Positions 1 to 45,251 of a stretch of DNA of 45,251 nt are shown here, one piece after another. The position numbers and the translations under genes were made by a program. How positions within the stretch are numbered: the stretch's first letter is position 1; the number at the start of each line of letters is the position of its first letter. The notes below the pieces were generated by a model, which ran no database searches, was not told the origin of the DNA, and saw only the letters and a program-made list of their open reading frames with translations. The stretch comes from a virus: IMG/VR virus record IMGVR_UViG_3300005830_000058, positions 1 through 45,251 of that record; one strand, 5' to 3'.

Positions 1-120
1 CCGAAGAAGTAGAGCACTCCCTCTGGGTCTCGCGTCCAGGCGCGTCCGAACGCGATGCCGGTTTCGACGCTCACGTTGTCGAACTCGCCGCCCGCCATCG
101 GGTCCCCGGTCAGGCGCCAG
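1..120. repeat. Terminal overlap, copy 1. Exact duplicate of 45132..45251; a circular-closure overlap rather than a physical end.
   Basis: Compared block by block with the last two sequence lines. Both read ccgaagaagtagagcactcc...ggtccccggtcaggcgccag. The repeat lies inside an ORF that reads through the junction in frame. Confidence 0.95.
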
Positions 121-3100
121 ATCGAGCTGTCGCCCCCGAAGATCAGCATGTCGTCCGAGTACGGGATCAGCGCCGTCACGATGTCGGGCGCAAGCCCCGC
201 CTGGGCGAGGTTGCCAGAGACCGCCTGCGTCGAGAGCGGCGGCTCCACCCCGAAGTCCCAATCGAAGGCGTCCCCGAAGGCCGACATGGCCCAGTTCTGC
301 GGATCCGCGTCGCCGTTCGCGATCACCATGCGGTTGCGCCACGCAGCGAGCAGCTTGTACCGCTCGGGGATCTGCCCGATCGACGTGCCCACCCACTCGG
401 AGACCTTGTCCGTGATCGGGTCGTAGTAGCGGTAGGCGTTGCCGTCGGTGAAAAACGCCTTGCCCTGGAACGCCGCGACCGAGACAAGTGACGCATCGAC
501 CGCGAGCGCGTTGTTGCCACCACCGCCAGCGGGGAACGCGACCGTGGGGAACTTCTTGATGTCACCGTCAGCGACCCCGAGGTACACGATGTTGCGGTGC
601 TGCACCGTGGACGCGGCGAGCGCGGGGGCCACGAGGACCACCTTGTTCAGCGTCTTCGTGTCCGCTGCGGGTGAGCCGTCGTCGTTGCGCGTGCCGAGCC
701 AGACGTATTCCGCAAGGTCGTCGCCCGCGTAGGCGTCGTCGTACTCGGGATGCGGGCCCAGAGCGACCGCGTGCGCCTGCTGCTCGTCGGGCAGCGTGTA
801 GTACCCAAGCGCGAAGTACGCCGCCCCTGTGTCAGGTGCGACCACCACGAGCGACTGCTTCGGGGAGATGCTGGGCGCGTAGAACGGGATGTAGAGGTTG
901 TTGTTCTTGTCGACCGCTAGGCGCGGGTACTCGTACCCGAACTCCGTCGTCAGCGAGAGAACCGCCGCCGTCACCGTGTACGACGTACCTGAGTCCGTGA
1001 TCTGCACGTAGTAGTCGTACGACGGCCCGCCGCCCGAGTCCGGCCCCACGCTGTAGACGCGCTTCGAGGGGGCCGCAGCCACGCCCCAGCCCACTCCGCC
1101 GACCTGCGTCCCGCCCCCGACCGTCCACTTCCACTTGCCTGCGGCTGGTCCGAACTTCGAGACCATCGGGTACACGCCGCTCATCAGCGACGTGCTCCAC
1201 TCGGTCGGCTCGGCCTCGTCGTAGGTGTTGTCCTTCAGCGGTGGGCCGTCCGCGAGTTGGTGCGGATGCGGGTAGGCCGTCGTCAGCCCCGCCGTCCCGT
1301 TCGTCGTGGGCCCGTAGATGCTGTTCGCTTCGGATTCGTTGCCGTTGGTGCCGTTGCCGTAGTTCTCGGTGTTGAAGTCGCAGCCGCCAGCGGTGTAGCT
1401 CGCGGCGGACCCAGCGACCTTCCCGTCCTCGCCACCAGTCCCGTCATCGAGCAGGTGCGCGACGCCGTACTTCCACGCGAGGTATGCCTCGATCTTCTCC
1501 ACCTCGGTCGAAGTCGAGCTATCGAAGGTCCCGTCGGGCGCGGTCGGAGCGGTCTTGTCGGGGTAGAAGGGGTGCTGAACGACCCCCTTCGTACCGCCGT
1601 TCTCTTCGGGGTCTCCGTTGCTGTCGAAGTGCGTGCTGTCACGCAGGACGATCATCTCGTAGATCGTCCCCTTCATCGGCAGCCAGTTGCCGTTGCTCAG
1701 GGGGTTGCCAGCGTCGCCGTAGGGCTCGGTCGCGCGGGCGTCGTTCGCCTCGTCCGAGAGGTAGCCCAGCGTCGACTGTTCGCGCGTGACCCCCGAGTGC
1801 CCCTTGTAGATGTCGATCGGCGTCCCGTTCACGCGCCAGACCGACTTGTGCGGGCTCGTGACGCCGCCGCTGTTCACGATCGAGATGATCGCGACGTTCT
1901 GCGGGTTGCGGTAGTGGCCGTTGTGCGGCTGGTTCGCGTTCTGGGCCGTCGTGTACCCGCCCAAGTCCGTGTTCTCCGCCTCGTCGCTGTCGTCCGAGAA
2001 GTCGTTGTAGTTGATCTGCCCGAACTTGGCCGTGCCCTCGTCGGGGTCGAGCGACGCCTGGCGGTTCGCAACGATCGCGCGATACCAGAAGCTGTCTCCC
2101 CCAGCGTCGCTCCAGCCCTCGCTGTCCGAAGAGCCCACGCCGTCCCATATCTGGACCTGGTCGTTGTAAACCTCCTGGCTGAACACGCAGAACTTCTCGG
2201 TGCCGCTGTCCTCGAGCTCGACGAGCATGAAGAGCGCCGACATGTTGCCGAGGTAGCCCGGCAGGATCGTCGACTGGGACGAGGCCGCGCCGACATCCGT
2301 GCCGGCCCAGTTGCGGATCGAGAACATCCCCGCCGCGCCGTCGAAGCGCACGCCGGGCAGGCCCGCGAGGCCGCTCTCTAGGTACTCGGGCGCGCTCAGC
2401 TCGGTGTCGTAGCGGTCGGTCGTTCCCTCCTCGAAGTCCGGCCAGTGGCCCCCGTGGGCGTAGAGGTTGCGGAACTGTCCCGTGAGGTGCCCGGAGTGGC
2501 TCGTCCAGCGCAGGACGCGCTTCCCGTCGGGCGAAAGGTCGCCGACCCCCCCCAGGCTGTCAGCCTTCCACCAGCCCCAGATGCGCTGCTGGAACTTCGT
2601 GAGGTAGGTCGGGTTCCACATGTCGCTCTCGAGCACCGTGGGCGACAGCGTCACCTCCGACGGCGGCTTGCCCCGGTCCTCGTTCGCCGCCGACGCGATG
2701 TAGATCGAGCCCTCGAACGGCGCGTCCGTGCGCACGTCGATCCCATGCGCGGGGAACGGGATCGGGCGCTCGAACGCGAGCTCGGGCCCGGTCGTGTCGA
2801 TGAAGTCGTAGGCCGTGAGCCAGGCCCGGTTCTCCGTCGGCAGGTTCTGGGCCGTGTAGAGCCTCCCGTTGTAGGCCCGGATGTCCTCGACGTAGCGGTC
2901 CAGGTTGATCTGCCACTCATACGCGAGGAAGTTGTCCGGGCTGCGGACGTACTTCCAGATGCGGCCAAGGAGCTTGTTCTTGCCGCTCACGAGCTGGCCG
3001 CCCGACGACACGCCGACGAACACCTGGTCCAGGTCGTCCACCCAGAGTGCGCGGCAGAGGTGCTCGTCGTCCGCCACGGGCAGGCTGACGTGCCGCAGCT

Positions 3101-3488
3101 TCTGGCCCTTGGTGTTGTAGACCGTGAGCTCTGACAGTCCGTGCAGCGCGTACACGTTGCCCTGGCTGTCCGTCTTCACGTTCCAGCAGTCGCCCTCGGA
3201 CGGCAGCACCTTCGACGATGCGGTCTCGAGCTCGGGCGGGTCGTTGTCCTCGTACTCGATCTGATCGTTCGAGTACGTCACCTGCACCAGCGCCTTGACC
3301 GGCGCGTTGCCGAGCACGCCGTCCGAATACTTGCTCATCCCGGCGCGCTGACCGCCACGGATGCGACCCGTCACCTTGTCGATCGAGCGGACGTTCTGGC
3401 CGATCTGGGTGGTGTCGGGCTCCTGGTCTCCGTACGCGACGTTGTCGGACAGGCCCCGAACGGGGAAGGGGATGCGAACGCGGCCCAT
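1..3488 (-). CDS. 5' part (about 1162 codons) of a ~1403-aa virion protein split by the linearisation point. It has beta-propeller-like N- and C-terminal regions and a central LamG/ConA-like jelly-roll, and it sits in the position of the T7 gp12 nozzle.
   Basis: - The ATG at 3488..3486 overlaps the stop of the 708-aa ORF (ATGA).
- My manual translation starts MGRVRIPFPVRGLSDNVAYGDQEPD... and stays open down to position 1.
- No listed minus-strand ORF in 1..3488 uses this frame, as expected if the track dropped an edge-truncated ORF.
- The frame matches 44408..45229 across the 120-nt overlap (3488-98 is divisible by 3). Confidence 0.85.
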   Translation of the reverse strand, partial: MGRVRIPFPVRGLSDNVAYGDQEPDTTQIGQNVRSIDKVTGRIRGGQRAGMSKYSDGVLGNAPVKALVQVTYSNDQIEYEDNDPPELETASSKVLPSEGDCWNVKTDSQGNVYALHGLSELTVYNTKGQKLRHVSLPVADDEHLCRALWVDDLDQVFVGVSSGGQLVSGKNKLLGRIWKYVRSPDNFLAYEWQINLDRYVEDIRAYNGRLYTAQNLPTENRAWLTAYDFIDTTGPELAFERPIPFPAHGIDVRTDAPFEGSIYIASAANEDRGKPPSEVTLSPTVLESDMWNPTYLTKFQQRIWGWWKADSLGGVGDLSPDGKRVLRWTSHSGHLTGQFRNLYAHGGHWPDFEEGTTDRYDTELSAPEYLESGLAGLPGVRFDGAAGMFSIRNWAGTDVGAASSQSTILPGYLGNMSALFMLVELEDSGTEKFCVFSQEVYNDQVQIWDGVGSSDSEGWSDAGGDSFWYRAIVANRQASLDPDEGTAKFGQINYNDFSDDSDEAENTDLGGYTTAQNANQPHNGHYRNPQNVAIISIVNSGGVTSPHKSVWRVNGTPIDIYKGHSGVTREQSTLGYLSDEANDARATEPYGDAGNPLSNGNWLPMKGTIYEMIVLRDSTHFDSNGDPEENGGTKGVVQHPFYPDKTAPTAPDGTFDSSTSTEVEKIEAYLAWKYGVAHLLDDGTGGEDGKVAGSAASYTAGGCDFNTENYGNGTNGNESEANSIYGPTTNGTAGLTTAYPHPHQLADGPPLKDNTYDEAEPTEWSTSLMSGVYPMVSKFGPAAGKWKWTVGGGTQVGGVGWGVAAAPSKRVYSVGPDSGGGPSYDYYVQITDSGTSYTVTAAVLSLTTEFGYEYPRLAVDKNNNLYIPFYAPSISPKQSLVVVAPDTGAAYFALGYYTLPDEQQAHAVALGPHPEYDDAYAGDDLAEYVWLGTRNDDGSPAADTKTLNKVVLVAPALAASTVQHRNIVYLGVADGDIKKFPTVAFPAGGGGNNALAVDASLVSVAAFQGKAFFTDGNAYRYYDPITDKVSEWVGTSIGQIPERYKLLAAWRNRMVIANGDADPQNWAMSAFGDAFDWDFGVEPPLSTQAVSGNLAQAGLAPDIVTALIPYSDDMLIFGGDSSIWRLTGDPMAGGEFDNVSVETGIAFGRAWTRDPEGVLYFF

Positions 3489-5614
3489 CAGGAGGGCGCC
3501 TGCACGAGGTAGCCCCAGGCGCCGAGCCCGGGATGGATGTCAGCCATGTCCTGCACCGCGCCGCCGCGCAGCACGCCTCGAGTCGCCTGGATCTGGCTGT
3601 CCTGGCGCACGCAGCCCTTCATGGTCGGGCCCGCAAGCACGCGGCCCACGATCTCGGAGATGTGGCCCACCTTGCCGGGCCGCTCGTACCCCTCCGCGAC
3701 AGCGCGCAGGATCTCGATGTAGAGCGGCTCGATGAAGCGCGGGACGTTGATGTAGTCCGAGTCGAGCCGCATCTCCGCCCAACCCGAGCGGTAGTAGAGC
3801 GTCATCGCGCCTTCGCTGTCCGCGTCGGGCGTGGGCCAGATTTCCATGCGCGGGACGGGCGCTCCGCCGCCAGGGTCCTGCTGCTCCTGGACGATCGCCA
3901 CCCAGAAGTCGAGCGCGCCCACCACGATCGTCGTCGTGCGGAGCTGGAGAATCTCGTCCATCGACCCGATCGTGACCGTCTTCGTGAGGCTGTCGGTCAT
4001 GTAGACCGCGATCTCGCGGATGAAGTCGTCGGGCAGGTCGACGTAGCTCTGGCCGTTCACCAGGTCAAGCGTGGCCGAGCGGCCCTGCAAGTAGCGCCAC
4101 CCGTGCGCCGCGACCAGCCTGCGCCCCGCCTCGTTGATGAGCCGCATGGGCGATATCTGGCTCGCCGGCTGGCCCCCGAGCACGTGGTTGATGTGGCCCA
4201 TGCACTCGGTCACGGACAGCCCCGGCTTGATGACGACCGGCGGCAGCGCGAGGCGCGCGACCAGCCAGTCCACCTCGGCCGTGATGCGGTCGGTGACGTT
4301 GCCGGGCTCGAGGGTGGTGGCGTACTCGAGGCCCGTGTAGTCCGAGCTCAGGAGCGCCGCCGCAGCCGCCCGCGTGTTGTCGTCCACGACCAGGCGGCTG
4401 TAGCTCGTGTGGAAGAGCGCCGTCTCGATCTGGCGCAGCCGGCGCATGAGCGCGTAGCCCATGAGCGGGCTCTTGCGGTTGAGCGTGCGCGCCGCCGACG
4501 TGCCCGCCGCCGGGTCGAGCGTCGTCTCCGTGCTCGTGCCGTCCTTCACGAGCTTGGGGTAGACCGTCGTCGTGGACGTGTCCGCGCCCTCGTCGCCGTC
4601 GAGGATCACGTCGTCTGAAGCCGTGTCCGTGCCGAGCGATGTCGCGCTCGCCGAGCTCTGGTAGAGGTAGAACGCCGTCCCGCTCGAGTTCCTCGCACGC
4701 GCAGCGGCATCCTTGCCGAGCACGTGAAAGACGCTCATGTCGTACATGTCCTCGAGCTCGGCGTCCCCGAACTCGTCCGCCAGGAACGTCGCCGGGGTCG
4801 TGGCGTTCGCGAGGAACATGAAGTCCCCGTAGCCACCGTCGACCGCCTCGCCCATGTTCCCCGAGCCGCCCGTCAGCGCGAACATCGGCAGGTGCAACGC
4901 GGCCTGGCCGCAGTAGACGCCCTTGCAGCCGGCGGTCGACTGCTGGCGGAAGTCGGTCTTGCTCGGGTCGGCGAAGTCGGGCGAGGCTGCGATCCACGCG
5001 GCCATCGTCGCGCCGGCCACGCCGCCAGCGTCCCCGAGCTGCGCCCCAGCGCTCGCCCCGAGCGTCCAGCGCGTCGGGTCGATGCCGTACGTCGAGGCGT
5101 TGAAGAGTACGTTCTGGATCGCCCAGACGAACTCCTTGAAGCAGTTGGGCCGGTCGTCGTCCGACCAGCCATCGGTGTCCGCAGGGTCAGGCCCGCCGTT
5201 CGCCACGGTCACCTTACCGGGCGGGTGGACGATGCCGTCGCCGTCACCGCTCGTGGTCGTGTCAGAGGCCGACCAAGGGGCGGTCACGTCGACCACGACC
5301 ACCATGACTTCCCTGTCCAGCAGCGCGTAGAACTGCGGCTCGAGGATCAGGGTCGTCAGGTACTTCGGCGGCTGGGAGAGCTCGGGCGAGGGCCCGCCGA
5401 CGATCTGGTCGCCCGTGCCGGCGTCGATGTCGTCGGTCGTGATCCAGTTCGTGCAGCGCGTGACGATGTGGACCGGCCACCCGTTCACGGGCTGCGAGTA
5501 CCGCTCCGTGTCCGGCAGATAGACGTTGTACTGCCGACTCGTGACCGACGACGTGGTCGGGTAGTAGTCGATCTCGCGGTAGTCCGCCTTGTACCAGATC
5601 CCGTTGAACGTCAC
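3488..5614 (-). CDS. 708-aa virion structural protein in the position of the T7 gp11 adaptor. The N-terminal region looks like an alpha/beta hydrolase and the C-terminal ~240 aa looks like a connector/adaptor.
   Basis: - Listed ORF with a GTG start at 5614, preceded by GAGGTG.
- The string GIDPTRWTLGASAGAQLG contains GxSxG (Ser codon 5053..5051).
- It lies directly between the capsid genes and the nozzle-position gene. Confidence 0.75.
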   Translation of the reverse strand: MTFNGIWYKADYREIDYYPTTSSVTSRQYNVYLPDTERYSQPVNGWPVHIVTRCTNWITTDDIDAGTGDQIVGGPSPELSQPPKYLTTLILEPQFYALLDREVMVVVVDVTAPWSASDTTTSGDGDGIVHPPGKVTVANGGPDPADTDGWSDDDRPNCFKEFVWAIQNVLFNASTYGIDPTRWTLGASAGAQLGDAGGVAGATMAAWIAASPDFADPSKTDFRQQSTAGCKGVYCGQAALHLPMFALTGGSGNMGEAVDGGYGDFMFLANATTPATFLADEFGDAELEDMYDMSVFHVLGKDAAARARNSSGTAFYLYQSSASATSLGTDTASDDVILDGDEGADTSTTTVYPKLVKDGTSTETTLDPAAGTSAARTLNRKSPLMGYALMRRLRQIETALFHTSYSRLVVDDNTRAAAAALLSSDYTGLEYATTLEPGNVTDRITAEVDWLVARLALPPVVIKPGLSVTECMGHINHVLGGQPASQISPMRLINEAGRRLVAAHGWRYLQGRSATLDLVNGQSYVDLPDDFIREIAVYMTDSLTKTVTIGSMDEILQLRTTTIVVGALDFWVAIVQEQQDPGGGAPVPRMEIWPTPDADSEGAMTLYYRSGWAEMRLDSDYINVPRFIEPLYIEILRAVAEGYERPGKVGHISEIVGRVLAGPTMKGCVRQDSQIQATRGVLRGGAVQDMADIHPGLGAWGYLVQAPS

Positions 5615-5640
5615 CGATCACCTCGCCGAAGTTGGAAGGT

Positions 5641-5697
5641 GGGGGGGCGCCCGGGGCTCCACGACGGAGGATGGATCGTCGCGTCGGGCACCCCCCC
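5641..5697 (-). terminator. GC-rich compound stem-loop after the capsid/decoration genes. Candidate attenuating terminator or RNA-stability element.
   Basis: The arms 5641..5652 (gggggggcgccc) and 5686..5697 (gggcaccccccc) form 12 bp on the minus-strand RNA with one G-U pair; on the plus strand that pair would be a C-A mismatch. There is an inner 5-bp stem cgacg/cgtcg. No strong U-tract follows. Confidence 0.45.
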
Positions 5698-5708
5698 AGG
5701 GGGGCAGA

Positions 5709-6158
5709 TCAGGTGGCGGCGAAGTGGCCGAGACCCTCGATGCCGTTGAAGTAGCACATCGCGAGGCCGGCCCCGGTGGTCGCCACGAGGTTGACCGCGA
5801 CGGCCTTCTCGCCTGCGACGGCGATGTCCAGCGTCTCGGTTGCGTCGACGGCCAGGGTCAGGCCGATCGTGGTCGCGCCCTTCAAGAGGCACGTCGCGTA
5901 GCCGCGAACGAGGAACTTCCCCTCCGCCGTTGCGGAGTCCGGGATGTCCTCGAGCGCGACCGCGAAGAGCCCCAGCATGGGGTCCGCGACTGCGATCGCC
6001 GTGGTGAACGCGAGCGTGTTCGCGTCCACGATCAGCTTGCTGATCTGGAGGATGTCTCCAGCCACGATTGCTCCGCCGTATCCGTTCAGGAGCCGGACGG
6101 TGTGATTCCCTTCGAACAGGCCGAGGGACGGCCCTCCGAGTGCGGGTGCTTGTGCCAT
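5709..6158 (-). CDS. 149-aa beta-rich protein directly downstream of the major capsid gene. Possibly a head decoration or cement protein (resembles DUF2190 by eye).
   Basis: Listed ORF with a GAAGGA SD upstream of the ATG at 6158. The composition is Gly/Ala/Val/Thr-rich. The functional call rests on position. Confidence 0.6.
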   Translation of the reverse strand: MAQAPALGGPSLGLFEGNHTVRLLNGYGGAIVAGDILQISKLIVDANTLAFTTAIAVADPMLGLFAVALEDIPDSATAEGKFLVRGYATCLLKGATTIGLTLAVDATETLDIAVAGEKAVAVNLVATTGAGLAMCYFNGIEGLGHFAAT

Positions 6159-6185
6159 GTCTGTTTCCTTCTTCCCGCTTGGGGA

Positions 6186-7391
6186 TCAGTTGGTCGCCAG
6201 CGACGTGACGCCGTTGGCCGGGCTCACGATGAACTGGCGCTGCCAGGAGCGGCAGGGCAGGTTGAACCAGGTGTCCACGTACTTGACGTACGAGAACGGC
6301 TGGCGCGGGTGCGACATCGTCGGCGTCATGTCGGCGTAGACCGAGGAGTGCCACACCGGCAGCAGGTACTCGCCGTTGATGCCGTAGTAGCGCGGGCCGA
6401 TGTTGGCCGCCGTGCCCGAGTCCTGCGCCACGTAGCCCGTGGTCGCGGTCGGGTAGAGAGCCGCCTGGTCGAGCGAGGAGACGTAGATCACCTCCATGCC
6501 CGCGTAGTACAGGGTCTTGTAGTGCGGGTCGTTGTACGCCTCGCGCCACACGTTCTGCGCAGCACGCGCACCCTGCTGGTAGTTCGAGTAGCCCTCGAGA
6601 TCCGTCGCGATGAAGTGCGGGTGGCTCTTGGGCTCGCTGTACTGGGCGTGATCGGGGAGCTGCTCGAACTGCGCCTTCAGGTAGGCGTTGTCCATCGCGG
6701 TCCACAAGTCCCAGTCGTTTGCCATGTCGCTCGGCGGCGCTTGCAGGTAGGTCTCCTGCTGCGGGACGAGCTTCGCGCCAGCCCCCGTTGCCGCCGGCGT
6801 CAGCGTCTGCTTCGTGGTGAAGTTGTCGGTCGCGGTCGCGTGGTTCGCGATCAGGCCCGACGTCTCCTCGTTGATGTGGTACGGGATCGAGTAGGAGCGC
6901 GTCGCGGTCGCCACGCCCTCGCCCATCTCGCTCTTCTTCGGGAGCGTCCAGAGGGATGCCTCCATCCCCTTCCAGTAGCTCGTCCACATGCGCGCCTGGA
7001 TCTTGTCCCAGAAGCGCTTGTACGCGATCTTCTGGCTCGCGCGCGTGGCGCCCGCCGGGCTGTTGAGGATGACTTCGGGCTTAGTCCAGGCGCACTCGTC
7101 CTTGGCGAAGCGCCAGTCCACCTCCCACTGCTGCATCACCTGGGGGTTGCGCGGGGTGAAGTCCGCGTTCGTCTGGTAGAACTCGAACGTCGAGCTCTCA
7201 TCGGTCATCAGGAAGTCCTGAATCTTGTCGCCGCCCTGGCACACCTCGTTGAGGCCCTTGCCCTTCATGAAGCGGCGGATCAGGTTCGTGCGGTTCACCG
7301 CCTCGTTGACGAAGGTCCCCGGCTCAGTGAGCGTCGTGGGACCCGTGATGTCGACGAAGTCGGTGAACGCCTGGATGGTCGAGCCGGCCAT
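6186..7391 (-). CDS. Major capsid protein, 401 aa.
   Basis: Listed ORF. It follows the acidic scaffold gene and lies downstream of the portal, as in T7-like gene order. An AGAAGGA SD precedes it, and size and composition are typical of HK97-fold capsids. Confidence 0.75.
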   Translation of the reverse strand: MAGSTIQAFTDFVDITGPTTLTEPGTFVNEAVNRTNLIRRFMKGKGLNEVCQGGDKIQDFLMTDESSTFEFYQTNADFTPRNPQVMQQWEVDWRFAKDECAWTKPEVILNSPAGATRASQKIAYKRFWDKIQARMWTSYWKGMEASLWTLPKKSEMGEGVATATRSYSIPYHINEETSGLIANHATATDNFTTKQTLTPAATGAGAKLVPQQETYLQAPPSDMANDWDLWTAMDNAYLKAQFEQLPDHAQYSEPKSHPHFIATDLEGYSNYQQGARAAQNVWREAYNDPHYKTLYYAGMEVIYVSSLDQAALYPTATTGYVAQDSGTAANIGPRYYGINGEYLLPVWHSSVYADMTPTMSHPRQPFSYVKYVDTWFNLPCRSWQRQFIVSPANGVTSLATN

Positions 7392-7437
7392 TGTCTAGCG
7401 TCCTTCTGGTTGTCTACCGGGCCACTGCCCGGCGTTC

Positions 7438-8472
7438 TCAAGCGCCTGCGACTCGCCGGGCTTCGTCCACGCGACCGTCCAAGACCGCATCGAGGATCGC
7501 GTCTGTACGCTGGTCCTTCGTGAGCGGGCGTTCCCGCCGGGTCTTGGGCACGTTCCCGTTGAACTGGCCCGACGAGCGCGCTCGGCTTTCTTGCCGCGCA
7601 CGCTCACGACGGTCTGAATCGCGGCGATCCTCGGGGCGGCCCAGCACGGCTCGAGCGGCGTCGTCCCAGGCATCAGCCTCGGACTCGTATCCACCGCCTC
7701 GCCAGAACCGGGCAGCCTTGTCGGTCACCTTGCTCCAGGCATCGTTGTCGCTGAGTCCGGGGAAACGCTCCCCGAGCTCGGTGCGGGTCTTCTCGAGCAT
7801 CACGGGCAGCAGCATCTGGCGCAGACCTTCGATCTGCTGAACCAGAGGGCTCGCCACCCGCTCGAGGGCCCCGCGTAGCGCCGTACCGGCATCTGCTCCG
7901 AACTCCTCAGCGAAGGGTTCGACGGCGGACGAGAAATCCAGCGGTGAGGGTTGGTCTGACGTTGGCTCGACCGTGTGTTCGGACGCGCCAGACTCCTCGG
8001 TGCCTTCTCGTGCCGACTCCTTCTTGCGGAGCTCTTGCAGCTCGCGATACGCCGCATCCGTGTCGGACTGAACCTTCGCGCGCTTGAGACCCAATTCGAG
8101 GATCTGCTCGTCGCTCAGGTTGTCCAGCAAAGCCTTCGAGAGCCCGTCGCGACGAAGTGCGGAGAGGGCCCGCTCAAGGTCCCCCTCCGCATCAGCTCGC
8201 TCGGGACTCTCAGGTGCTTCCCCGTCGGCCGAGTCGCCGTCGGGTTGCTCTTCGGGCTCGGGCTCTTCGTCGGGAGCCTCCTTGGGCGCCTCTTCGGCGG
8301 CCTCGTCGCCCTCGACATCCTCCTCGTGCTCGCTCGTGGCCCATGCGGGCTCGTCGTCGTCGCCCGCTCCCAAGACCCGGTCGAGCGCGGCGTCGCGGCG
8401 CGCGTCGGCTTCGGCGCTCACGGTCTGCGTGATATCCGCGCCCAGGATCCCCTTGCCCACTTCCTCGGTCAT
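7438..8472 (-). CDS. Scaffolding protein (about 344 aa, strongly acidic and helical).
   Basis: The listed ORF is 7438..8508. I prefer the ATG at 8472..8470 (MTEEVGKG...), which overlaps the stop of the upstream 242-aa ORF as ATGA. It contains a long Asp/Glu-rich tract and lies between the portal and the capsid. Confidence 0.7.
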   Translation of the reverse strand: MTEEVGKGILGADITQTVSAEADARRDAALDRVLGAGDDDEPAWATSEHEEDVEGDEAAEEAPKEAPDEEPEPEEQPDGDSADGEAPESPERADAEGDLERALSALRRDGLSKALLDNLSDEQILELGLKRAKVQSDTDAAYRELQELRKKESAREGTEESGASEHTVEPTSDQPSPLDFSSAVEPFAEEFGADAGTALRGALERVASPLVQQIEGLRQMLLPVMLEKTRTELGERFPGLSDNDAWSKVTDKAARFWRGGGYESEADAWDDAARAVLGRPEDRRDSDRRERARQESRARSSGQFNGNVPKTRRERPLTKDQRTDAILDAVLDGRVDEARRVAGA

Positions 8473-9197
8473 CCGTCCCCCTTGGTGCCCAGCATCTTCG
8501 AGAGCCACGACGCTTCTACGGGAGCCTCAGCGGGCTCCTTCGCCTTCGGGAAGGGCGGAAGCATCGACGTGGCAGCCGGCTTGTTGACGAGCGTCACGCC
8601 GAACTTCGCAAGGTCCGCCTCGGCCTCGCGCAGGATCGCCCGCTCATGGTCCCAGCGCGCATCCCAGGACATCTCGGTGCCGTCGTAGCGCGCCACCTCC
8701 TCGCCCGTCACCGCGTCGAAGTTGCCCTCGCCGGTCATCGAGGCGCCCCAGAGCGTCACCGTCCCCACGGCGGGGCCGTCGATCAGCAGCGGGGCGCAGA
8801 GCGCGTACACGATCGAGCGCAGATCCTTGCACCAGGCCCCCATCGGTGGGACCTTGCGCGCGCCCAGGCGCTTCAGGCGCTTCTTGAACGTCGCGGGCAT
8901 GCGCTCGCCGCCGTCGATCTCGAACACGTCGCTCCCGAAGTCCGCCCAGGCCCGCTCGCCGCGCGCCGGCAGGCGCCTCACGATCAGGGTCGGGGAGAGC
9001 CTGAGCACCGCCTCGCGGTTGTGCTGGTGCCTCGAGGGCCGGTCAGCCGCGCACCAGTAGAGCCGCTCGGGCCGGGTGACGCCCAGGCGCTCGAGGCCGA
9101 TCGCCCCGTTGACCGCGATCGTGGGCAGGCCAAGGTCGATTTCACCCGACTGGGGCCGCAGGCCCTTGCCTGGGCAGAGGATGTTCCAGTCGGTCAT
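8469..9197 (-). CDS. Hypothetical protein, 242 aa, between the portal and the scaffold.
   Basis: Listed ORF with ATGA overlaps at both ends (9197 and 8472). It has a weak nucleotide-binding-like pattern (NILCPGKGL...TIAVNGAI...WCAAD). No family was recognised. Confidence 0.7.
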   Translation of the reverse strand: MTDWNILCPGKGLRPQSGEIDLGLPTIAVNGAIGLERLGVTRPERLYWCAADRPSRHQHNREAVLRLSPTLIVRRLPARGERAWADFGSDVFEIDGGERMPATFKKRLKRLGARKVPPMGAWCKDLRSIVYALCAPLLIDGPAVGTVTLWGASMTGEGNFDAVTGEEVARYDGTEMSWDARWDHERAILREAEADLAKFGVTLVNKPAATSMLPPFPKAKEPAEAPVEASWLSKMLGTKGDG

Positions 9198-9544
9198 CTG
9201 GTCTCCTCGTACTCGTAGGCGTAGCCACCCTTCGGGCTCTCACCCTGGGTGCGCGCCGCCGTCTCGTCGATCTGCCTGCGGCCTTCGAATCGCGGGCGCC
9301 CGCTCCGGTCCCAGCCCGCGCCAGCCTTCTCGATCGCCGTGTCGAGCACGGCATCGCGACCGCGCCTGGGAAGCGTGTGGTCCACGAAGCGCTTGTCCTT
9401 GCGAGCGATCACGTTGCGTCGAAACTCAGGCGCAACCCGCTCCCCGTCAACGGCCAGGTCTCCCCGGCGCCGCTTGCGCTCATCCAGTTCCTCTCGGCTC
9501 ACAACCTGACCCGTCACTGCGTCGTAAACCCTGACGTGCCTCAT
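9194..9544 (-). CDS. Hypothetical basic protein, 116 aa.
   Basis: Listed ORF. It is coupled by ATGA overlaps to the portal stop (9541..9544) and to the next gene (9194..9197). Confidence 0.65.
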   Translation of the reverse strand: MRHVRVYDAVTGQVVSREELDERKRRRGDLAVDGERVAPEFRRNVIARKDKRFVDHTLPRRGRDAVLDTAIEKAGAGWDRSGRPRFEGRRQIDETAARTQGESPKGGYAYEYEETR

Positions 9545-11439
9545 CGGCTAGCCCCCGCCATCTGGCCGTTCTCGCGGCCCGTTGCGTGTCCTTCGGTGGC
9601 CCCGCTCACCGAGCGCGCTCCAGCTCGAGGACCGGGCTGGCCGCCAGGCGTCACCTGCGACTTGAGGCGCGGGCGACCAGGCTCCTGGCCCTGCTGCTGC
9701 TCCTGCTGGGCCATCTGCTGCGCAGCCTGCGCCGCCACCTGAAGGTCGATCACCTCGTGCAGGTTCGGCACGTTCATCGTCTGGCCGAGCGTGCGCAGGA
9801 TCATGTCCCACTTGACCCACGGCATGGTCGGGATCGCGGGCGCGATCTCGGTGACGATCTGCATCATCTCCTGCATGCGCCGCTGCTGAGTCGCCTGCGT
9901 CGTGCGTTCCATCGAGAACGGCTCGATCTCGAGCTCCAGGTCATCGAAGGTCGCGCCCGTGCCGTCCTCGTACGTACCGCCCTGGAACTGAAGCTCCTGG
10001 CCCTCGACGGCCATGTCGGGCCCCAGGGGGATCACCACGCGGTCGTCGTGGTAGTCGTACCAGGCGTAGGTCGTAGCCACCTGGGCCATCGCGTCCGCGA
10101 ACTGCTGCTGCACGAACGCCACGCGCGCGTCCGCAGCCTGGTCCGCGATCGACTGCTCGGTCGCCGTCCCAAGGCCCGTCACGTTGCCGCGCATGGCCTC
10201 GGTGAGCCCGCTGTTGCGGTCGAGCCGGCCGCGCAGGACGTTCAGGTGCGTCAGGTGGTGCTCGGTGATGCCGCCAATCTCGGCGGTGACCACCTTCTGC
10301 CCCGAGCTTGCGGCGAGCCCATCCACCGGGATCACGAGCGCGTCACCACCGTCGCGCACTTGGTCGGCAAGGTCCGGGTCGCCCGAGTCCACGAAGACCA
10401 GGCGCTTGTATTCGGCCATCGCCTTCGACGCCGCCTTCGCGTGCTTGTTCAGCTCGCGGATCTGCCTGTCCACCGCGACCAGCGGCGAAAGCGGCATGGG
10501 CATGTCGGGGACCGGGTACACACCGAACATCGTGTAGGGCCCCCAGCGCGGGCCGTAGTACGGCTGCGGCGGCTTGAGCCAGCCGGTCTTGCGGTCCTCG
10601 CCGCCGTCCGCTGCGTCGACGGCAAGCGTGTACTTGACGCCGTGGTAACCCTCGGCGGGCCCGTGGTCCTTCTCCTTGTTGGCGTGCTCGGGGACCCATA
10701 TCTCCCACACCTCGATCTGGTCTCGATCGAACACGAACTCGCGCGGGAAGTCGCCCGAGATGACGTTCGACTGGGACGGCTTGCTCGTGTTCGAGCCCAT
10801 GCTCTCGATCAGCTTCACGTTCCAGTGCTGCTGGTCGTCCTTGTCCCGATACTTGTCGTCCTGGGCCTCCTTGAGCAGGTCTTCCTTGTCGCGCAGGTAC
10901 TTGTGCCCACGGAACCTGACCGCGTCCTGGGTCAGCGCCTGGGGGTCTTGGACGTAGTTCCGCTGGCTGATGCGGTACGCGCGCGGGCCGAAGGGCTCGA
11001 TGGTCTCCCACGAACCTCCCTCTTCGCGGTCGATCCAGCGCTCGGTCGGGCGGCGACCAGGAACCGGCTCCTGCGACACGAGCATGATGCCCCAGTTGAA
11101 GAGCATGTCGGTCGCCACCTCCATCTGGGTGCGGCGGACGTGCTGCTCGCGAAACTGGCGGTTGACGCCGGCAGCCAGGGCCTCGGCGATCATCTCGTGC
11201 ATGCCCACGCGCTGCGACACGATGCGCACGCGGGGGGTGTCGAACGCGATGCGCGGGAGCAGGAGCGAGATGTACTCGTAGTAGTGGTTCTCGGGGAAGT
11301 CGTCGATCGCCCCACGTGCCGAGTAGGCCGGGCCGAAGTAGCGCCGCACCTGCTGGTCGAACGAGATGAGCTTGTCGTCGCGGTACTTCTCCGCCTCGGC
11401 GATCTCCTCGTAGAGCTTGCTCGGGGTGTCAGCCAGCAT
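9541..11439 (-). CDS. Portal protein (about 632 aa).
   Basis: The listed ORF is 9541..11646. Its first 69 residues are Arg/Ser/Thr-rich and overlap terL out of frame, so I place the start at ATG 11439 (MLADTPSKLYEEI...). Its size and position immediately after TerL support the call. Confidence 0.75.
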   Translation of the reverse strand: MLADTPSKLYEEIAEAEKYRDDKLISFDQQVRRYFGPAYSARGAIDDFPENHYYEYISLLLPRIAFDTPRVRIVSQRVGMHEMIAEALAAGVNRQFREQHVRRTQMEVATDMLFNWGIMLVSQEPVPGRRPTERWIDREEGGSWETIEPFGPRAYRISQRNYVQDPQALTQDAVRFRGHKYLRDKEDLLKEAQDDKYRDKDDQQHWNVKLIESMGSNTSKPSQSNVISGDFPREFVFDRDQIEVWEIWVPEHANKEKDHGPAEGYHGVKYTLAVDAADGGEDRKTGWLKPPQPYYGPRWGPYTMFGVYPVPDMPMPLSPLVAVDRQIRELNKHAKAASKAMAEYKRLVFVDSGDPDLADQVRDGGDALVIPVDGLAASSGQKVVTAEIGGITEHHLTHLNVLRGRLDRNSGLTEAMRGNVTGLGTATEQSIADQAADARVAFVQQQFADAMAQVATTYAWYDYHDDRVVIPLGPDMAVEGQELQFQGGTYEDGTGATFDDLELEIEPFSMERTTQATQQRRMQEMMQIVTEIAPAIPTMPWVKWDMILRTLGQTMNVPNLHEVIDLQVAAQAAQQMAQQEQQQGQEPGRPRLKSQVTPGGQPGPRAGARSVSGATEGHATGRENGQMAGASR

Positions 11440-12886
11440 TGCGGTGCCTTTGCGCCTTCTGGGCCCGGCGCTTCTTGCCGGCGTGGTCGAGGATGTCCGC
11501 CGCGCTGTTCGGGCGGTACTCCTGGTGCTTGAGCTTCGGCACCGGGTTCGATGCGAAGAAGTTGAGGCCCGCGTACATGGCCGTATCGCAGGCGTGGTTT
11601 GGGCAGGTCGGGTCCTCCTGCTCGGCTCGAGCGATCGGGTCGTCATCCTCGACCGGCTTCAGCACGTAGTCGTCGAGCTCCTCCTCGAGGCAGCATGGGC
11701 GGCCGGCCTCGTCGAGCTCTTGGTCGCGCTCGCGCAGGGCGTCGCGCACGAGGAACCAGCGCGGGAGCCCGTCGCCGGCCGGCAGCATCGCGTCACGGAG
11801 GAGCTGCCAGCCCGAGTTCTTGGGCTTGGCCTTGAGCGTGGGGCGGGCGAGCCCTTTGGTTGGCCTGCCGTGCTTCCTCGAGAGCCTCGAGTTGAGGATC
11901 GCGATGTTGTTCGGGTCGTGGTCGCAGACGACGGTGGTGAGCGCGTACTCCTCATCGGCGCGGTACACGCGCTCGGCCCACCAGTCGACGGTCTTCTCTT
12001 TCGCGTACCACTCAGCCACGCGGTAGAGGCGGCCGTCGTAGTCGACACCCCAGACCTGGAAGCAGCCTGGGTTGCTGAAGCCCCAGTCGATCGCGCCGAA
12101 GTAGCTCGCGAGCTGGAGGCGCCCGCTCTTGTCGCGCGGGAACCCGTCCCACCGGATGACGTTGCCCTCGTCGTCGCGCTCGAGCTCGAGGTTGACCATG
12201 TGGACGTGCGGGTCCCACATGGGGTAGACGAGGCCCTCGCTCGAGCGCCAGAGGCCGAGGTAGAGCCGGTCGCGGCGGGGCCCGGTCATGCTCGCGAGGC
12301 GCAGCATGTACTCGGGCGTCAGGGAGGGGTTGTCCTCGTGCCTTGACGCGATGCCGAACGTCAGGCCCTTGTCCATGCGGCGCTTGAGCCAGTGGTTCGC
12401 GCCGCCGGGGTTCGTGTCGCCGCAGAGCTGCTGGTAGTCGAGGACGTTGTTACGCAGCGCGCGGCCGAGGGACTCCCACTCGTCCTCGGTGAACTCGATC
12501 GCCTCGTTGACGTAAATGATGTCGTACTCGGTCGAGAAGATCCGAGTCTTGTTGTCCATCCCGCCGAGCACGATCGTCGATCCGTTTGGATAGTCGTAGT
12601 GCGTTCGGACGTGTCTGCTCGGACCGCGCAGGGCGGGATGGTTTGGGGTCAAGACCTTCTGCTCGAACGTGACCTGCCAGGACTCACGGAGCGATGTCAT
12701 GGTCTTGCGCACCACGAGGATGCGCACGTTCGGGACCGTGCTCGCGATGGCGTTTAGCAGGTGCCCGTAGGCAAACGACTTGCCGGTGCCGGCGGGGCCG
12801 TGTACGAGCACTTCGGGCGCGGTGGTGCGCATCAGCTCGATGGCGCTCCCCCTTGGCTCGAAGCGCTTGTAGACGACGCGCACCAT
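11429..12886 (-). CDS. terL: Terminase large subunit, 485 aa.
   Basis: It has a Walker A motif (HGPAGTGKS), a Walker B-like motif (DIIYVNEAIE) and a C-terminal nuclease-like block (GAIDWGFSNPGCFQVWGVDYDGRLY). Confidence 0.9.
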   Translation of the reverse strand: MVRVVYKRFEPRGSAIELMRTTAPEVLVHGPAGTGKSFAYGHLLNAIASTVPNVRILVVRKTMTSLRESWQVTFEQKVLTPNHPALRGPSRHVRTHYDYPNGSTIVLGGMDNKTRIFSTEYDIIYVNEAIEFTEDEWESLGRALRNNVLDYQQLCGDTNPGGANHWLKRRMDKGLTFGIASRHEDNPSLTPEYMLRLASMTGPRRDRLYLGLWRSSEGLVYPMWDPHVHMVNLELERDDEGNVIRWDGFPRDKSGRLQLASYFGAIDWGFSNPGCFQVWGVDYDGRLYRVAEWYAKEKTVDWWAERVYRADEEYALTTVVCDHDPNNIAILNSRLSRKHGRPTKGLARPTLKAKPKNSGWQLLRDAMLPAGDGLPRWFLVRDALRERDQELDEAGRPCCLEEELDDYVLKPVEDDDPIARAEQEDPTCPNHACDTAMYAGLNFFASNPVPKLKHQEYRPNSAADILDHAGKKRRAQKAQRHRNAG

Positions 12887-12887
12887 G

Positions 12888-13427
12888 TCAGTCGCTTCCC
12901 TCGCGCGGCTTCACGTGCGGCAGGCCGCCCTCGATCGAGATGAGCGGGATCTGCACCTCGCCCTGGTGGTCGAGTTTCTGCGCGTCGCCCCAGTCGTCGC
13001 GGAAGCGGCGCTTGAGGCGAGACTCGGCTGCGCGCCAGTCGGGGCGGCGGATGCGCGTCACGTCCACCGCAAGCACGCCCGCCTTGTCGCTCCTGACCAT
13101 GTCCTTCTCGATGGTCTCAGCGAGCCCTTCGGTTGACGCTTTGGCGAGCGTCATCGCGTCTCCGCGAGCGCATTCCCAGCGTGCCCGTGTGAGAGTCTCT
13201 AAAAATCGCGCGTAGGGCTCGTCTTCCTCGTCGGGCTCATCGGCGTCCAGGTAGCGCTGTCCGCGATCTTGCCAGCCGTAGAAGGTGGCGGCGGATATGC
13301 CAGCCGCGATAGCTGCGCCGTGGAACGGCAGACCGACGCGCACGCCGTCCGCTACCTCTGCAATCACCTCGTTGGTGATAACGGAGGGGCGTCCGGGTCC
13401 ACCGGGGTTGCCTTTCTCGTAGGTCAT
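12888..13427 (-). CDS. terS: Terminase small subunit-like DNA-binding protein, 179 aa.
   Basis: It lies immediately upstream of terL. The N-terminus (KGNPGGPGRPSVITNEV...GISAATFYGW) looks like the HTH of small terminases. Confidence 0.65.
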   Translation of the reverse strand: MTYEKGNPGGPGRPSVITNEVIAEVADGVRVGLPFHGAAIAAGISAATFYGWQDRGQRYLDADEPDEEDEPYARFLETLTRARWECARGDAMTLAKASTEGLAETIEKDMVRSDKAGVLAVDVTRIRRPDWRAAESRLKRRFRDDWGDAQKLDHQGEVQIPLISIEGGLPHVKPREGSD

Positions 13428-13954
13428 CTCTGCTTGCGGTTGGGCATGACCATGTTCAGGGTGAACCTGTCAAGGTCTTGACTCATCTCACGAGCGGTCA
13501 TTGGGTGCGTCTCGTTATCGAAGGCGTTACGGAAGCGCGGCACCGAGTATGGCTTCACCGGATCGGCCTCGGGGAACATCGGGTGCGCGGCCTTGTCGTA
13601 GACGACTGGCGCGCCGTAGAAGGTGTAGCTCTGATATCCGGCGTCCCTCGCATCCTCAAACCCCCAGGCGCTCAGAACCTCGCTGCGGTACTGCATCAGG
13701 AACTCCATCGAGACGCGGTACCTGATGGGTTCCTCTCTGTAGCGCTCGACGTGCTCGGAGCGGACGTACTCCAGCCGCTCGATAGCCGTACAGGCGGCAA
13801 GCGGCGACATCATCTGGTAGTCAGCTGCCGAGTCGAGGATCTCGTGGGTGACCGGCTCTTCCTCGAACTCGAGAGCCCACTTCTTCGTGTCGAGGAACTT
13901 CAGCCCGGGCAGGGCCGCGAGCGCGCCCATGAACGATCGTCTGCTTAGGTCCAT
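13424..13954 (-). CDS. Hypothetical protein, 176 aa, with a twin-arginine-like N-terminus.
   Basis: Listed ORF. The N-terminus reads MDLSRRSFMGALAALPGLKF. A GGAGGA SD lies upstream, and there is an ATGA overlap with terS. Confidence 0.7.
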   Translation of the reverse strand: MDLSRRSFMGALAALPGLKFLDTKKWALEFEEEPVTHEILDSAADYQMMSPLAACTAIERLEYVRSEHVERYREEPIRYRVSMEFLMQYRSEVLSAWGFEDARDAGYQSYTFYGAPVVYDKAAHPMFPEADPVKPYSVPRFRNAFDNETHPMTAREMSQDLDRFTLNMVMPNRKQR

Positions 13955-13970
13955 GTCATCCTCCTGCGGT

Positions 13971-14369
13971 TCACGCGCTCCCCAGTGGCGCGATGGTGAC
14001 GATGTCGACGACGGGGATCATCCCGTTCGATGTGGTGTCGAGGCGATACTCGACACGGTAGCGTCGGACGCCCTCGAAGTTGAGGACGGTGGCGGAGAGT
14101 GTGTGGCGGAAGGAGTAGCCGATGTCCTCTGGCTTCCATCCGGTTGTGGCGAGCGTGGGCCCCGTCTCCATCACGTCGCCGACGACGAGCGTGGCGGTGT
14201 AGTAGGGGTCGACGGAGTTGCCGGCGTCGAGGCTGTAGACGTAGACGCGGGCGGTGCTGACATCGGACGCGAATAGCACGTTCCCGTCGGCGTCCACGAC
14301 GCGGGCCGAGGTGGTCAGGTCGACGCCCTCGGGGATGGTGACGCGGCTGTAGACGAGCTGGTTCCCCAT
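13971..14369 (-). CDS. Hypothetical beta-rich protein, 132 aa, translationally coupled to the fibre gene.
   Basis: This is the C-terminal part of listed ORF 13971..15545. Only the section from MGNQLVYSRVTIPEGVDL... looks protein-like. The ATG at 14369 overlaps the fibre stop as ATGA. Confidence 0.7.
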   Translation of the reverse strand: MGNQLVYSRVTIPEGVDLTTSARVVDADGNVLFASDVSTARVYVYSLDAGNSVDPYYTATLVVGDVMETGPTLATTGWKPEDIGYSFRHTLSATVLNFEGVRRYRVEYRLDTTSNGMIPVVDIVTIAPLGSA

Positions 14370-16927
14370 CAGGATGCGTACTCCACCTGAGATGCGGTTG
14401 TCATGGCGTGCGACGCTTGGACCGTCTGGGCGCGCGCGTAGGAGCCTTGCACGGCCTCCGCGTGCGCGAACGTGAGCTGGGCTGCGGCTCGAGCGACGGG
14501 CAGGCCGAGGATGGTGAGCTCCCAGCCGAGGCGCCCCATGTACGGGGTTGCGGCCCCGGCAGTGACGGCGAAGGTGAGCTCGTAGGGGACGTGTACGAAC
14601 CAGTTGCCTGCGGTCGCTCCCCCGGTCTGCCCGGTGAAGTCGATCTCGACGACCGTCTCGAGCACGAACTCGTAGGGGCTGATGTCCCAGGGCGGGGTGC
14701 GGGTGAGGCCCTGGATGTCCCCGTTGACGTGACCGGAGAGGGTCTGTCCGACATCTACGAAGGCACTCGTGGCGTCGAGCGCGGTGTAGTTGTTGTTCGC
14801 GATGTCGAAGAAGTCGGAGGCCGGCGTCTGGCTGGTGAGGCTGTTGCCGCCGACGGCAGAGGCGTCCTCGGAGTAGCAGTAGTCGCTGGAGGCGCTGACC
14901 TTGAAGAAGTCGGCGGTGACGGATCCGATGGCGGCGCAGTTGGTAGCGAGCGCGTTCGTGGTCGGAAGTCCGCCGGTGGTGGTCTTGACGCTGCTCAGGG
15001 CGTAGTCGTTGACCCCACCGGCGTCGATGACGCAGTTTTCGAACACGAAGCCCTCGATGCCGACCTGAACCGTGTAGCCCGAGTTCGCCGGCCCCTTGTT
15101 CACGAATAGGCAGTTTCTGACGGTCAGCGGGTTCGTTGGCCCCCCCGTGGCGTTGACTGCCCAAAAGCACCCCGAGGTGATGCCAACGTCGTCGATCGCG
15201 GAGCAGCCATCCCAGAGGTTGCCTCCAGCGCTTGCTGCCGATCCTGTGTAGAGCCAGCACTGGCCGGTGCCTTGCGTGTGGACGGCTCCGATGCCGACGA
15301 TCTGGGTGTAGTCCTCGAAGTAGACGTAGAGCCCGTTTCCGGTGCCGATGTTCAGTTTCGGGCCGGTGTCGGTGATGGGGTCGTAGTTCCCGACTCCGAT
15401 GCCTGGCCTGAGCGCTCGGTAGTGGTTCGCGTCCGTTGTGGCCCCAGTGATGAGGACGCCCGACGTGAACGTGGAATCGTCGTAGACGTAGCCGATCTCG
15501 ATCACGTCGGCGGCTACCAGGTCGTAGTCGGTGGCTGCCTCCCACGTGACGAAGGAGACGTAGTCGCGCCCAGCGGTTCCGATCGTGCTCCCGATCGTGA
15601 TGGAGAGCTCGGTGCCGGCGGTTGTTGCCCCTCCGGTTGTGGCGCCGAAGTCGATCTCGATGTCTGCGCCTGGGACGGCAACGGTCAGCTCGAGCGCGTC
15701 GGTTGTTGCGGCGCCTACGGTGGGGGCGAACGCGACGGTGGCTGCTAGCTCGAGCTCGGTACCGTCGGTGGTCGCTGCTCCTGCGGTCGCTCCGAAGTCG
15801 ACGGTGGCGACCAGGTCAACCTCGGTCCCGTCCGTCGTGGCGGGCCCTGTCGTGGCCCCGAAGTCGACGGTGAACGCCTCAACTTCGAGATCAAATCCGG
15901 TGGCCGTTGCGCCCCCGGCCGTTGCCCCGAAGTCCACCTCGGCCACCTGCTCCAGGTCGAAGCCGGTTCCGCTCGCGCCCCCTGCCGTCGCGCCGAAGTC
16001 GATCAGGGCGGTGACGCGGTCGTAGGGCCCAATCTCCCACGGTGCGGTGCGCGTGACGCCGTTGTAGTCACCGTTCAGGTGACCCGTGATGGTCGCGCCC
16101 GCGTCGTAGAGTTCTGAGGTACTATCCTTCGGCGTGTAGTTGTTGGAAGCTACGGCCGTGAAGTCGTCCGCTATCGTGTTGGACGCGGTCGAGTGGGTCC
16201 CTGGCGCGGACGTATCTTCTGAGTAGTTATAGTCGCTGGATGCGCTGGTTAGCGAGAAATCGGACACGGTTCCACGCATCGCGGCCACGTTGAACATGTA
16301 CGGGTCGCTTGTACCCGATCCGCCGAACGCTGCCGCAACGTGTTCCCGGCCATCTCCGACGCAGTTCTCGTAGACCCAGTTACAGTCCCCTGACCCTGAG
16401 TTGTAGCAGAGGTACGATGCGTTCGTCGTCGAAGCGTTGATAAACACGCTGTTTCTGACGTACGTGTACGTAGACGTTGACGATACCGTCGACCTGATCG
16501 CCTTGACGAGCGTGCTGCTGGATACCGAGTAGATCGTCAGCCTGTCGAATATGGCTCCGCTTATGTCTGCCGTTGAGTAGAGCCCGTAACTGATTCCCGT
16601 GTGGGCGATGATGAACGCGGTTGCCCGGAAATACGGCTCGTTTACGATTAGTCCGCTGGCAGCCGCAGTTGTTATCTGCGCCCCGGACGCGGTGACTATG
16701 TCGTATTCCGCTCCGCTCGCAGCCCTTAGTTCGCGGTATCGCGTTGCGTCCGTCGTGGCCCCGGCGATCGTGACTCCACCGGCGAAGTCGGAGTCATCGT
16801 AGAGTTCTCCGATTTCTACGTCGTCGCCAGAGACAAGGTCGTTGTCGGTGGCGGCTTCCCAGGCCGAGATGGTCGAGTAGTCTCGCCCTCCAGCAGATCC
16901 GATCGAGCTGGTGTTGGTCGTCGGCAC
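14369..16927 (-). CDS. Tail fibre/spike, 852 aa, with two tandem right-handed beta-helix-like modules joined by a repeat linker.
   Basis: - Listed ORF.
- The two modules open with similar strings: SIGSAGGRDYSTISAWEAATDNDLV... and TIGTAGRDYVSFVTWEAATDYDLV...
- They close with similar strings: NGDYNGVTRTAPWEIGPYD and NGDIQGLTRTPPWDISPYE.
- Repeated xVxNC rungs run through both. Confidence 0.8.
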   Translation of the reverse strand: MPTTNTSSIGSAGGRDYSTISAWEAATDNDLVSGDDVEIGELYDDSDFAGGVTIAGATTDATRYRELRAASGAEYDIVTASGAQITTAAASGLIVNEPYFRATAFIIAHTGISYGLYSTADISGAIFDRLTIYSVSSSTLVKAIRSTVSSTSTYTYVRNSVFINASTTNASYLCYNSGSGDCNWVYENCVGDGREHVAAAFGGSGTSDPYMFNVAAMRGTVSDFSLTSASSDYNYSEDTSAPGTHSTASNTIADDFTAVASNNYTPKDSTSELYDAGATITGHLNGDYNGVTRTAPWEIGPYDRVTALIDFGATAGGASGTGFDLEQVAEVDFGATAGGATATGFDLEVEAFTVDFGATTGPATTDGTEVDLVATVDFGATAGAATTDGTELELAATVAFAPTVGAATTDALELTVAVPGADIEIDFGATTGGATTAGTELSITIGSTIGTAGRDYVSFVTWEAATDYDLVAADVIEIGYVYDDSTFTSGVLITGATTDANHYRALRPGIGVGNYDPITDTGPKLNIGTGNGLYVYFEDYTQIVGIGAVHTQGTGQCWLYTGSAASAGGNLWDGCSAIDDVGITSGCFWAVNATGGPTNPLTVRNCLFVNKGPANSGYTVQVGIEGFVFENCVIDAGGVNDYALSSVKTTTGGLPTTNALATNCAAIGSVTADFFKVSASSDYCYSEDASAVGGNSLTSQTPASDFFDIANNNYTALDATSAFVDVGQTLSGHVNGDIQGLTRTPPWDISPYEFVLETVVEIDFTGQTGGATAGNWFVHVPYELTFAVTAGAATPYMGRLGWELTILGLPVARAAAQLTFAHAEAVQGSYARAQTVQASHAMTTASQVEYAS
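15593..16003 (-). repeat. Six tandem coding repeats of about 63-72 nt (consensus VDFGATAGGATTDGTELxLxAT) linking the two beta-helix modules.
   Basis: Fibre residues 309-445 read IDFGATAGGASGTGFDLEQVAEV / VDFGATAGGATATGFDLEVEAFT / VDFGATTGPATTDGTEVDLVAT / VDFGATAGAATTDGTELELAAT / VAFAPTVGAATTDALELTV... / IDFGATTGGATTAGTELSITIG. Confidence 0.9.
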
Positions 16928-16932
16928 GGGGC

Positions 16933-17589
16933 CTAGCCTCCGCCGCCAAGCCCGCCTGGCGTGATGCCGGGCGTCTTCTTGGGCGTCACGACCGGATCAG
17001 GCGTCGGCAGCAGCGTGTGGACCTGGGTGACGATCGGGTCGGTGAAGTCGATTCCGGTGCCTGCGATCGCGCCGGCCTTGATCGGCTTGAGCCACTTGGT
17101 CGGCTCCTTGATGTCCGCCACCTGGGCGGCCTTGAGCTTGGCCGTGTAGTCGACGTTGATGCGCGTGTGCCAGTGCTGGCCGCCTAGCTCGTACATGAGC
17201 GGGAACGCGGTGGGGAACGGCAGCGGAGCTCCGTTGTCGAGCGTCGTGGGCCAGTTCTCGATCACGATGCAGACGTGGCGCTTCAGGTCGAGCTTTCCCC
17301 AGTTGCTCGAGAGCCCCCCGTCGGGGTCGACCTTGTCGGCGATCCACTGGACCTTCTCGGCCTGGCCCTTCGTGGTGGCCTCCTGCACGTCGGCCTTGGC
17401 TGCGAGGATCGGGTACTTCGCGAGCCATTGGGCGTCGAGCGTGGGTTTGTCCCAGAGCGCGACGAGTTCGTCCTTGTCGAGCGTGTCGCCGACCGCCTGG
17501 ACGATGATGATGTCCCCGTCGGCCTTCTGGCCGGGCCCTGGAAGGAACCCTGCCGGCCTGACGCGGACCAGGGCTTCAACCGTTGTCAT
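16933..17589 (-). CDS. Hypothetical virion-module protein (about 218 aa) with a Gly-rich C-terminal tail.
   Basis: The listed ORF is 16933..17724. Its first 45 residues are an His/Arg-rich artefact. The ATG at 17589 (MTTVEALVRVRP...) overlaps the upstream stop as ATGA. Confidence 0.7.
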   Translation of the reverse strand: MTTVEALVRVRPAGFLPGPGQKADGDIIIVQAVGDTLDKDELVALWDKPTLDAQWLAKYPILAAKADVQEATTKGQAEKVQWIADKVDPDGGLSSNWGKLDLKRHVCIVIENWPTTLDNGAPLPFPTAFPLMYELGGQHWHTRINVDYTAKLKAAQVADIKEPTKWLKPIKAGAIAGTGIDFTDPIVTQVHTLLPTPDPVVTPKKTPGITPGGLGGGG

Positions 17590-18005
17590 CAGTCCGACTC
17601 GGGAACCGTGATGGTGCCTGCGCCCGTGATCTGCACGGACACGCCGGTAGTCACGCTGATGCTGTTCATCTCGACTTCGCCTCCGCCTGCGGTGACGGTG
17701 ACGGTGTCGAACTGGACGATGCACGTGGTTCCGTCGACCTTGTAGATCCGCGCGTACCCGGCCGTGCCTGTAGCGTCGGCGGAGGTGTCCTCTGGCGGGC
17801 CGGTGATGTCGAGGGTGATGACGCCGCTCGAGGCCGCACCGAAGACTGGGAAGTTGAGTGGGATGCTTGCCAGAAGCGTCCCCGATGCCGTCGTGTCGGC
17901 GTCGGCGGGAGCTGATCCGGTGTAGATCTTCATGGTCGACCCGCTATCGAGAGCGGCGTCGATCACGTCTGCCATGGCCGTCACGGTTGCCTCTGAGAGC
18001 TTCAT
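17589..18005 (-). CDS. Hypothetical beta-rich protein, 138 aa. First gene of the minus-strand operon.
   Basis: Listed ORF (MKLSEATVTAMADVIDAALDSGSTMKIYTGSAP...). I see no SD upstream, so it may be translated from a very short leader. Confidence 0.7.
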   Translation of the reverse strand: MKLSEATVTAMADVIDAALDSGSTMKIYTGSAPADADTTASGTLLASIPLNFPVFGAASSGVITLDITGPPEDTSADATGTAGYARIYKVDGTTCIVQFDTVTVTAGGGEVEMNSISVTTGVSVQITGAGTITVPESD

Positions 18006-18082
18006 GGTGGCGGTGGTAGGCGCACCAGGGCTACCTCGGCAACCGATAGCTTGCGCCGAGGCACTTGCGTTACTATCGGCGC
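18006..18082. promoter_or_regulatory. Divergent control region between the late (minus) and early (plus) modules, containing nested inverted repeats.
   Basis: - IR1: cctcggc (18034..18040) with gccgagg (18055..18061).
- IR2: ccgatag (18043..18049) with ctatcgg (18073..18079).
- TACTAT at 18071..18076 lies 6 nt before the ATG at 18083.
- On the minus strand, TTGCCG-N18-TACCAC ends 7 nt before the ATG at 18005. Confidence 0.45.
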
Positions 18083-18310
18083 ATGAAGAAAGCCAAACCT
18101 TCCCCTGTAGGGCTCTCGAAGCTGGAACTCGTCACGATCCACGAGGTTGCCGAGATGCTGGGGTTCACGCACCGGACGATCCGCAAGTGGGTCAAGGCGC
18201 GGTGCTTCCCCCAGCCGATGCGGTTCGGTCGGTCCCTGCGGTGGAAGCGGACGGTGATCGAGGCGTGGGTGGCCGAGCAGGAGCGGGCCTCGGCGAGGGC
18301 CAGGGCGTGA
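18083..18310 (+). CDS. AlpA/excisionase-type (MerR-like) HTH DNA-binding protein, about 75 aa.
   Basis: The listed ORF starts at TTG 18065; I prefer ATG 18083 (MKKAKPSPVG...). The string LVTIHEVAEMLGFTHRTIRKWVKARCFPQPMRFGRSLRWKRTVIEAWV matches the pattern of that family. Confidence 0.75.
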   Translation: MKKAKPSPVGLSKLELVTIHEVAEMLGFTHRTIRKWVKARCFPQPMRFGRSLRWKRTVIEAWVAEQERASARARA

Positions 18311-18315
18311 AAGGC

Positions 18316-18352
18316 AAGCGCCCGCGCCCCCCGGAGGGAGCGACGGGCGCTT
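18316..18352 (+). other. Stem-loop just after the HTH gene. Possible weak terminator or regulatory hairpin.
   Basis: aagcgcccg (18316..18324) pairs with cgggcgctt (18344..18352) over 9 bp with a 19-nt loop. No U-tract follows. Confidence 0.35.
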
Positions 18353-18450
18353 GATGAGCGTGCCCCGCGAGGGGTACTCTCTGGGCGTTGAGGCCGTCGG
18401 CACGGTAGACGGCGGCTCGCTGTCCTGCAACCCCCTGGAGGGATGTTCCC

Positions 18451-19314
18451 GTGTCCGAGAGGCTCTTGGCCGCCTGGTGGTGGATTGATCGCTGGCGGAA
18501 GAGTACGGCCTACACCGACCTGACCGCCGAGGAGCAGGGCCTCTACCGGAACCTCCTCGACGAGGTGTGGCTGCGGCACGACCACGTCATCCCGGACAAT
18601 CCGCGCACGCTCGCGATGGCCTCTGGCGACCCCGAGGCTTGGGCGCGGTGCGGTGCGCGCGTGCTTGAGCGGATGCAGCGTGTCGATGGGGGCTGGACGA
18701 ACGACACGCAGGCCGCCGTGTACGCCGAGGCCGCCGCCCGCAAGTCCGCCGCATCCGAGCTCGGAAAGCGCCGAGCGGAGTCCGCGCGACGTGGCCCAGG
18801 AGGGAAATTCCTTCCCAGCGCTGGCTCCACCGCTGGACCAGCCAACGGTCCAGCGCTGGACCAGCGTAGCGACCAGCCTCCGTCTCCGTCTCCGTCTCCG
18901 TCTCAGACACCAACACCGTCACAATCCTCAGAGACCAGAACTGCCGATCCGCGCAAGCGCGGTCGGCCCCGCAAGGTCCCGGACACGGTTCACGCCCAGT
19001 TCATCGACTGGTGGTGCGACGCCTGGGAGCTCCGGCGGGGCAGCCCTTACGCGATCCAGGCCAAGGACGCGGCTGCGGTCAAGGCGGTTCGCGTGCTGGC
19101 TAAGGAGAGCCTCGGCCTGATGCAGGAACGGGCCCTGAACCTGCTCGAGGCCGAGGACGCCTGGACCCACGAGAACGCGAGCCTTTCGCTGCTGCGCTCG
19201 CGCTGGAACAACCTCGCAGCCATCCCCGGGACCACGCGCAAGCCCGGCAAGATGGACTGGCTGGAGGCCGAGATCGCCAAGAAACGCAACGACGGAGGAA
19301 ACCATGCGGACTGA
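18451..19314 (+). CDS. DUF1376 (YdaU-like) replication-associated protein, 287 aa.
   Basis: It has a GTG start with a GGAGGG SD. The N-terminus (WWWIDRWRKSTAYTDLTAEEQGLYRNLLDEVW) resembles that prophage replication family. A Pro/Ser linker is followed by a C-terminal domain. Confidence 0.65.
   Translation: MSERLLAAWWWIDRWRKSTAYTDLTAEEQGLYRNLLDEVWLRHDHVIPDNPRTLAMASGDPEAWARCGARVLERMQRVDGGWTNDTQAAVYAEAAARKSAASELGKRRAESARRGPGGKFLPSAGSTAGPANGPALDQRSDQPPSPSPSPSQTPTPSQSSETRTADPRKRGRPRKVPDTVHAQFIDWWCDAWELRRGSPYAIQAKDAAAVKAVRVLAKESLGLMQERALNLLEAEDAWTHENASLSLLRSRWNNLAAIPGTTRKPGKMDWLEAEIAKKRNDGGNHAD
18878..18904 (+). repeat. Hexanucleotide microsatellite (CGTCTC), about 4.5 copies, encoding the PSPSPSPS linker.
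   Basis: Read directly: cctccgtctccgtctccgtctccgtctca. Confidence 0.9.
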
Positions 19315-19735
19315 GACCCTCGCCCTCATCAAGCGCCTCACGGAGGATTTCCCGGGCTTCTCGCTGACCCAAGAGCAGGCCGGTGGGTGGGACCAGCGCC
19401 TCGCCGAGTACGACGCGGTCCAGCTCGCCTACGCGGCGGACATGCTCGCGCGCCACCACCGGCACGGGCCCCCGAACCTGCCACACGTCCATTCGGCCAT
19501 CTGCGGAGTCCTGGAGCGCGTCCAGGAGCCCGTCACGGACCTTTGGGGCTGCACGCCCCTGCACGCCAACGGGGCGCCCGTGACCCAGGCAGCGATGCGC
19601 AGGGTCGGCCTGGACGGCGAGCCCCTGCCCGCCGCGATCCTCGAGCGCCTGCCCGCCCACGTGGCCCGGCTGGACGCCGAGGCCGCGCCCGCCGCCTACA
19701 CCGCGATCGCGCCACCCGATGAGCCCCCGTACTGA
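19304..19735 (+). CDS. Hypothetical protein, 143 aa. Possibly a helicase-loader (G39P-like) N-terminal domain.
   Basis: Listed ORF with a GGAGGA SD. It follows the replication protein. The pattern DFPGFSLTQEQAGGWDQRLAEYDAVQLAYAADML...PPNLPHV is reminiscent of that family. Confidence 0.6.
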   Translation: MRTETLALIKRLTEDFPGFSLTQEQAGGWDQRLAEYDAVQLAYAADMLARHHRHGPPNLPHVHSAICGVLERVQEPVTDLWGCTPLHANGAPVTQAAMRRVGLDGEPLPAAILERLPAHVARLDAEAAPAAYTAIAPPDEPPY

Positions 19736-19909
19736 GCGCCCCAGCCAGCGCGCCTCCCGCGCGCCACGCTGCGCGATCGGCCAGCCGGACGAAGAACCGG
19801 ACGGCCAGGAGCGATCGTCGCACACGCGCGCCCCCAGGGGCCTTCACGGGCAAGGGCCCGCTGGCGGCCCGAGGCGAAGCTCAGGGGAAGAAAGTCCGCA
19901 CTAGGCCAC

Positions 19910-19939
19910 TTGCGTCCTACCCGGAGCACCCGGTACGCT
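19910..19939 (+). promoter_or_regulatory. Candidate sigma70-type promoter, TTGCGT-N18-TACGCT.
   Basis: It lies in the 240-nt gap before the ATG at 19976 (SD AAGGAGA at 19964). It closely resembles the element at 28811..28839. Confidence 0.35.
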
Positions 19940-19975
19940 TGAGGCGCACTCGATTCCACCACCAAGGAGATTCCG

Positions 19976-20266
19976 ATGGCCCGAGGACCGAAGCGCAGTC
20001 CCGAGGAGATGGTCGCCCACTACGAGGAGCAGGCCAGGCTGGCGAAGGCCCGGCTCGGCCAGGCCGTAGGCCGCCACGTCTGGAAGGCGATCCAGGCGCT
20101 CAAGGACGCCATCGCGGCGATCCCCGATACCGACGACGACCAGGACGGCATAACCATCGAAGCCGCACAAAGAGAGTTGCGCACGTTGGCCGTCGAGCGG
20201 GACTGGGACCCCCCGAAGTCCAAGGCCCAGCCGAAAGCGGAGGCTTCTGGTGATGGCGGAAGTTGA
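19976..20266 (+). CDS. Hypothetical helical protein, 96 aa.
   Basis: Listed ORF with a strong SD. Confidence 0.65.
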   Translation: MARGPKRSPEEMVAHYEEQARLAKARLGQAVGRHVWKAIQALKDAIAAIPDTDDDQDGITIEAAQRELRTLAVERDWDPPKSKAQPKAEASGDGGS

Positions 20267-20525
20267 CGACCTGCCCGAAGAGGAGCGCAGCGGCACGTTC
20301 GAGGCTGACCGGCTGCTAGCTCGGCTGCACGACCGCAGGCACCGCCTGGGCTGGTCACGCGAGCAGATGCGCGAGGCCGTCAGGACCGCGAACCTCGTGC
20401 TGCTGCTGGAGATCGCCGCGCTCGACGACGAGATCGGCGACAAGCGACCGCCCGCGCCGGGCCCCGAAGGCTGCCCCGCATCTCCTCGGGCGCTGGAATG
20501 GCCTGGCGTGGGCTTTCCATCGTGA
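20250..20525 (+). CDS. Hypothetical protein, 91 aa. Possibly a small HTH.
   Basis: Listed ORF. LGWSREQMREAVRTANLVLLLE weakly resembles an XRE-type helix-turn-helix. Confidence 0.55.
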   Translation: MMAEVDDLPEEERSGTFEADRLLARLHDRRHRLGWSREQMREAVRTANLVLLLEIAALDDEIGDKRPPAPGPEGCPASPRALEWPGVGFPS

Positions 20526-21037
20526 CCGCTCCCGACAGGTGGAGCGGCAAGCTCGACCCGGCCGAGTTCTTCCTCGCCGGGGTCGTCGGCGTCATGCGCC
20601 GCTGCATGAACATTCGCGGCGGCGAGACGGTGCGGCGCCGCTCCGAGATCGGCATGTGGGACAAGGACATCATCGGCGCGATCGGCGAGATGTTCGCCTG
20701 CCAGAAGACGGGGCTTCGCTGGCTCTCCGTTCTCCAGAAGGGCGGGATGGATACGCTGCCGCTCGAGGTGCGCACGACGGACTACCACTATGGCAGCCTG
20801 ATCCTGCATCCCGAGGACCCCGACGACCGCATGTTCGTGTTGGTGACAGCCGACACGGAGTTCTACAGCTACTGCCTGCGCGGCGGGATCCTTGGCGCCG
20901 ACGGGAAGCACAAGCGCTTCTGGAAGGATAAAGCCAATAGCGGGCGACCGGCGTATTACGTTCCGCAGGACGCGCTTATGCCGATGGATGACGTGGCTGC
21001 GCAGTACCTCTCCGACTGGAGTTTCCCTGATGCCTGA
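20498..21037 (+). CDS. Hypothetical protein, 179 aa. Possibly a PD-(D/E)xK-like nuclease fold.
   Basis: Listed ORF. An alternative GTG start at 20522 would form a GTGA overlap with the previous stop. The motifs are GAIGEMFA ... D ... LEVRTT. Confidence 0.6.
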   Translation: MAWRGLSIVTAPDRWSGKLDPAEFFLAGVVGVMRRCMNIRGGETVRRRSEIGMWDKDIIGAIGEMFACQKTGLRWLSVLQKGGMDTLPLEVRTTDYHYGSLILHPEDPDDRMFVLVTADTEFYSYCLRGGILGADGKHKRFWKDKANSGRPAYYVPQDALMPMDDVAAQYLSDWSFPDA

Positions 21038-21536
21038 CCCCGACGACCCCAAGCCCACCCTCCCCGAGACCATCGCCCGGCTGCGGGAGCTGCACGAGAA
21101 TGCGACGCTGGGGCCGTGGAAGCTGCTGGCGAACCAGGGCATCGTCGGCGCTGACGGCGACCCGGTAGCGACCGCTCCGGGCCATCCTGCGGCGGGGTTC
21201 CGTAGGCTTGCCGATGAGAGAATCGCTAACGCCTGTCTGATGACGGAGACCCGCAACGCCCTCCCCGCCCTCCTGGACGCCGCTGAGGAGTGCGAGCGTC
21301 TGCGGGAAGAGCTTGAGTACCACTGCTCCTGCAAGTTCACCGAAGACGATGAGCCCGGTGTAGTGTGCGGATACCACCTGGAGAGGAATGAGCGCACCGC
21401 CCGCTACGAGGCGGCCCTGCGCGCGCGCGTGGAGGCGATGGATAGCGACGACGGCATGTACGGATCGTCCGAGTATTTCGCGGCGAGAGACGCCGCCATC
21501 AACCAGGCCCGCGAAGCGCTGGGGGAGAAGCCGTGA
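21030..21536 (+). CDS. Ead/Ea22-like protein (about 168 aa).
   Basis: The ATG at 21030 lies inside listed ORF 20892..21536. It carries PETIARLRELHENATLGPW and ends AREALGEKP in the junction linker. Confidence 0.65.
   Translation: MPDPDDPKPTLPETIARLRELHENATLGPWKLLANQGIVGADGDPVATAPGHPAAGFRRLADERIANACLMTETRNALPALLDAAEECERLREELEYHCSCKFTEDDEPGVVCGYHLERNERTARYEAALRARVEAMDSDDGMYGSSEYFAARDAAINQAREALGEKP
21516..21536 (+). repeat. Junction linker, copy a: gcgctgggggagaagccgtga.
   Basis: Read directly. It encodes the C-terminal ALGEKP, the SD and a GTGA stop/start overlap. Confidence 0.9.
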
Positions 21537-21751
21537 GCGAACCGATCCAGTGGCAATCGTGGTCGTGGTCCAGGCGCAAACTATGGGGTCTGGTCGTCGC
21601 GAAGTTCACGGAGCCTCCGATCGTCGGGCGCGCGTCGATTACAGTGACGCGAGACGACTTGATCGAGGCGGGCATCTTCGGCGGGTTCGACAGCAGCGGA
21701 AGGCCGTTGCCTCCAACCCAGGAGCAGCTTGCGGAGAGGAAGAAGCCGTGA
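21533..21751 (+). CDS. Hypothetical Trp-rich protein, 72 aa.
   Basis: Listed ORF with GTGA overlaps at both ends. Confidence 0.6.
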   Translation: MSEPIQWQSWSWSRRKLWGLVVAKFTEPPIVGRASITVTRDDLIEAGIFGGFDSSGRPLPPTQEQLAERKKP

Positions 21752-22473
21752 CCCTCCGTTCCGAGATCGAGGACATCCTCCGCGAGCACGTCGCCGCGCA
21801 CACGAGCCTGGAGGCGACGGTAAACGCGGTGATGCGCGTACCTGCGCTGGCACTGGCGCGCGTCGAGGGCTGGCGTGACGGCGTGCGCGAATACGCGACG
21901 TGGCGCGACGGCGAGCAGCTCGTCGGCTGCATGGAGACGCCGCTGGGCAAGGTGCTGGAACGCGGGCCATGCGGTGCCGTGCCAGAGTCGCAACGCGCGT
22001 TCGCCGCCCTCTCCCTCCTGGAGACCCCGATGCCTGACGAGATCCGGAGCGAGTTCCCGTGGGACGAAGAAGACGCCCATGTCCGGTCATGCGCGGGCTG
22101 CGCGAACGAAGGCCACCCCTACGTGCGGTCAACGTGCCGGGCGTGCCGGGGGATCGTGCTGGCGTCCCGCGCTGATCGCAACGAACACGGCAGCCGAGTG
22201 GCCCCGAGCGGCGACGCCGGGGGACAGGGCGCTGGAGGAAAGGTCAATACGCCCAGCGATCCGATCACTTACCACTCGGCTGCCGCCTCCCCCGAGCCCA
22301 GCGAGCACGCGCGGCGGTCCGTCTCACCGACGCCTGGGGATGTGGGGATGCTGGCGGAACATGCAGTCAACGCCGCAGTTCGTGCCGCCGTCCGCGAGTT
22401 CGCGGAGCGGGTCTGCCAGCACCTAGACGAAGAGGACGCCCGCATCGTGAGAGGGGAGGCCGACCGTGCCTGA
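21748..22473 (+). CDS. Hypothetical protein (about 241 aa); the fused-form paralog of 24211..24462 plus 24455..24898. It contains a CxxC...CxxC unit.
   Basis: The GTG at 21748 is in frame within listed ORF 21388..22473. The sequence runs VTLRSEIEDILREHVAAHTSLEAT...LSLLETPMPDEIRSEF...AVREFAERVCQHLDEEDARIVRGEADRA. Confidence 0.7.
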   Translation: MTLRSEIEDILREHVAAHTSLEATVNAVMRVPALALARVEGWRDGVREYATWRDGEQLVGCMETPLGKVLERGPCGAVPESQRAFAALSLLETPMPDEIRSEFPWDEEDAHVRSCAGCANEGHPYVRSTCRACRGIVLASRADRNEHGSRVAPSGDAGGQGAGGKVNTPSDPITYHSAAASPEPSEHARRSVSPTPGDVGMLAEHAVNAAVRAAVREFAERVCQHLDEEDARIVRGEADRA

Positions 22474-22522
22474 CCCCCGCCTGGAGAAGATCGCGCGGGA
22501 TGCGGCGGGGGAGAAGTCGTGA
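22466..22522 (+). pseudogene. 18-codon remnant (VPDPRLEKIARDAAGEKS) of the DPRLEKI gene family, truncated onto a junction linker.
   Basis: The 22-nt block gacccccgcctggagaagatcg (22472..22493) is identical to 24985..25006 at the start of the full-length gene. The frame then runs straight into gcggcgggggagaagtcgtga. Confidence 0.45.
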
Positions 22523-22761
22523 GCGTCAGGAAGATCCCCGAGCGCACGGTCGTCACCTGCGACCGCTGCGGGGTTGAGTGCAGCAACGGACTCGGTCCTG
22601 GTCGCCGCAGGATGAACGGACGGCTGATCGTCAAGGCTCACTCGCTCGATATGGTTGGCGACCCAGTCGCTGACGGGTCCTTCGAGCGCGACTTCTGCGA
22701 TGCGTGCATGTCTCTTGTTCTCGATGCGTTGCGCGAGGCGCTGAGGGACTCCGATGAGTGA
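22519..22761 (+). CDS. Small zinc-ribbon-like protein, 80 aa.
   Basis: Listed ORF with a GTG start in a linker. It carries CDRCGVEC ... FCDAC. Confidence 0.6.
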   Translation: MSVRKIPERTVVTCDRCGVECSNGLGPGRRRMNGRLIVKAHSLDMVGDPVADGSFERDFCDACMSLVLDALREALRDSDE

Positions 22762-23119
22762 CAAGGCCGCATGGAAGACTTCCCGCAAGGACATGGACTC
22801 CTTCCTGGCGTTCGTTCCAAGCGAACTGGAGGAAGGGTTCGTCGTGTACGCCTACCCGCCCGGTGACTCGGGTGAGCGGGTGGCGTTCTACGGGCCGGAT
22901 GCGCGCGAACGCGCGGACGATTACGCTGCGCTGCAAAACGATCGCATCCGTGACCGGGCAGCCCTGCGCGCGTGCGTGGAGGCGCTGGAGCACGCTCGGT
23001 GGCTGGCGACAGACGACTCAGTGGGAGCGGTGCTGTTTGTGGTCGGCGGCCCGCCGTTCCGCGACACCGCTGCCGCCGCCCTCGCCCTCGCCCGCGCCGC
23101 GCTGGGGGAGAAGTCATGA
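22754..23119 (+). CDS. Hypothetical protein, 121 aa.
   Basis: Listed ORF. It ends ARAALGEKS in a linker copy. Confidence 0.6.
   Translation: MSDKAAWKTSRKDMDSFLAFVPSELEEGFVVYAYPPGDSGERVAFYGPDARERADDYAALQNDRIRDRAALRACVEALEHARWLATDDSVGAVLFVVGGPPFRDTAAAALALARAALGEKS
23099..23119 (+). repeat. Junction linker, copy c: gcgctgggggagaagtcatga.
   Basis: Read directly. Confidence 0.9.
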
Positions 23120-23712
23120 GCAGTGAGACCATCGCCCGGCTGCGGGATCGCGTGTCAGTGGCCGAGGGCAGCGGCGTGTATGGGATGACAATCCGAATCC
23201 CGGCGACCGACGGGCGCGCGCTGCTCAACATCACTGCGGAGTGCGAGCTGCTGCGGGCTATCCACGACCGCATGGTGTTGGACGTGCGAGACATCGCGCA
23301 AGCCGCCGGTTTCTTCGGGGAGTGCGAACCGGCAGCGATCATCAAGCGCGTGGGTGACCAGCGGCAAGAGTGCGAGCGGCTGCGGGCCGAGAACTACCAC
23401 GACCTGCTCGACCAGATGGAGGAGCGGTGGGGGCCGATGAACGGCGGTGGGCCGTGCGACACGATCGGGCGCGTCGAGGTGCAGGCGTTCCTGGAATCGC
23501 GCGCCACGCACCGCCCGACGACTCGGCTGCGGGAGCGCCTCGCCAAGGCCGAGTCCGCCCTGCGCGCGTGCGCCGACGTGGTGCTCTCGGTAGTGCAGTC
23601 GCACAAGGGGAGCGTGGGCAGCATCGACAACATCTACAAGGCGCAGATCGGGCGTGAACACGCCGACGCCGCCATCACCACCGCGCGCGAAGCGCTGGGG
23701 GAGGAATCCTAA
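23116..23712 (+). CDS. Coiled-coil protein (about 198 aa), a divergent paralog of 21030..21536.
   Basis: The ATG at 23116 lies within listed ORF 22972..23712. It shares an identical 23-nt block, gagaccatcgcccggctgcggga (23125..23147 = 21066..21088), and the ECERLR string. It ends AREALGEES. Confidence 0.65.
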   Translation: MSSETIARLRDRVSVAEGSGVYGMTIRIPATDGRALLNITAECELLRAIHDRMVLDVRDIAQAAGFFGECEPAAIIKRVGDQRQECERLRAENYHDLLDQMEERWGPMNGGGPCDTIGRVEVQAFLESRATHRPTTRLRERLAKAESALRACADVVLSVVQSHKGSVGSIDNIYKAQIGREHADAAITTAREALGEES

Positions 23713-23966
23713 TGGTGCAGACGAAGGTGCTTCTGACAGTGGAGCGAGTGACCGACGACTCGACCGGGATCTGGTGCATCGACGAGCTGGAGTACGGAGT
23801 GCCCATCGTGACGCGCGACTGGCTAGACGCGAGAGACGGCCGACGCGAAGCGCTGGCGAGGTGGTTACGGATGCTGGCCGACGCATGCGAGGCACGGAGA
23901 GCCCCGTTCGGTGATGGGCTGAAAGGGCAAGTGCTGACGGACGAGGCGCTGGGGGAGAAGCCGTGA
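23712..23966 (+). CDS. Hypothetical protein, 84 aa.
   Basis: Listed ORF with a TAATG overlap. It ends EALGEKP in a linker copy. Confidence 0.6.
   Translation: MVQTKVLLTVERVTDDSTGIWCIDELEYGVPIVTRDWLDARDGRREALARWLRMLADACEARRAPFGDGLKGQVLTDEALGEKP
23946..23966 (+). repeat. Junction linker, copy e: gcgctgggggagaagccgtga (identical to copy a).
   Basis: Read directly. Confidence 0.9.
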
Positions 23967-24214
23967 CCCTTCCCGAAGAAATCGAGTGGAACATGGAGAG
24001 CGCTATCCTCGCACCTAACAACTGGTCGCCTGGTCTTGCTGCGGAGTGGGCGCGCAAGTATTGGGGGATCGCGGAGAGTGACCCCGTGCAAGTGTCAGAG
24101 CCGATGCGGTTCCGCAAGCGTCCCTCCCACGGCGGCGAATACGACATCTGGATCGACGAGGTTCCCGAAGGCGCGAACACGCGCGGGTCCTTCCTGGCGA
24201 GGCTCGTCCAATGA
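23963..24214 (+). CDS. Hypothetical protein, 83 aa.
   Basis: Listed ORF with a GTGA overlap. Confidence 0.6.
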   Translation: MTLPEEIEWNMESAILAPNNWSPGLAAEWARKYWGIAESDPVQVSEPMRFRKRPSHGGEYDIWIDEVPEGANTRGSFLARLVQ

Positions 24215-24462
24215 CCCTCCGCTCCGAGATCGAGGCCGTCCTCGCCGAGCACGTCGCCGCGCACACGATGTCCCTTGAGGCGACGCTGGACGCGGTGCTG
24301 CGGTGTGAGGCGATCGAGAGGGTGCGGGAGGCGTTGCGGGAGATCGCGGACCGCAAGGGGCCGTTCAGCCTCGACCCGGATGAGCACGCCAGGAACTGCG
24401 TAGAGCATATGGGGAGTTACGCCGAAACCGCCCTCTCCCTCCTGGAGACCCCCGATGCCTGA
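24211..24462 (+). CDS. N-terminal half of the split paralog (83 aa).
   Basis: MTLRSEIEAVLAEHVAAHTMSLEAT...LSLLETPDA stop. It is homologous to the first part of 21748..22473. Confidence 0.6.
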   Translation: MTLRSEIEAVLAEHVAAHTMSLEATLDAVLRCEAIERVREALREIADRKGPFSLDPDEHARNCVEHMGSYAETALSLLETPDA

Positions 24463-24898
24463 CGAGATCCGGAGCGAGCCCGACATCGCGAAGTCCAACG
24501 CGGAGCAGTCCGAACGGCTGCGCTGGATGACGCGCTGCGAAGAGCTGGGCCTGCCACTTGGCGACTGGCGGCGACTGCGAGACGAACACGGCAGCCGAGT
24601 GCCCCCGAGCGGCGACGCCGGGGTGAGCCATCCAGGTGGCGTCTTTCAGCACTCGGCTGCCACCTCCCCCGAGCCCAGCGATCACGCGCGGCGGGCGGCC
24701 GAAGGCCCCGCAATGGACATCTACGTCGCAGTCCTTCGTCAGGGCCACGGAGGCATCTCCAATGCCCAGCACATCGCCATCACGAACACGATCGCGGACG
24801 CCATCGACGCCGCCGTCCGCGAGTTCGCGGAGCGCGTCTGCCGAAACCTAGACGAAGAGGACGCCCGCATCGTGAGAGAGGAGGCCGAGCGTGCCTAG
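24455..24898 (+). CDS. C-terminal half of the split paralog (147 aa).
   Basis: MPDEIRSEP...AVREFAERVCRNLDEEDARIVREEAERA. The ATG overlaps the preceding stop by 8 nt. Confidence 0.6.
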   Translation: MPDEIRSEPDIAKSNAEQSERLRWMTRCEELGLPLGDWRRLRDEHGSRVPPSGDAGVSHPGGVFQHSAATSPEPSDHARRAAEGPAMDIYVAVLRQGHGGISNAQHIAITNTIADAIDAAVREFAERVCRNLDEEDARIVREEAERA

Positions 24899-24986
24899 GT
24901 TCAACTGCTGTAGCCGTCCGATCCTCGATTGGGACGGATTCATCTGGCGTTGCATCAATTGTGGATGGAGGGGCACCCGTGCATGA
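24891..24986 (+). CDS. Mini zinc-ribbon ORF, 31 aa (VPRFNCCSRPILDWDGFIWRCINCGWRGTRA). Not in the ORF track.
   Basis: My manual translation from the GTG at 24891, which overlaps the previous stop. The segment is absent from the paralogous junction at 22466..22472. Confidence 0.35.
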   Translation: MPRFNCCSRPILDWDGFIWRCINCGWRGTRA

Positions 24987-25425
24987 CCCCCGCCTGGAGA
25001 AGATCGTCAGGGAGTGCGCGGAGAATGTCCGCTGCCACCTATTCGCGGACTCGCGCGAGCGGCCAGAGGATACGTCGGATGCGATCATCCTCCGCGCCCT
25101 GGAGGCCGCGCGGGCGGAGGACGCGCAGACGATCGAGCGGCTACAGCAAACGCACTGGCATCGAGAGGCGCAGGCCAATGCGGAGGATGCCAGGGTTTAT
25201 GCAGCTCGCGCCGAGAAGGCCGAGGCCCTGGAGGCCGCGACCCTCAAGGATCTTGACTCGGCCAAGATCCGCGCCGAGAAGGCCGAGGCCCGCCTCGCCG
25301 CGCTCCGCGCCATCGTGGACGACCAGGCCGAGTCCCTGGCCCTCTGGTTCCTCCAGCCGACCGCAAGCGAGGCGCTCCTCCAGAGCGAGCTTAGGCGGCT
25401 GCACGCCGCGATCGAGGAGGAGTGA
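24961..25425 (+). CDS. Coiled-coil protein of the DPRLEKI family (148-154 aa).
   Basis: Listed ORF. The likely start is the GTG at 24979 (VHDPRLEKIVRECAENV), preceded by GGAGGGG. It has a long Ala/Glu-rich helical region. Confidence 0.65.
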   Translation: MDGGAPVHDPRLEKIVRECAENVRCHLFADSRERPEDTSDAIILRALEAARAEDAQTIERLQQTHWHREAQANAEDARVYAARAEKAEALEAATLKDLDSAKIRAEKAEARLAALRAIVDDQAESLALWFLQPTASEALLQSELRRLHAAIEEE

Positions 25426-25775
25426 TGAATCTCATGGACGAGCTGGACGACCCCATCGAGGTGTGCAAGTCCTGTCTGCGCCAGGTCGCGTCCGAACAGG
25501 ACTGGAATGACATCCCGGAGGGAGAAGGCGTGCATCTCTGCTGGGAGCCTAAGATATGCCAGGTCCAGCCGCAGGATGTCGGCGGCCCTGACGCCGCCTA
25601 CGAGGTTGCCAGCCTCCGCGCCCGCCTCGCCGCAGCCGAGAAGGTGATCGGCGATCTTGAGTGGCGTGGAGCCCCGGCTGGTGGCGAGCGAACATGTCCG
25701 ATGTGCTTCCATCAGGAATCGGCTGGACACGACACTGGCTGCGCCCTCGCCGAGCACGACAAGGAGACCGCATGA
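25422..25775 (+). CDS. Cys-rich hypothetical protein, 117 aa.
   Basis: Listed ORF. It carries CKSC ... CWEPKIC ... CPMC ... GC. Confidence 0.6.
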   Translation: MMNLMDELDDPIEVCKSCLRQVASEQDWNDIPEGEGVHLCWEPKICQVQPQDVGGPDAAYEVASLRARLAAAEKVIGDLEWRGAPAGGERTCPMCFHQESAGHDTGCALAEHDKETA

Positions 25776-25954
25776 CCCACGCCGACCCACACGACCGCGC
25801 CGAGACCCGCTCCGGTGAACCCGACATCCACCTGTTCCGGCTCCATGAGCTAGGCTGGACAGGCACCTTCCCCACGACCGAGCCCGAGACGGAGGAGACT
25901 TCTGGACCTGTAACCGAACGGCCCAAGGAGGGCCTCGAACCATGCGACGACTGA
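25772..25954 (+). CDS. Small acidic protein, about 60 aa.
   Basis: The ATG at 25772 (ATGA overlap) lies within listed ORF 25661..25954. Confidence 0.5.
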   Translation: MTHADPHDRAETRSGEPDIHLFRLHELGWTGTFPTTEPETEETSGPVTERPKEGLEPCDD

Positions 25955-26502
25955 TCGTTTCCTGCGCGGCGCTGCTCATGCTCGCCGCGTACCAGCCCGC
26001 AACCGCATCCGGCACTCACCCCGGAGCGCCGCCGACCGCGACGTTCGGTGGCGGTGACGAGAGCATCGGCTCGCTGCCGACTCCGCTCGGCCAGCTCCAG
26101 ACGCCGCGCAACGCGACGATCGGATGGGGCGAGGCGGGCTTCACCGAGAGGAAGGAGAAGGTCGAGCCCGGCAAGGACTACTGCGCGCCGTCCGGCGTCT
26201 GCGTCGAGAACGACACGGCCTCGACCGGCAACGCCTACGTCACCAAGGGCACCGCCGCGACGGAGATCACCACGAAGAGCGGCTTCGAGGGCAGCATCTA
26301 CAACCTCGCCACCGGGCAGAGCGTGGATCTCGGCTCGAACCAGGACGTGGATATCTCGGGGACCGGCGGCACCGTCGAGATCGGCGGCGGGTCGGAGGTT
26401 GACGTGACCGCCGACGCCGGCGGATCGGGCATCACGGTCACCCTGCAAGGCGGCCAGGTTGTCACGGTCGCGGCTGGTTCCTCGGCGCACTTCTCGACCT
26501 GA
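25942..26502 (+). CDS. Secreted protein, 186 aa, with a Sec-type signal peptide.
   Basis: MRRLIVSCAALLMLAAYQPATA/SG shows an AxA-type cleavage site. The C-terminus is Gly/Thr/Val-rich and beta-like. Confidence 0.7.
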   Translation: MRRLIVSCAALLMLAAYQPATASGTHPGAPPTATFGGGDESIGSLPTPLGQLQTPRNATIGWGEAGFTERKEKVEPGKDYCAPSGVCVENDTASTGNAYVTKGTAATEITTKSGFEGSIYNLATGQSVDLGSNQDVDISGTGGTVEIGGGSEVDVTADAGGSGITVTLQGGQVVTVAAGSSAHFST

Positions 26503-26505
26503 GCC

Positions 26506-27123
26506 ATGCGTGCCCTGCTCACCTACTCGATCGTGATCCTCATCGGCATGGGGTGGCTCTACCTCGTCGTCGGGTTCACGTCGAACGAAGTGGGGGCCGC
26601 CGTGCCGCCCGCTGTCTACGAGGGCGCGGCGATGCAGTCCGTTCGGGCTGCTCTCGTCACGCCCGAGCGGGAGCCTGTCGACGTGCAGGACGAGGGCGAG
26701 CGTCTCGACCTGGACGAGCACGGACAGACCCTGCGGGAGCGGTCCCTCAACCGCCAGGAGGTGCGCGAGCTGATCCAGCACGTCGCACCGGACGAGCCCA
26801 TCGGAGGGATCACGCCCTACGAGCGATGGCTGTTGGGCACTGATCTAGCCGACACGACCGTTGAGCAGCGCAACCAAGTGCGCTGGATGCTCGAAGAGAT
26901 CCCGATTCAGCTCCGACCTGGAGAGGCTGAGTGGATCATCGAGCGCGCCGCGCTCGATGACTGGAAGCTCCACGGGGAGACCCGTGACGTCGCGTTTATC
27001 ACGTTCCTTGGGCCGAAGCGGGTCCTCCAAGAGGCCAGCCCGGAGCTGCTCGCGCAGCTTCGCGCGGACTTCGACGAGTCCGACTGGAGCTATCTCTTCG
27101 GGAGCCCCAAGCCCTCGAAGTAG
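26506..27123 (+). CDS. Membrane-anchored protein, 205 aa, with a single N-terminal TM helix.
   Basis: The N-terminus is MRALLTYSIVILIGMGWLYLVVGF, followed by a soluble acidic domain. Confidence 0.7.
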   Translation: MRALLTYSIVILIGMGWLYLVVGFTSNEVGAAVPPAVYEGAAMQSVRAALVTPEREPVDVQDEGERLDLDEHGQTLRERSLNRQEVRELIQHVAPDEPIGGITPYERWLLGTDLADTTVEQRNQVRWMLEEIPIQLRPGEAEWIIERAALDDWKLHGETRDVAFITFLGPKRVLQEASPELLAQLRADFDESDWSYLFGSPKPSK

Positions 27124-27180
27124 ACTCACGGGGCACTTCCCCGCCCCAGCACCGATCACCGGCCCGAGAAGGAAGAGACC

Positions 27181-28650
27181 ATGCCCACGACTCCGAACAC
27201 CGAAGCCTTCGATCTCGACATCGCCCCCTTCTTCGACAAGCACGAGATCGTGCTCGATGAGAACGGCGGCTACCACGGAACATCCTTCGGGTCGAAGGCC
27301 GCCGCCATGAACATCGGTGGACTCAAGCACCCGAGGACGTGGGGGCCAGAGAAGAACGGCCTGCACATCCGGGGCAACGGGGCGCACCTGTACCCGAACG
27401 TCTACACCGTCCCGCCGAACAAGGCGGCGGAAGCGGCAACGAAGGCCGCCGCGCTCATGGCTGCGGGCGCGACCGAGGCTGAGATGATCGCTGGGCTGCA
27501 TCCGATCGTCGGCTACCAGCTCGCGAAGAACTGCGCGAAGATCGCTCAGGGCGCTGACGATGCGCACGATGCCGTCTTCGCCTACCTCTCGAACATCCAC
27601 TCATTCTACGGCGATTCGCTCACCATCGACTCGACGTGCGGGGACTACGTGCTCGTCGAGGACGTGACAATCCACGGGGGCGGGTCGGGCTGTCACGCAG
27701 GCATCGACCTGTGGAGGAGCCCGGTCGGCGGGACGCAGACGGTGGAGTTCCGAAACTGCCGGTGGGTGTCCGATCTCGGAAACGGGAGTATCGCCAAGTG
27801 GGCCATCAACGCCTGGAACACGAACCTCATCGTGCGACAGGGAATCTGGGACTGGGGCGAGGCCGTCGAGCACGCGAACTACCCCCACGGCGAGGCCGCG
27901 ACCCCGATCCCCGGCACCGAGCTCGTGCTCTCGGGCTTCCTCTACGAGGACTGCCACATCAAGTCCGTGGGAGCCGAGGGCTACCGCCAGGTGCGTCGCC
28001 CCTACGTGAGCTACTACGACCCGAACCTCGAGCCGGGAGGATGGGCGGACATCAAGGCGAAGTACGAGACGCCCGACCAGGGCACGCACTGGCACGAGAA
28101 CAAGCTGTCCATGTACCGCCGCTGCCGGATCGAGCAGTTCGGCCAGCCGTGGTCCTACCGTGGCGGCGCGGGCTTCAATTTCTCCGCGTCGGGCGGACAC
28201 GTCATCGTCGACCAGTGTTCCGCGCTCGGCGCTCCGGGTCGGAAGTTCCCCGCCTTCACGTCCCTCGAGGAAAACCGCTTCTTCGACACGAACGGCGTGG
28301 CTCAGGAATCGGCGGGCCGCATCGACCGGGGCATCGCGAGCATGACGGTCAGGAATTCCTGCTTCGCGTTCCAGTACGAGCCGTGGAACTGGGGCAACCA
28401 CCCCATGCCCATCGTCACGTCTGAGAACGCCCTCGCGGTGACGATCGAGAACTGCGGCATCTACGGGCACGGCGACGTGCGCGTGAAGGAGAACGACGCC
28501 GTCACCATCAAGGGCTGCAACACGAACGCGATCCGGGAGGCGTGCGAGAAGCGCTACCCCGAGATCGCAGCGCTGCCGAACGCGAAGTACGTCAGCTACC
28601 CCGGCGGCTTCCACCCCGACATCACCAAGGATCTCGTCTGGTCCAAGTAG
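27181..28650 (+). CDS. Right-handed beta-helix-like protein, 489 aa, encoded in the early-strand module.
   Basis: It has a GAAGGAAGAG SD and periodic rungs: LVEDVTIHG, VEFRNCRWV, LYEDCHIKS, VIVDQCSAL, MTVRNSCFA, VTIENCGIY, VTIKGCNTN. I see no signal peptide. Confidence 0.7.
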   Translation: MPTTPNTEAFDLDIAPFFDKHEIVLDENGGYHGTSFGSKAAAMNIGGLKHPRTWGPEKNGLHIRGNGAHLYPNVYTVPPNKAAEAATKAAALMAAGATEAEMIAGLHPIVGYQLAKNCAKIAQGADDAHDAVFAYLSNIHSFYGDSLTIDSTCGDYVLVEDVTIHGGGSGCHAGIDLWRSPVGGTQTVEFRNCRWVSDLGNGSIAKWAINAWNTNLIVRQGIWDWGEAVEHANYPHGEAATPIPGTELVLSGFLYEDCHIKSVGAEGYRQVRRPYVSYYDPNLEPGGWADIKAKYETPDQGTHWHENKLSMYRRCRIEQFGQPWSYRGGAGFNFSASGGHVIVDQCSALGAPGRKFPAFTSLEENRFFDTNGVAQESAGRIDRGIASMTVRNSCFAFQYEPWNWGNHPMPIVTSENALAVTIENCGIYGHGDVRVKENDAVTIKGCNTNAIREACEKRYPEIAALPNAKYVSYPGGFHPDITKDLVWSK

Positions 28651-28754
28651 CGAGCACCGCGCGGAGAAATCCACCTGCCTATCCAACGCGGCAACGCCGC
28701 AGAAGTGTGTCAGGGGGGTGCTGCTGCGCGCGGGGCATGTCTCTTCGTCATCGG

Positions 28755-28805
28755 CACCCCTCGTCACCCGTTCCCACCGGTGGCGGGGGGTGCTTTCTTG
28801 TTGTG
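28755..28805 (+). terminator. Candidate intrinsic terminator after the beta-helix gene.
   Basis: The stem gcacccc (28755..28761) / ggggtgc (28788..28794) encloses the palindrome ccaccggtgg and is followed by tttcttgttgt. Confidence 0.5.
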
Positions 28806-28810
28806 CCCCT

Positions 28811-28839
28811 TGCGGCCCCGGGTGATCCGGGGTACGTTC
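28811..28839 (+). promoter_or_regulatory. Candidate sigma70-type promoter, TTGCGG-N17-TACGTT, with a palindromic spacer.
   Basis: The spacer ccccgg-gtgat-ccgggg is a 6-bp inverted repeat. The element lies about 40 nt upstream of the ATG at 28882 and resembles 19910..19939. Confidence 0.35.
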
Positions 28840-28881
28840 CAAGTGAACCGGGCGGCACCAAGGCCGCAGAAGGGACTCGCC

Positions 28882-29247
28882 ATGACAGGAACGAACAGTC
28901 ACACGCCGGGGCCGTGGATCCCCCAGAGGGCCGACTCTCACTTTTGGCATGTGGACGCGCCGCCTCCCAGCAAGCGTGGATCGGCGGTCCGTGTCGCGAC
29001 AACGATCCGAGGCAAGGCGGACACCCTCCTGATCGCCGCCGCCCCCGACATGCTGTCCGAACTGAAGCTGGCAGCCGATCGCCTGGAGATGGCGCTGGAG
29101 GAGCTCTCCAACGTCAGCGAGTGGATCCGACCTGACGTTCCCACCGTCAAGGACGGGGTGCGCGCGCTCCTCGGCGCGGCCCACGACCACGACTGGGTGG
29201 GCGCCGCCCGCGCCGCGATCGCCAAGGCGGAAGGCGGTGCGTCGTGA
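28882..29247 (+). CDS. Ead/Ea22-like protein, about 121 aa.
   Basis: The ATG at 28882 lies within listed ORF 28705..29247. It carries HTPGPW ... LLIAAAPDMLSELK and ends AIAKAEGGAS. Confidence 0.65.
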   Translation: MTGTNSHTPGPWIPQRADSHFWHVDAPPPSKRGSAVRVATTIRGKADTLLIAAAPDMLSELKLAADRLEMALEELSNVSEWIRPDVPTVKDGVRALLGAAHDHDWVGAARAAIAKAEGGAS

Positions 29248-29645
29248 GCGGGCACACGCCGGGACAGTGGAGATCGTACTTGGAGGCCCGGATCCGGTCC
29301 GGCAGCCCTATCGACGTTGAGGAGATGCGGAGGCTTCTGTCTCTCGCCAAGCAGGACGAGCGACATTGGACGTACCTCTCGGACTTTGCAGACGCACTCG
29401 AAGACGAAGCGCAGCGCGCAGGATTTACGATCGACGCAGAGCACGGGCTTGATGAAGCCATGCACGAGTGTATCCGCCGCGCCGTCGCCGCCCCCGAGAT
29501 GCTGGAGGCGCTGCGCGAGCTGCTCGACGCTCTCGGACTGAGAGAGTCGATCGAGTTTCCGAGCCGAAAGGCCTGCGATCGGTACGAGGTTGCCTACCGC
29601 GAAGCCCGCGCCGCCATCGCCCAGGCGGAAGGGGGTGTAGCGTGA
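29244..29645 (+). CDS. Ead/Ea22-like protein, 133 aa. Tandem paralog of the previous gene.
   Basis: It carries HTPGQW ... AVAAPEMLEALREL and ends AIAQAEGGVA, with a GTGA overlap. Confidence 0.65.
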   Translation: MSGHTPGQWRSYLEARIRSGSPIDVEEMRRLLSLAKQDERHWTYLSDFADALEDEAQRAGFTIDAEHGLDEAMHECIRRAVAAPEMLEALRELLDALGLRESIEFPSRKACDRYEVAYREARAAIAQAEGGVA

Positions 29646-30016
29646 ACCCCACAGCTAAGCGCCCGTGGCATGTTGTGATAACGGAGACCCTCGCCGGAAT
29701 AGAGCAACCCGTGAGTAGCACATACACCAAACCCAAGGCTGACCTTGTCGATGCCGACTGGGTCCGCCGGCAGATCGGCGAGCGCGAGCACTGCCGCTCG
29801 ATCTTCTCCGTCGAGGACTACTACGACGAGGACAACCTCCTCGCCGGCGAGTGGCTCGTCTTGTGGATCGGCGACTCCTGCACCACCAGCCTGCGCGGCG
29901 AGTGGCTCATCTCGCGCGATGACGCCGACGCCTGGTTCGAGCGTGGCGAGCGCGGCCTTGCCTCGCTGGTGGACGCCTGCCGCCGCACACCGAACGAGAT
30001 TGAGGACCCGCAATGA
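29642..30016 (+). CDS. Hypothetical protein, about 124 aa.
   Basis: The GTG at 29642 (GTGA overlap) lies within listed ORF 29468..30016. The upstream part is Arg-rich and looks artefactual. Confidence 0.6.
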   Translation: MNPTAKRPWHVVITETLAGIEQPVSSTYTKPKADLVDADWVRRQIGEREHCRSIFSVEDYYDEDNLLAGEWLVLWIGDSCTTSLRGEWLISRDDADAWFERGERGLASLVDACRRTPNEIEDPQ

Positions 30017-30333
30017 ACACCGACATCACCCTTCACGGCATCGAGAGCGGCGACGAGTTCTTCGGCCCGCCGAGAGTCGCCCGCCTTCCGAACGGCCGAC
30101 TCGCCATCGCACTCAAGCTGCGCACTCGGGTCGCCAGCACGGAGATCGGCGTCGTCGTCACCGGCGAGGCTGCCGCGCTGTCCGTTGCACGGCATCTGGA
30201 GGAACTGGCGCAGGCGCTGCGCGCCGCGTGCGCCGAAGCATTCGCGCGCGGTTTCTTTGGCGAGTCTCCGCGCCAGGGCGGGGCGGCGGGACTACACGCC
30301 GCCTCGCCCGCTCCTCCCGTCGAGCGGCGCTGA
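30013..30333 (+). CDS. Hypothetical protein, 106 aa.
   Basis: Listed ORF with an ATGA overlap. Confidence 0.6.
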   Translation: MNTDITLHGIESGDEFFGPPRVARLPNGRLAIALKLRTRVASTEIGVVVTGEAAALSVARHLEELAQALRAACAEAFARGFFGESPRQGGAAGLHAASPAPPVERR

Positions 30334-31283
30334 TGCGCCACGAGTTCGCGACCCGCGAGGAGTGGCTCGCCGCACGCGGCCTCGGGGCGAGCGACATCGC
30401 CGCCGCGCTGGGGCTCAGCCCGTACCAGTCGGCCTACGAGCTCTGGGCCATCCGCTCGAAGCTCTTGCCCGAGCCCGACCTGTCCGATCGCTGGACCGTG
30501 CAGGCCGGCATCGCGCTCGAGCCCGTCGTGGAGCGCTGGTACGCCGAGGAGAACGCCGAGCTGTACGAGTGCGACTTCTCCTCGGGCCGTCACGTCCTCT
30601 ACACCCACGACGAGTATCCCTGGCTGACCGCGTCGCCCGACTCCATGCTCGTGAACCGCGAGACGGGCGAGGAGGGCGTGCTTCAGCTCAAGACCACGTC
30701 CATCTGGAACGCGGACGCCTGGGTGGGCGGAGCGCCCCTGATTCACCAGGTCCAGGTGCAGGGCGAGATGGCCTGCACGGGGCTCTCGTTCGCCGTGCTG
30801 GCATGCATGCTGGGCGACCTGCAACCGCTCTACGCCGCGCACCTCTCGGGCGTGCCGATCGAGACGCTGCTCGACATGGCGCGGAGCGAGCACCTCCAGT
30901 GCGAGCTGCGCTACTACGTCGTGCCGCGCAATGAGCGCTTCATCGAGTGGATGCTCGCCGGGCTGCGCACCTTCCTCGACCACGTCGAGAGCGGCAACCC
31001 GCCCGCGCCTGACGGGTCGGACTCGTCCTACAAGACGATGGTCCGCCTGCTCGACGACACGCGCGAGAAGCCGGCCGAGCTGAACGCCACCGCCGATCTG
31101 CTCTGCGAGCAGTACGAGGAACTTCTTGCCGAGGAGCGCTCGATCGCCATCCGCAAGAAGGCCGTGCGCAATTCGCTCGTCCACATGCTCGACAAGAGCC
31201 CGAAGGGCACCACGCCCGCCGGCCGTCGGGTATCGTGTGGTAGCAAGTTCACGATATCGCCACCTAGAAAGGACTCGCCATGA
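30333..31283 (+). CDS. YqaJ/lambda-exonuclease-like recombination exonuclease, about 316 aa.
   Basis: The ATG at 30333 lies within listed ORF 29745..31283. It carries GLGASDIAAALGLSPYQSAYELW ... GIALEP ... ASPDSML ... LQLKTT, and it is paired with a downstream SSAP. Confidence 0.75.
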   Translation: MRHEFATREEWLAARGLGASDIAAALGLSPYQSAYELWAIRSKLLPEPDLSDRWTVQAGIALEPVVERWYAEENAELYECDFSSGRHVLYTHDEYPWLTASPDSMLVNRETGEEGVLQLKTTSIWNADAWVGGAPLIHQVQVQGEMACTGLSFAVLACMLGDLQPLYAAHLSGVPIETLLDMARSEHLQCELRYYVVPRNERFIEWMLAGLRTFLDHVESGNPPAPDGSDSSYKTMVRLLDDTREKPAELNATADLLCEQYEELLAEERSIAIRKKAVRNSLVHMLDKSPKGTTPAGRRVSCGSKFTISPPRKDSP

Positions 31284-32185
31284 GTGAAGAACGACGGATC
31301 GTAGAAGTCGGTCGTCGCGGGGTAACGCTCGCGAACTGGGACGACGTGAAGGGCTTCGCCCGCGCGATCGTCGCGGCGGACATGGTCCCCTACGCGCTAC
31401 TCGACAAGAGCGGCGACACCGAGCGTTCGATCACCCGCGTCGCGATCGTCATCGAGTCCGGGCTCGAGATGGGCCTTGCGCCGATGACGTCCATGCGCGG
31501 GTTCGCGGTCATCAACAACATGCCCGCCATCTACGGCGCGGTCGGCCTTGGGGTCTGCCAGAGCACCGGGCGTCTCGAGTCCGTCCGCGAGTGGTACGAA
31601 GTCGAGGGGCAGGCGGTCGCCCAGCCCAGCGACGACCCGACGTGTACGGCCTTCTGCGAAGTAAAGGCGCGGGACTGGACGGAGCCGTACGTCGGCAAGT
31701 TCTCCGTCGCTCAGGCCGTGGCCGCTGGCTTCTGGAAGAAGACCGACCGGAGTGGGAAGCCCTCCCTCTGGGTGACGCGCCGGTACGAGATGTTGATGTG
31801 GAAAGCGCGCTGGCGCGGCTACCGCGTGCCGTTCGCGCACGAGCTGAACGGGGTGCCCTTCTACGAGGAGGCGATCGACTACGAGCCGCAGGAGCCCCGT
31901 GACGCCGAGTTCACCACGAAGGCGCCGAAGACCCTGGACGAACTGGTGGACGGCGCCACGGCCCCTGAGAGCGCGCCTGACGCGACCGAGGTGGAGCAGC
32001 CCCCCGACGACGAGTTCCCCAAGGACGCGCCCGTTGGGACCGTCTGGGAGGCGCCTGGCGGGCAGCCGTGGGTGCTGCTTCCGACCGGGAAGTGGGAGAT
32101 GATCCCGAGCGAGGGAGAGATGACCAGCGACATCGTTGAGCGCATCAAGAGCGAGCGCAAGCTGTCTGGTGACCTGCCGTGGTAG
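31280..32185 (+). CDS. Single-strand annealing protein (RecT/Red-beta-like), 301 aa.
   Basis: Listed ORF. It lies immediately downstream of, and overlaps, the exonuclease gene. The core reads GLEMGLAPMTSMRGFAVINNMPAIYG, followed by an acidic C-terminal tail. Confidence 0.6.
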   Translation: MSEERRIVEVGRRGVTLANWDDVKGFARAIVAADMVPYALLDKSGDTERSITRVAIVIESGLEMGLAPMTSMRGFAVINNMPAIYGAVGLGVCQSTGRLESVREWYEVEGQAVAQPSDDPTCTAFCEVKARDWTEPYVGKFSVAQAVAAGFWKKTDRSGKPSLWVTRRYEMLMWKARWRGYRVPFAHELNGVPFYEEAIDYEPQEPRDAEFTTKAPKTLDELVDGATAPESAPDATEVEQPPDDEFPKDAPVGTVWEAPGGQPWVLLPTGKWEMIPSEGEMTSDIVERIKSERKLSGDLPW

Positions 32186-32325
32186 GCACGAACCTCTGGG
32201 ACCACCTGCACCGCCTGGTCCAGGTCGTAGATGATCTGTACGCCCGCGTCGCGATCACCTTCGTCTTCTGCATCGTCACGTTCCTGCTGTCCGTTGCCGC
32301 CCTGATCGTCGCGATCTGGAAGTGA
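32179..32325 (+). CDS. Small single-TM peptide, about 48 aa. Not in the ORF track.
   Basis: My manual translation from the GTG at 32179 gives VGTNLWDHLHRLVQVVDDLYARVAITFVFCIVTFLLSVAALIVAIWK. It fills the gap between two genes, and its stop overlaps the next start. Confidence 0.4.
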   Translation: MVGTNLWDHLHRLVQVVDDLYARVAITFVFCIVTFLLSVAALIVAIWK

Positions 32326-32654
32326 TGCCTGCCACCGACAATCCCACCCCGCTTCCCCCTGGCGTCGCCAAGCTCAACGCGATGCTATGCGGATGCTGCA
32401 CCAACGAGAACACCTGGGTCCCGATCCTGGAGGAGCTGGAGAGGCTCGATCGCGGCGAGTACCAGGGCGAGGACGGCCTCGCCGCAGCGATCGTGGATCA
32501 CCTGCACCTGTCCGAGCACGGAGTCTCGATCCGCGCTGGGTGGCTGACGGAGGAGGGAAAGGCCGCCCTGTCGTTCCTGCGCGAGTGGGGAGTTGACTGG
32601 ATGGACAAGGGCGAGTTCATCGACGACGAAGGCGTCTCACACGGGTTCTGGTAG
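32322..32654 (+). CDS. Hypothetical protein, 110 aa.
   Basis: Listed ORF. Confidence 0.6.
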   Translation: MMPATDNPTPLPPGVAKLNAMLCGCCTNENTWVPILEELERLDRGEYQGEDGLAAAIVDHLHLSEHGVSIRAGWLTEEGKAALSFLREWGVDWMDKGEFIDDEGVSHGFW

Positions 32655-32658
32655 TGCA

Positions 32659-33003
32659 ATGTCCAAGCCCCTCCCCGTCCGCCACGATCTCAAGCGCCCG
32701 AAGTACGGCACCTCGCCGAAGGACCAGCGCACCTGCGACGGGATCGTCTTCGACTCCAAGAAGGAGATGCGGCGCTACCAGTACCTCAAGCTCGAGAAGA
32801 AGGCCGGCAACGTGCTCACGTTCCTGCGGCAGACGCCGTTTCACCTGCCGGGGGACAGCCGCTACGTCTGCGACTTCACCGTCTTCTGGTCCGACGGGCG
32901 CGTGACGTTCGAGGACGTGAAGGGCGTGCGCACCGAGCAGTACAAGCTCAAGAAGCGCCAGGTCGAGGAGATCTACGCGCCGATCACGATCCTGGAGATT
33001 TAG
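32659..33003 (+). CDS. DUF1064-like protein (PD-(D/E)xK fold family), about 114 aa.
   Basis: The ATG at 32659 lies within listed ORF 32593..33003. It carries CDGIVFDSKKEMRRYQYLKL ... YVCDFTVFWSDGRVTFEDVKG ... YKLKKRQ. Confidence 0.65.
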   Translation: MSKPLPVRHDLKRPKYGTSPKDQRTCDGIVFDSKKEMRRYQYLKLEKKAGNVLTFLRQTPFHLPGDSRYVCDFTVFWSDGRVTFEDVKGVRTEQYKLKKRQVEEIYAPITILEI

Positions 33004-33620
33004 TGGAGCCCTACTACGACCATGCAGGCATCACGATCTGGCACGGCGACTGCCGCGAGATCCTGCCGTCGCTCAAGGCGGACGTGGTTGTGACTGATCC
33101 GCCTTACGGAGTGCTCGCGGATACCGGGTCCGCAGCAACACGAAGGAGTGGCGGGAATCAGGATTCTGGCCGTATAGCCTGGGACATCGCTCCGGACGTT
33201 GGTGTATGTACTGCCCTCCTGTCGTTCGGAGCAGCGATGATCTGGGGAGGTTTACACATGCACCTCCCGCCTACTCGCGGATATCTCGTCTGGGACAAGC
33301 AGATCGACGGGCTGAACTTCGGAGAGTGCGAAGTATGTTGGACGACGTTTCGATGGGCTCCACGCATATTTAGATACCGTGCAGTGTGCGTCGATGGGGG
33401 GAAGGTCCACCCTACGCAAAAGCCAGAGGCGCTCATGCGCTGGTGCCTTGAGCGCCCTGGAGTTCCAGGCGGTGCAGTCCTCGACCCCTTCATGGGCTCC
33501 GGCACCACGCTCCGCGCCGCGAAGGATCTAGGCCGCCGCGCCATCGGAATCGAGATCGAGGAGCGCTACTGCGAGATCGCCGCGAAGCGGCTCGCCCAGG
33601 AGGTTCTTCCGTTCGGCTAG
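33003..33620 (+). CDS. DNA methyltransferase (beta-class N6-adenine/N4-cytosine type), 205 aa. Orphan.
   Basis: Motif IV (VVTDPPYG) precedes motif I (DPFMGSGTT), and HPTQKPEAL is present. I found no adjacent endonuclease. Confidence 0.85.
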   Translation: MEPYYDHAGITIWHGDCREILPSLKADVVVTDPPYGVLADTGSAATRRSGGNQDSGRIAWDIAPDVGVCTALLSFGAAMIWGGLHMHLPPTRGYLVWDKQIDGLNFGECEVCWTTFRWAPRIFRYRAVCVDGGKVHPTQKPEALMRWCLERPGVPGGAVLDPFMGSGTTLRAAKDLGRRAIGIEIEERYCEIAAKRLAQEVLPFG

Positions 33621-33784
33621 ATTCAGGATCGCCGGCGGCGGCAGCGCGGGAAGGTACATCCGCAGGGATGGGGACCAGGCCCGCGCGATGCAAGGTCCGC
33701 CGTCGGCACTCTCTCGCCCGCCGGCTGCTCCACGAACCGAAAGGAACGCGGCGCTCTCGGAGGCTGGCGGGCGAAAGGCGGCCT

Positions 33785-33805
33785 CGGTGGGGGTGGTCCC
33801 CGCCG
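33785..33805. other. Hairpin in the convergent gap between the two modules.
   Basis: cggtgggg / ccccgccg pairs over 8 bp including one G-T pair, with a 5-nt loop. No clear U-tract on either strand. Confidence 0.3.
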
Positions 33806-33814
33806 GGGCCGTCA

Positions 33815-33919
33815 CTACATCAGCCACGCGCCAATGGCGAACGTCAGCGCGATCAGGATCGCCACCACGGCGACCGCCTTCGCGAACCAGTCCCAGTCGC
33901 TCTCGTGCTTGAAGCTCAC
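33815..33919 (-). CDS. 34-aa single-TM peptide (MSFKHESDWDWFAKAVAVVAILIALTFAIGAWLM). Last gene of the late operon.
   Basis: The GTG at 33919 overlaps the upstream stop as GTGA. This is the only protein-like part of listed ORF 33815..34717. Confidence 0.5.
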   Translation of the reverse strand: MSFKHESDWDWFAKAVAVVAILIALTFAIGAWLM

Positions 33920-34329
33920 GCCTTCGTGGGCGGCGGCGCGACCACCGGCTCTCCCCTGCGGATGCGCTTGCCGTCGCGCACTACGTTCGTCGCCTTGACC
34001 GCTGCCCCGACGGTGCCAGCCCCTCCGACCAAGAGCGCCATCAGAACCTCGGCCCAGTTCTCCTTGATCGCGTTCCCGATCTGGCCGCCGCGCTCTGCGA
34101 TCTCTTGCACCTTCGCGGCGAGCTCCTCCCTCGTCTGCGCGCCGCTCTCGCGGATCTGAAGGATCGCACCGTCGATGTTCGTCTGCCCGCTCTCGAGCGC
34201 TCCGACGGCCTGCTCCACGCCGCGAAGGCCCGTGTCGAGGTAGCCACGCACGTCCTCGATGTCCCCCGACGTGGCGAGGCAGGATTGCAGGGTGAGCGCT
34301 AAGAGAGCTGCTAAGGCTTTCATGTTCAT
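33916..34329 (-). CDS. Protein with unimolecular-spanin-like architecture, 137 aa: lipoprotein signal plus a C-terminal TM helix.
   Basis: MNMKALAALLALTLQSC is a lipobox-like LQSC with Cys17. The middle is helical, and the C-terminal hydrophobic stretch is VLMALLVGGAGTVGAAV. Confidence 0.55.
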   Translation of the reverse strand: MNMKALAALLALTLQSCLATSGDIEDVRGYLDTGLRGVEQAVGALESGQTNIDGAILQIRESGAQTREELAAKVQEIAERGGQIGNAIKENWAEVLMALLVGGAGTVGAAVKATNVVRDGKRIRRGEPVVAPPPTKA

Positions 34330-34332
34330 CCC

Positions 34333-34707
34333 CTACTTCTTGGACTCGATGTAGAACACGACCACGTCCCACGCCATCGTTCCAAAGACGGCCAGAACGC
34401 CGAAGATGACCCAGCGCACCAGGCGCTTCCACTCGGCGGCGAAGTCCTCCACGCGCCGCAGTCGCTCGAGCGCCCCGGGGGAGCCGTTGCCGACCAGGAT
34501 CTTGCGGAGCATGTCGCGCTCCTCGCGGGCGACGCCCAAGCCAGCCTGCATTGACGACTGAACCGCGGCGCTGGCCTTCTGCATGTCGAGCAGATCTCTC
34601 TGGAGCTCCTGGTGCTGCGAGTCGTTTCGGAGCACATGCTCCTCCTGCCGCGCGCGCACGTCTGAGACTGCCGCCATGAGTTGCTCGATCGTTGCGGGTT
34701 CGCTCAT
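34333..34707 (-). CDS. Tail-anchored membrane protein, 124 aa. Holin or spanin-partner candidate.
   Basis: Listed ORF. The N-terminus is coiled-coil-like and the C-terminal TM helix is VRWVIFGVLAVFGTMAWDVVVFYI. The ATGA overlap at 34704..34707 couples it to the giant gene's stop. Confidence 0.6.
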   Translation of the reverse strand: MSEPATIEQLMAAVSDVRARQEEHVLRNDSQHQELQRDLLDMQKASAAVQSSMQAGLGVAREERDMLRKILVGNGSPGALERLRRVEDFAAEWKRLVRWVIFGVLAVFGTMAWDVVVFYIESKK

Positions 34708-37700
34708 CGGGTCGCATCCCAGGCGGCCTTGCTGAACTCGTTGTAGAGGCGCAAGAGGCGCTCCTCGTCGTTGCGGTCGCGGAGATCCTTCTCGGCGCTC
34801 AGGTAGAGCTTGAGCCGGCCACGGAACGCCCAGAGCGGGTGCTCCCGAACCTCGGCCGCCGTCTCGCGGTCGCCCGCCTCACGGTAGCGTTTCTCCTGGG
34901 ACTCCAGGGCCTTGATCTGGTCCCGCCAGCCCCGGAACGCCTGCCCGGCCAGGTAGGGGGGCTGCTCGCCCACCAGGCGGCGCAGGAGGGGCACGTCCGC
35001 GACGCGGATATCCTCGCCCGCGAGCAGCTTGGCGGGCAGATTCGCGGTCCTCAGCGTCGTCGCGCCGAGCCCCCCCGAGTACGTCTTCGCCAGGTGCTCG
35101 ATCACCTCGGGCGACCAGTCGAAGGGGAACCCGGCGCTGACTTCCGTCGGGTCCTTGAAGGTCTCGTTCAGCCAGGCCGTGACCGCGCGCGTCTGCGGGT
35201 TCACGTTGGGCCAATACTTGTCCGCCTCGGCCTTCATGGAGCCGGGGAAGTCCGCCGGCTTGATCGGGCGGCCCGCCCAGTCCTCGTTGGTCGCCACCTC
35301 GACGAGCGGATCCGTGATGGTGGGAGAGATGGTTCGCAGCGCGCCCTTTGCGCTCAGCATCTCGCCTCCGCCGCCGACCGGGTTCGTGCTGTCGAGCACC
35401 GACTCCATGACGTTCGCGAAGCCCTCGCCCGTCGAGCGCCGCCCGAGGCCGAAGACCGAGCGGAGCTGCCGGCTCATCTCCTGGCCCGCCGTGTGGAAGA
35501 TGTTGTAGACGAACGGCGCGGGAATCTTCGCCTTCCACCCACCGGGGAGCATGAAGATGATGTTTGAGCGCTTCTCGTAGTCGGGGACCTTGTCCCAGAA
35601 GTTCTGCCCGTCGTCGTCGTCGCCCGCCATCAGGTAGTTGAGCATGTCCAGCGCCATGCTGAACGCGACGAGGCCGGCGACCATGCGCACGACCGGTCGG
35701 TGCCCCTTGCTGTTCTTGCTCGCAAGCGCCTCCACCGTGCGCCGCGTGCCCTGGATCGAGGCGTTCGAGAACATGAAGAAGGAGTTGAGCGCGTTGCCCG
35801 CCTCGCCCTTGTCCTCGAAGTTCGTCGTCAGGCGCTTCGCCTCGAGCGCGGCGCGCAAGCGCGGCATGCCGAGATCCTTGCGCGCCTTGACGTAGAACGA
35901 GAGCCGGGCCGCGTTCTCCACCGAGTCGCTCCACGCGCCGAAGGTGTCGCCAAGGCGCTTGAGCCACGCGCCCATCTGGTTCGGAGCGGAGATCGAACGC
36001 ACTTCCTTCTCCAGGCGCTTCATCTGCGTCTGAAGGTCGTTCACGTCGAAGGGCGAGATCGCAGCCCCGTCCGCGAAGTAGTCGGCGGTGTACTGCTCGA
36101 GCTCGTTCCTCGGCACGAACTCCTCGCCCGCGCGCTGCGCCGCATAGAAGCGGTTGAGCGCGCCGAGGGCCTTGGGGGCGCCCTTGAGAACGCCACGCGC
36201 GAACTCAGCCCCGTGCTCGGACGAGTTGAAGTACGCCGTTCCCGCGTCCCGCATCGCGTTGAACACCGGGAAGACCGGGTTCCACCTGGTCGCGAGCGCC
36301 GCCATGACGCGCGTGTAGTTGCCGATCGCCTGCACCCAGGCCGCGATGTCCTGCGCGCCGAGGTTTGAGAGCGTCCTGCCCAGGCGCTTGTGGTCGCCCA
36401 CGAAGCGGATCCAGTGCTGCTCGCCGTCGATGCGCACCCCGAGCCACTCGCCGTCCGTGTTGGTGCGGCGCGGGTCACCCTCGGTGACGACTTCCTCCTG
36501 GCCGTCCTTCTTCTTGATGACGCGCCGGTAGACGGCGGGGTCGATCTCGATCGCGCCCTTCAGCTCGTCGGCGTACTGCTCGACCATCCCGTAGAACTGC
36601 TGCTGCACGCGGTTCTTCTCGCCCCGGTACACCGCTCGGTCGAGCTGCGTCAGGATGCGGGGGATCACAAGGTCAGCGAGCTTGCCCTGCTGCTCCTCGC
36701 TGATGTCGCCCCAGCCCATCGCGCGCTTGCTCTCGCTGCCACGGATGTCGATGCCGCGACCGATCCCAAGCGCCGCGATCAGGTTCCCGCTGTCGTCGAT
36801 CTCGGCGTCGATCAGGGGCGCATAGAACTCGTACGCGCCGCGCCACTTGTCGATCACGTCGGGGGACTCGAGGCCGTACCCGACGATCAGGTTGCGCGCC
36901 TCCTCGACCGCCGCGTCCGTCGCGCGCGCCACGTTCGCGTAGAGCTCGGCGTGTTCGCTCGCCTCGACGCGGGCCAGCAGGTCGTCGGCCCAGGAGTCGC
37001 GGAAGCCCGACCCCGGGTTGTTCTCGAGCCCCATCTCCGGGTTGATCCTGGCGATCTGCGCGTTGCGCTCGGGGACGTGCCGCGCGATCAGGTAGCTGCC
37101 AAGGTCGCGCAGCTCGAGGCCGGCTGAACCCGCAGCCCGGACGGCCTTCTCGACCGCGAGGTGGTACTTGCGCTTGATCTCCTGGAGCTTGTTCCCGGTC
37201 TTGCTCGCGCGGAGCTTCTCCAGCAGCAGCACGCTCGAGTCGTCCGAAGCCCCGAGCGCGCTCTCGACGTGCGCCAGGTCGCCGAGCCGGTCGACCCAAA
37301 GCCGCATCTGCGTGGCGGCCATGCTCTTGTCTAGGTCGATCGGGCGCTTCTCGATCACCTGCCCCGTCGCCTGGGCCGCAGGCGTCGCGGCGAAGCGCGG
37401 CTGGCCTGCCTCCATCACGGAGGAGCGCAGCTCGTCGGTGATCGGTAGGGCGTGGGCGGGTGACGCTTCGCCACGCGCGAGAACGTCACGCATGATCCGC
37501 TCGCGCTGTTCGGGAGTGAAGCGGGCCAGGTCAGCGGGTATGTCCGCCGCAGCCTCAGCATACGCGCTGTCGGTCCATATAGTCGCCCCCGTCACCCTCG
37601 CCCCGTGCTTCTTCCCTATCTTGTTGGCGGCGTTGACGAGGATCTTGTCGTAGAAGTCCTCCATCCCCTTGCCGCCGATGGTGAGGTTCGGGCCTGAGAC

Positions 37701-40700
37701 GGAGCCGGTGGTCTCGGAAAGGATGCGCTCCGCGATGGACTTGCCGAGATAGTCTTCGATCGTCTTTGTGTCGCCTCGCGTTGACACTCCGCGAGCGTCG
37801 AACTGCTCCTCCCACGAGACACTTCCACCCGTGCTCGCTATCACCTGCGTCACGCCGCCGCCGAGGCCCGACCAGGAGATTTCGTCCACTACGCGGCGGT
37901 ACTCCGTCTCATACCGCTCCACCTGCTGCCGCCCCGTCGTCCAGCCCAGCTTGTCGAACCCGTGCTCCGCTGCCCAGCGCACCATGCGGCGCATCGCCAG
38001 GAGCGGCCAGGTGGTCTTGAAGGGAGCGTCAGGGACGCCTGGGGTCTTCCCTTCGCCAACCTTGCGCGTCAGCAACTCGACCGGAGCATTTGCCCATGTA
38101 CCTGCGTTGTTGATGGCCTCCTCAGAAGTAGAGCCATACCCGACAGGAACCTCCGCGCCCGAGATGTTGGCGACGTAGTATGCCTCCCACTGCTCTTTGG
38201 GTTGGGCATACCCCTTCTTCCTCCCCTCCTGGTGCCAGTCCGACTGCACCTCCTCAACGAACAGCACGCGCTTGCCCTCGCTGTCCGTGCGCTCGTTGAA
38301 GCGGACGTGAGCTAGGACGTTCGGGATGTCGCTGTAGTGGCCGCCGGTGAAGGCTGCTTTCCTGGCTAGTTGGTTGGCCGTTGCCTCATCCCGAGCCCTC
38401 TCTCGCTCGTACGCACCGCGAGCGAAGTCCTCGTCTCTCGCCCCCTCTTCGGTGAGCCATGTGCGCTTGAACTCCTCGAAAGACAGGAACGGAACGCCCG
38501 CAGCGCGCACTGGCAGCGTCAGCAGCAGTTCGCGGTAGTTCTCGCCGCCGGGTAGGGCGAGGCTCTCATTCCTGTAGCGCACGGGATCACGCGGGCCGTA
38601 TGCCCCTTCATGGATGGACTTGACTTCAGCGCGCTCTTCGTCCGTCCACTCGCTGTCCGGCTTCGCCTCAATCTCCTGAAGGCGCGCGTAGGCTTCGGTA
38701 CCGCCAAGCACCTTCTCCTCTACCCGCACGTTCGACGCGCGCACCGCATCGAGCAGCTCGCCCTTCTCCACGCTCTTCTTGTCCGAGAGGTAGTCGAGGA
38801 TCCCGCTCCACTCGATCTCCTCCTCCTTCACGCCAGCGTTCCTAAGCGTGTTCAGCACCTGGGTAGCCGTCGCGCGCTTGCCTTGGAGCTTCTCCTCCAG
38901 GACGGACTCGAGCTTCGAGTAGAAGCCGAGCGGGTCGGGCGCAGCGGCGAAGCGCGCCTCGCCCTGGCCCGGAACGTAGCGCGTCCCGCCCTCTCGCCCC
39001 ACGCCGCGCAGGCGCTCACCGACGCCACGGCCCTCCAGCACGTCCAGCTCGGCCTGCATCTCCTCGCGCAGGGCGGCCGGGATCTGCATCCGGTAGCGGT
39101 CGAGCGTCTCCGTGAGCGTCCCGACCACCTCCTGCCGGGTCACGCCGGGGTCCTGCGCCTCGGCAACCGCGTTCCCGTAGGACTGGGCGCGCGCGATCGC
39201 CGCCTCTGCGGCTGACGTGGCCCGCTCGGTGACGAGGCCGCCTTCCAGGCGCGCGCGGTCCTCGGGGGTCGCGGCGAACCGCTCGGCCCGCTCCTCCCCG
39301 CGCTCGTACGCCTCGGCGGCGATCTCGGCCCGGGACGGGGCCTCTCGGCGCGCGCGGCCCGCGCGGGGCTCCTTCGACCGCTGGGCACGGGCCTCCTTGG
39401 TGGCGGCCTGGGCGGCCTCCTGCCCCTCGACCGCCTCCAGCTCGGCCCGGATGGCCGCCGCGCCCTCGGCGTCGCCCCTGGCCTCCAGCCGGTTCGCCTT
39501 CTGCCGCGCCCGCTTGCGCTGGCCGGGGGTGCGGAGGGGGGTTGCTACGTCCGTGCTACGCGGCTGCTGCGTTGGTGCTACATCCGGTACTTCCCTGACC
39601 CCTTCGGCGGTCTCCACCCCCGGGGCCTCGGCCACTTCTGTACCAGTTTCAAATGGTGCGCCAATGGTGACCAATGGTTCGGTCGCCTTTCGCTGCACCC
39701 TCTCCTCTAACGGCACCACGAGCAGGTCCAGGGCCTCCCGGATGCTCTGGGCCGCCCGGTACGGGCGGGCGCCCGCTTCCCGCTTCCCGGCCCGGGTCTC
39801 CTTCCCGAAGGTCCGGTTGAAGAAGTCCAGCACCGCGTCCACGATCCGCTGGAGCAGGGTGCGGTTCGCGCCGCTCATGCGCTCCACGAGGCCCGGGTCG
39901 CGCGCCACGGCGTCCACGATCGGGCTCAGGCGCTCGACGGACCTGGCGAGGGCCTCGGAACGCGCCGCGCTCACTTTGCGGCCGAAGGACAACGCTTCCG
40001 AGAGCGTATGCCCGATGTTCGTCTCGTACTGCGCCCTGGACTGAGCGAGGAACCCGGGAAGCTGCTCCTCGATCGCCGCCTCGAGGTTCGCCCACTCCGC
40101 AGGCTTCACGTCCTCGAGCTCGTGGGACGCCTCGTGCCGGGCGATGCTCATAATGAACGTCTCGTCGGACGTTGACGCATCCACCAGCACGGTTCCGCGG
40201 TTGTGGGTCCCACGCACCCTGGCCGACTTGGGGAGCTCGACGAAGTAGGGGTCCAGCCCCCGCTGGGTCAGGAACTCCGCCCCGCGGGCCTGCGCGGGCG
40301 TCCTGGGCTCCACCAGGCGGTGCGGGGCGGGCTCCGCGCCCTCCGGGGTGTTCTTTCGCTGCATGGCCCTGGCGAGCGCCTGGGCCGTCGTGCTGGCGTT
40401 CTGCACCTCGACCGGCTCCGTGGCCTCGGCGGGGGCCTCCTGCGCTCCTGGCTCGCCCTGGGCTGCCTGGCCGGGCTCCTGCGGTGTTCCACGTGGAACA
40501 TCCTCCTGGGGGAACGCCCCGCCCGGCTCGAGCGGGATCGGGGAGCCGAAGGCGTACCCCGCCCCCTGGATCGCCACGCCGGGCGCCCCGAAAGCGACCA
40601 TCTCGGCCGCCAGTTGAGCCGTGCCCGGCCAGTTCCACTCGTCCCCGAGCAGCGCCGTCCGCATCAGCTCGCCGACGCGCTCCTCGCCCATCTCGCCGAT

Positions 40701-41837
40701 CACGCCGTCCCAGCCGCCCTTGGCGCCCACCCTGCGCAGGAAGTCCACCACGCCCTTGTCGGGGTTCTTCTTGAGCCACCGCCCCATGAGCTGCGTCGCC
40801 ATCAGGCGCGCCTTCTGGCCGCCCGGGAGCGCGTCGAGAACCTTTTTCCCGACCCCGGGAGGCAGCGCGGCGCCGAGCTCCTCGGAGAACGTCTCGATCC
40901 AAAGGTCGAAGTACCCCTCGGGCAGCGTGTCCGCGAGCTCGGGCAGGGTCTGGTCGAAGACCATGCGCACCTCCCCCGCGTCCCCGTACTCGAAGCCCAG
41001 CCCCGCCTGCTCGAGAGCCCGCTCGTAGGCGTTGGCCGTCGCGCGCCCGCCGCCATCCATGCCGGCCAGCCGGGGCGCCTCCTCGATCATGGCCGTCCGC
41101 GCCGCCGCCGTGACCGCCATCGACGCGAGCTTAGTCACCCCGCGCTTCACGAGCCCCTCGGTGACCTTCTCCGTGGTCTCCTTGACCGCCTTCCCGAGCG
41201 CCGCTCCCGCGACCTTCTTCGCCCCCGAGATCACCCCGCCCGTCGCCGCGAACTCGACCGCGAACCCCGGGAGCTGGGTCAGGATGCTGCCGACCGTGTA
41301 GCCGAACCCGCCCTCGGTGTTGGCCTGGTCGAGGAAGTCGAGCACCTGGGCCTTCTGGTCGTCGGTCGCCTGGCCCGCCTCCCACGCCTTCGCGGCGCCG
41401 TAGACCCCCGCCATGCGGACCGCTTGGAACCCGCCACCCACGACGGGAAGGAGCTCGCCCGGGCGCTCCTTGGCCTCCTTCAGCGCCTGGCCGAAGGTGC
41501 CCTCGGGCGACTTGCCGTAGCGCATCGCCAGCGCGGTCGCGTCGATGCCCCAGCGGGTCCCCATGTCGAAGAGCTCGACCCGCGTCGCGCCCTTCTCCAC
41601 CAGCCCCTCGATCTCGCGCTGGAGGAGGTACTGGCCTGCCTTCTCGGCCCCGATGGCCTTGTACGTCTCGAGCGGCGCGCCCTGGGCCGCCAGGTCGTAG
41701 ACCATCTCGGGCGTGGGGGCGGCCTGCGGGCTAGCGTCTAGAGGCTCCTGGGGCTGCTGCGCCGATGCTACGTCCGTGCCTACACCGCTAGCCGTAGCAG
41801 CCGGCGGCGGCGGGCTCGCTGCGTCCGTGATCGTCAT
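34704..41837 (-). CDS. Giant multi-module virion protein, 2377 aa, in the position of the T7 gp16 internal core/ejection protein. It contains an HEASH zincin-like motif.
   Basis: - Listed ORF, uninterrupted and about 16 percent of the genome.
- It carries HEASH (40136..40122) and EEVQSDWHQEGRKKGY.
- A C-terminal TM segment reads VVRMVAGLVAFSMALDMLNYLMAG.
- It follows two Gln/Gly-rich and coiled-coil core-like proteins. Confidence 0.85.
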   Translation of the reverse strand: MTITDAASPPPPAATASGVGTDVASAQQPQEPLDASPQAAPTPEMVYDLAAQGAPLETYKAIGAEKAGQYLLQREIEGLVEKGATRVELFDMGTRWGIDATALAMRYGKSPEGTFGQALKEAKERPGELLPVVGGGFQAVRMAGVYGAAKAWEAGQATDDQKAQVLDFLDQANTEGGFGYTVGSILTQLPGFAVEFAATGGVISGAKKVAGAALGKAVKETTEKVTEGLVKRGVTKLASMAVTAAARTAMIEEAPRLAGMDGGGRATANAYERALEQAGLGFEYGDAGEVRMVFDQTLPELADTLPEGYFDLWIETFSEELGAALPPGVGKKVLDALPGGQKARLMATQLMGRWLKKNPDKGVVDFLRRVGAKGGWDGVIGEMGEERVGELMRTALLGDEWNWPGTAQLAAEMVAFGAPGVAIQGAGYAFGSPIPLEPGGAFPQEDVPRGTPQEPGQAAQGEPGAQEAPAEATEPVEVQNASTTAQALARAMQRKNTPEGAEPAPHRLVEPRTPAQARGAEFLTQRGLDPYFVELPKSARVRGTHNRGTVLVDASTSDETFIMSIARHEASHELEDVKPAEWANLEAAIEEQLPGFLAQSRAQYETNIGHTLSEALSFGRKVSAARSEALARSVERLSPIVDAVARDPGLVERMSGANRTLLQRIVDAVLDFFNRTFGKETRAGKREAGARPYRAAQSIREALDLLVVPLEERVQRKATEPLVTIGAPFETGTEVAEAPGVETAEGVREVPDVAPTQQPRSTDVATPLRTPGQRKRARQKANRLEARGDAEGAAAIRAELEAVEGQEAAQAATKEARAQRSKEPRAGRARREAPSRAEIAAEAYERGEERAERFAATPEDRARLEGGLVTERATSAAEAAIARAQSYGNAVAEAQDPGVTRQEVVGTLTETLDRYRMQIPAALREEMQAELDVLEGRGVGERLRGVGREGGTRYVPGQGEARFAAAPDPLGFYSKLESVLEEKLQGKRATATQVLNTLRNAGVKEEEIEWSGILDYLSDKKSVEKGELLDAVRASNVRVEEKVLGGTEAYARLQEIEAKPDSEWTDEERAEVKSIHEGAYGPRDPVRYRNESLALPGGENYRELLLTLPVRAAGVPFLSFEEFKRTWLTEEGARDEDFARGAYERERARDEATANQLARKAAFTGGHYSDIPNVLAHVRFNERTDSEGKRVLFVEEVQSDWHQEGRKKGYAQPKEQWEAYYVANISGAEVPVGYGSTSEEAINNAGTWANAPVELLTRKVGEGKTPGVPDAPFKTTWPLLAMRRMVRWAAEHGFDKLGWTTGRQQVERYETEYRRVVDEISWSGLGGGVTQVIASTGGSVSWEEQFDARGVSTRGDTKTIEDYLGKSIAERILSETTGSVSGPNLTIGGKGMEDFYDKILVNAANKIGKKHGARVTGATIWTDSAYAEAAADIPADLARFTPEQRERIMRDVLARGEASPAHALPITDELRSSVMEAGQPRFAATPAAQATGQVIEKRPIDLDKSMAATQMRLWVDRLGDLAHVESALGASDDSSVLLLEKLRASKTGNKLQEIKRKYHLAVEKAVRAAGSAGLELRDLGSYLIARHVPERNAQIARINPEMGLENNPGSGFRDSWADDLLARVEASEHAELYANVARATDAAVEEARNLIVGYGLESPDVIDKWRGAYEFYAPLIDAEIDDSGNLIAALGIGRGIDIRGSESKRAMGWGDISEEQQGKLADLVIPRILTQLDRAVYRGEKNRVQQQFYGMVEQYADELKGAIEIDPAVYRRVIKKKDGQEEVVTEGDPRRTNTDGEWLGVRIDGEQHWIRFVGDHKRLGRTLSNLGAQDIAAWVQAIGNYTRVMAALATRWNPVFPVFNAMRDAGTAYFNSSEHGAEFARGVLKGAPKALGALNRFYAAQRAGEEFVPRNELEQYTADYFADGAAISPFDVNDLQTQMKRLEKEVRSISAPNQMGAWLKRLGDTFGAWSDSVENAARLSFYVKARKDLGMPRLRAALEAKRLTTNFEDKGEAGNALNSFFMFSNASIQGTRRTVEALASKNSKGHRPVVRMVAGLVAFSMALDMLNYLMAGDDDDGQNFWDKVPDYEKRSNIIFMLPGGWKAKIPAPFVYNIFHTAGQEMSRQLRSVFGLGRRSTGEGFANVMESVLDSTNPVGGGGEMLSAKGALRTISPTITDPLVEVATNEDWAGRPIKPADFPGSMKAEADKYWPNVNPQTRAVTAWLNETFKDPTEVSAGFPFDWSPEVIEHLAKTYSGGLGATTLRTANLPAKLLAGEDIRVADVPLLRRLVGEQPPYLAGQAFRGWRDQIKALESQEKRYREAGDRETAAEVREHPLWAFRGRLKLYLSAEKDLRDRNDEERLLRLYNEFSKAAWDATR

Positions 41838-41849
41838 CGCGACGGATCC

Positions 41850-43202
41850 CTACTGGTAGCGGCCGGGCGGGAGCGCGGGAGCGGGCGCGTAGTTGCCCTC
41901 TTCCGCCGACGCGGCAACCCGCTTCTGCATGATCGCCTTGGCCTTCTCGAGCGCCTTCTGTTCCTCGGGCGACGCGGCGTTGATCGCGACATCGAGCAGA
42001 TTCTTGAGCGGACTCCATGTGGCGGCATCAATGATCGTGCCGCCGACGCCCTTGCTTCCTCCTCCTGAGCCGCCACGGTCCACCGGCTTGTTCCCCGCGC
42101 TGCGTCTGTCAGCGATCGCGTCGAGACGGCTCGAGTCAACACCCGGGATGCCAAGGTCCACGCTCGCGCCCTGCTGCGCGCCCGCACCGCCCTGCGCCGC
42201 GCCCATCGCGCCTCGCATAGCCGCAGCGGTGTCGCCGAAGAAACCGCCAGGGACGGCCCTGTTCTGCCGCTGTCCCTGCGAGTAGCGCTCCCACGACTCG
42301 AGCTCGTCCTGTCCGTCCGCATAGCCGATGTCGCCCATCAGGGCGCTGCGGCCCCCGTCCTTCGACGTGAGGATCTCGGCGTAGAGCTTGTTCACCGCCT
42401 CAGGGTCGGTGACCATCGCCTGGAGCTCCTCGTCCCAGCGGCGGCCGAAGGAGCCGTTCATCACGCCCTGGCCGAGCGCGGCGAGCGCGGGCGCCTTGTT
42501 GCCGAGGAACCCACCCAGGTCCGACATCGCCGTCTCGACGAAACCCTGGCCCATGCGCATGCGCTCGGAGGCGTCCTGGGCGATGAACGTCTGGCGCACC
42601 TGGATCCCGTCCAGCTCGCTGCGGATCTCGCGCATCCGCTGAAGCGACGTGTTCGGGTCCTGGAGCTCCTGGGCGTACTGCTCCTGCGCCTGCTGCATCA
42701 CAGGGTCTAGGTCGCCAACCGGCTGACCTTGCGCGTCCGTCGGCGGTGCGAACACCTCCTGCATGCGCTGGCCGAGCTGGCTGTACGTCTGCATGCGCGC
42801 CCGGTTCTCGATCCGCGCCTGCGCCTCGGTCAGGAACATGTCCCGATCGGGCCCCTCCATGCGCGAGGCGATGCGCATGACCTTCGTCGCCTCAGCAGCG
42901 CCACCCATCTGCTCGAGCGACTCGTACTGCGCCCGCAACATGGGCTGCTCAGCCATGTCCATCCGGCGCTCCGCGAGGCCGATCTCGGCGTCCTGACCGG
43001 CGGCGAACCGACTCTCGCGCGCGTCGAGAAGCTCGGCCTCGCGCACCTTGAGCTTCATGTTGAGCGCGGCGATCGCGTTGTCGCGGAAGTCCGCGTTCTG
43101 CTCGCGCTCACGACCGCTCTTGTACTGCGCCATCTGGAGCAGCGACTGGGCGAACTTGTCCGCCCCGGCGGGGTCGGTGTACGTCGGGACTACGGTCGGC
43201 AT
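41850..43202 (-). CDS. Internal virion (core-position) protein, 450 aa; coiled-coil with a Gly-rich tail.
   Basis: Listed ORF. The call rests on position (T7 gp15-like) and composition. Confidence 0.65.
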   Translation of the reverse strand: MPTVVPTYTDPAGADKFAQSLLQMAQYKSGREREQNADFRDNAIAALNMKLKVREAELLDARESRFAAGQDAEIGLAERRMDMAEQPMLRAQYESLEQMGGAAEATKVMRIASRMEGPDRDMFLTEAQARIENRARMQTYSQLGQRMQEVFAPPTDAQGQPVGDLDPVMQQAQEQYAQELQDPNTSLQRMREIRSELDGIQVRQTFIAQDASERMRMGQGFVETAMSDLGGFLGNKAPALAALGQGVMNGSFGRRWDEELQAMVTDPEAVNKLYAEILTSKDGGRSALMGDIGYADGQDELESWERYSQGQRQNRAVPGGFFGDTAAAMRGAMGAAQGGAGAQQGASVDLGIPGVDSSRLDAIADRRSAGNKPVDRGGSGGGSKGVGGTIIDAATWSPLKNLLDVAINAASPEEQKALEKAKAIMQKRVAASAEEGNYAPAPALPPGRYQ

Positions 43203-43204
43203 GG

Positions 43205-43957
43205 CTATTTCCCCTTGAACCCGGCAGCCGCCAGCATCATCTGGAGGCCCATGTCCTGAGCGTACTGGCCCGACAATCCCTGGCTCAGCATCTGACCGAA
43301 GTCGGGCGCCTGCCCGAACCCGCCCGCGAGATCGAACGCTCCCATGCCAGCCTGAATCCCCGTGCCGATCGAGCCGAGCACGGACGGCTCCTGGATCGGG
43401 CCCACGCTCTGCGTCAGGCCGAGCTGCTGCTGGCCGCCCTCGAACTGGAGCTGGTTCTTGCTCCCGTACAGGTTCGCCATGTTGGCCCCGGTCTGCTGGT
43501 ACGTCCCGTACTTCTGCCCCTCGAGCGCGGCGAGCGCGCCGCCGTACTGCGCGCGCGCCTGGCCCGACTGCCGCGCCACGTCGCCCGAGATGCCCCGGTT
43601 GAGGCTGTCCAAGACCGTCGTGTTGTAGAGCCCTCGATTCGTCGCGCTCTGCGCAGCGTTCGACTGCGCCTGCGCGCCGCCGGCCTTGATGTCCGAGAGC
43701 TGCTGGTGCAGTTGCGAGCCCAGGTGGCGGCGCTGGGCCTTGTACTGCTGGTTCGCGATCTTGTCGGCGCCCTGCGTGTACTGCTTCTGCTGCTGCGCGA
43801 ACGGCCCGTAGAGCGCCTTCTGGTAGGTCTGGGCGCTCATCTGCTGGAGCAGGTCTAGGTAGTCCTGCTGCGCCTTGGCCGCGCTCTTGCCGCCGAAGTA
43901 GTCTCCAAGCCCGGCGGCGACGCCCGACGCGGCTGCCAATGCCATCGGTAGAACCAT
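43205..43957 (-). CDS. Internal virion (core-position) protein, 250 aa; Gln/Gly/Ala-rich.
   Basis: Listed ORF with a hydrophobic N-terminus (MVLPMALAAASGVAAGLG). The call rests on position (T7 gp14-like). Confidence 0.6.
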   Translation of the reverse strand: MVLPMALAAASGVAAGLGDYFGGKSAAKAQQDYLDLLQQMSAQTYQKALYGPFAQQQKQYTQGADKIANQQYKAQRRHLGSQLHQQLSDIKAGGAQAQSNAAQSATNRGLYNTTVLDSLNRGISGDVARQSGQARAQYGGALAALEGQKYGTYQQTGANMANLYGSKNQLQFEGGQQQLGLTQSVGPIQEPSVLGSIGTGIQAGMGAFDLAGGFGQAPDFGQMLSQGLSGQYAQDMGLQMMLAAAGFKGK

Positions 43958-44415
43958 CAGTTCGTCTCCATGTGTTGCGCGCCGCGCAGGCTGTCGAGCA
44001 GCGCGTTGAATCGGGTCACGAGTGCGTTGATCGACGCCTGAAGCTCGGCGGCTGAACTGTCGGTGTTCTCCACGGCGCTGTCGACCGCGTTGGCCGCTTC
44101 GATGCGTATGGTCGTGCCCTCGCCCTGAAGGCCCGGCCCCGCGACGAACTCGGCGTCGATCTCGAGCGTGCCGTCGTCGAGCAGCACGAGCGACTGGCCG
44201 GTGAGCACAACGAGGCCGCCCGATGTCACCTCGAGGCCGCCTGCGGCTCCGACGCGGATCGCGATGCGCCCCTGGTTCGTGAAGTACACGGGCTCGTCCA
44301 GGTCGTCCGCGCGCACGTCCGCCTGGGCCGTGCGGCGAGCACGGGGGTCGCCACCGCCAAGCACCACGCTTCGGCGACCACGGCCCCGCCAGCCTGCGAC
44401 CGGCTTGTTACTCAC
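43957..44415 (-). CDS. Hypothetical virion protein, 152 aa.
   Basis: The GTG at 44415 overlaps the nozzle-position gene's stop by 8 nt. It has a beta-rich segment (GGLEVTSGGLVVLTGQSLVLLDDGTLEID) followed by a C-terminal helix. Confidence 0.65.
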   Translation of the reverse strand: MSNKPVAGWRGRGRRSVVLGGGDPRARRTAQADVRADDLDEPVYFTNQGRIAIRVGAAGGLEVTSGGLVVLTGQSLVLLDDGTLEIDAEFVAGPGLQGEGTTIRIEAANAVDSAVENTDSSAAELQASINALVTRFNALLDSLRGAQHMETN

Positions 44416-45251
44416 GGACCCGCTCCATCGAGCCGAGCTCGCCGTTGATCCACATCCGCTCGAGCGACCACTGCTCGGACGCGAGGGCCGAGCGCAGCTT
44501 CACCCAGCAGAACGCGCCGCGCATGCGCTCGTAGATCGTGGGGTTGCGCCCCGCGCGCAGGGTGCCCTCGTACACGGGCAGGCCAGGGTCGTCCGCCACG
44601 TCGCTCTGGAAGAGCTGCACCTCCACCTCGCCCTGGAACGAACTCTCGTCGCCCGTTCCGAGGACGGCCGTGAACTCGTTCCACACGGCCTCCCAGCCGG
44701 GCTCGGGTGACTGGAGCGGGCCGATCATTACCTGGCTGTCGATCGCCTGCCCGTCGTCGTTCACCGCCTCGCGGTCCCAGACGCGCACGTACCCGTCGTT
44801 GCCGCCGATCAGGAGCCGGCGGTCATCGGGGTCGTCACCGTCTATGAGGAGCGACGCCGTCGGCTGGCGGGAGTACGTGCCTTCGTTCGCGCCGAAGATG
44901 TCTTCCCACCAGGAGTCGCTTTTCTGCTCCCAGAAGTAGTGCGTCGCACGCGCCGAGGACTCGCCCCTCGGGACGAGGAATATGTGTAGCCCTTCATCCT
45001 GATAGTTCCAGTTCAGCTCCACCCGGTACGTCGTCAGGTCAACCCCTTGCAGCCGACGCTCGATCCGGTGGAGCGAGATGCGATCGAACTGGCCGCTGTA
45101 GGGATTCATGCGGTAGAGCCCGCCGCGCGACCCGAAGAAGTAGAGCACTCCCTCTGGGTCTCGCGTCCAGGCGCGTCCGAACGCGATGCCGGTTTCGACG
45201 CTCACGTTGTCGAACTCGCCGCCCGCCATCGGGTCCCCGGTCAGGCGCCAG
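44408..45251 (-). CDS. 3' part of the same ~1403-aa nozzle-position protein. The track shows it as a 273-aa ORF starting at an internal Met.
   Basis: The reading frame stays open upstream of Met 45229 to the window edge and continues into 120..3488 after removing the overlap. The stop is TAA at 44410..44408. Repeated motifs resemble a beta-propeller (GGLYRMNP, LLIGGNDGYVRVWD). Confidence 0.85.
   Translation of the reverse strand, partial: WRLTGDPMAGGEFDNVSVETGIAFGRAWTRDPEGVLYFFGSRGGLYRMNPYSGQFDRISLHRIERRLQGVDLTTYRVELNWNYQDEGLHIFLVPRGESSARATHYFWEQKSDSWWEDIFGANEGTYSRQPTASLLIDGDDPDDRRLLIGGNDGYVRVWDREAVNDDGQAIDSQVMIGPLQSPEPGWEAVWNEFTAVLGTGDESSFQGEVEVQLFQSDVADDPGLPVYEGTLRAGRNPTIYERMRGAFCWVKLRSALASEQWSLERMWINGELGSMERVRE
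45132..45251. repeat. Terminal overlap, copy 2 (identical to 1..120).
   Basis: Same comparison as for 1..120. Confidence 0.95.

What the first reader, a model, noticed from the sequence alone, without database searches (positions are those of the whole stretch)
21516..23966. Reused ~21-nt junction linker between unrelated early genes
- The string GCGCTGGGGGAGAAG(C/T)C(G/A)TGA occurs at 21516, 23099 and 23946. Close variants occur at 22502 (gcggcgggggagaagtcgtga), 23692 (gcgctgggggaggaatcctaatg) and 21731 (gcggagaggaagaagccgtga).
- Each copy simultaneously encodes a C-terminal -ALGEK(P/S) tail, the SD for the next gene and a GTGA/ATGA stop-start overlap.
- The upstream genes are otherwise dissimilar, so the conserved part extends beyond what an SD needs.
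- The 18-codon remnant at 22466..22522 is a gene start fused directly onto a linker. That is what linker-to-linker recombination would leave behind.
- This looks like a built-in cassette-shuffling mechanism for the accessory gene array.
Basis: partly seen in the sequence, partly recalled or inferred. Interest (0 to 1): 0.65.

Follow-up and report, generated by a model that had tools for sequence, protein, structure and literature searches.

The report
Reused stop-start junction in phage genes
A 21-base string recurs at four to six gene junctions of a phage early operon because it is the shared 3' end of tandemly duplicated, mosaic genes that also carries the next gene's ribosome-binding site and start codon; this is real but largely ordinary phage genome architecture.

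Summary
The repeat is real. GCGCTGGGGGAGAAGYCRTGA is exact at 21516, 23099 and 23946, has 2 mismatches at 22502, and has looser variants at 21731 and 23692. All copies lie on the + strand, within 2.5 kb, at gene junctions (chance expectation 0.01). Each encodes an -ALGEK(P/S) tail, a GGGGAG Shine-Dalgarno and an RTGA stop/start overlap. These junctions are far more alike (12-17 of 17 upstream bases) than the genome's other overlap junctions (1-10 of 17).

The claim that the upstream genes are otherwise dissimilar fails for three of them. A, F and G share a ~60-residue C-terminal module, and A and G also share head and middle blocks. Only H, the 18-codon D and B carry the tail alone.

The whole array is a patchwork of 20-90-nt near-identical blocks, many of them inside genes. 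Five unrelated phage contigs show the same design, with tandem paralogues whose shared tails encode the next gene's ribosome site.

D is a gene head joined to a family tail. That is not what linker-to-linker recombination would leave.

No diverged relative exists in the collections, so breakpoint tests were impossible. Four assemblies of the same phage show one gene order. A dedicated shuffling linker remains possible but unshown.

The parts
21516..21536 (+). Junction copy 1 (A/B): GCGCTGGGGGAGAAGCCGTGA. It encodes the tail ..AREALGEKP*, with GTG of B overlapping the TGA of A.
21731..21751 (+). Degenerate copy (B/C): GCGGAGAGGAAGAAGCCGTGA, tail ..AERKKP*. It shares 13 of 17 upstream bases with copy 1.
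   Evidence: (E 0.052)
22502..22522 (+). Copy (D/E): GCGGCGGGGGAGAAGTCGTGA, tail ..IARDAAGEKS*.
   Evidence: (2 mismatches)
23099..23119 (+). Copy (F/G): GCGCTGGGGGAGAAGTCATGA, tail ..ARAALGEKS*, with an ATGA overlap.
23692..23714 (+). Variant (G/H): GCGCTGGGGGAGGAATCCTAATG, tail ..AREALGEES*, with a TAATG overlap.
   Evidence: (E 0.23)
23946..23966 (+). Copy (H/I): identical 21-mer to copy 1, tail ..DEALGEKP*. H shares only these last 7 residues (25 nt at 96%) with A.
21030..21536 (+). Gene A (168 aa). N-terminal ETIARLRELHENATLGPW domain (a large phage family, remotely Ead/Ea22-like), an ECERLR motif, and the C-terminal module ALRARVEAM...AAINQAREALGEKP.
22754..23119 (+). Gene F (121 aa). 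It carries the same C-terminal module (ALRACVEAL...ALARAALGEKS).
23116..23712 (+). Gene G (198 aa), a paralogue of A. Five colinear short blocks are shared, including 23 nt at 100% (ETIARLR) and the C-terminal module.
23712..23966 (+). Gene H (84 aa). Its body is not detectably related to A, F or G; only the tail is shared.
22466..22522 (+). Mini-ORF D (18 codons). The head VPDPRLEK matches the start of L. The tail IARDAAGEKS matches the family C-terminus. The two are joined at ATCG.
21748..22473 (+). Gene C, a mosaic paralogue of J+K. Blocks of 42-91 nt at 85-98% identity are separated by unalignable DNA.
24211..25425 (+). Genes J (24211-24462), K (24455-24898) and L (probable start 24979, end 25425). 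This is the second copy of the C-D segment.
21533..21751 (+). Gene B (72 aa), downstream of copy 1 and carrying the degenerate tail.
22519..22761 (+). Gene E (80 aa). Its tail ..LREALRDSDE* (GCGCTGAGGGAC..ATGAGTGA) is a weak relative of the linker.
23963..24214 (+). Gene I (83 aa). Its head MTLPEEIE resembles the heads of C and J (MTLRSEIE).
   Evidence: (D5)
29715..32185 (+). Phage recombination module. A YqaJ-type exonuclease domain lies in ORF 29715-31283. ORF 31280-32185 has a weak RecT match.
   Evidence: YqaJ E 2.5e-17; RecT E 1.1e-3, below cut-off

Best explanation
The window is a complete, circularly closed 45.1-kb phage genome of 67% GC. Positions 18-33 kb form one rightward early operon of small, tightly packed genes.

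The 21-mer is the 3'-terminal block of a tandemly amplified, mosaic gene family, of which A, F and G are clear members. It has two parts:
1. (A)RE/A-A-L is the end of the family's last predicted helix and is conserved at the protein level.
2. GGG-GAG-AAG-YCR-TGA is the translation-initiation region of the next gene. It holds the GGGGAG Shine-Dalgarno, a 5-nt spacer and a GTG/ATG start overlapping the stop, so ribosomes finishing one gene restart on the next.

Three overlapping constraints therefore act on the same bases. Occasional short-patch recombination between the paralogues would add to this. Together they keep the block nearly identical while the gene bodies diverge or are replaced.

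Genes that carry only the tail (H, D, perhaps B) are best read as body replacements or internal deletions. These survived because they kept the downstream gene's initiation region. D is such a scar: the head of an L-like gene fused in frame to a family tail.

Shown: the anatomy, the paralogy, the excess conservation, and the same design in other phages.
Inferred: translational coupling, gene conversion, and the selective-retention scenario.
For: The junction's three roles can be read directly from the sequence.

The array looks like one transcription unit. There is no + strand terminator-like site between 17 kb and 28.1 kb, so none within the 21-26 kb array, and no promoter-like site.

Paralogy:
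- A, F and G share a C-terminal module.
- A and G share colinear blocks.
- C versus J+K is a patchwork of near-identical blocks.

Family-wide tail:
- A's N-terminal domain has 94 remote homologue clusters.
- 13 of 94 have [RK][AEST]AL in the last 22 residues, against 14 of 525 other 22-residue windows (Fisher p 3e-5).
- G+E content rises to 27% in the last 8 residues, against 15% elsewhere.

Protein-level selection on A-L: synonymous variants occur in other phages, namely GCC CTG, GCT CTC and GCG CTC.

The same architecture occurs in unrelated phage contigs:
- L050 has three tandem MTDLIQRLR...AREAL paralogues.
- L072 has three ..IKGETT* tails on LLAEVDRLT paralogues.
- L080 has shared heads and the tails C.WKAVM and PFP.PPEWLK.
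- L065 and L022 show it too.

The core works as an initiation region: all 15 IMG/VR matches to CTGGGGGAGANGYCRTGA are in-frame ..LGExx* stop/start overlaps.

The length of the tail-only homology varies (25 nt in H, about 30 in D, about 20 in the L022 copy). That fits random breakpoints filtered by selection.

The AF2 model (low confidence, pLDDT 58.6) places AREAL at the end of the last helix and the final five residues (LGEKP) in coil.
Against: Paralogy plus protein constraint does not explain everything.
- All five A-L codon pairs in the window are GCG CTG. Each of those codons is used 41% of the time, so the probability is roughly 1e-3.
- H shares 25 nt at 96% with A yet nothing else.
- In L022 one copy (GGCTGGGGGAGACGCC before GTG at 5008) lies after the upstream gene's stop, so it is conserved without coding for a tail.

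These points need nucleotide-level selection or recent short-tract exchange. I infer such exchange but cannot demonstrate it.

Translational coupling itself is untested.

The weak similarity of L050, L065 and L022 proteins to A, F and G (best E 0.002 in a tiny database) leaves their homology unproven.
Confidence: 0.68

Rival explanations
1. Dedicated recombination linker. The 21-mer exists because it provides homology for the phage's own YqaJ/RecT-type recombinase, or for the host's. Accessory genes can then be deleted, duplicated or swapped as cassettes, within the genome and between co-infecting phages.
For: - Three exact 21-nt direct repeats, plus variants, lie at gene boundaries.
- Conservation is greater than at other junctions.
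- Synonymous sites are identical.
- H, D and the L022 non-coding copy carry the linker only.
- 26-33-nt near-identical junctions occur in otherwise dissimilar contigs L050 and L065.
- The genome encodes a YqaJ exonuclease and a RecT-like protein.
- There is precedent for short boundary sequences and for relaxed recombination by phage recombinases (PMC3029335, PMC2327257, PMC3945230).
Against: - Half of the copies are ends of paralogous coding modules whose homology runs 48-170 nt upstream.
- Equally good shared blocks lie inside genes.
- D is not a linker-to-linker product.
- The left edge of the C/J duplication has the linker on one side only (I/J has none).
- Four assemblies from three samples show a single arrangement, and no structural variants were found in L022/L040 or L079-L081.
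- 21 nt is short for efficient Red/RecT-type exchange (general knowledge).
Confidence: 0.17
2. An extended start-associated signal, like the SAS of Cluster K mycobacteriophages. The whole ~17 nt upstream of the start would be selected at the RNA (or DNA) level. It would act as a special initiation or regulatory site, recognised by a phage or host factor, that sets the expression of a subset of early genes, independently of common ancestry.
For: - It lies only in the non-structural early region, in one orientation, immediately upstream of starts, and is conserved beyond the bases that can pair with 16S rRNA. These are the same four properties described for SAS (PMC3203893).
- The non-coding copy in L022.
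- 15 of 15 viral occurrences of the core are at starts.
- The identical 21-mer is kept at one chromosomal junction across many Solirubrobacterales MAGs.
Against: - There are only 4-6 copies, confined to 2.5 kb and tied to one paralogue family. The other early genes of the operon use ordinary, unrelated SD regions.
- There is no shared RNA fold (z-scores -0.47 to +1.24; one at -2.69).
- No candidate factor was identified.
Confidence: 0.1
3. A C-terminal peptide motif. On this view -ALGEK(P/S) is a functional short linear motif (a tag, degron or docking site) that several early proteins need, and the DNA identity follows from that.
For: - An AR(E/A)AL-type C-terminus recurs in remote family members.
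- A-L is kept with synonymous changes in L065 and L050.
Against: - The G-E-K-P part varies freely in relatives (GEES, KGEKHD, GEDA, K*) and tracks the presence of a coupled downstream start.
- A copy exists in non-coding DNA.
- Identical synonymous sites within the window are not explained.
Confidence: 0.04
4. An assembly artefact: chimeric joins at a shared k-mer.
For: The exact repeat length (21) equals a common k-mer size. Public contigs of this phage break at repeats.
Against: Six independent contigs from three other samples run straight through all six junctions with 0-1 mismatches. L061 spans the K-L repeat block.
Confidence: 0.01

Closest known systems
Translational coupling through overlapping stop/start codons, with the SD inside the 3' end of the upstream gene (classical operon biology)
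   Same: There is an RTGA overlap. GGGGAG lies 5 nt upstream of the start, inside the upstream ORF. The genes are tightly packed and co-directional.
   Different: The same 17-21 nt is reused at several junctions instead of each junction having its own sequence. The other 10 overlap junctions of this genome are all different.
Short conserved boundary sequences proposed to mediate homologous recombination between phage modules, including mycobacteriophage Island3 gp67/gp68, which share their C-terminal 18 residues and about 50 bp (PMC3029335 and its references 21 and 22)
   Same: Adjacent or nearby genes with different bodies share a C-terminal stretch at the DNA level. Recombination between such stretches would insert or delete a gene while preserving neighbours.
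   Different: No pair of related genomes is available here to show an actual indel bounded by the repeats. Most copies belong to recognisable paralogues. Copy number is higher (4-6).
Start-associated sequences (SAS) of Cluster K mycobacteriophages (PMC3203893)
   Same: It is a repeated asymmetric motif containing an SD core. It sits a few bases upstream of starts of non-structural genes, in one orientation, and is conserved beyond rRNA pairing. Sometimes it overlaps the upstream stop.
   Different: - The sequence differs (SAS is GGGATAGGAGCCC).
- SAS has 11-19 copies spread over half a genome and is mostly associated with ATG starts.
- Here there are 4-6 copies in 2.5 kb, mostly with GTG starts, tied to a paralogue family.
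- There is no ESAS-like inverted repeat.
PeSL promoter/stem-loop cassettes that mediate modular shuffling of ORFans in T4-type phages (PMC2839356, PMC4122927)
   Same: A repeated regulatory motif flanks small accessory early genes in a plastic region.
   Different: PeSLs are intergenic, about 50-70 nt, and consist of a sigma-70 promoter plus a terminator hairpin. Here there is no promoter, no hairpin and no intergenic space. PeSL-mediated exchange was shown experimentally; nothing has been shown here.
Ead/Ea22-like phage early proteins (Pfam PF13935) and the wider 'ATPGPW' family
   Same: A and its 94 homologue clusters have the ..RLRELxxxATPGPW.. head and the ..ALLDxxExLR.. motif. They occur as tandem mosaic paralogues in phage early regions.
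   Different: A itself does not reach any Pfam, NCBIfam or PHROG threshold. Only one homologue gives a sub-threshold PF13935 hit.

Membership tests
Translationally coupled overlap junction | The stop of the upstream gene overlaps the start of the downstream gene. | tested here: met
   GTGA or ATGA at five copies and TAATG at the sixth.
Translationally coupled overlap junction | An SD-like sequence lies 4-10 nt upstream of the start, inside the upstream ORF. | tested here: met
   GGGGAG (GGAGAGG at B/C, GGGGGAGG at G/H) lies 5-7 nt before the start.
Translationally coupled overlap junction | Both flanking ORFs are genuinely coding and co-transcribed. | tested here: met
   GC3 is 0.76-0.89 against GC2 of 0.45-0.55 for every ORF. 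There is no + strand terminator-like site before 28.1 kb, so none within the 21-26 kb array.
Translationally coupled overlap junction | Downstream translation depends on upstream translation. | not testable with these tools
   This needs reporter fusions or ribosome profiling.
Conserved boundary (linker) sequences for modular recombination | A short identical sequence at boundaries of genes that are otherwise unrelated. | tested here: inconclusive
   True for H, D and B. False for A, F and G, which share about 60 aa.
Conserved boundary (linker) sequences for modular recombination | Gene presence/absence breakpoints in related genomes coincide with the sequence. | not testable with these tools
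   No diverged relative was found. Identical copies of the phage show one gene order.
Conserved boundary (linker) sequences for modular recombination | The same sequence is found in different phages, flanked by different genes. | tested here: met
   L050 and L065 match A's last 33 nt at 29 of 33 positions. L022 carries the exact 21-mer. There is no BLAST similarity elsewhere. These loci were found by searching for the motif; only the bases outside the search pattern count as evidence.
SAS (Cluster K mycobacteriophages) | The 13-bp consensus GGGATAGGAGCCC. | tested here: not met
   The motif here is GCGCTGGGGGAGAAGYC. The SAS consensus is taken from PMC3203893.
SAS (Cluster K mycobacteriophages) | An asymmetric repeat 3-7 nt upstream of starts of non-structural genes, in one orientation, conserved beyond 16S pairing. 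| tested here: met
SAS (Cluster K mycobacteriophages) | 11-19 copies spread over the non-structural half of the genome, upstream of many different gene families. | tested here: not met
   There are six sites within 21.5-24.0 kb only.
PeSL cassettes (T4-type phages) | A strong sigma-70-like early promoter plus a terminator stem-loop in an intergenic cassette. | tested here: not met
   No promoter-like site was found, and the only + strand terminator-like site lies at 28158, outside the array. There is no common fold. The genes overlap, so there is no intergenic space.
Ead/Ea22-like (PF13935), for proteins A and G | A score at or above the Pfam gathering threshold. | tested here: not met
   A and G give no hit at E<=0.1. 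Homologue P0058 scores 19.9 bits against a cut-off of 27.

The most novel reading that the evidence does not exclude
The ~21-33-nt junction (GCCCGCGAA)GCGCTGGGGGAGAAGYCRTGA could be a portable recombination site built into a translation-initiation region. It would be a translational-coupling counterpart of the T4 PeSL cassettes. Phage RecT/YqaJ-type recombinases would use it to delete, duplicate and exchange small early genes, within a genome and between unrelated high-GC phages, always leaving the downstream gene expressible.

Points the ordinary reading does not fully explain:
- near-identical junctions in otherwise dissimilar contigs (window, L050, L065, L022)
- the non-coding copy in L022
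- the tail-only copy on H
- identical synonymous sites, including the conserved minor codon GAA
Probability: 0.15. Interest if true: 0.6.

Novelty: new member of a known kind. Interest (0 to 1): 0.3.

Why it matters
As it stands, this is a clean example of how early accessory regions of high-GC phages are built. They consist of tandem mosaic paralogues whose C-terminal tails are also the ribosome-binding sites of the next gene. This has two practical consequences:
- Short, nearly identical strings at gene junctions should not be read as mobile elements or regulatory repeats without checking for paralogy.
- Annotation pipelines can use such tails to call starts and micro-ORFs such as D.

If the junctions were shown to be preferred crossover points, the old 'linker' version of the modular theory of phage evolution would gain a concrete, testable instance outside the lambdoid and T4 groups.

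Tried and rejected
- Chi-like hotspot. GCTGGGGG resembles E. coli Chi, but it occurs on the + strand only inside the linkers, with 3 scattered sites on the - strand. Rejected.
- Structured RNA element. The six 101-nt contexts share no fold, with z-scores -0.47, -0.26, +0.70, +0.65, -2.69 and +1.24. Rfam finds nothing in the window. Rejected.
- Internal promoter or terminator cassette. None in the array.
- Assembly artefact. Rejected using six independent contigs.
- Named protein families. Pfam, PHROGs and NCBIfam on A-L gave nothing significant.
- A profile of the 60-aa C-terminal module searched against 5.8 billion proteins. No hit; the module is too short.
- Relatives of the phage:
  - blastn against INPHARED phages: none.
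  - IMG/VR with g6, G and TerL: none.
  - IMG/VR with the DUF1376 protein: 8 loci sharing only that domain, with no array and no linker.
  - Homologue searches with g6 and A: only the phage itself plus 1-2 distant proteins.
- Exact-motif scans:
  - IMG/VR: 0 hits.
  - GTDB genomes: 17 single-copy hits, 10 of them one orthologous Solirubrobacterales junction.
  - Metagenomes: 38 single-copy hits.
  - No contig anywhere carries more than one exact copy.
- Structural variants between near-identical contigs (L022/L040, L079-L081, L059/L060). None, only SNPs.
- AF2 model of A. Too low in confidence (pLDDT 58.6) for a fold search.

Full report
WHAT THE WINDOW IS

The first 120 nt equal the last 120 nt, so the contig is a circularly closed genome of about 45.1 kb and 67% GC. 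It encodes:
- a large terminase, an SU10-adaptor-like protein and a DUF1376 primosomal protein
- an Xis/HTH-like protein
- a 2377-aa polyvalent protein with LPD38 and LPD14 domains
- a YqaJ-type exonuclease domain (E 2.5e-17), followed by an ORF with a weak RecT match (E 1.1e-3, below cut-off)

It contains no tRNA genes and no Rfam family. Genes between 18 and 33 kb all run rightwards. No promoter-like site was found in 17-34 kb. The only + strand terminator-like site is at 28158, downstream of the 21-26 kb array. The finding therefore sits inside a polycistronic early region of small ORFs with no significant family assignment.

CHECKING THE OBSERVATION

GCGCTGGGGGAGAAGYCRTGA is exact at 21516, 23099 and 23946 and has two mismatches at 22502. 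Shuffles give 0.01 matches. Nothing else in the 45 kb, on either strand, scores better than E 3.4.

All six sites lie at junctions of ORFs whose GC3/GC2 contrast marks them as coding. Five have GTGA or ATGA overlaps and the sixth has TAATG. GGGGAG sits 5 nt before the start.

I compared the 17 nt upstream of all 15 RTGA overlap junctions in the genome. The five linker junctions share 12-17 positions with one another. Every other pair shares 1-10.

It is not an assembly artefact. Contigs L056, L077, L078, L059, L060 and L061, from three other samples, cover 19732-25399 with 0-1 mismatches and the same gene order. L061 spans the K-L repeat block.

The genes upstream of the copies are not all dissimilar.
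- A, F and G share a C-terminal module of about 60 residues (..ALRAC/RVEAL/M.. then ..AAIxxAREALGEK). Identities are 41% over 59 aa (E 3e-5), 35% over 63 aa (E 2e-5) and 37% over 65 aa (E 3e-3).
- DNA homology runs at least 48 nt upstream of the stop, at 81% and 75% (family D2).
- A and G are paralogues along their whole length. They share a 23-nt exact block encoding ETIARLR, two ECERLR blocks, the ALRA block and the tail.
- H shares only its last 7 residues, or 25 nt at 96%.
- D and B likewise carry only a tail.

THE ARRAY IS A MOSAIC

The linker is only one of its shared blocks. C (21748-22473) plus D corresponds to J+K plus the start of L. The alignment is a patchwork of five blocks of 42-91 nt at 85-98% identity, separated by unalignable DNA. 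Several blocks are internal to genes. Others span junctions:
- RTGACCCTCCG.. forms the heads of C, J and I.
- RTGCCTGAC.. occurs at g6/A, J/K and C/D.

Near-identity at synonymous sites inside the blocks, next to unrelated sequence between them, cannot come from uniform divergence. It implies segment replacement and/or short-tract exchange among paralogues.

THE 18-CODON ORF D

- Its first 28-30 nt match the start of L at 96.7%.
- Its last 33 nt (ATC GCG CGG GAT GCG GCG GGG GAG AAG TCG TGA, encoding IARDAAGEKS*) match the family tails of A, F and G at 24-25 of 33 positions.
- The two parts meet at ATCG.

D is therefore an in-frame head-to-tail fusion between an L-like gene and a family member. 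It is a deletion or replacement scar that keeps C's stop, E's SD and E's start. Linker-to-linker recombination would not produce it, because that would remove whole genes and leave no remnant.

THE SAME DESIGN ELSEWHERE

A's N-terminal domain (..ETIARLRELHExATxGPW....ALPALLDAAEExxxLR..) has 94 homologue clusters among 1.84 billion representatives, matched over residues ~10-100 only.
- One homologue gives a sub-threshold Pfam Ead_Ea22 hit. A itself reaches no threshold.
- 13 of 94 have [RK][AEST]AL within the last 22 residues, against 14 of 525 other 22-residue windows (odds ratio 5.9, p 3e-5).
- The last 8 residues are enriched in G+E (27% against 15%).

An 'AR.AL helix plus G/E-rich tail' is thus a recurrent C-terminus of the family.

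Phage contigs reached through motif or homologue searches show the same architecture:
- L050 has three tandem MTDLIQRLR...ELERLTRERDE...IAREAL paralogues. Their tails read GEKP*, KGEKHD* (a 1-nt shorter spacer moves the stop) and K* (no paralogue follows).
- L072 has three LLAEVDRLT paralogues ending in ..IKGETT*. Their junction 17-mers are 15-17 of 17 identical. They are followed by ..ARMLGETS* and ..AAIMGEE*.
- L080, which carries A's best homologue P0006, has paralogues that share a 44-nt exact head and the tails C(E/Q)WKAVM and PFP.PPEWLK*.
- L065 has MTDPRSNE.. heads and the tails ARVALGEDA* and AREALGEKP*.
- L022 has a YqaJ gene and a preceding ORF that I read as RecT-like from its position and length only (no family search was run on it). 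A small-gene array follows, with junctions GCGCTGGGGGAGAAGCCGTGAGC, ACGCTGGGGGAGACGCCGTGAAC, GGCTGGGGGAGACGCCGTGAGC and GGAGGAGACGCCATGAAC.

None of these contigs has BLAST-detectable protein similarity to the window outside the tails.

THE CORE IS AN INITIATION CASSETTE

All 15 IMG/VR matches to CTGGGGGAGANGYCRTGA are in-frame ..LGE(K/T/M)(P/S)* gene ends with an overlapping start. They occur in contigs of 42-73% GC. My rough estimate is that this is no more than the number of matches expected by chance. If so, the string survives essentially only where it functions as a start.

The exact 21-mer is also fixed at one orthologous chromosomal junction of Solirubrobacterales MAGs.

The peptide G-E-x-(P/S/T/A)* is what results from placing GGGGAG five bases before an RTGA overlap.

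WHAT ORDINARY PARALOGY DOES NOT FULLY EXPLAIN

1. All five A-L codon pairs in the window are GCG CTG. Each codon is used 41% of the time, so the probability is about 1e-3. Relatives use GCC CTG, GCT CTC or GCG CTC.
2. H has a tail-only copy.
3. The third L022 copy lies after the stop of the upstream gene (4989), so it is conserved as non-coding DNA.
4. A, L050 and L065 share GCCCGCGAAGC(G/C)CTGGGGGAGAAGCC. This includes the minor Glu codon GAA, which accounts for 16% of Glu codons in this genome.

These points call for nucleotide-level selection on the initiation region and/or recent short-tract exchange. The phage's own exonuclease and RecT-like pair makes exchange plausible. Phage recombinases are reported to recombine diverged sequences (PMC2327257, PMC3945230).

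MOST LIKELY MECHANISM

The junction is the terminal block of a tandemly amplified mosaic gene family. The block is held nearly constant because it is at once the end of a helix, the SD and spacer, and the stop/start overlap for translational coupling. Bodies upstream diverge or are replaced, and only variants that keep the downstream initiation region survive. That leaves tail-only copies (H) and scars (D).

Short-patch recombination among the blocks probably homogenises them and generates duplications and deletions. The linker is one substrate among several, not a dedicated device. I put this at about 0.68.

Rival readings:
- a dedicated shuffling linker: 0.17
- an SAS-like special signal: 0.10
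- a peptide motif: 0.04
- an artefact: 0.01

COMPARISON WITH WHAT IS KNOWN

- Overlapping stop/start coupling is textbook.
- Short conserved boundary sequences as recombination sites are a long-standing proposal. A directly comparable case is Island3 gp67/gp68, which share their C-terminal 18 residues and about 50 bp (PMC3029335).
- Cluster K SAS are the closest repeated start-associated motif (PMC3203893). The sequence, copy number and distribution differ.
- T4-type PeSLs are the closest demonstrated shuffling cassettes (PMC2839356). They are promoter-terminator units, which are absent here.

I therefore file the finding as a new member of a known kind.

LIMITS

- Translational coupling and recombination are inferred, not shown.
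- The contigs with similar junctions were found by searching for the motif. Only sequence outside the search pattern counts as independent evidence.

Noticed in passing
window 1-120 and 45132-45251: The first and last 120 nt are identical. The contig is therefore a circularly closed (or terminally redundant) complete genome of about 45,131 bp.
   Followed up: partly
window 22020-22035 vs 24443-24459: Gene C is a fusion of J-like and K-like ORFs. The only difference at the joint is a C-run of 4 versus 5 (GAGACCCCGATGCC versus GAGACCCCCGATGCC). That decides between one fused ORF and two ORFs with an ATGCCTGA overlap. It could be a slippage-prone switch.
   Followed up: partly
window 21030, 22030, 22466, 24455: A second reused junction, RTGCCTGAC (..DA* / MPD..), lies at g6/A, J/K and C/D. 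It also lies in frame inside C.
   Followed up: partly
window 24899-24978: K and L are separated by about 80 nt of non-coding DNA, whereas the homologous C/D junction overlaps by 8 nt. K ends in TAG where C has TGA (GTGCCTAG versus GTGCCTGA).
   Followed up: no
window 21510-21518, 23686-23694; L050 330-338 and its two other paralogue tails; L065 (- strand) upstream of 2981: The minor Glu codon GAA (16% usage) is kept in CGC GAA GCG in A, G, all three L050 paralogues and L065. CGCGAAGCG contains GCGAAGC, which I recall from memory as a very stable GAA mini-hairpin. This is unexplained.
   Followed up: no
window 34704-41837 (-): A 2377-aa ORF carries LPD38 (E 2e-34) and LPD14 'large polyvalent protein' domains. 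This is unusual cargo for a 45-kb phage.
   Followed up: no
window 29715-32185: The YqaJ exonuclease domain occupies only residues 216-357 of a 522-aa ORF. The next ORF is a weak RecT match.
   Followed up: no
window 25207-25228 and 25270-25291: A 22-nt exact direct repeat lies inside gene L (RAEKAEA.. coiled-coil repeat).
   Followed up: no
L022 4990-5011 (ERZ1292632 Hainich groundwater contig): A linker-like copy, GGCTGGGGGAGACGCCGTGA, lies entirely after the stop (4987-4989) of the upstream gene. It is conserved as non-coding DNA ahead of the next start.
   Followed up: partly
L003, L005-L007, L009, L011, L012, L014, L016, L017 and about 13 metagenome loci: The identical 21-mer is fixed at one orthologous chromosomal junction (..ESRKRRALGEKP* / VSASAEERREKLVEL..) across many Solirubrobacterales MAGs.
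   Followed up: partly
L062-L076 (IMG/VR): All 15 occurrences of CTGGGGGAGANGYCRTGA in 2.9 million viral contigs are in-frame ..LGExx* stop/start overlaps, and none is inside a gene. The string seems to be tolerated only where it works as a start.
   Followed up: partly
L080 4375-6322; L072 415-1955; L050 4-885: Other phage early regions hold tandem mosaic paralogues of the ATPGPW / ALLxExxRL family. They have exact shared heads (44 nt at 100% in L080) and shared tails, and unrelated middles.
   Followed up: partly
window 22927: The only difference between the window and contig L060 (JGI 3300021859) over 2251 nt is T>A at 22927, inside gene F. The phage is nearly clonal across samples.
   Followed up: no

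Follow-up and report, generated by a model that had tools for sequence, protein, structure and literature searches.

The window analysed here, a viral DNA stretch of 45,251 nucleotides (IMGVR_UViG_3300005830_000058:1-45251), has a GC content of 67% and contains 162 open reading frames (ORFs) of at least 100 aa. Its bases 1-120 are identical to 45132-45251, a 120-bp terminal repeat, so that the window represents a circular genome assembly, complete at 45,131 bp. The ORF listing of the window contains a single giant ORF with an ATG start, which the earlier note had described as uninterrupted, 2377 aa long, and occupying about 16 percent of the genome. We confirm this ORF, place it on the minus strand (which had been left unstated), and compute its share as 15.8% of the complete 45,131-bp genome. 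All sequence strings quoted in that note are present in its translation: LPGGENYRELLLTLP at aa 1095-1109, VLAHVRFNERTD...QSDWHQEGRKKGY at aa 1174-1210, FKTTWPLLAMRRMVRWAAEHGFDKLGWTTG at aa ~1273-1302, and PLLRRLVG at aa 2283-2290. The features of the locus are as follows.

43205..43957, minus: T7_gp14-family protein of 250 aa, rich in Gln and Gly, lying upstream of the giant gene with one gene in between
41850..43202, minus: neighbor immediately upstream of the giant gene, at the gp15 position; 450 aa, helical, rich in Glu and Gln
34704..41837, minus: giant gene, 2377 aa plus stop, the final large gene of the minus-strand virion block
40533..41516, minus: Module A, aa ~108-435, Gly/Ala-rich, containing an LPD14 match at aa 314-400
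39738..40322, minus: zincin-like domain Z, aa ~506-700, with HEASH at aa 568-572 (nt 40122-40136), Glu 628, and Glu 635
38943..39632, minus: Ala/Glu/Arg-rich charged spacer, aa ~736-965
39264..39281, minus: junction motif RFAATP, copy 1, aa 853-858, within the charged spacer
38937..38954, minus: junction motif RFAAAP, copy 2, aa 962-967, where the spacer meets Module B
37380..38942, minus: Module B, aa 966-1486, with an alpha/beta core behind a small N-terminal helical subdomain
37380..37397, minus: junction motif RFAATP, copy 3, aa 1481-1486, where Module B meets Module C
34707..37331, minus: Module C, aa ~1503-2377, a single conserved unit at the C-terminus, helical for the most part
35625..35696, minus: hydrophobic helix in Module C, aa 2048-2071, followed by DDDDG
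34983..35600, minus: LPD38 (PF18857), aa 2080-2285, Pfam E 2e-34, score 119.8 bits (cut-off 27)
aa 2290-2377: helical tail at the end of Module C
34333..34707, minus: 124-aa protein whose C-terminal part contains a hydrophobic helix and whose ATG overlaps the stop of the giant gene (ATGA)

The giant gene shares its strand and block with the terS, terL, portal, SU10_adaptor-like, and T7_gp14-like genes, and the late block runs in the order SU10_adaptor-like, 1403-aa, 152-aa, T7_gp14-family, 450-aa, and giant gene. The 250-aa protein, which is also rich in Ala, matches Pfam T7_gp14 (PF24072; E 1.3e-8, 35.5 bits, cut-off 27) and has no pairwise similarity to T7 gp14 itself. No family match was found for the 450-aa protein in Pfam or NCBIfam, nor for the 1403-aa neighbor in Pfam or the PDB. 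The suggestion that the giant gene is preceded by core-like proteins therefore holds for the 250-aa gene and for that gene alone. Its placement at the T7 gp16 position does hold, in that it follows a T7_gp14-family gene and one more; the gp14-gp15-gp16 order is matched by position only. Scanning the region downstream of the giant gene for terminators and promoters was uninformative. Four portal-anchored viral contigs (L011-L014) are syntenic with the window through the adaptor-like and 1403-aa genes and end before the giant gene, and a close relative (L003) has a 123-aa gene in the slot after its own giant gene, a likeness by position.

The GC content of the giant gene by codon position (0.69/0.48/0.90) matches the pattern of the window's other real genes. 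An assembly or annotation artefact, in which the ORF is long merely by chance in 67% GC DNA or separate genes have been fused into a chimera, might be argued from the many spurious long ORFs that high GC produces and from the splitting of the giant gene in two in L003. We nevertheless regard an artefact as barely credible, given the codon-position pattern, the presence of four regions with independent homologs in the same order, and the collinearity of L003, whose 60-67% identity extends over the module borders; the L003 gene is split by a frame change within Module B, on either side of which the alignment is continuous.

The giant protein consists, in order, of an N-terminal module, the zincin-like domain, the Ala/Glu/Arg-rich spacer, Module B, and an ~850-aa C-terminal module, and contains no cysteine among its 2377 residues. 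None of 5.8 billion proteins covers more than 57% of its length, a megablast search of the gene against 50,697 phage records gave no match, and a look-up found the exact protein sequence absent from public assemblies. A search for related loci with Module C among viral and metagenome contigs yielded none that could be confirmed. Sequence and profile searches of the whole protein and of three alignments (A1, A2, and A3) against the PDB returned nothing credible, and no transglycosylase, ART, or nuclease Pfam domain was found in the whole protein or its segments.

Behind an Ala/Pro-rich leader (aa 1 to ~100) lies Module A. Ala and Gly together make up about 30% of the first 500 residues, which bears out the description of a Gly/Ala-rich N-terminal region. 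The match of Module A to Pfam LPD14 is borderline: against a cut-off of 27 bits, it scores 23.3 in the whole protein and 27.4 when the segment is taken alone. Module A is also N-terminal in the giant proteins P0069, P0074, P0077, P0079, P0082, P0083, and P0086, and in both proteins with a complete Module A and a canonical domain Z (the query and P0086), Z follows A.

Zincin-like metallopeptidase hub domains comprise an HExxH helix, a small beta-sheet, and then a Glu-bearing helix. An exhaustive phmmer search with domain Z identified 13 relatives, and in the resulting alignment of 14 sequences (A2) the invariant positions are R, H-E-x-x-H, E, E, and P, including H568, E569, H572, E628, and E635 of the query. 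This gluzincin signature, with two Glu residues beyond the HExxH motif, agrees with the zincin-like unit proposed in the earlier note. The motif region also aligns with unannotated regions of two other giants, the Stx-phage protein P0028 (hhalign probability 65%) and P0054 (hhalign probability 75%). No sequence match of domain Z passed in Pfam or the PDB (best DUF6782, E 0.012, for one member; WLM, E 0.65), and no family recurred among the members of A2 in Pfam at E<=10. The zincin-like assignment, drawn from motifs and these hhalign probabilities, is tentative. An identification of domain Z with Pfam MuF_C was rejected, as the Z-like region of P0028 (aa 1475-1632) lies between LPD1 (1351-1430) and MuF_C (1740-1829).

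The spacer between domain Z and Module B had been described as a long charged coiled coil. It is indeed charged, with 30-35% charged residues, but Pro or Gly occurs on average every 7 residues and the longest run free of both is 20 aa, which makes a long continuous coiled coil unlikely; it looks more like a flexible charged linker with short helices. Homologs of the spacer occur only in the close relative P0084/L003, at 60% identity. The giant protein carries three copies of RFAA[AT]P, against 0.001 expected, one inside the spacer and two at module borders. In the AlphaFold2 (AF2) model of Module B, the RFAATP sequence lies in a low-confidence linker beyond the last helix. Similar junctions of the form xFA(A/I/V)(A/S)P stand ahead of modules in 7 of 12 other giants with the zincin-like domain; the RFAA[AT]P motif itself does not occur in the Stx-phage protein or in several other relatives.

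Module B belongs to a large family, with at least 1836 proteins at E<=1e-10 and 112 columns conserved at 90% or more across 121 sequences. Its N-subdomain carries the string FYSKLE...GVKEEEIEWSG, its core the motifs LPGGENYRE, GGH...N..AH.R...R, and EE.QSDWHQ.G...GY (alignment A1), followed by PDAPF..W, TTG.QQ..RY, and GG.GM..FYD. Near-invariant residues are R1102-E1103, H1167, H1177, R1179, E1195-E1196, Q1198-S-D-W-H-Q1203, R1284, Q1305, R1308, and Y1396-D1397. Module B has no sequence match in Pfam, NCBIfam, or the PDB, members of A1 share no recurrent Pfam family at E<=10, and a Foldseek search of its AF2 model (pLDDT 76.7, pTM 0.71) against the PDB gave no match at E<0.001. The best of the weak PDB matches are GNATs (SSAT, RimI, AtaT, and the ICL2 C-domain; E 0.15-0.8, probability 0.1-0.5, TM <=0.28). 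The GNAT fold runs beta1-alpha1-alpha2-beta2-beta3-beta4-alpha3-beta5-alpha4-beta6, with a Q/RxxGxG/A CoA-binding loop between beta4 and alpha3. The order of secondary structure elements predicted for Module B is compatible with this fold; the CoA-loop motif is absent, and none of 23 Module B members has a GNAT Pfam match. A kinship with PD-(D/E)xK nucleases, for which we took an ExQ strand and a QxxxY helix as presumptive marks, is unsupported, with zero nucleases among the Foldseek matches.

Relatives of Module B are overwhelmingly single-domain phage proteins. In T7-like phages it is present as a stand-alone gene in the internal-core gene block; one encodes a ~730-aa stand-alone Module B protein between the nozzle gene and putative fiber genes (fibers by position only). 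In a P22-like phage, Module B lies directly upstream of TerL. In view of the T7-like internal-core context, Module B may belong to the ejection machinery rather than to the anti-defense effectors.

Pfam LPD38 covers just the last quarter of the ~850-aa C-terminal module. As a whole, Module C matches PHROGs 14770, 616, and 10691 and gives tblastn matches in 341 phage records. Its AF2 model (pLDDT 76.4, pTM 0.74) has no Foldseek match in the PDB at E<0.001, whereas in BFVD it has 64 matches at E<=0.001, with TM-scores up to 0.81. The C-terminal TM helix that had been suggested alongside the PLLRRLVG string corresponds to the helix at aa 2048-2071, the one hydrophobic helix of the giant protein; it is of moderate hydrophobicity (Kyte-Doolittle 1.65) and in the AF2 model belongs to a globular domain made of helices. 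Methylases, SNF2 helicases, ART, RelA/SpoT, and GGDEF domains occur in other giants that have Module C.

Modules A, Z, B, and C have separate sets of homologs in different giant proteins. Among 96 relatives scanned, the three parts C1, C2, and LPD38 are contiguous and C-terminal in 61 of the 61 proteins that have them all, and Module B is upstream of Module C in every relative having both. Only Z and C are seen in the shortest relative (P0092, 1460 aa), which argues for a chassis with a variable middle. L003, otherwise collinear, has an additional ~295-aa ART-PolyVal-like insert exactly at the B/C junction, at the third copy of the RFAATP motif.

These observations support the assignment of the giant protein as a further member of the phage-type polyvalent proteins (Iyer et al. 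2017, PMC5512222). It combines unrelated recurring domains in one polypeptide, carries a diagnostic LPD domain (LPD38, with LPD14 at the cut-off), and is encoded in a late, virion gene context; the LPD38 giants of two other loci (L001 and L002) are likewise encoded by the last late gene, downstream of genes not detectably related to those upstream in the window. The impression of a polyvalent protein built of distinct modules, some resembling LPD-type domains, was thus well founded, with modules recurring independently in other phage giants, LPD38 a clear case, and LPD14 a marginal one.

We consider it probable that the product of the giant gene is a phage-type polyvalent protein that doubles as the third internal (ejection) protein, and the largest, in a short-tailed phage whose late genes follow a T7-like order, the ejection role being suggested by gene position and relatives. 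The protein would be synthesized late and packed within the capsid. Upon infection, it would exit via the portal and tail channel, after or along with the gp14-like and 450-aa proteins, traveling as a string of loosely joined modules. The conserved ends, namely the N-module with the zincin-like domain and the LPD38-containing C-module, would serve as a chassis for incorporation and ejection, possibly inserting into the envelope via the conserved hydrophobic helix. The middle would be exchangeable cargo, here the enzyme-like Module B, and the embedded HExxH domain would probably cleave exposed RFAA[AT]P junctions to free the modules. The cysteine-free sequence and the repeated motif are consistent with translocation and processing. 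As a more specific and rather doubtful possibility, Module B could be an undescribed family of podophage capsid-borne enzymes, freed in the host by zincin cutting at xFAAxP junctions; if so, the self-processing of polyvalent proteins into individual effectors, an idea of long standing, would gain its first concrete cleavage-site motif.

Alternatively, the giant protein could play a purely mechanical part, as an ejectosome or internal-core protein functionally analogous to T7 gp16 and with no anti-host effector role, in which Module B, the zincin-like domain, and Module C build or open a trans-envelope conduit, for example by cutting the cell wall or a lipoprotein. The stand-alone Module B protein in the gp15-like slot of a T7-like phage, the prevalence of single-domain Module B proteins among phages, and the failure to find a recognized anti-defense domain in Pfam searches of the whole protein and its segments would all fit such a role, as would the requirement for a Module C-fold protein in PTXU04 infection and the conduit role suggested by the authors of the phi24B study (both described below). 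Against it stand the exchangeable middle, with its ART-like insert in L003, and the methylase, SNF2 helicase, ART, RelA/SpoT, and GGDEF domains of other Module C giants, which are not conduit parts; moreover, Pfam detects no peptidoglycan hydrolase domain, and the P22-like phage places Module B next to TerL. On balance, we judge a purely mechanical role unlikely.

In short-tailed phage entry, no part is understood less well than the giant proteins packed in the capsid, which also form a reservoir of factors active within seconds of the start of infection. Conserved ends with an exchangeable middle argue for a delivery chassis with swappable cargo, which L003, with its extra ART-like insert at a marked junction, illustrates directly. 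LPD38 emerges as the tail end of a conserved ~850-aa fold common to proteins found in virions and, in one case, to a protein needed for infection, and the repeated RFAA[AT]P junctions offer testable candidate processing sites. The polyvalent class is already known and its picture is unchanged by this protein, which adds compact experimental handles; the notable new part is the Module B family, a domain very common in phages that lacks a counterpart in Pfam or the PDB and is described in no database.

Among named systems, the gene for the internal virion protein D of T7 (gp16, 1318 aa) likewise lies toward the end of the late block, with a single gene between it and gp14, and the giant protein and gp16 presumably share the role of largest ejected core protein. 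At 2377 aa, the giant protein is 1.8 times longer, in line with the earlier remark on its length. Homology to T7 gp16 was rejected (hhalign probability 0.1-1%, no Foldseek PDB match): Modules B and C reach hhalign probabilities of <=1% against T7 gp15 and gp16, and neither module has a PDB fold match, in a library whose content of solved T7 core structures is unconfirmed. Nor does any segment match an SLT or lysozyme family, as in the N-terminal transglycosylase of T7 gp16, at Pfam E<=10.

The virion RNA polymerase of phage N4 (gp50) is another giant, multi-domain, capsid-packed protein, with a comparable three-gene layout (gp51/gp52) and a zincin-like domain of its own (Iyer 2017, PMC5512222). 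This ~3500-aa "beads-on-a-string" protein leaves through the tail with two smaller ejection proteins (PMC13434306). An N4-like RNAP domain is absent from the giant protein in Pfam searches of the whole and of segments, and Module C and domain Z reach hhalign probabilities of <=1% against the C-terminal 1400 aa of gp50.

The Bcep22 gp75 and JC1 gp69 proteins of Burkholderia and Ralstonia podophages (about 4500 aa) have the same C-terminal module, including LPD38, and are encoded at the end of the virion module by a gene that takes up 22% of the genome. Both are virion-associated; for JC1 gp69 (LPD38 at aa 4195-4401), 51 unique peptides were detected in CsCl-purified virions (PMC9144972). As both are annotated "DarB-like antirestriction protein", the shared module might suggest that the giant protein, too, is packaged to shield incoming DNA from type I restriction via methylase and helicase activity. 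We find this very unlikely, since it is contradicted at the domain level: only Module C is shared, which in JC1 gp69 lies outside the methylase/helicase region, and no segment has a methyltransferase or helicase domain at Pfam E<=10. Pfam and NCBIfam likewise show no N6-adenine methyltransferase and helicase domains of the P1 DarB type, and the N-terminal lytic transglycosylase, methylase, SNF2-type helicase, and LPD3 of the Bcep22 and JC1 proteins were not detected in the giant protein.

The LPD38 giants of 933W/phi24B-like Stx phages (phi24B gp47, 2811 aa; P0028, 2783 aa) are ~29% identical over aa 1503-2295, the entire C-terminal module, and contain the HExxH region aligned above. They carry LPD5, LPD1, and MuF_C, none of which was found here; Modules A and B and the RFAA[AT]P motif are missing from them. 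The late gene product phi24B gp47 (LPD1, LPD5, LPD38, and MuF-C) is abundant in virions and missing from the cryo-EM model, and its authors propose an ejection or conduit role (bioRxiv 10.64898/2026.04.10.717836). Finally, the Module C fold recurs in the C-terminal half of the 2198-aa polyvalent protein gp25 of Escherichia phage PTXU04 (Foldseek E 3.6e-19, TMq 0.62), at only about 16% identity in the structural alignment. Knock-down of gp25 by CRISPRi-ART greatly reduces plating efficiency, demonstrating that it is needed for infection (PMC11879866), and, by analogy with the virion-borne relatives, the giant protein described here may also be packed in the virion.

The giant gene of the window (34704..41837, minus strand), a single ATG-initiated ORF of 2377 aa in the ORF listing, probably encodes a polyvalent protein that is packed into the capsid and ejected, and that is at the same time the largest internal protein of a phage whose late genes follow a T7-like order. 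Its start codon sits 10 nt past the stop of the upstream gene, and its GC content by codon position (0.69/0.48/0.90) matches the pattern of window genes with homologues. The two ends of the window carry the same 120 bp in direct orientation (1-120 and 45132-45251, an exact repeat); the assembly is therefore complete and circularly closed, its unit is 45,131 bp long, and the giant gene takes up 15.8% of it.

The minus-strand gene order parallels T7 genes 11 to 16: an 852-aa gene is followed by terS, terL, the portal gene, three unassigned genes, a 708-aa gene that matches SU10_adaptor, a 1403-aa gene, a 152-aa gene, a 250-aa gene whose product matches Pfam T7_gp14 over the cut-off (E 1.3e-8), a 450-aa helical gene and, at the T7 gp16 position assigned to it in the earlier note, the giant gene.

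Features around the giant gene (window coordinates)
14369-16927, minus strand: 852-aa gene upstream of terS, with the coding GC pattern
18451-19314, plus strand: primosomal-like protein
29745-31283, plus strand: RecE-like exonuclease
32593-33003, plus strand: Holliday junction resolvase
33003-33620, plus strand: DNA methyltransferase
33916-34707, minus strand: pair 3' of the giant gene, encoding a 124-aa and then a 137-aa protein
44408-45131 joined to 1-3488, minus strand: 1403-aa ORF spanning the window ends, of which the ORF listing gives just the last 273 aa

The 852-aa gene has no match in PHROG, Pfam or NCBIfam, and the 1403-aa product has none in Pfam or the PDB. Given its place between the SU10_adaptor-like and gp14-like genes, the latter may be a nozzle or tail protein, and its C-terminal part is conserved in the viral contig L012. 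The stop of the giant gene overlaps (ATGA) the start of the 124-aa protein, which has a hydrophobic helix at its C-terminus, and the 137-aa protein has a signal-peptide-like start, MNMKALAALLALTL; together, these two genes may form a lysis cassette. A plus-strand ORF overlapping the same region (33668-34159) is devoid of the coding GC pattern. The opposite (plus) strand carries replication and recombination genes in a block at 18000-33620, in which no integrase was seen. In two other contigs, L001 and L002, an LPD38 giant likewise closes the late genes, and what comes next is an integrase or early genes on the opposite strand. The nearest TerL sequences, from Thermobifida and Streptomyces phages, are only 35-37% identical to that of the window, and cultured phages offer no match to the portal.

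Pfam recognizes two families in the giant protein: LPD38 at aa 2080-2285 (E 2e-34) and LPD14 at aa 314-400. With the cut-off at 27 bits, the LPD14 match falls short in the full-length protein (23.3 bits) and just passes when the N-terminal segment is scored by itself (27.4 bits). Matches in PHROGs, spanning aa ~1437-2354, are only to giant-protein families without assigned function. A search among 5.8 billion proteins returned 83 matches, the best of them 27-32% identical and none covering more than 57% of the protein. When mapped, these matches resolve three independently matched blocks, namely Module A (the Gly/Ala-rich N-terminal module, aa ~108-435), Module B (aa ~970-1486) and Module C (aa ~1503-2350); none of the 83 falls on aa 436-950. 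Profile scans of 96 collected proteins place Module A N-terminally in the scanned giants and Module B upstream of Module C wherever both are present, and the parts of Module C (C1-C2-LPD38) always form a single contiguous C-terminal unit. The zincin-like domain comes after Module A in the two proteins with a complete Module A and a canonical zincin-like domain, the query and its relative P0086, and the shortest relative in these scans (P0092, 1460 aa) gives matches to the zincin-like domain and Module C alone. The full module combination of the giant protein is unmatched in public data; such combinatorial novelty is the norm for the polyvalent class. Readings of the protein as DarB-like or vRNAP-like fail domain tests, and a reading as a gp16 homologue fails homology and domain tests.

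All strings quoted from the protein in the earlier note were found, with the HExxH motif at aa 568-572. The sole strongly hydrophobic window lies at aa 2048-2071, and the 2377 residues include no cysteine. The region at aa ~736-965, previously taken for a long charged coiled-coil, is indeed charged and rich in Ala, Glu and Arg, but it contains 34 Pro/Gly in 230 aa, with a longest Pro/Gly-free run of 20 aa, so a flexible charged spacer is the more apt description.

When aa 490-736, which include the zincin-like domain (aa ~506-700), served as input for an exhaustive HMMER search, 13 relatives were recovered: P0084, which is 70% identical, and 12 giants that are 25-33% identical and carry the domain at residues ~300-790. 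Module C occupies the C-terminus in eight of these 12, as it does in the query. Invariant in the alignment are an Arg, the HExxH motif, the Glu residues at aa 628 and 635 and one Pro, a pattern that reads as a gluzincin-like signature at the sequence level. Zincin-like domains have been proposed to cleave polyvalent proteins into functional units (Iyer et al. 2017, PMC5512222). In the Stx-phage giant P0028, an HExxH region without Pfam coverage (aa 1475-1632), located between Pfam LPD1 and MuF_C, is aligned by hhalign to the zincin-like domain of the window's giant protein (probability 65%).

A short peptide motif, RFAA[AT]P, occurs three times in the giant protein, compared with 0.001 expected.

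Copies of RFAA[AT]P (window coordinates)
39264-39281, minus strand: aa 853-858
38937-38954, minus strand: aa 962-967, exactly at the spacer/Module B border
37380-37397, minus strand: aa 1481-1486, exactly at the Module B/Module C border

Because the codons of the copies vary at synonymous sites, the motif appears to be conserved as peptide rather than as DNA. Junctions of the type xFA(A/I/V)(A/S)P lie ahead of modules in 7 of the 12 other giants with a zincin-like domain, and one of them, P0089, contains RFAIAPP...SR.FR.WFG three times; no such motif is present in the Stx-phage protein or in some other relatives. A collinear relative of the giant gene, L003 (JGI metagenome 3300041024, contig Ga0451564_114083; 60-67% identical), is called as two pieces owing to a frame change within Module B and carries an additional segment of ~295 aa at the Module B/Module C junction (3542-4431). 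This insert begins AYHGSG..., has a sub-threshold ART-PolyVal match at its start and is flanked again by (R/K)FAA.

The AF2 model of Module C (pLDDT 76.4, pTM 0.74) displays a large, mainly helical fold with a small beta-sandwich and has no match in the PDB. In BFVD, 64 entries match it at E<=0.001; TM-scores reach 0.81 across ~900 aligned columns. They represent the C-terminal portions of long phage proteins, whose names are LPD-containing, LT_GEWL, RelA/SpoT or methylase; Escherichia phage PTXU04 and Ralstonia phage Alix are among the phages. Pfam LPD38 thus represents just the last quarter of a conserved fold of ~850 aa.

Module B (aa 966-1486) is a very large undescribed family, to which a profile search at E<=1e-10 assigns at least 1836 members. 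Among the best 120 of these matches, the median length is 730 aa and only four have a Pfam domain, and 112 columns are at least 90% conserved over 121 sequences, many of them His, Glu, Asp, Arg or Gln. Its AF2 model (pLDDT 76.7, pTM 0.71) comprises three parts: a helical N-subdomain, an alpha/beta core and a beta-rich subdomain. At E<0.001 it has no match in the PDB, and the weak top matches are repeatedly GNAT folds (probability 0.1-0.5, TM <=0.28). Module B also occurs as stand-alone proteins of 599-891 aa, with no Pfam domain, in phage contigs.

Stand-alone Module B proteins (contig coordinates)
L004/L005, 8001-9800
L006/L007, 8001-10250
L008, 8001-10676

A T7-like contig has the stand-alone gene flanked by the nozzle gene on one side and, on the other, by genes that are putative fibre genes by position only; in a P22-like contig it is immediately upstream of terL. 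Such placement within core-gene blocks favours the main rival explanation, in which every module would be a part of a mechanical ejectosome and none an effector, a scenario we consider unlikely overall.

In the favoured reading, that of an ejected polyvalent protein, the conserved ends serve as a delivery chassis and the middle as exchangeable cargo, with the embedded zincin-like domain as the likely processing agent at the junction motif. We infer packaging, ejection and cleavage of the window's protein. Worth following are the candidate motif for processing, the Module B family, which no database describes, and how far the "LPD38" module really extends.

Related proteins have been studied in several phages. 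In phi24B, gp47 (LPD1, LPD5, LPD38 and MuF-C) is plentiful in virions and invisible in the reconstruction, and it was proposed to be an ejection protein (bioRxiv 10.64898/2026.04.10.717836). JC1 gp69, which resembles the window's giant protein in having LPD38 at its C-terminus, yielded 51 unique peptides in purified virions (PMC9144972). PTXU04 gp25 (2198 aa) is represented in BFVD by two pieces of 1099 aa, the second of which matches Module C, and its knock-down strongly reduced plating (PMC11879866). In N4, the ~3500-aa vRNAP is expelled in the form of "beads on a string", accompanied by gp51 and gp52, the outer-membrane and periplasmic channel parts (PMC13434306).
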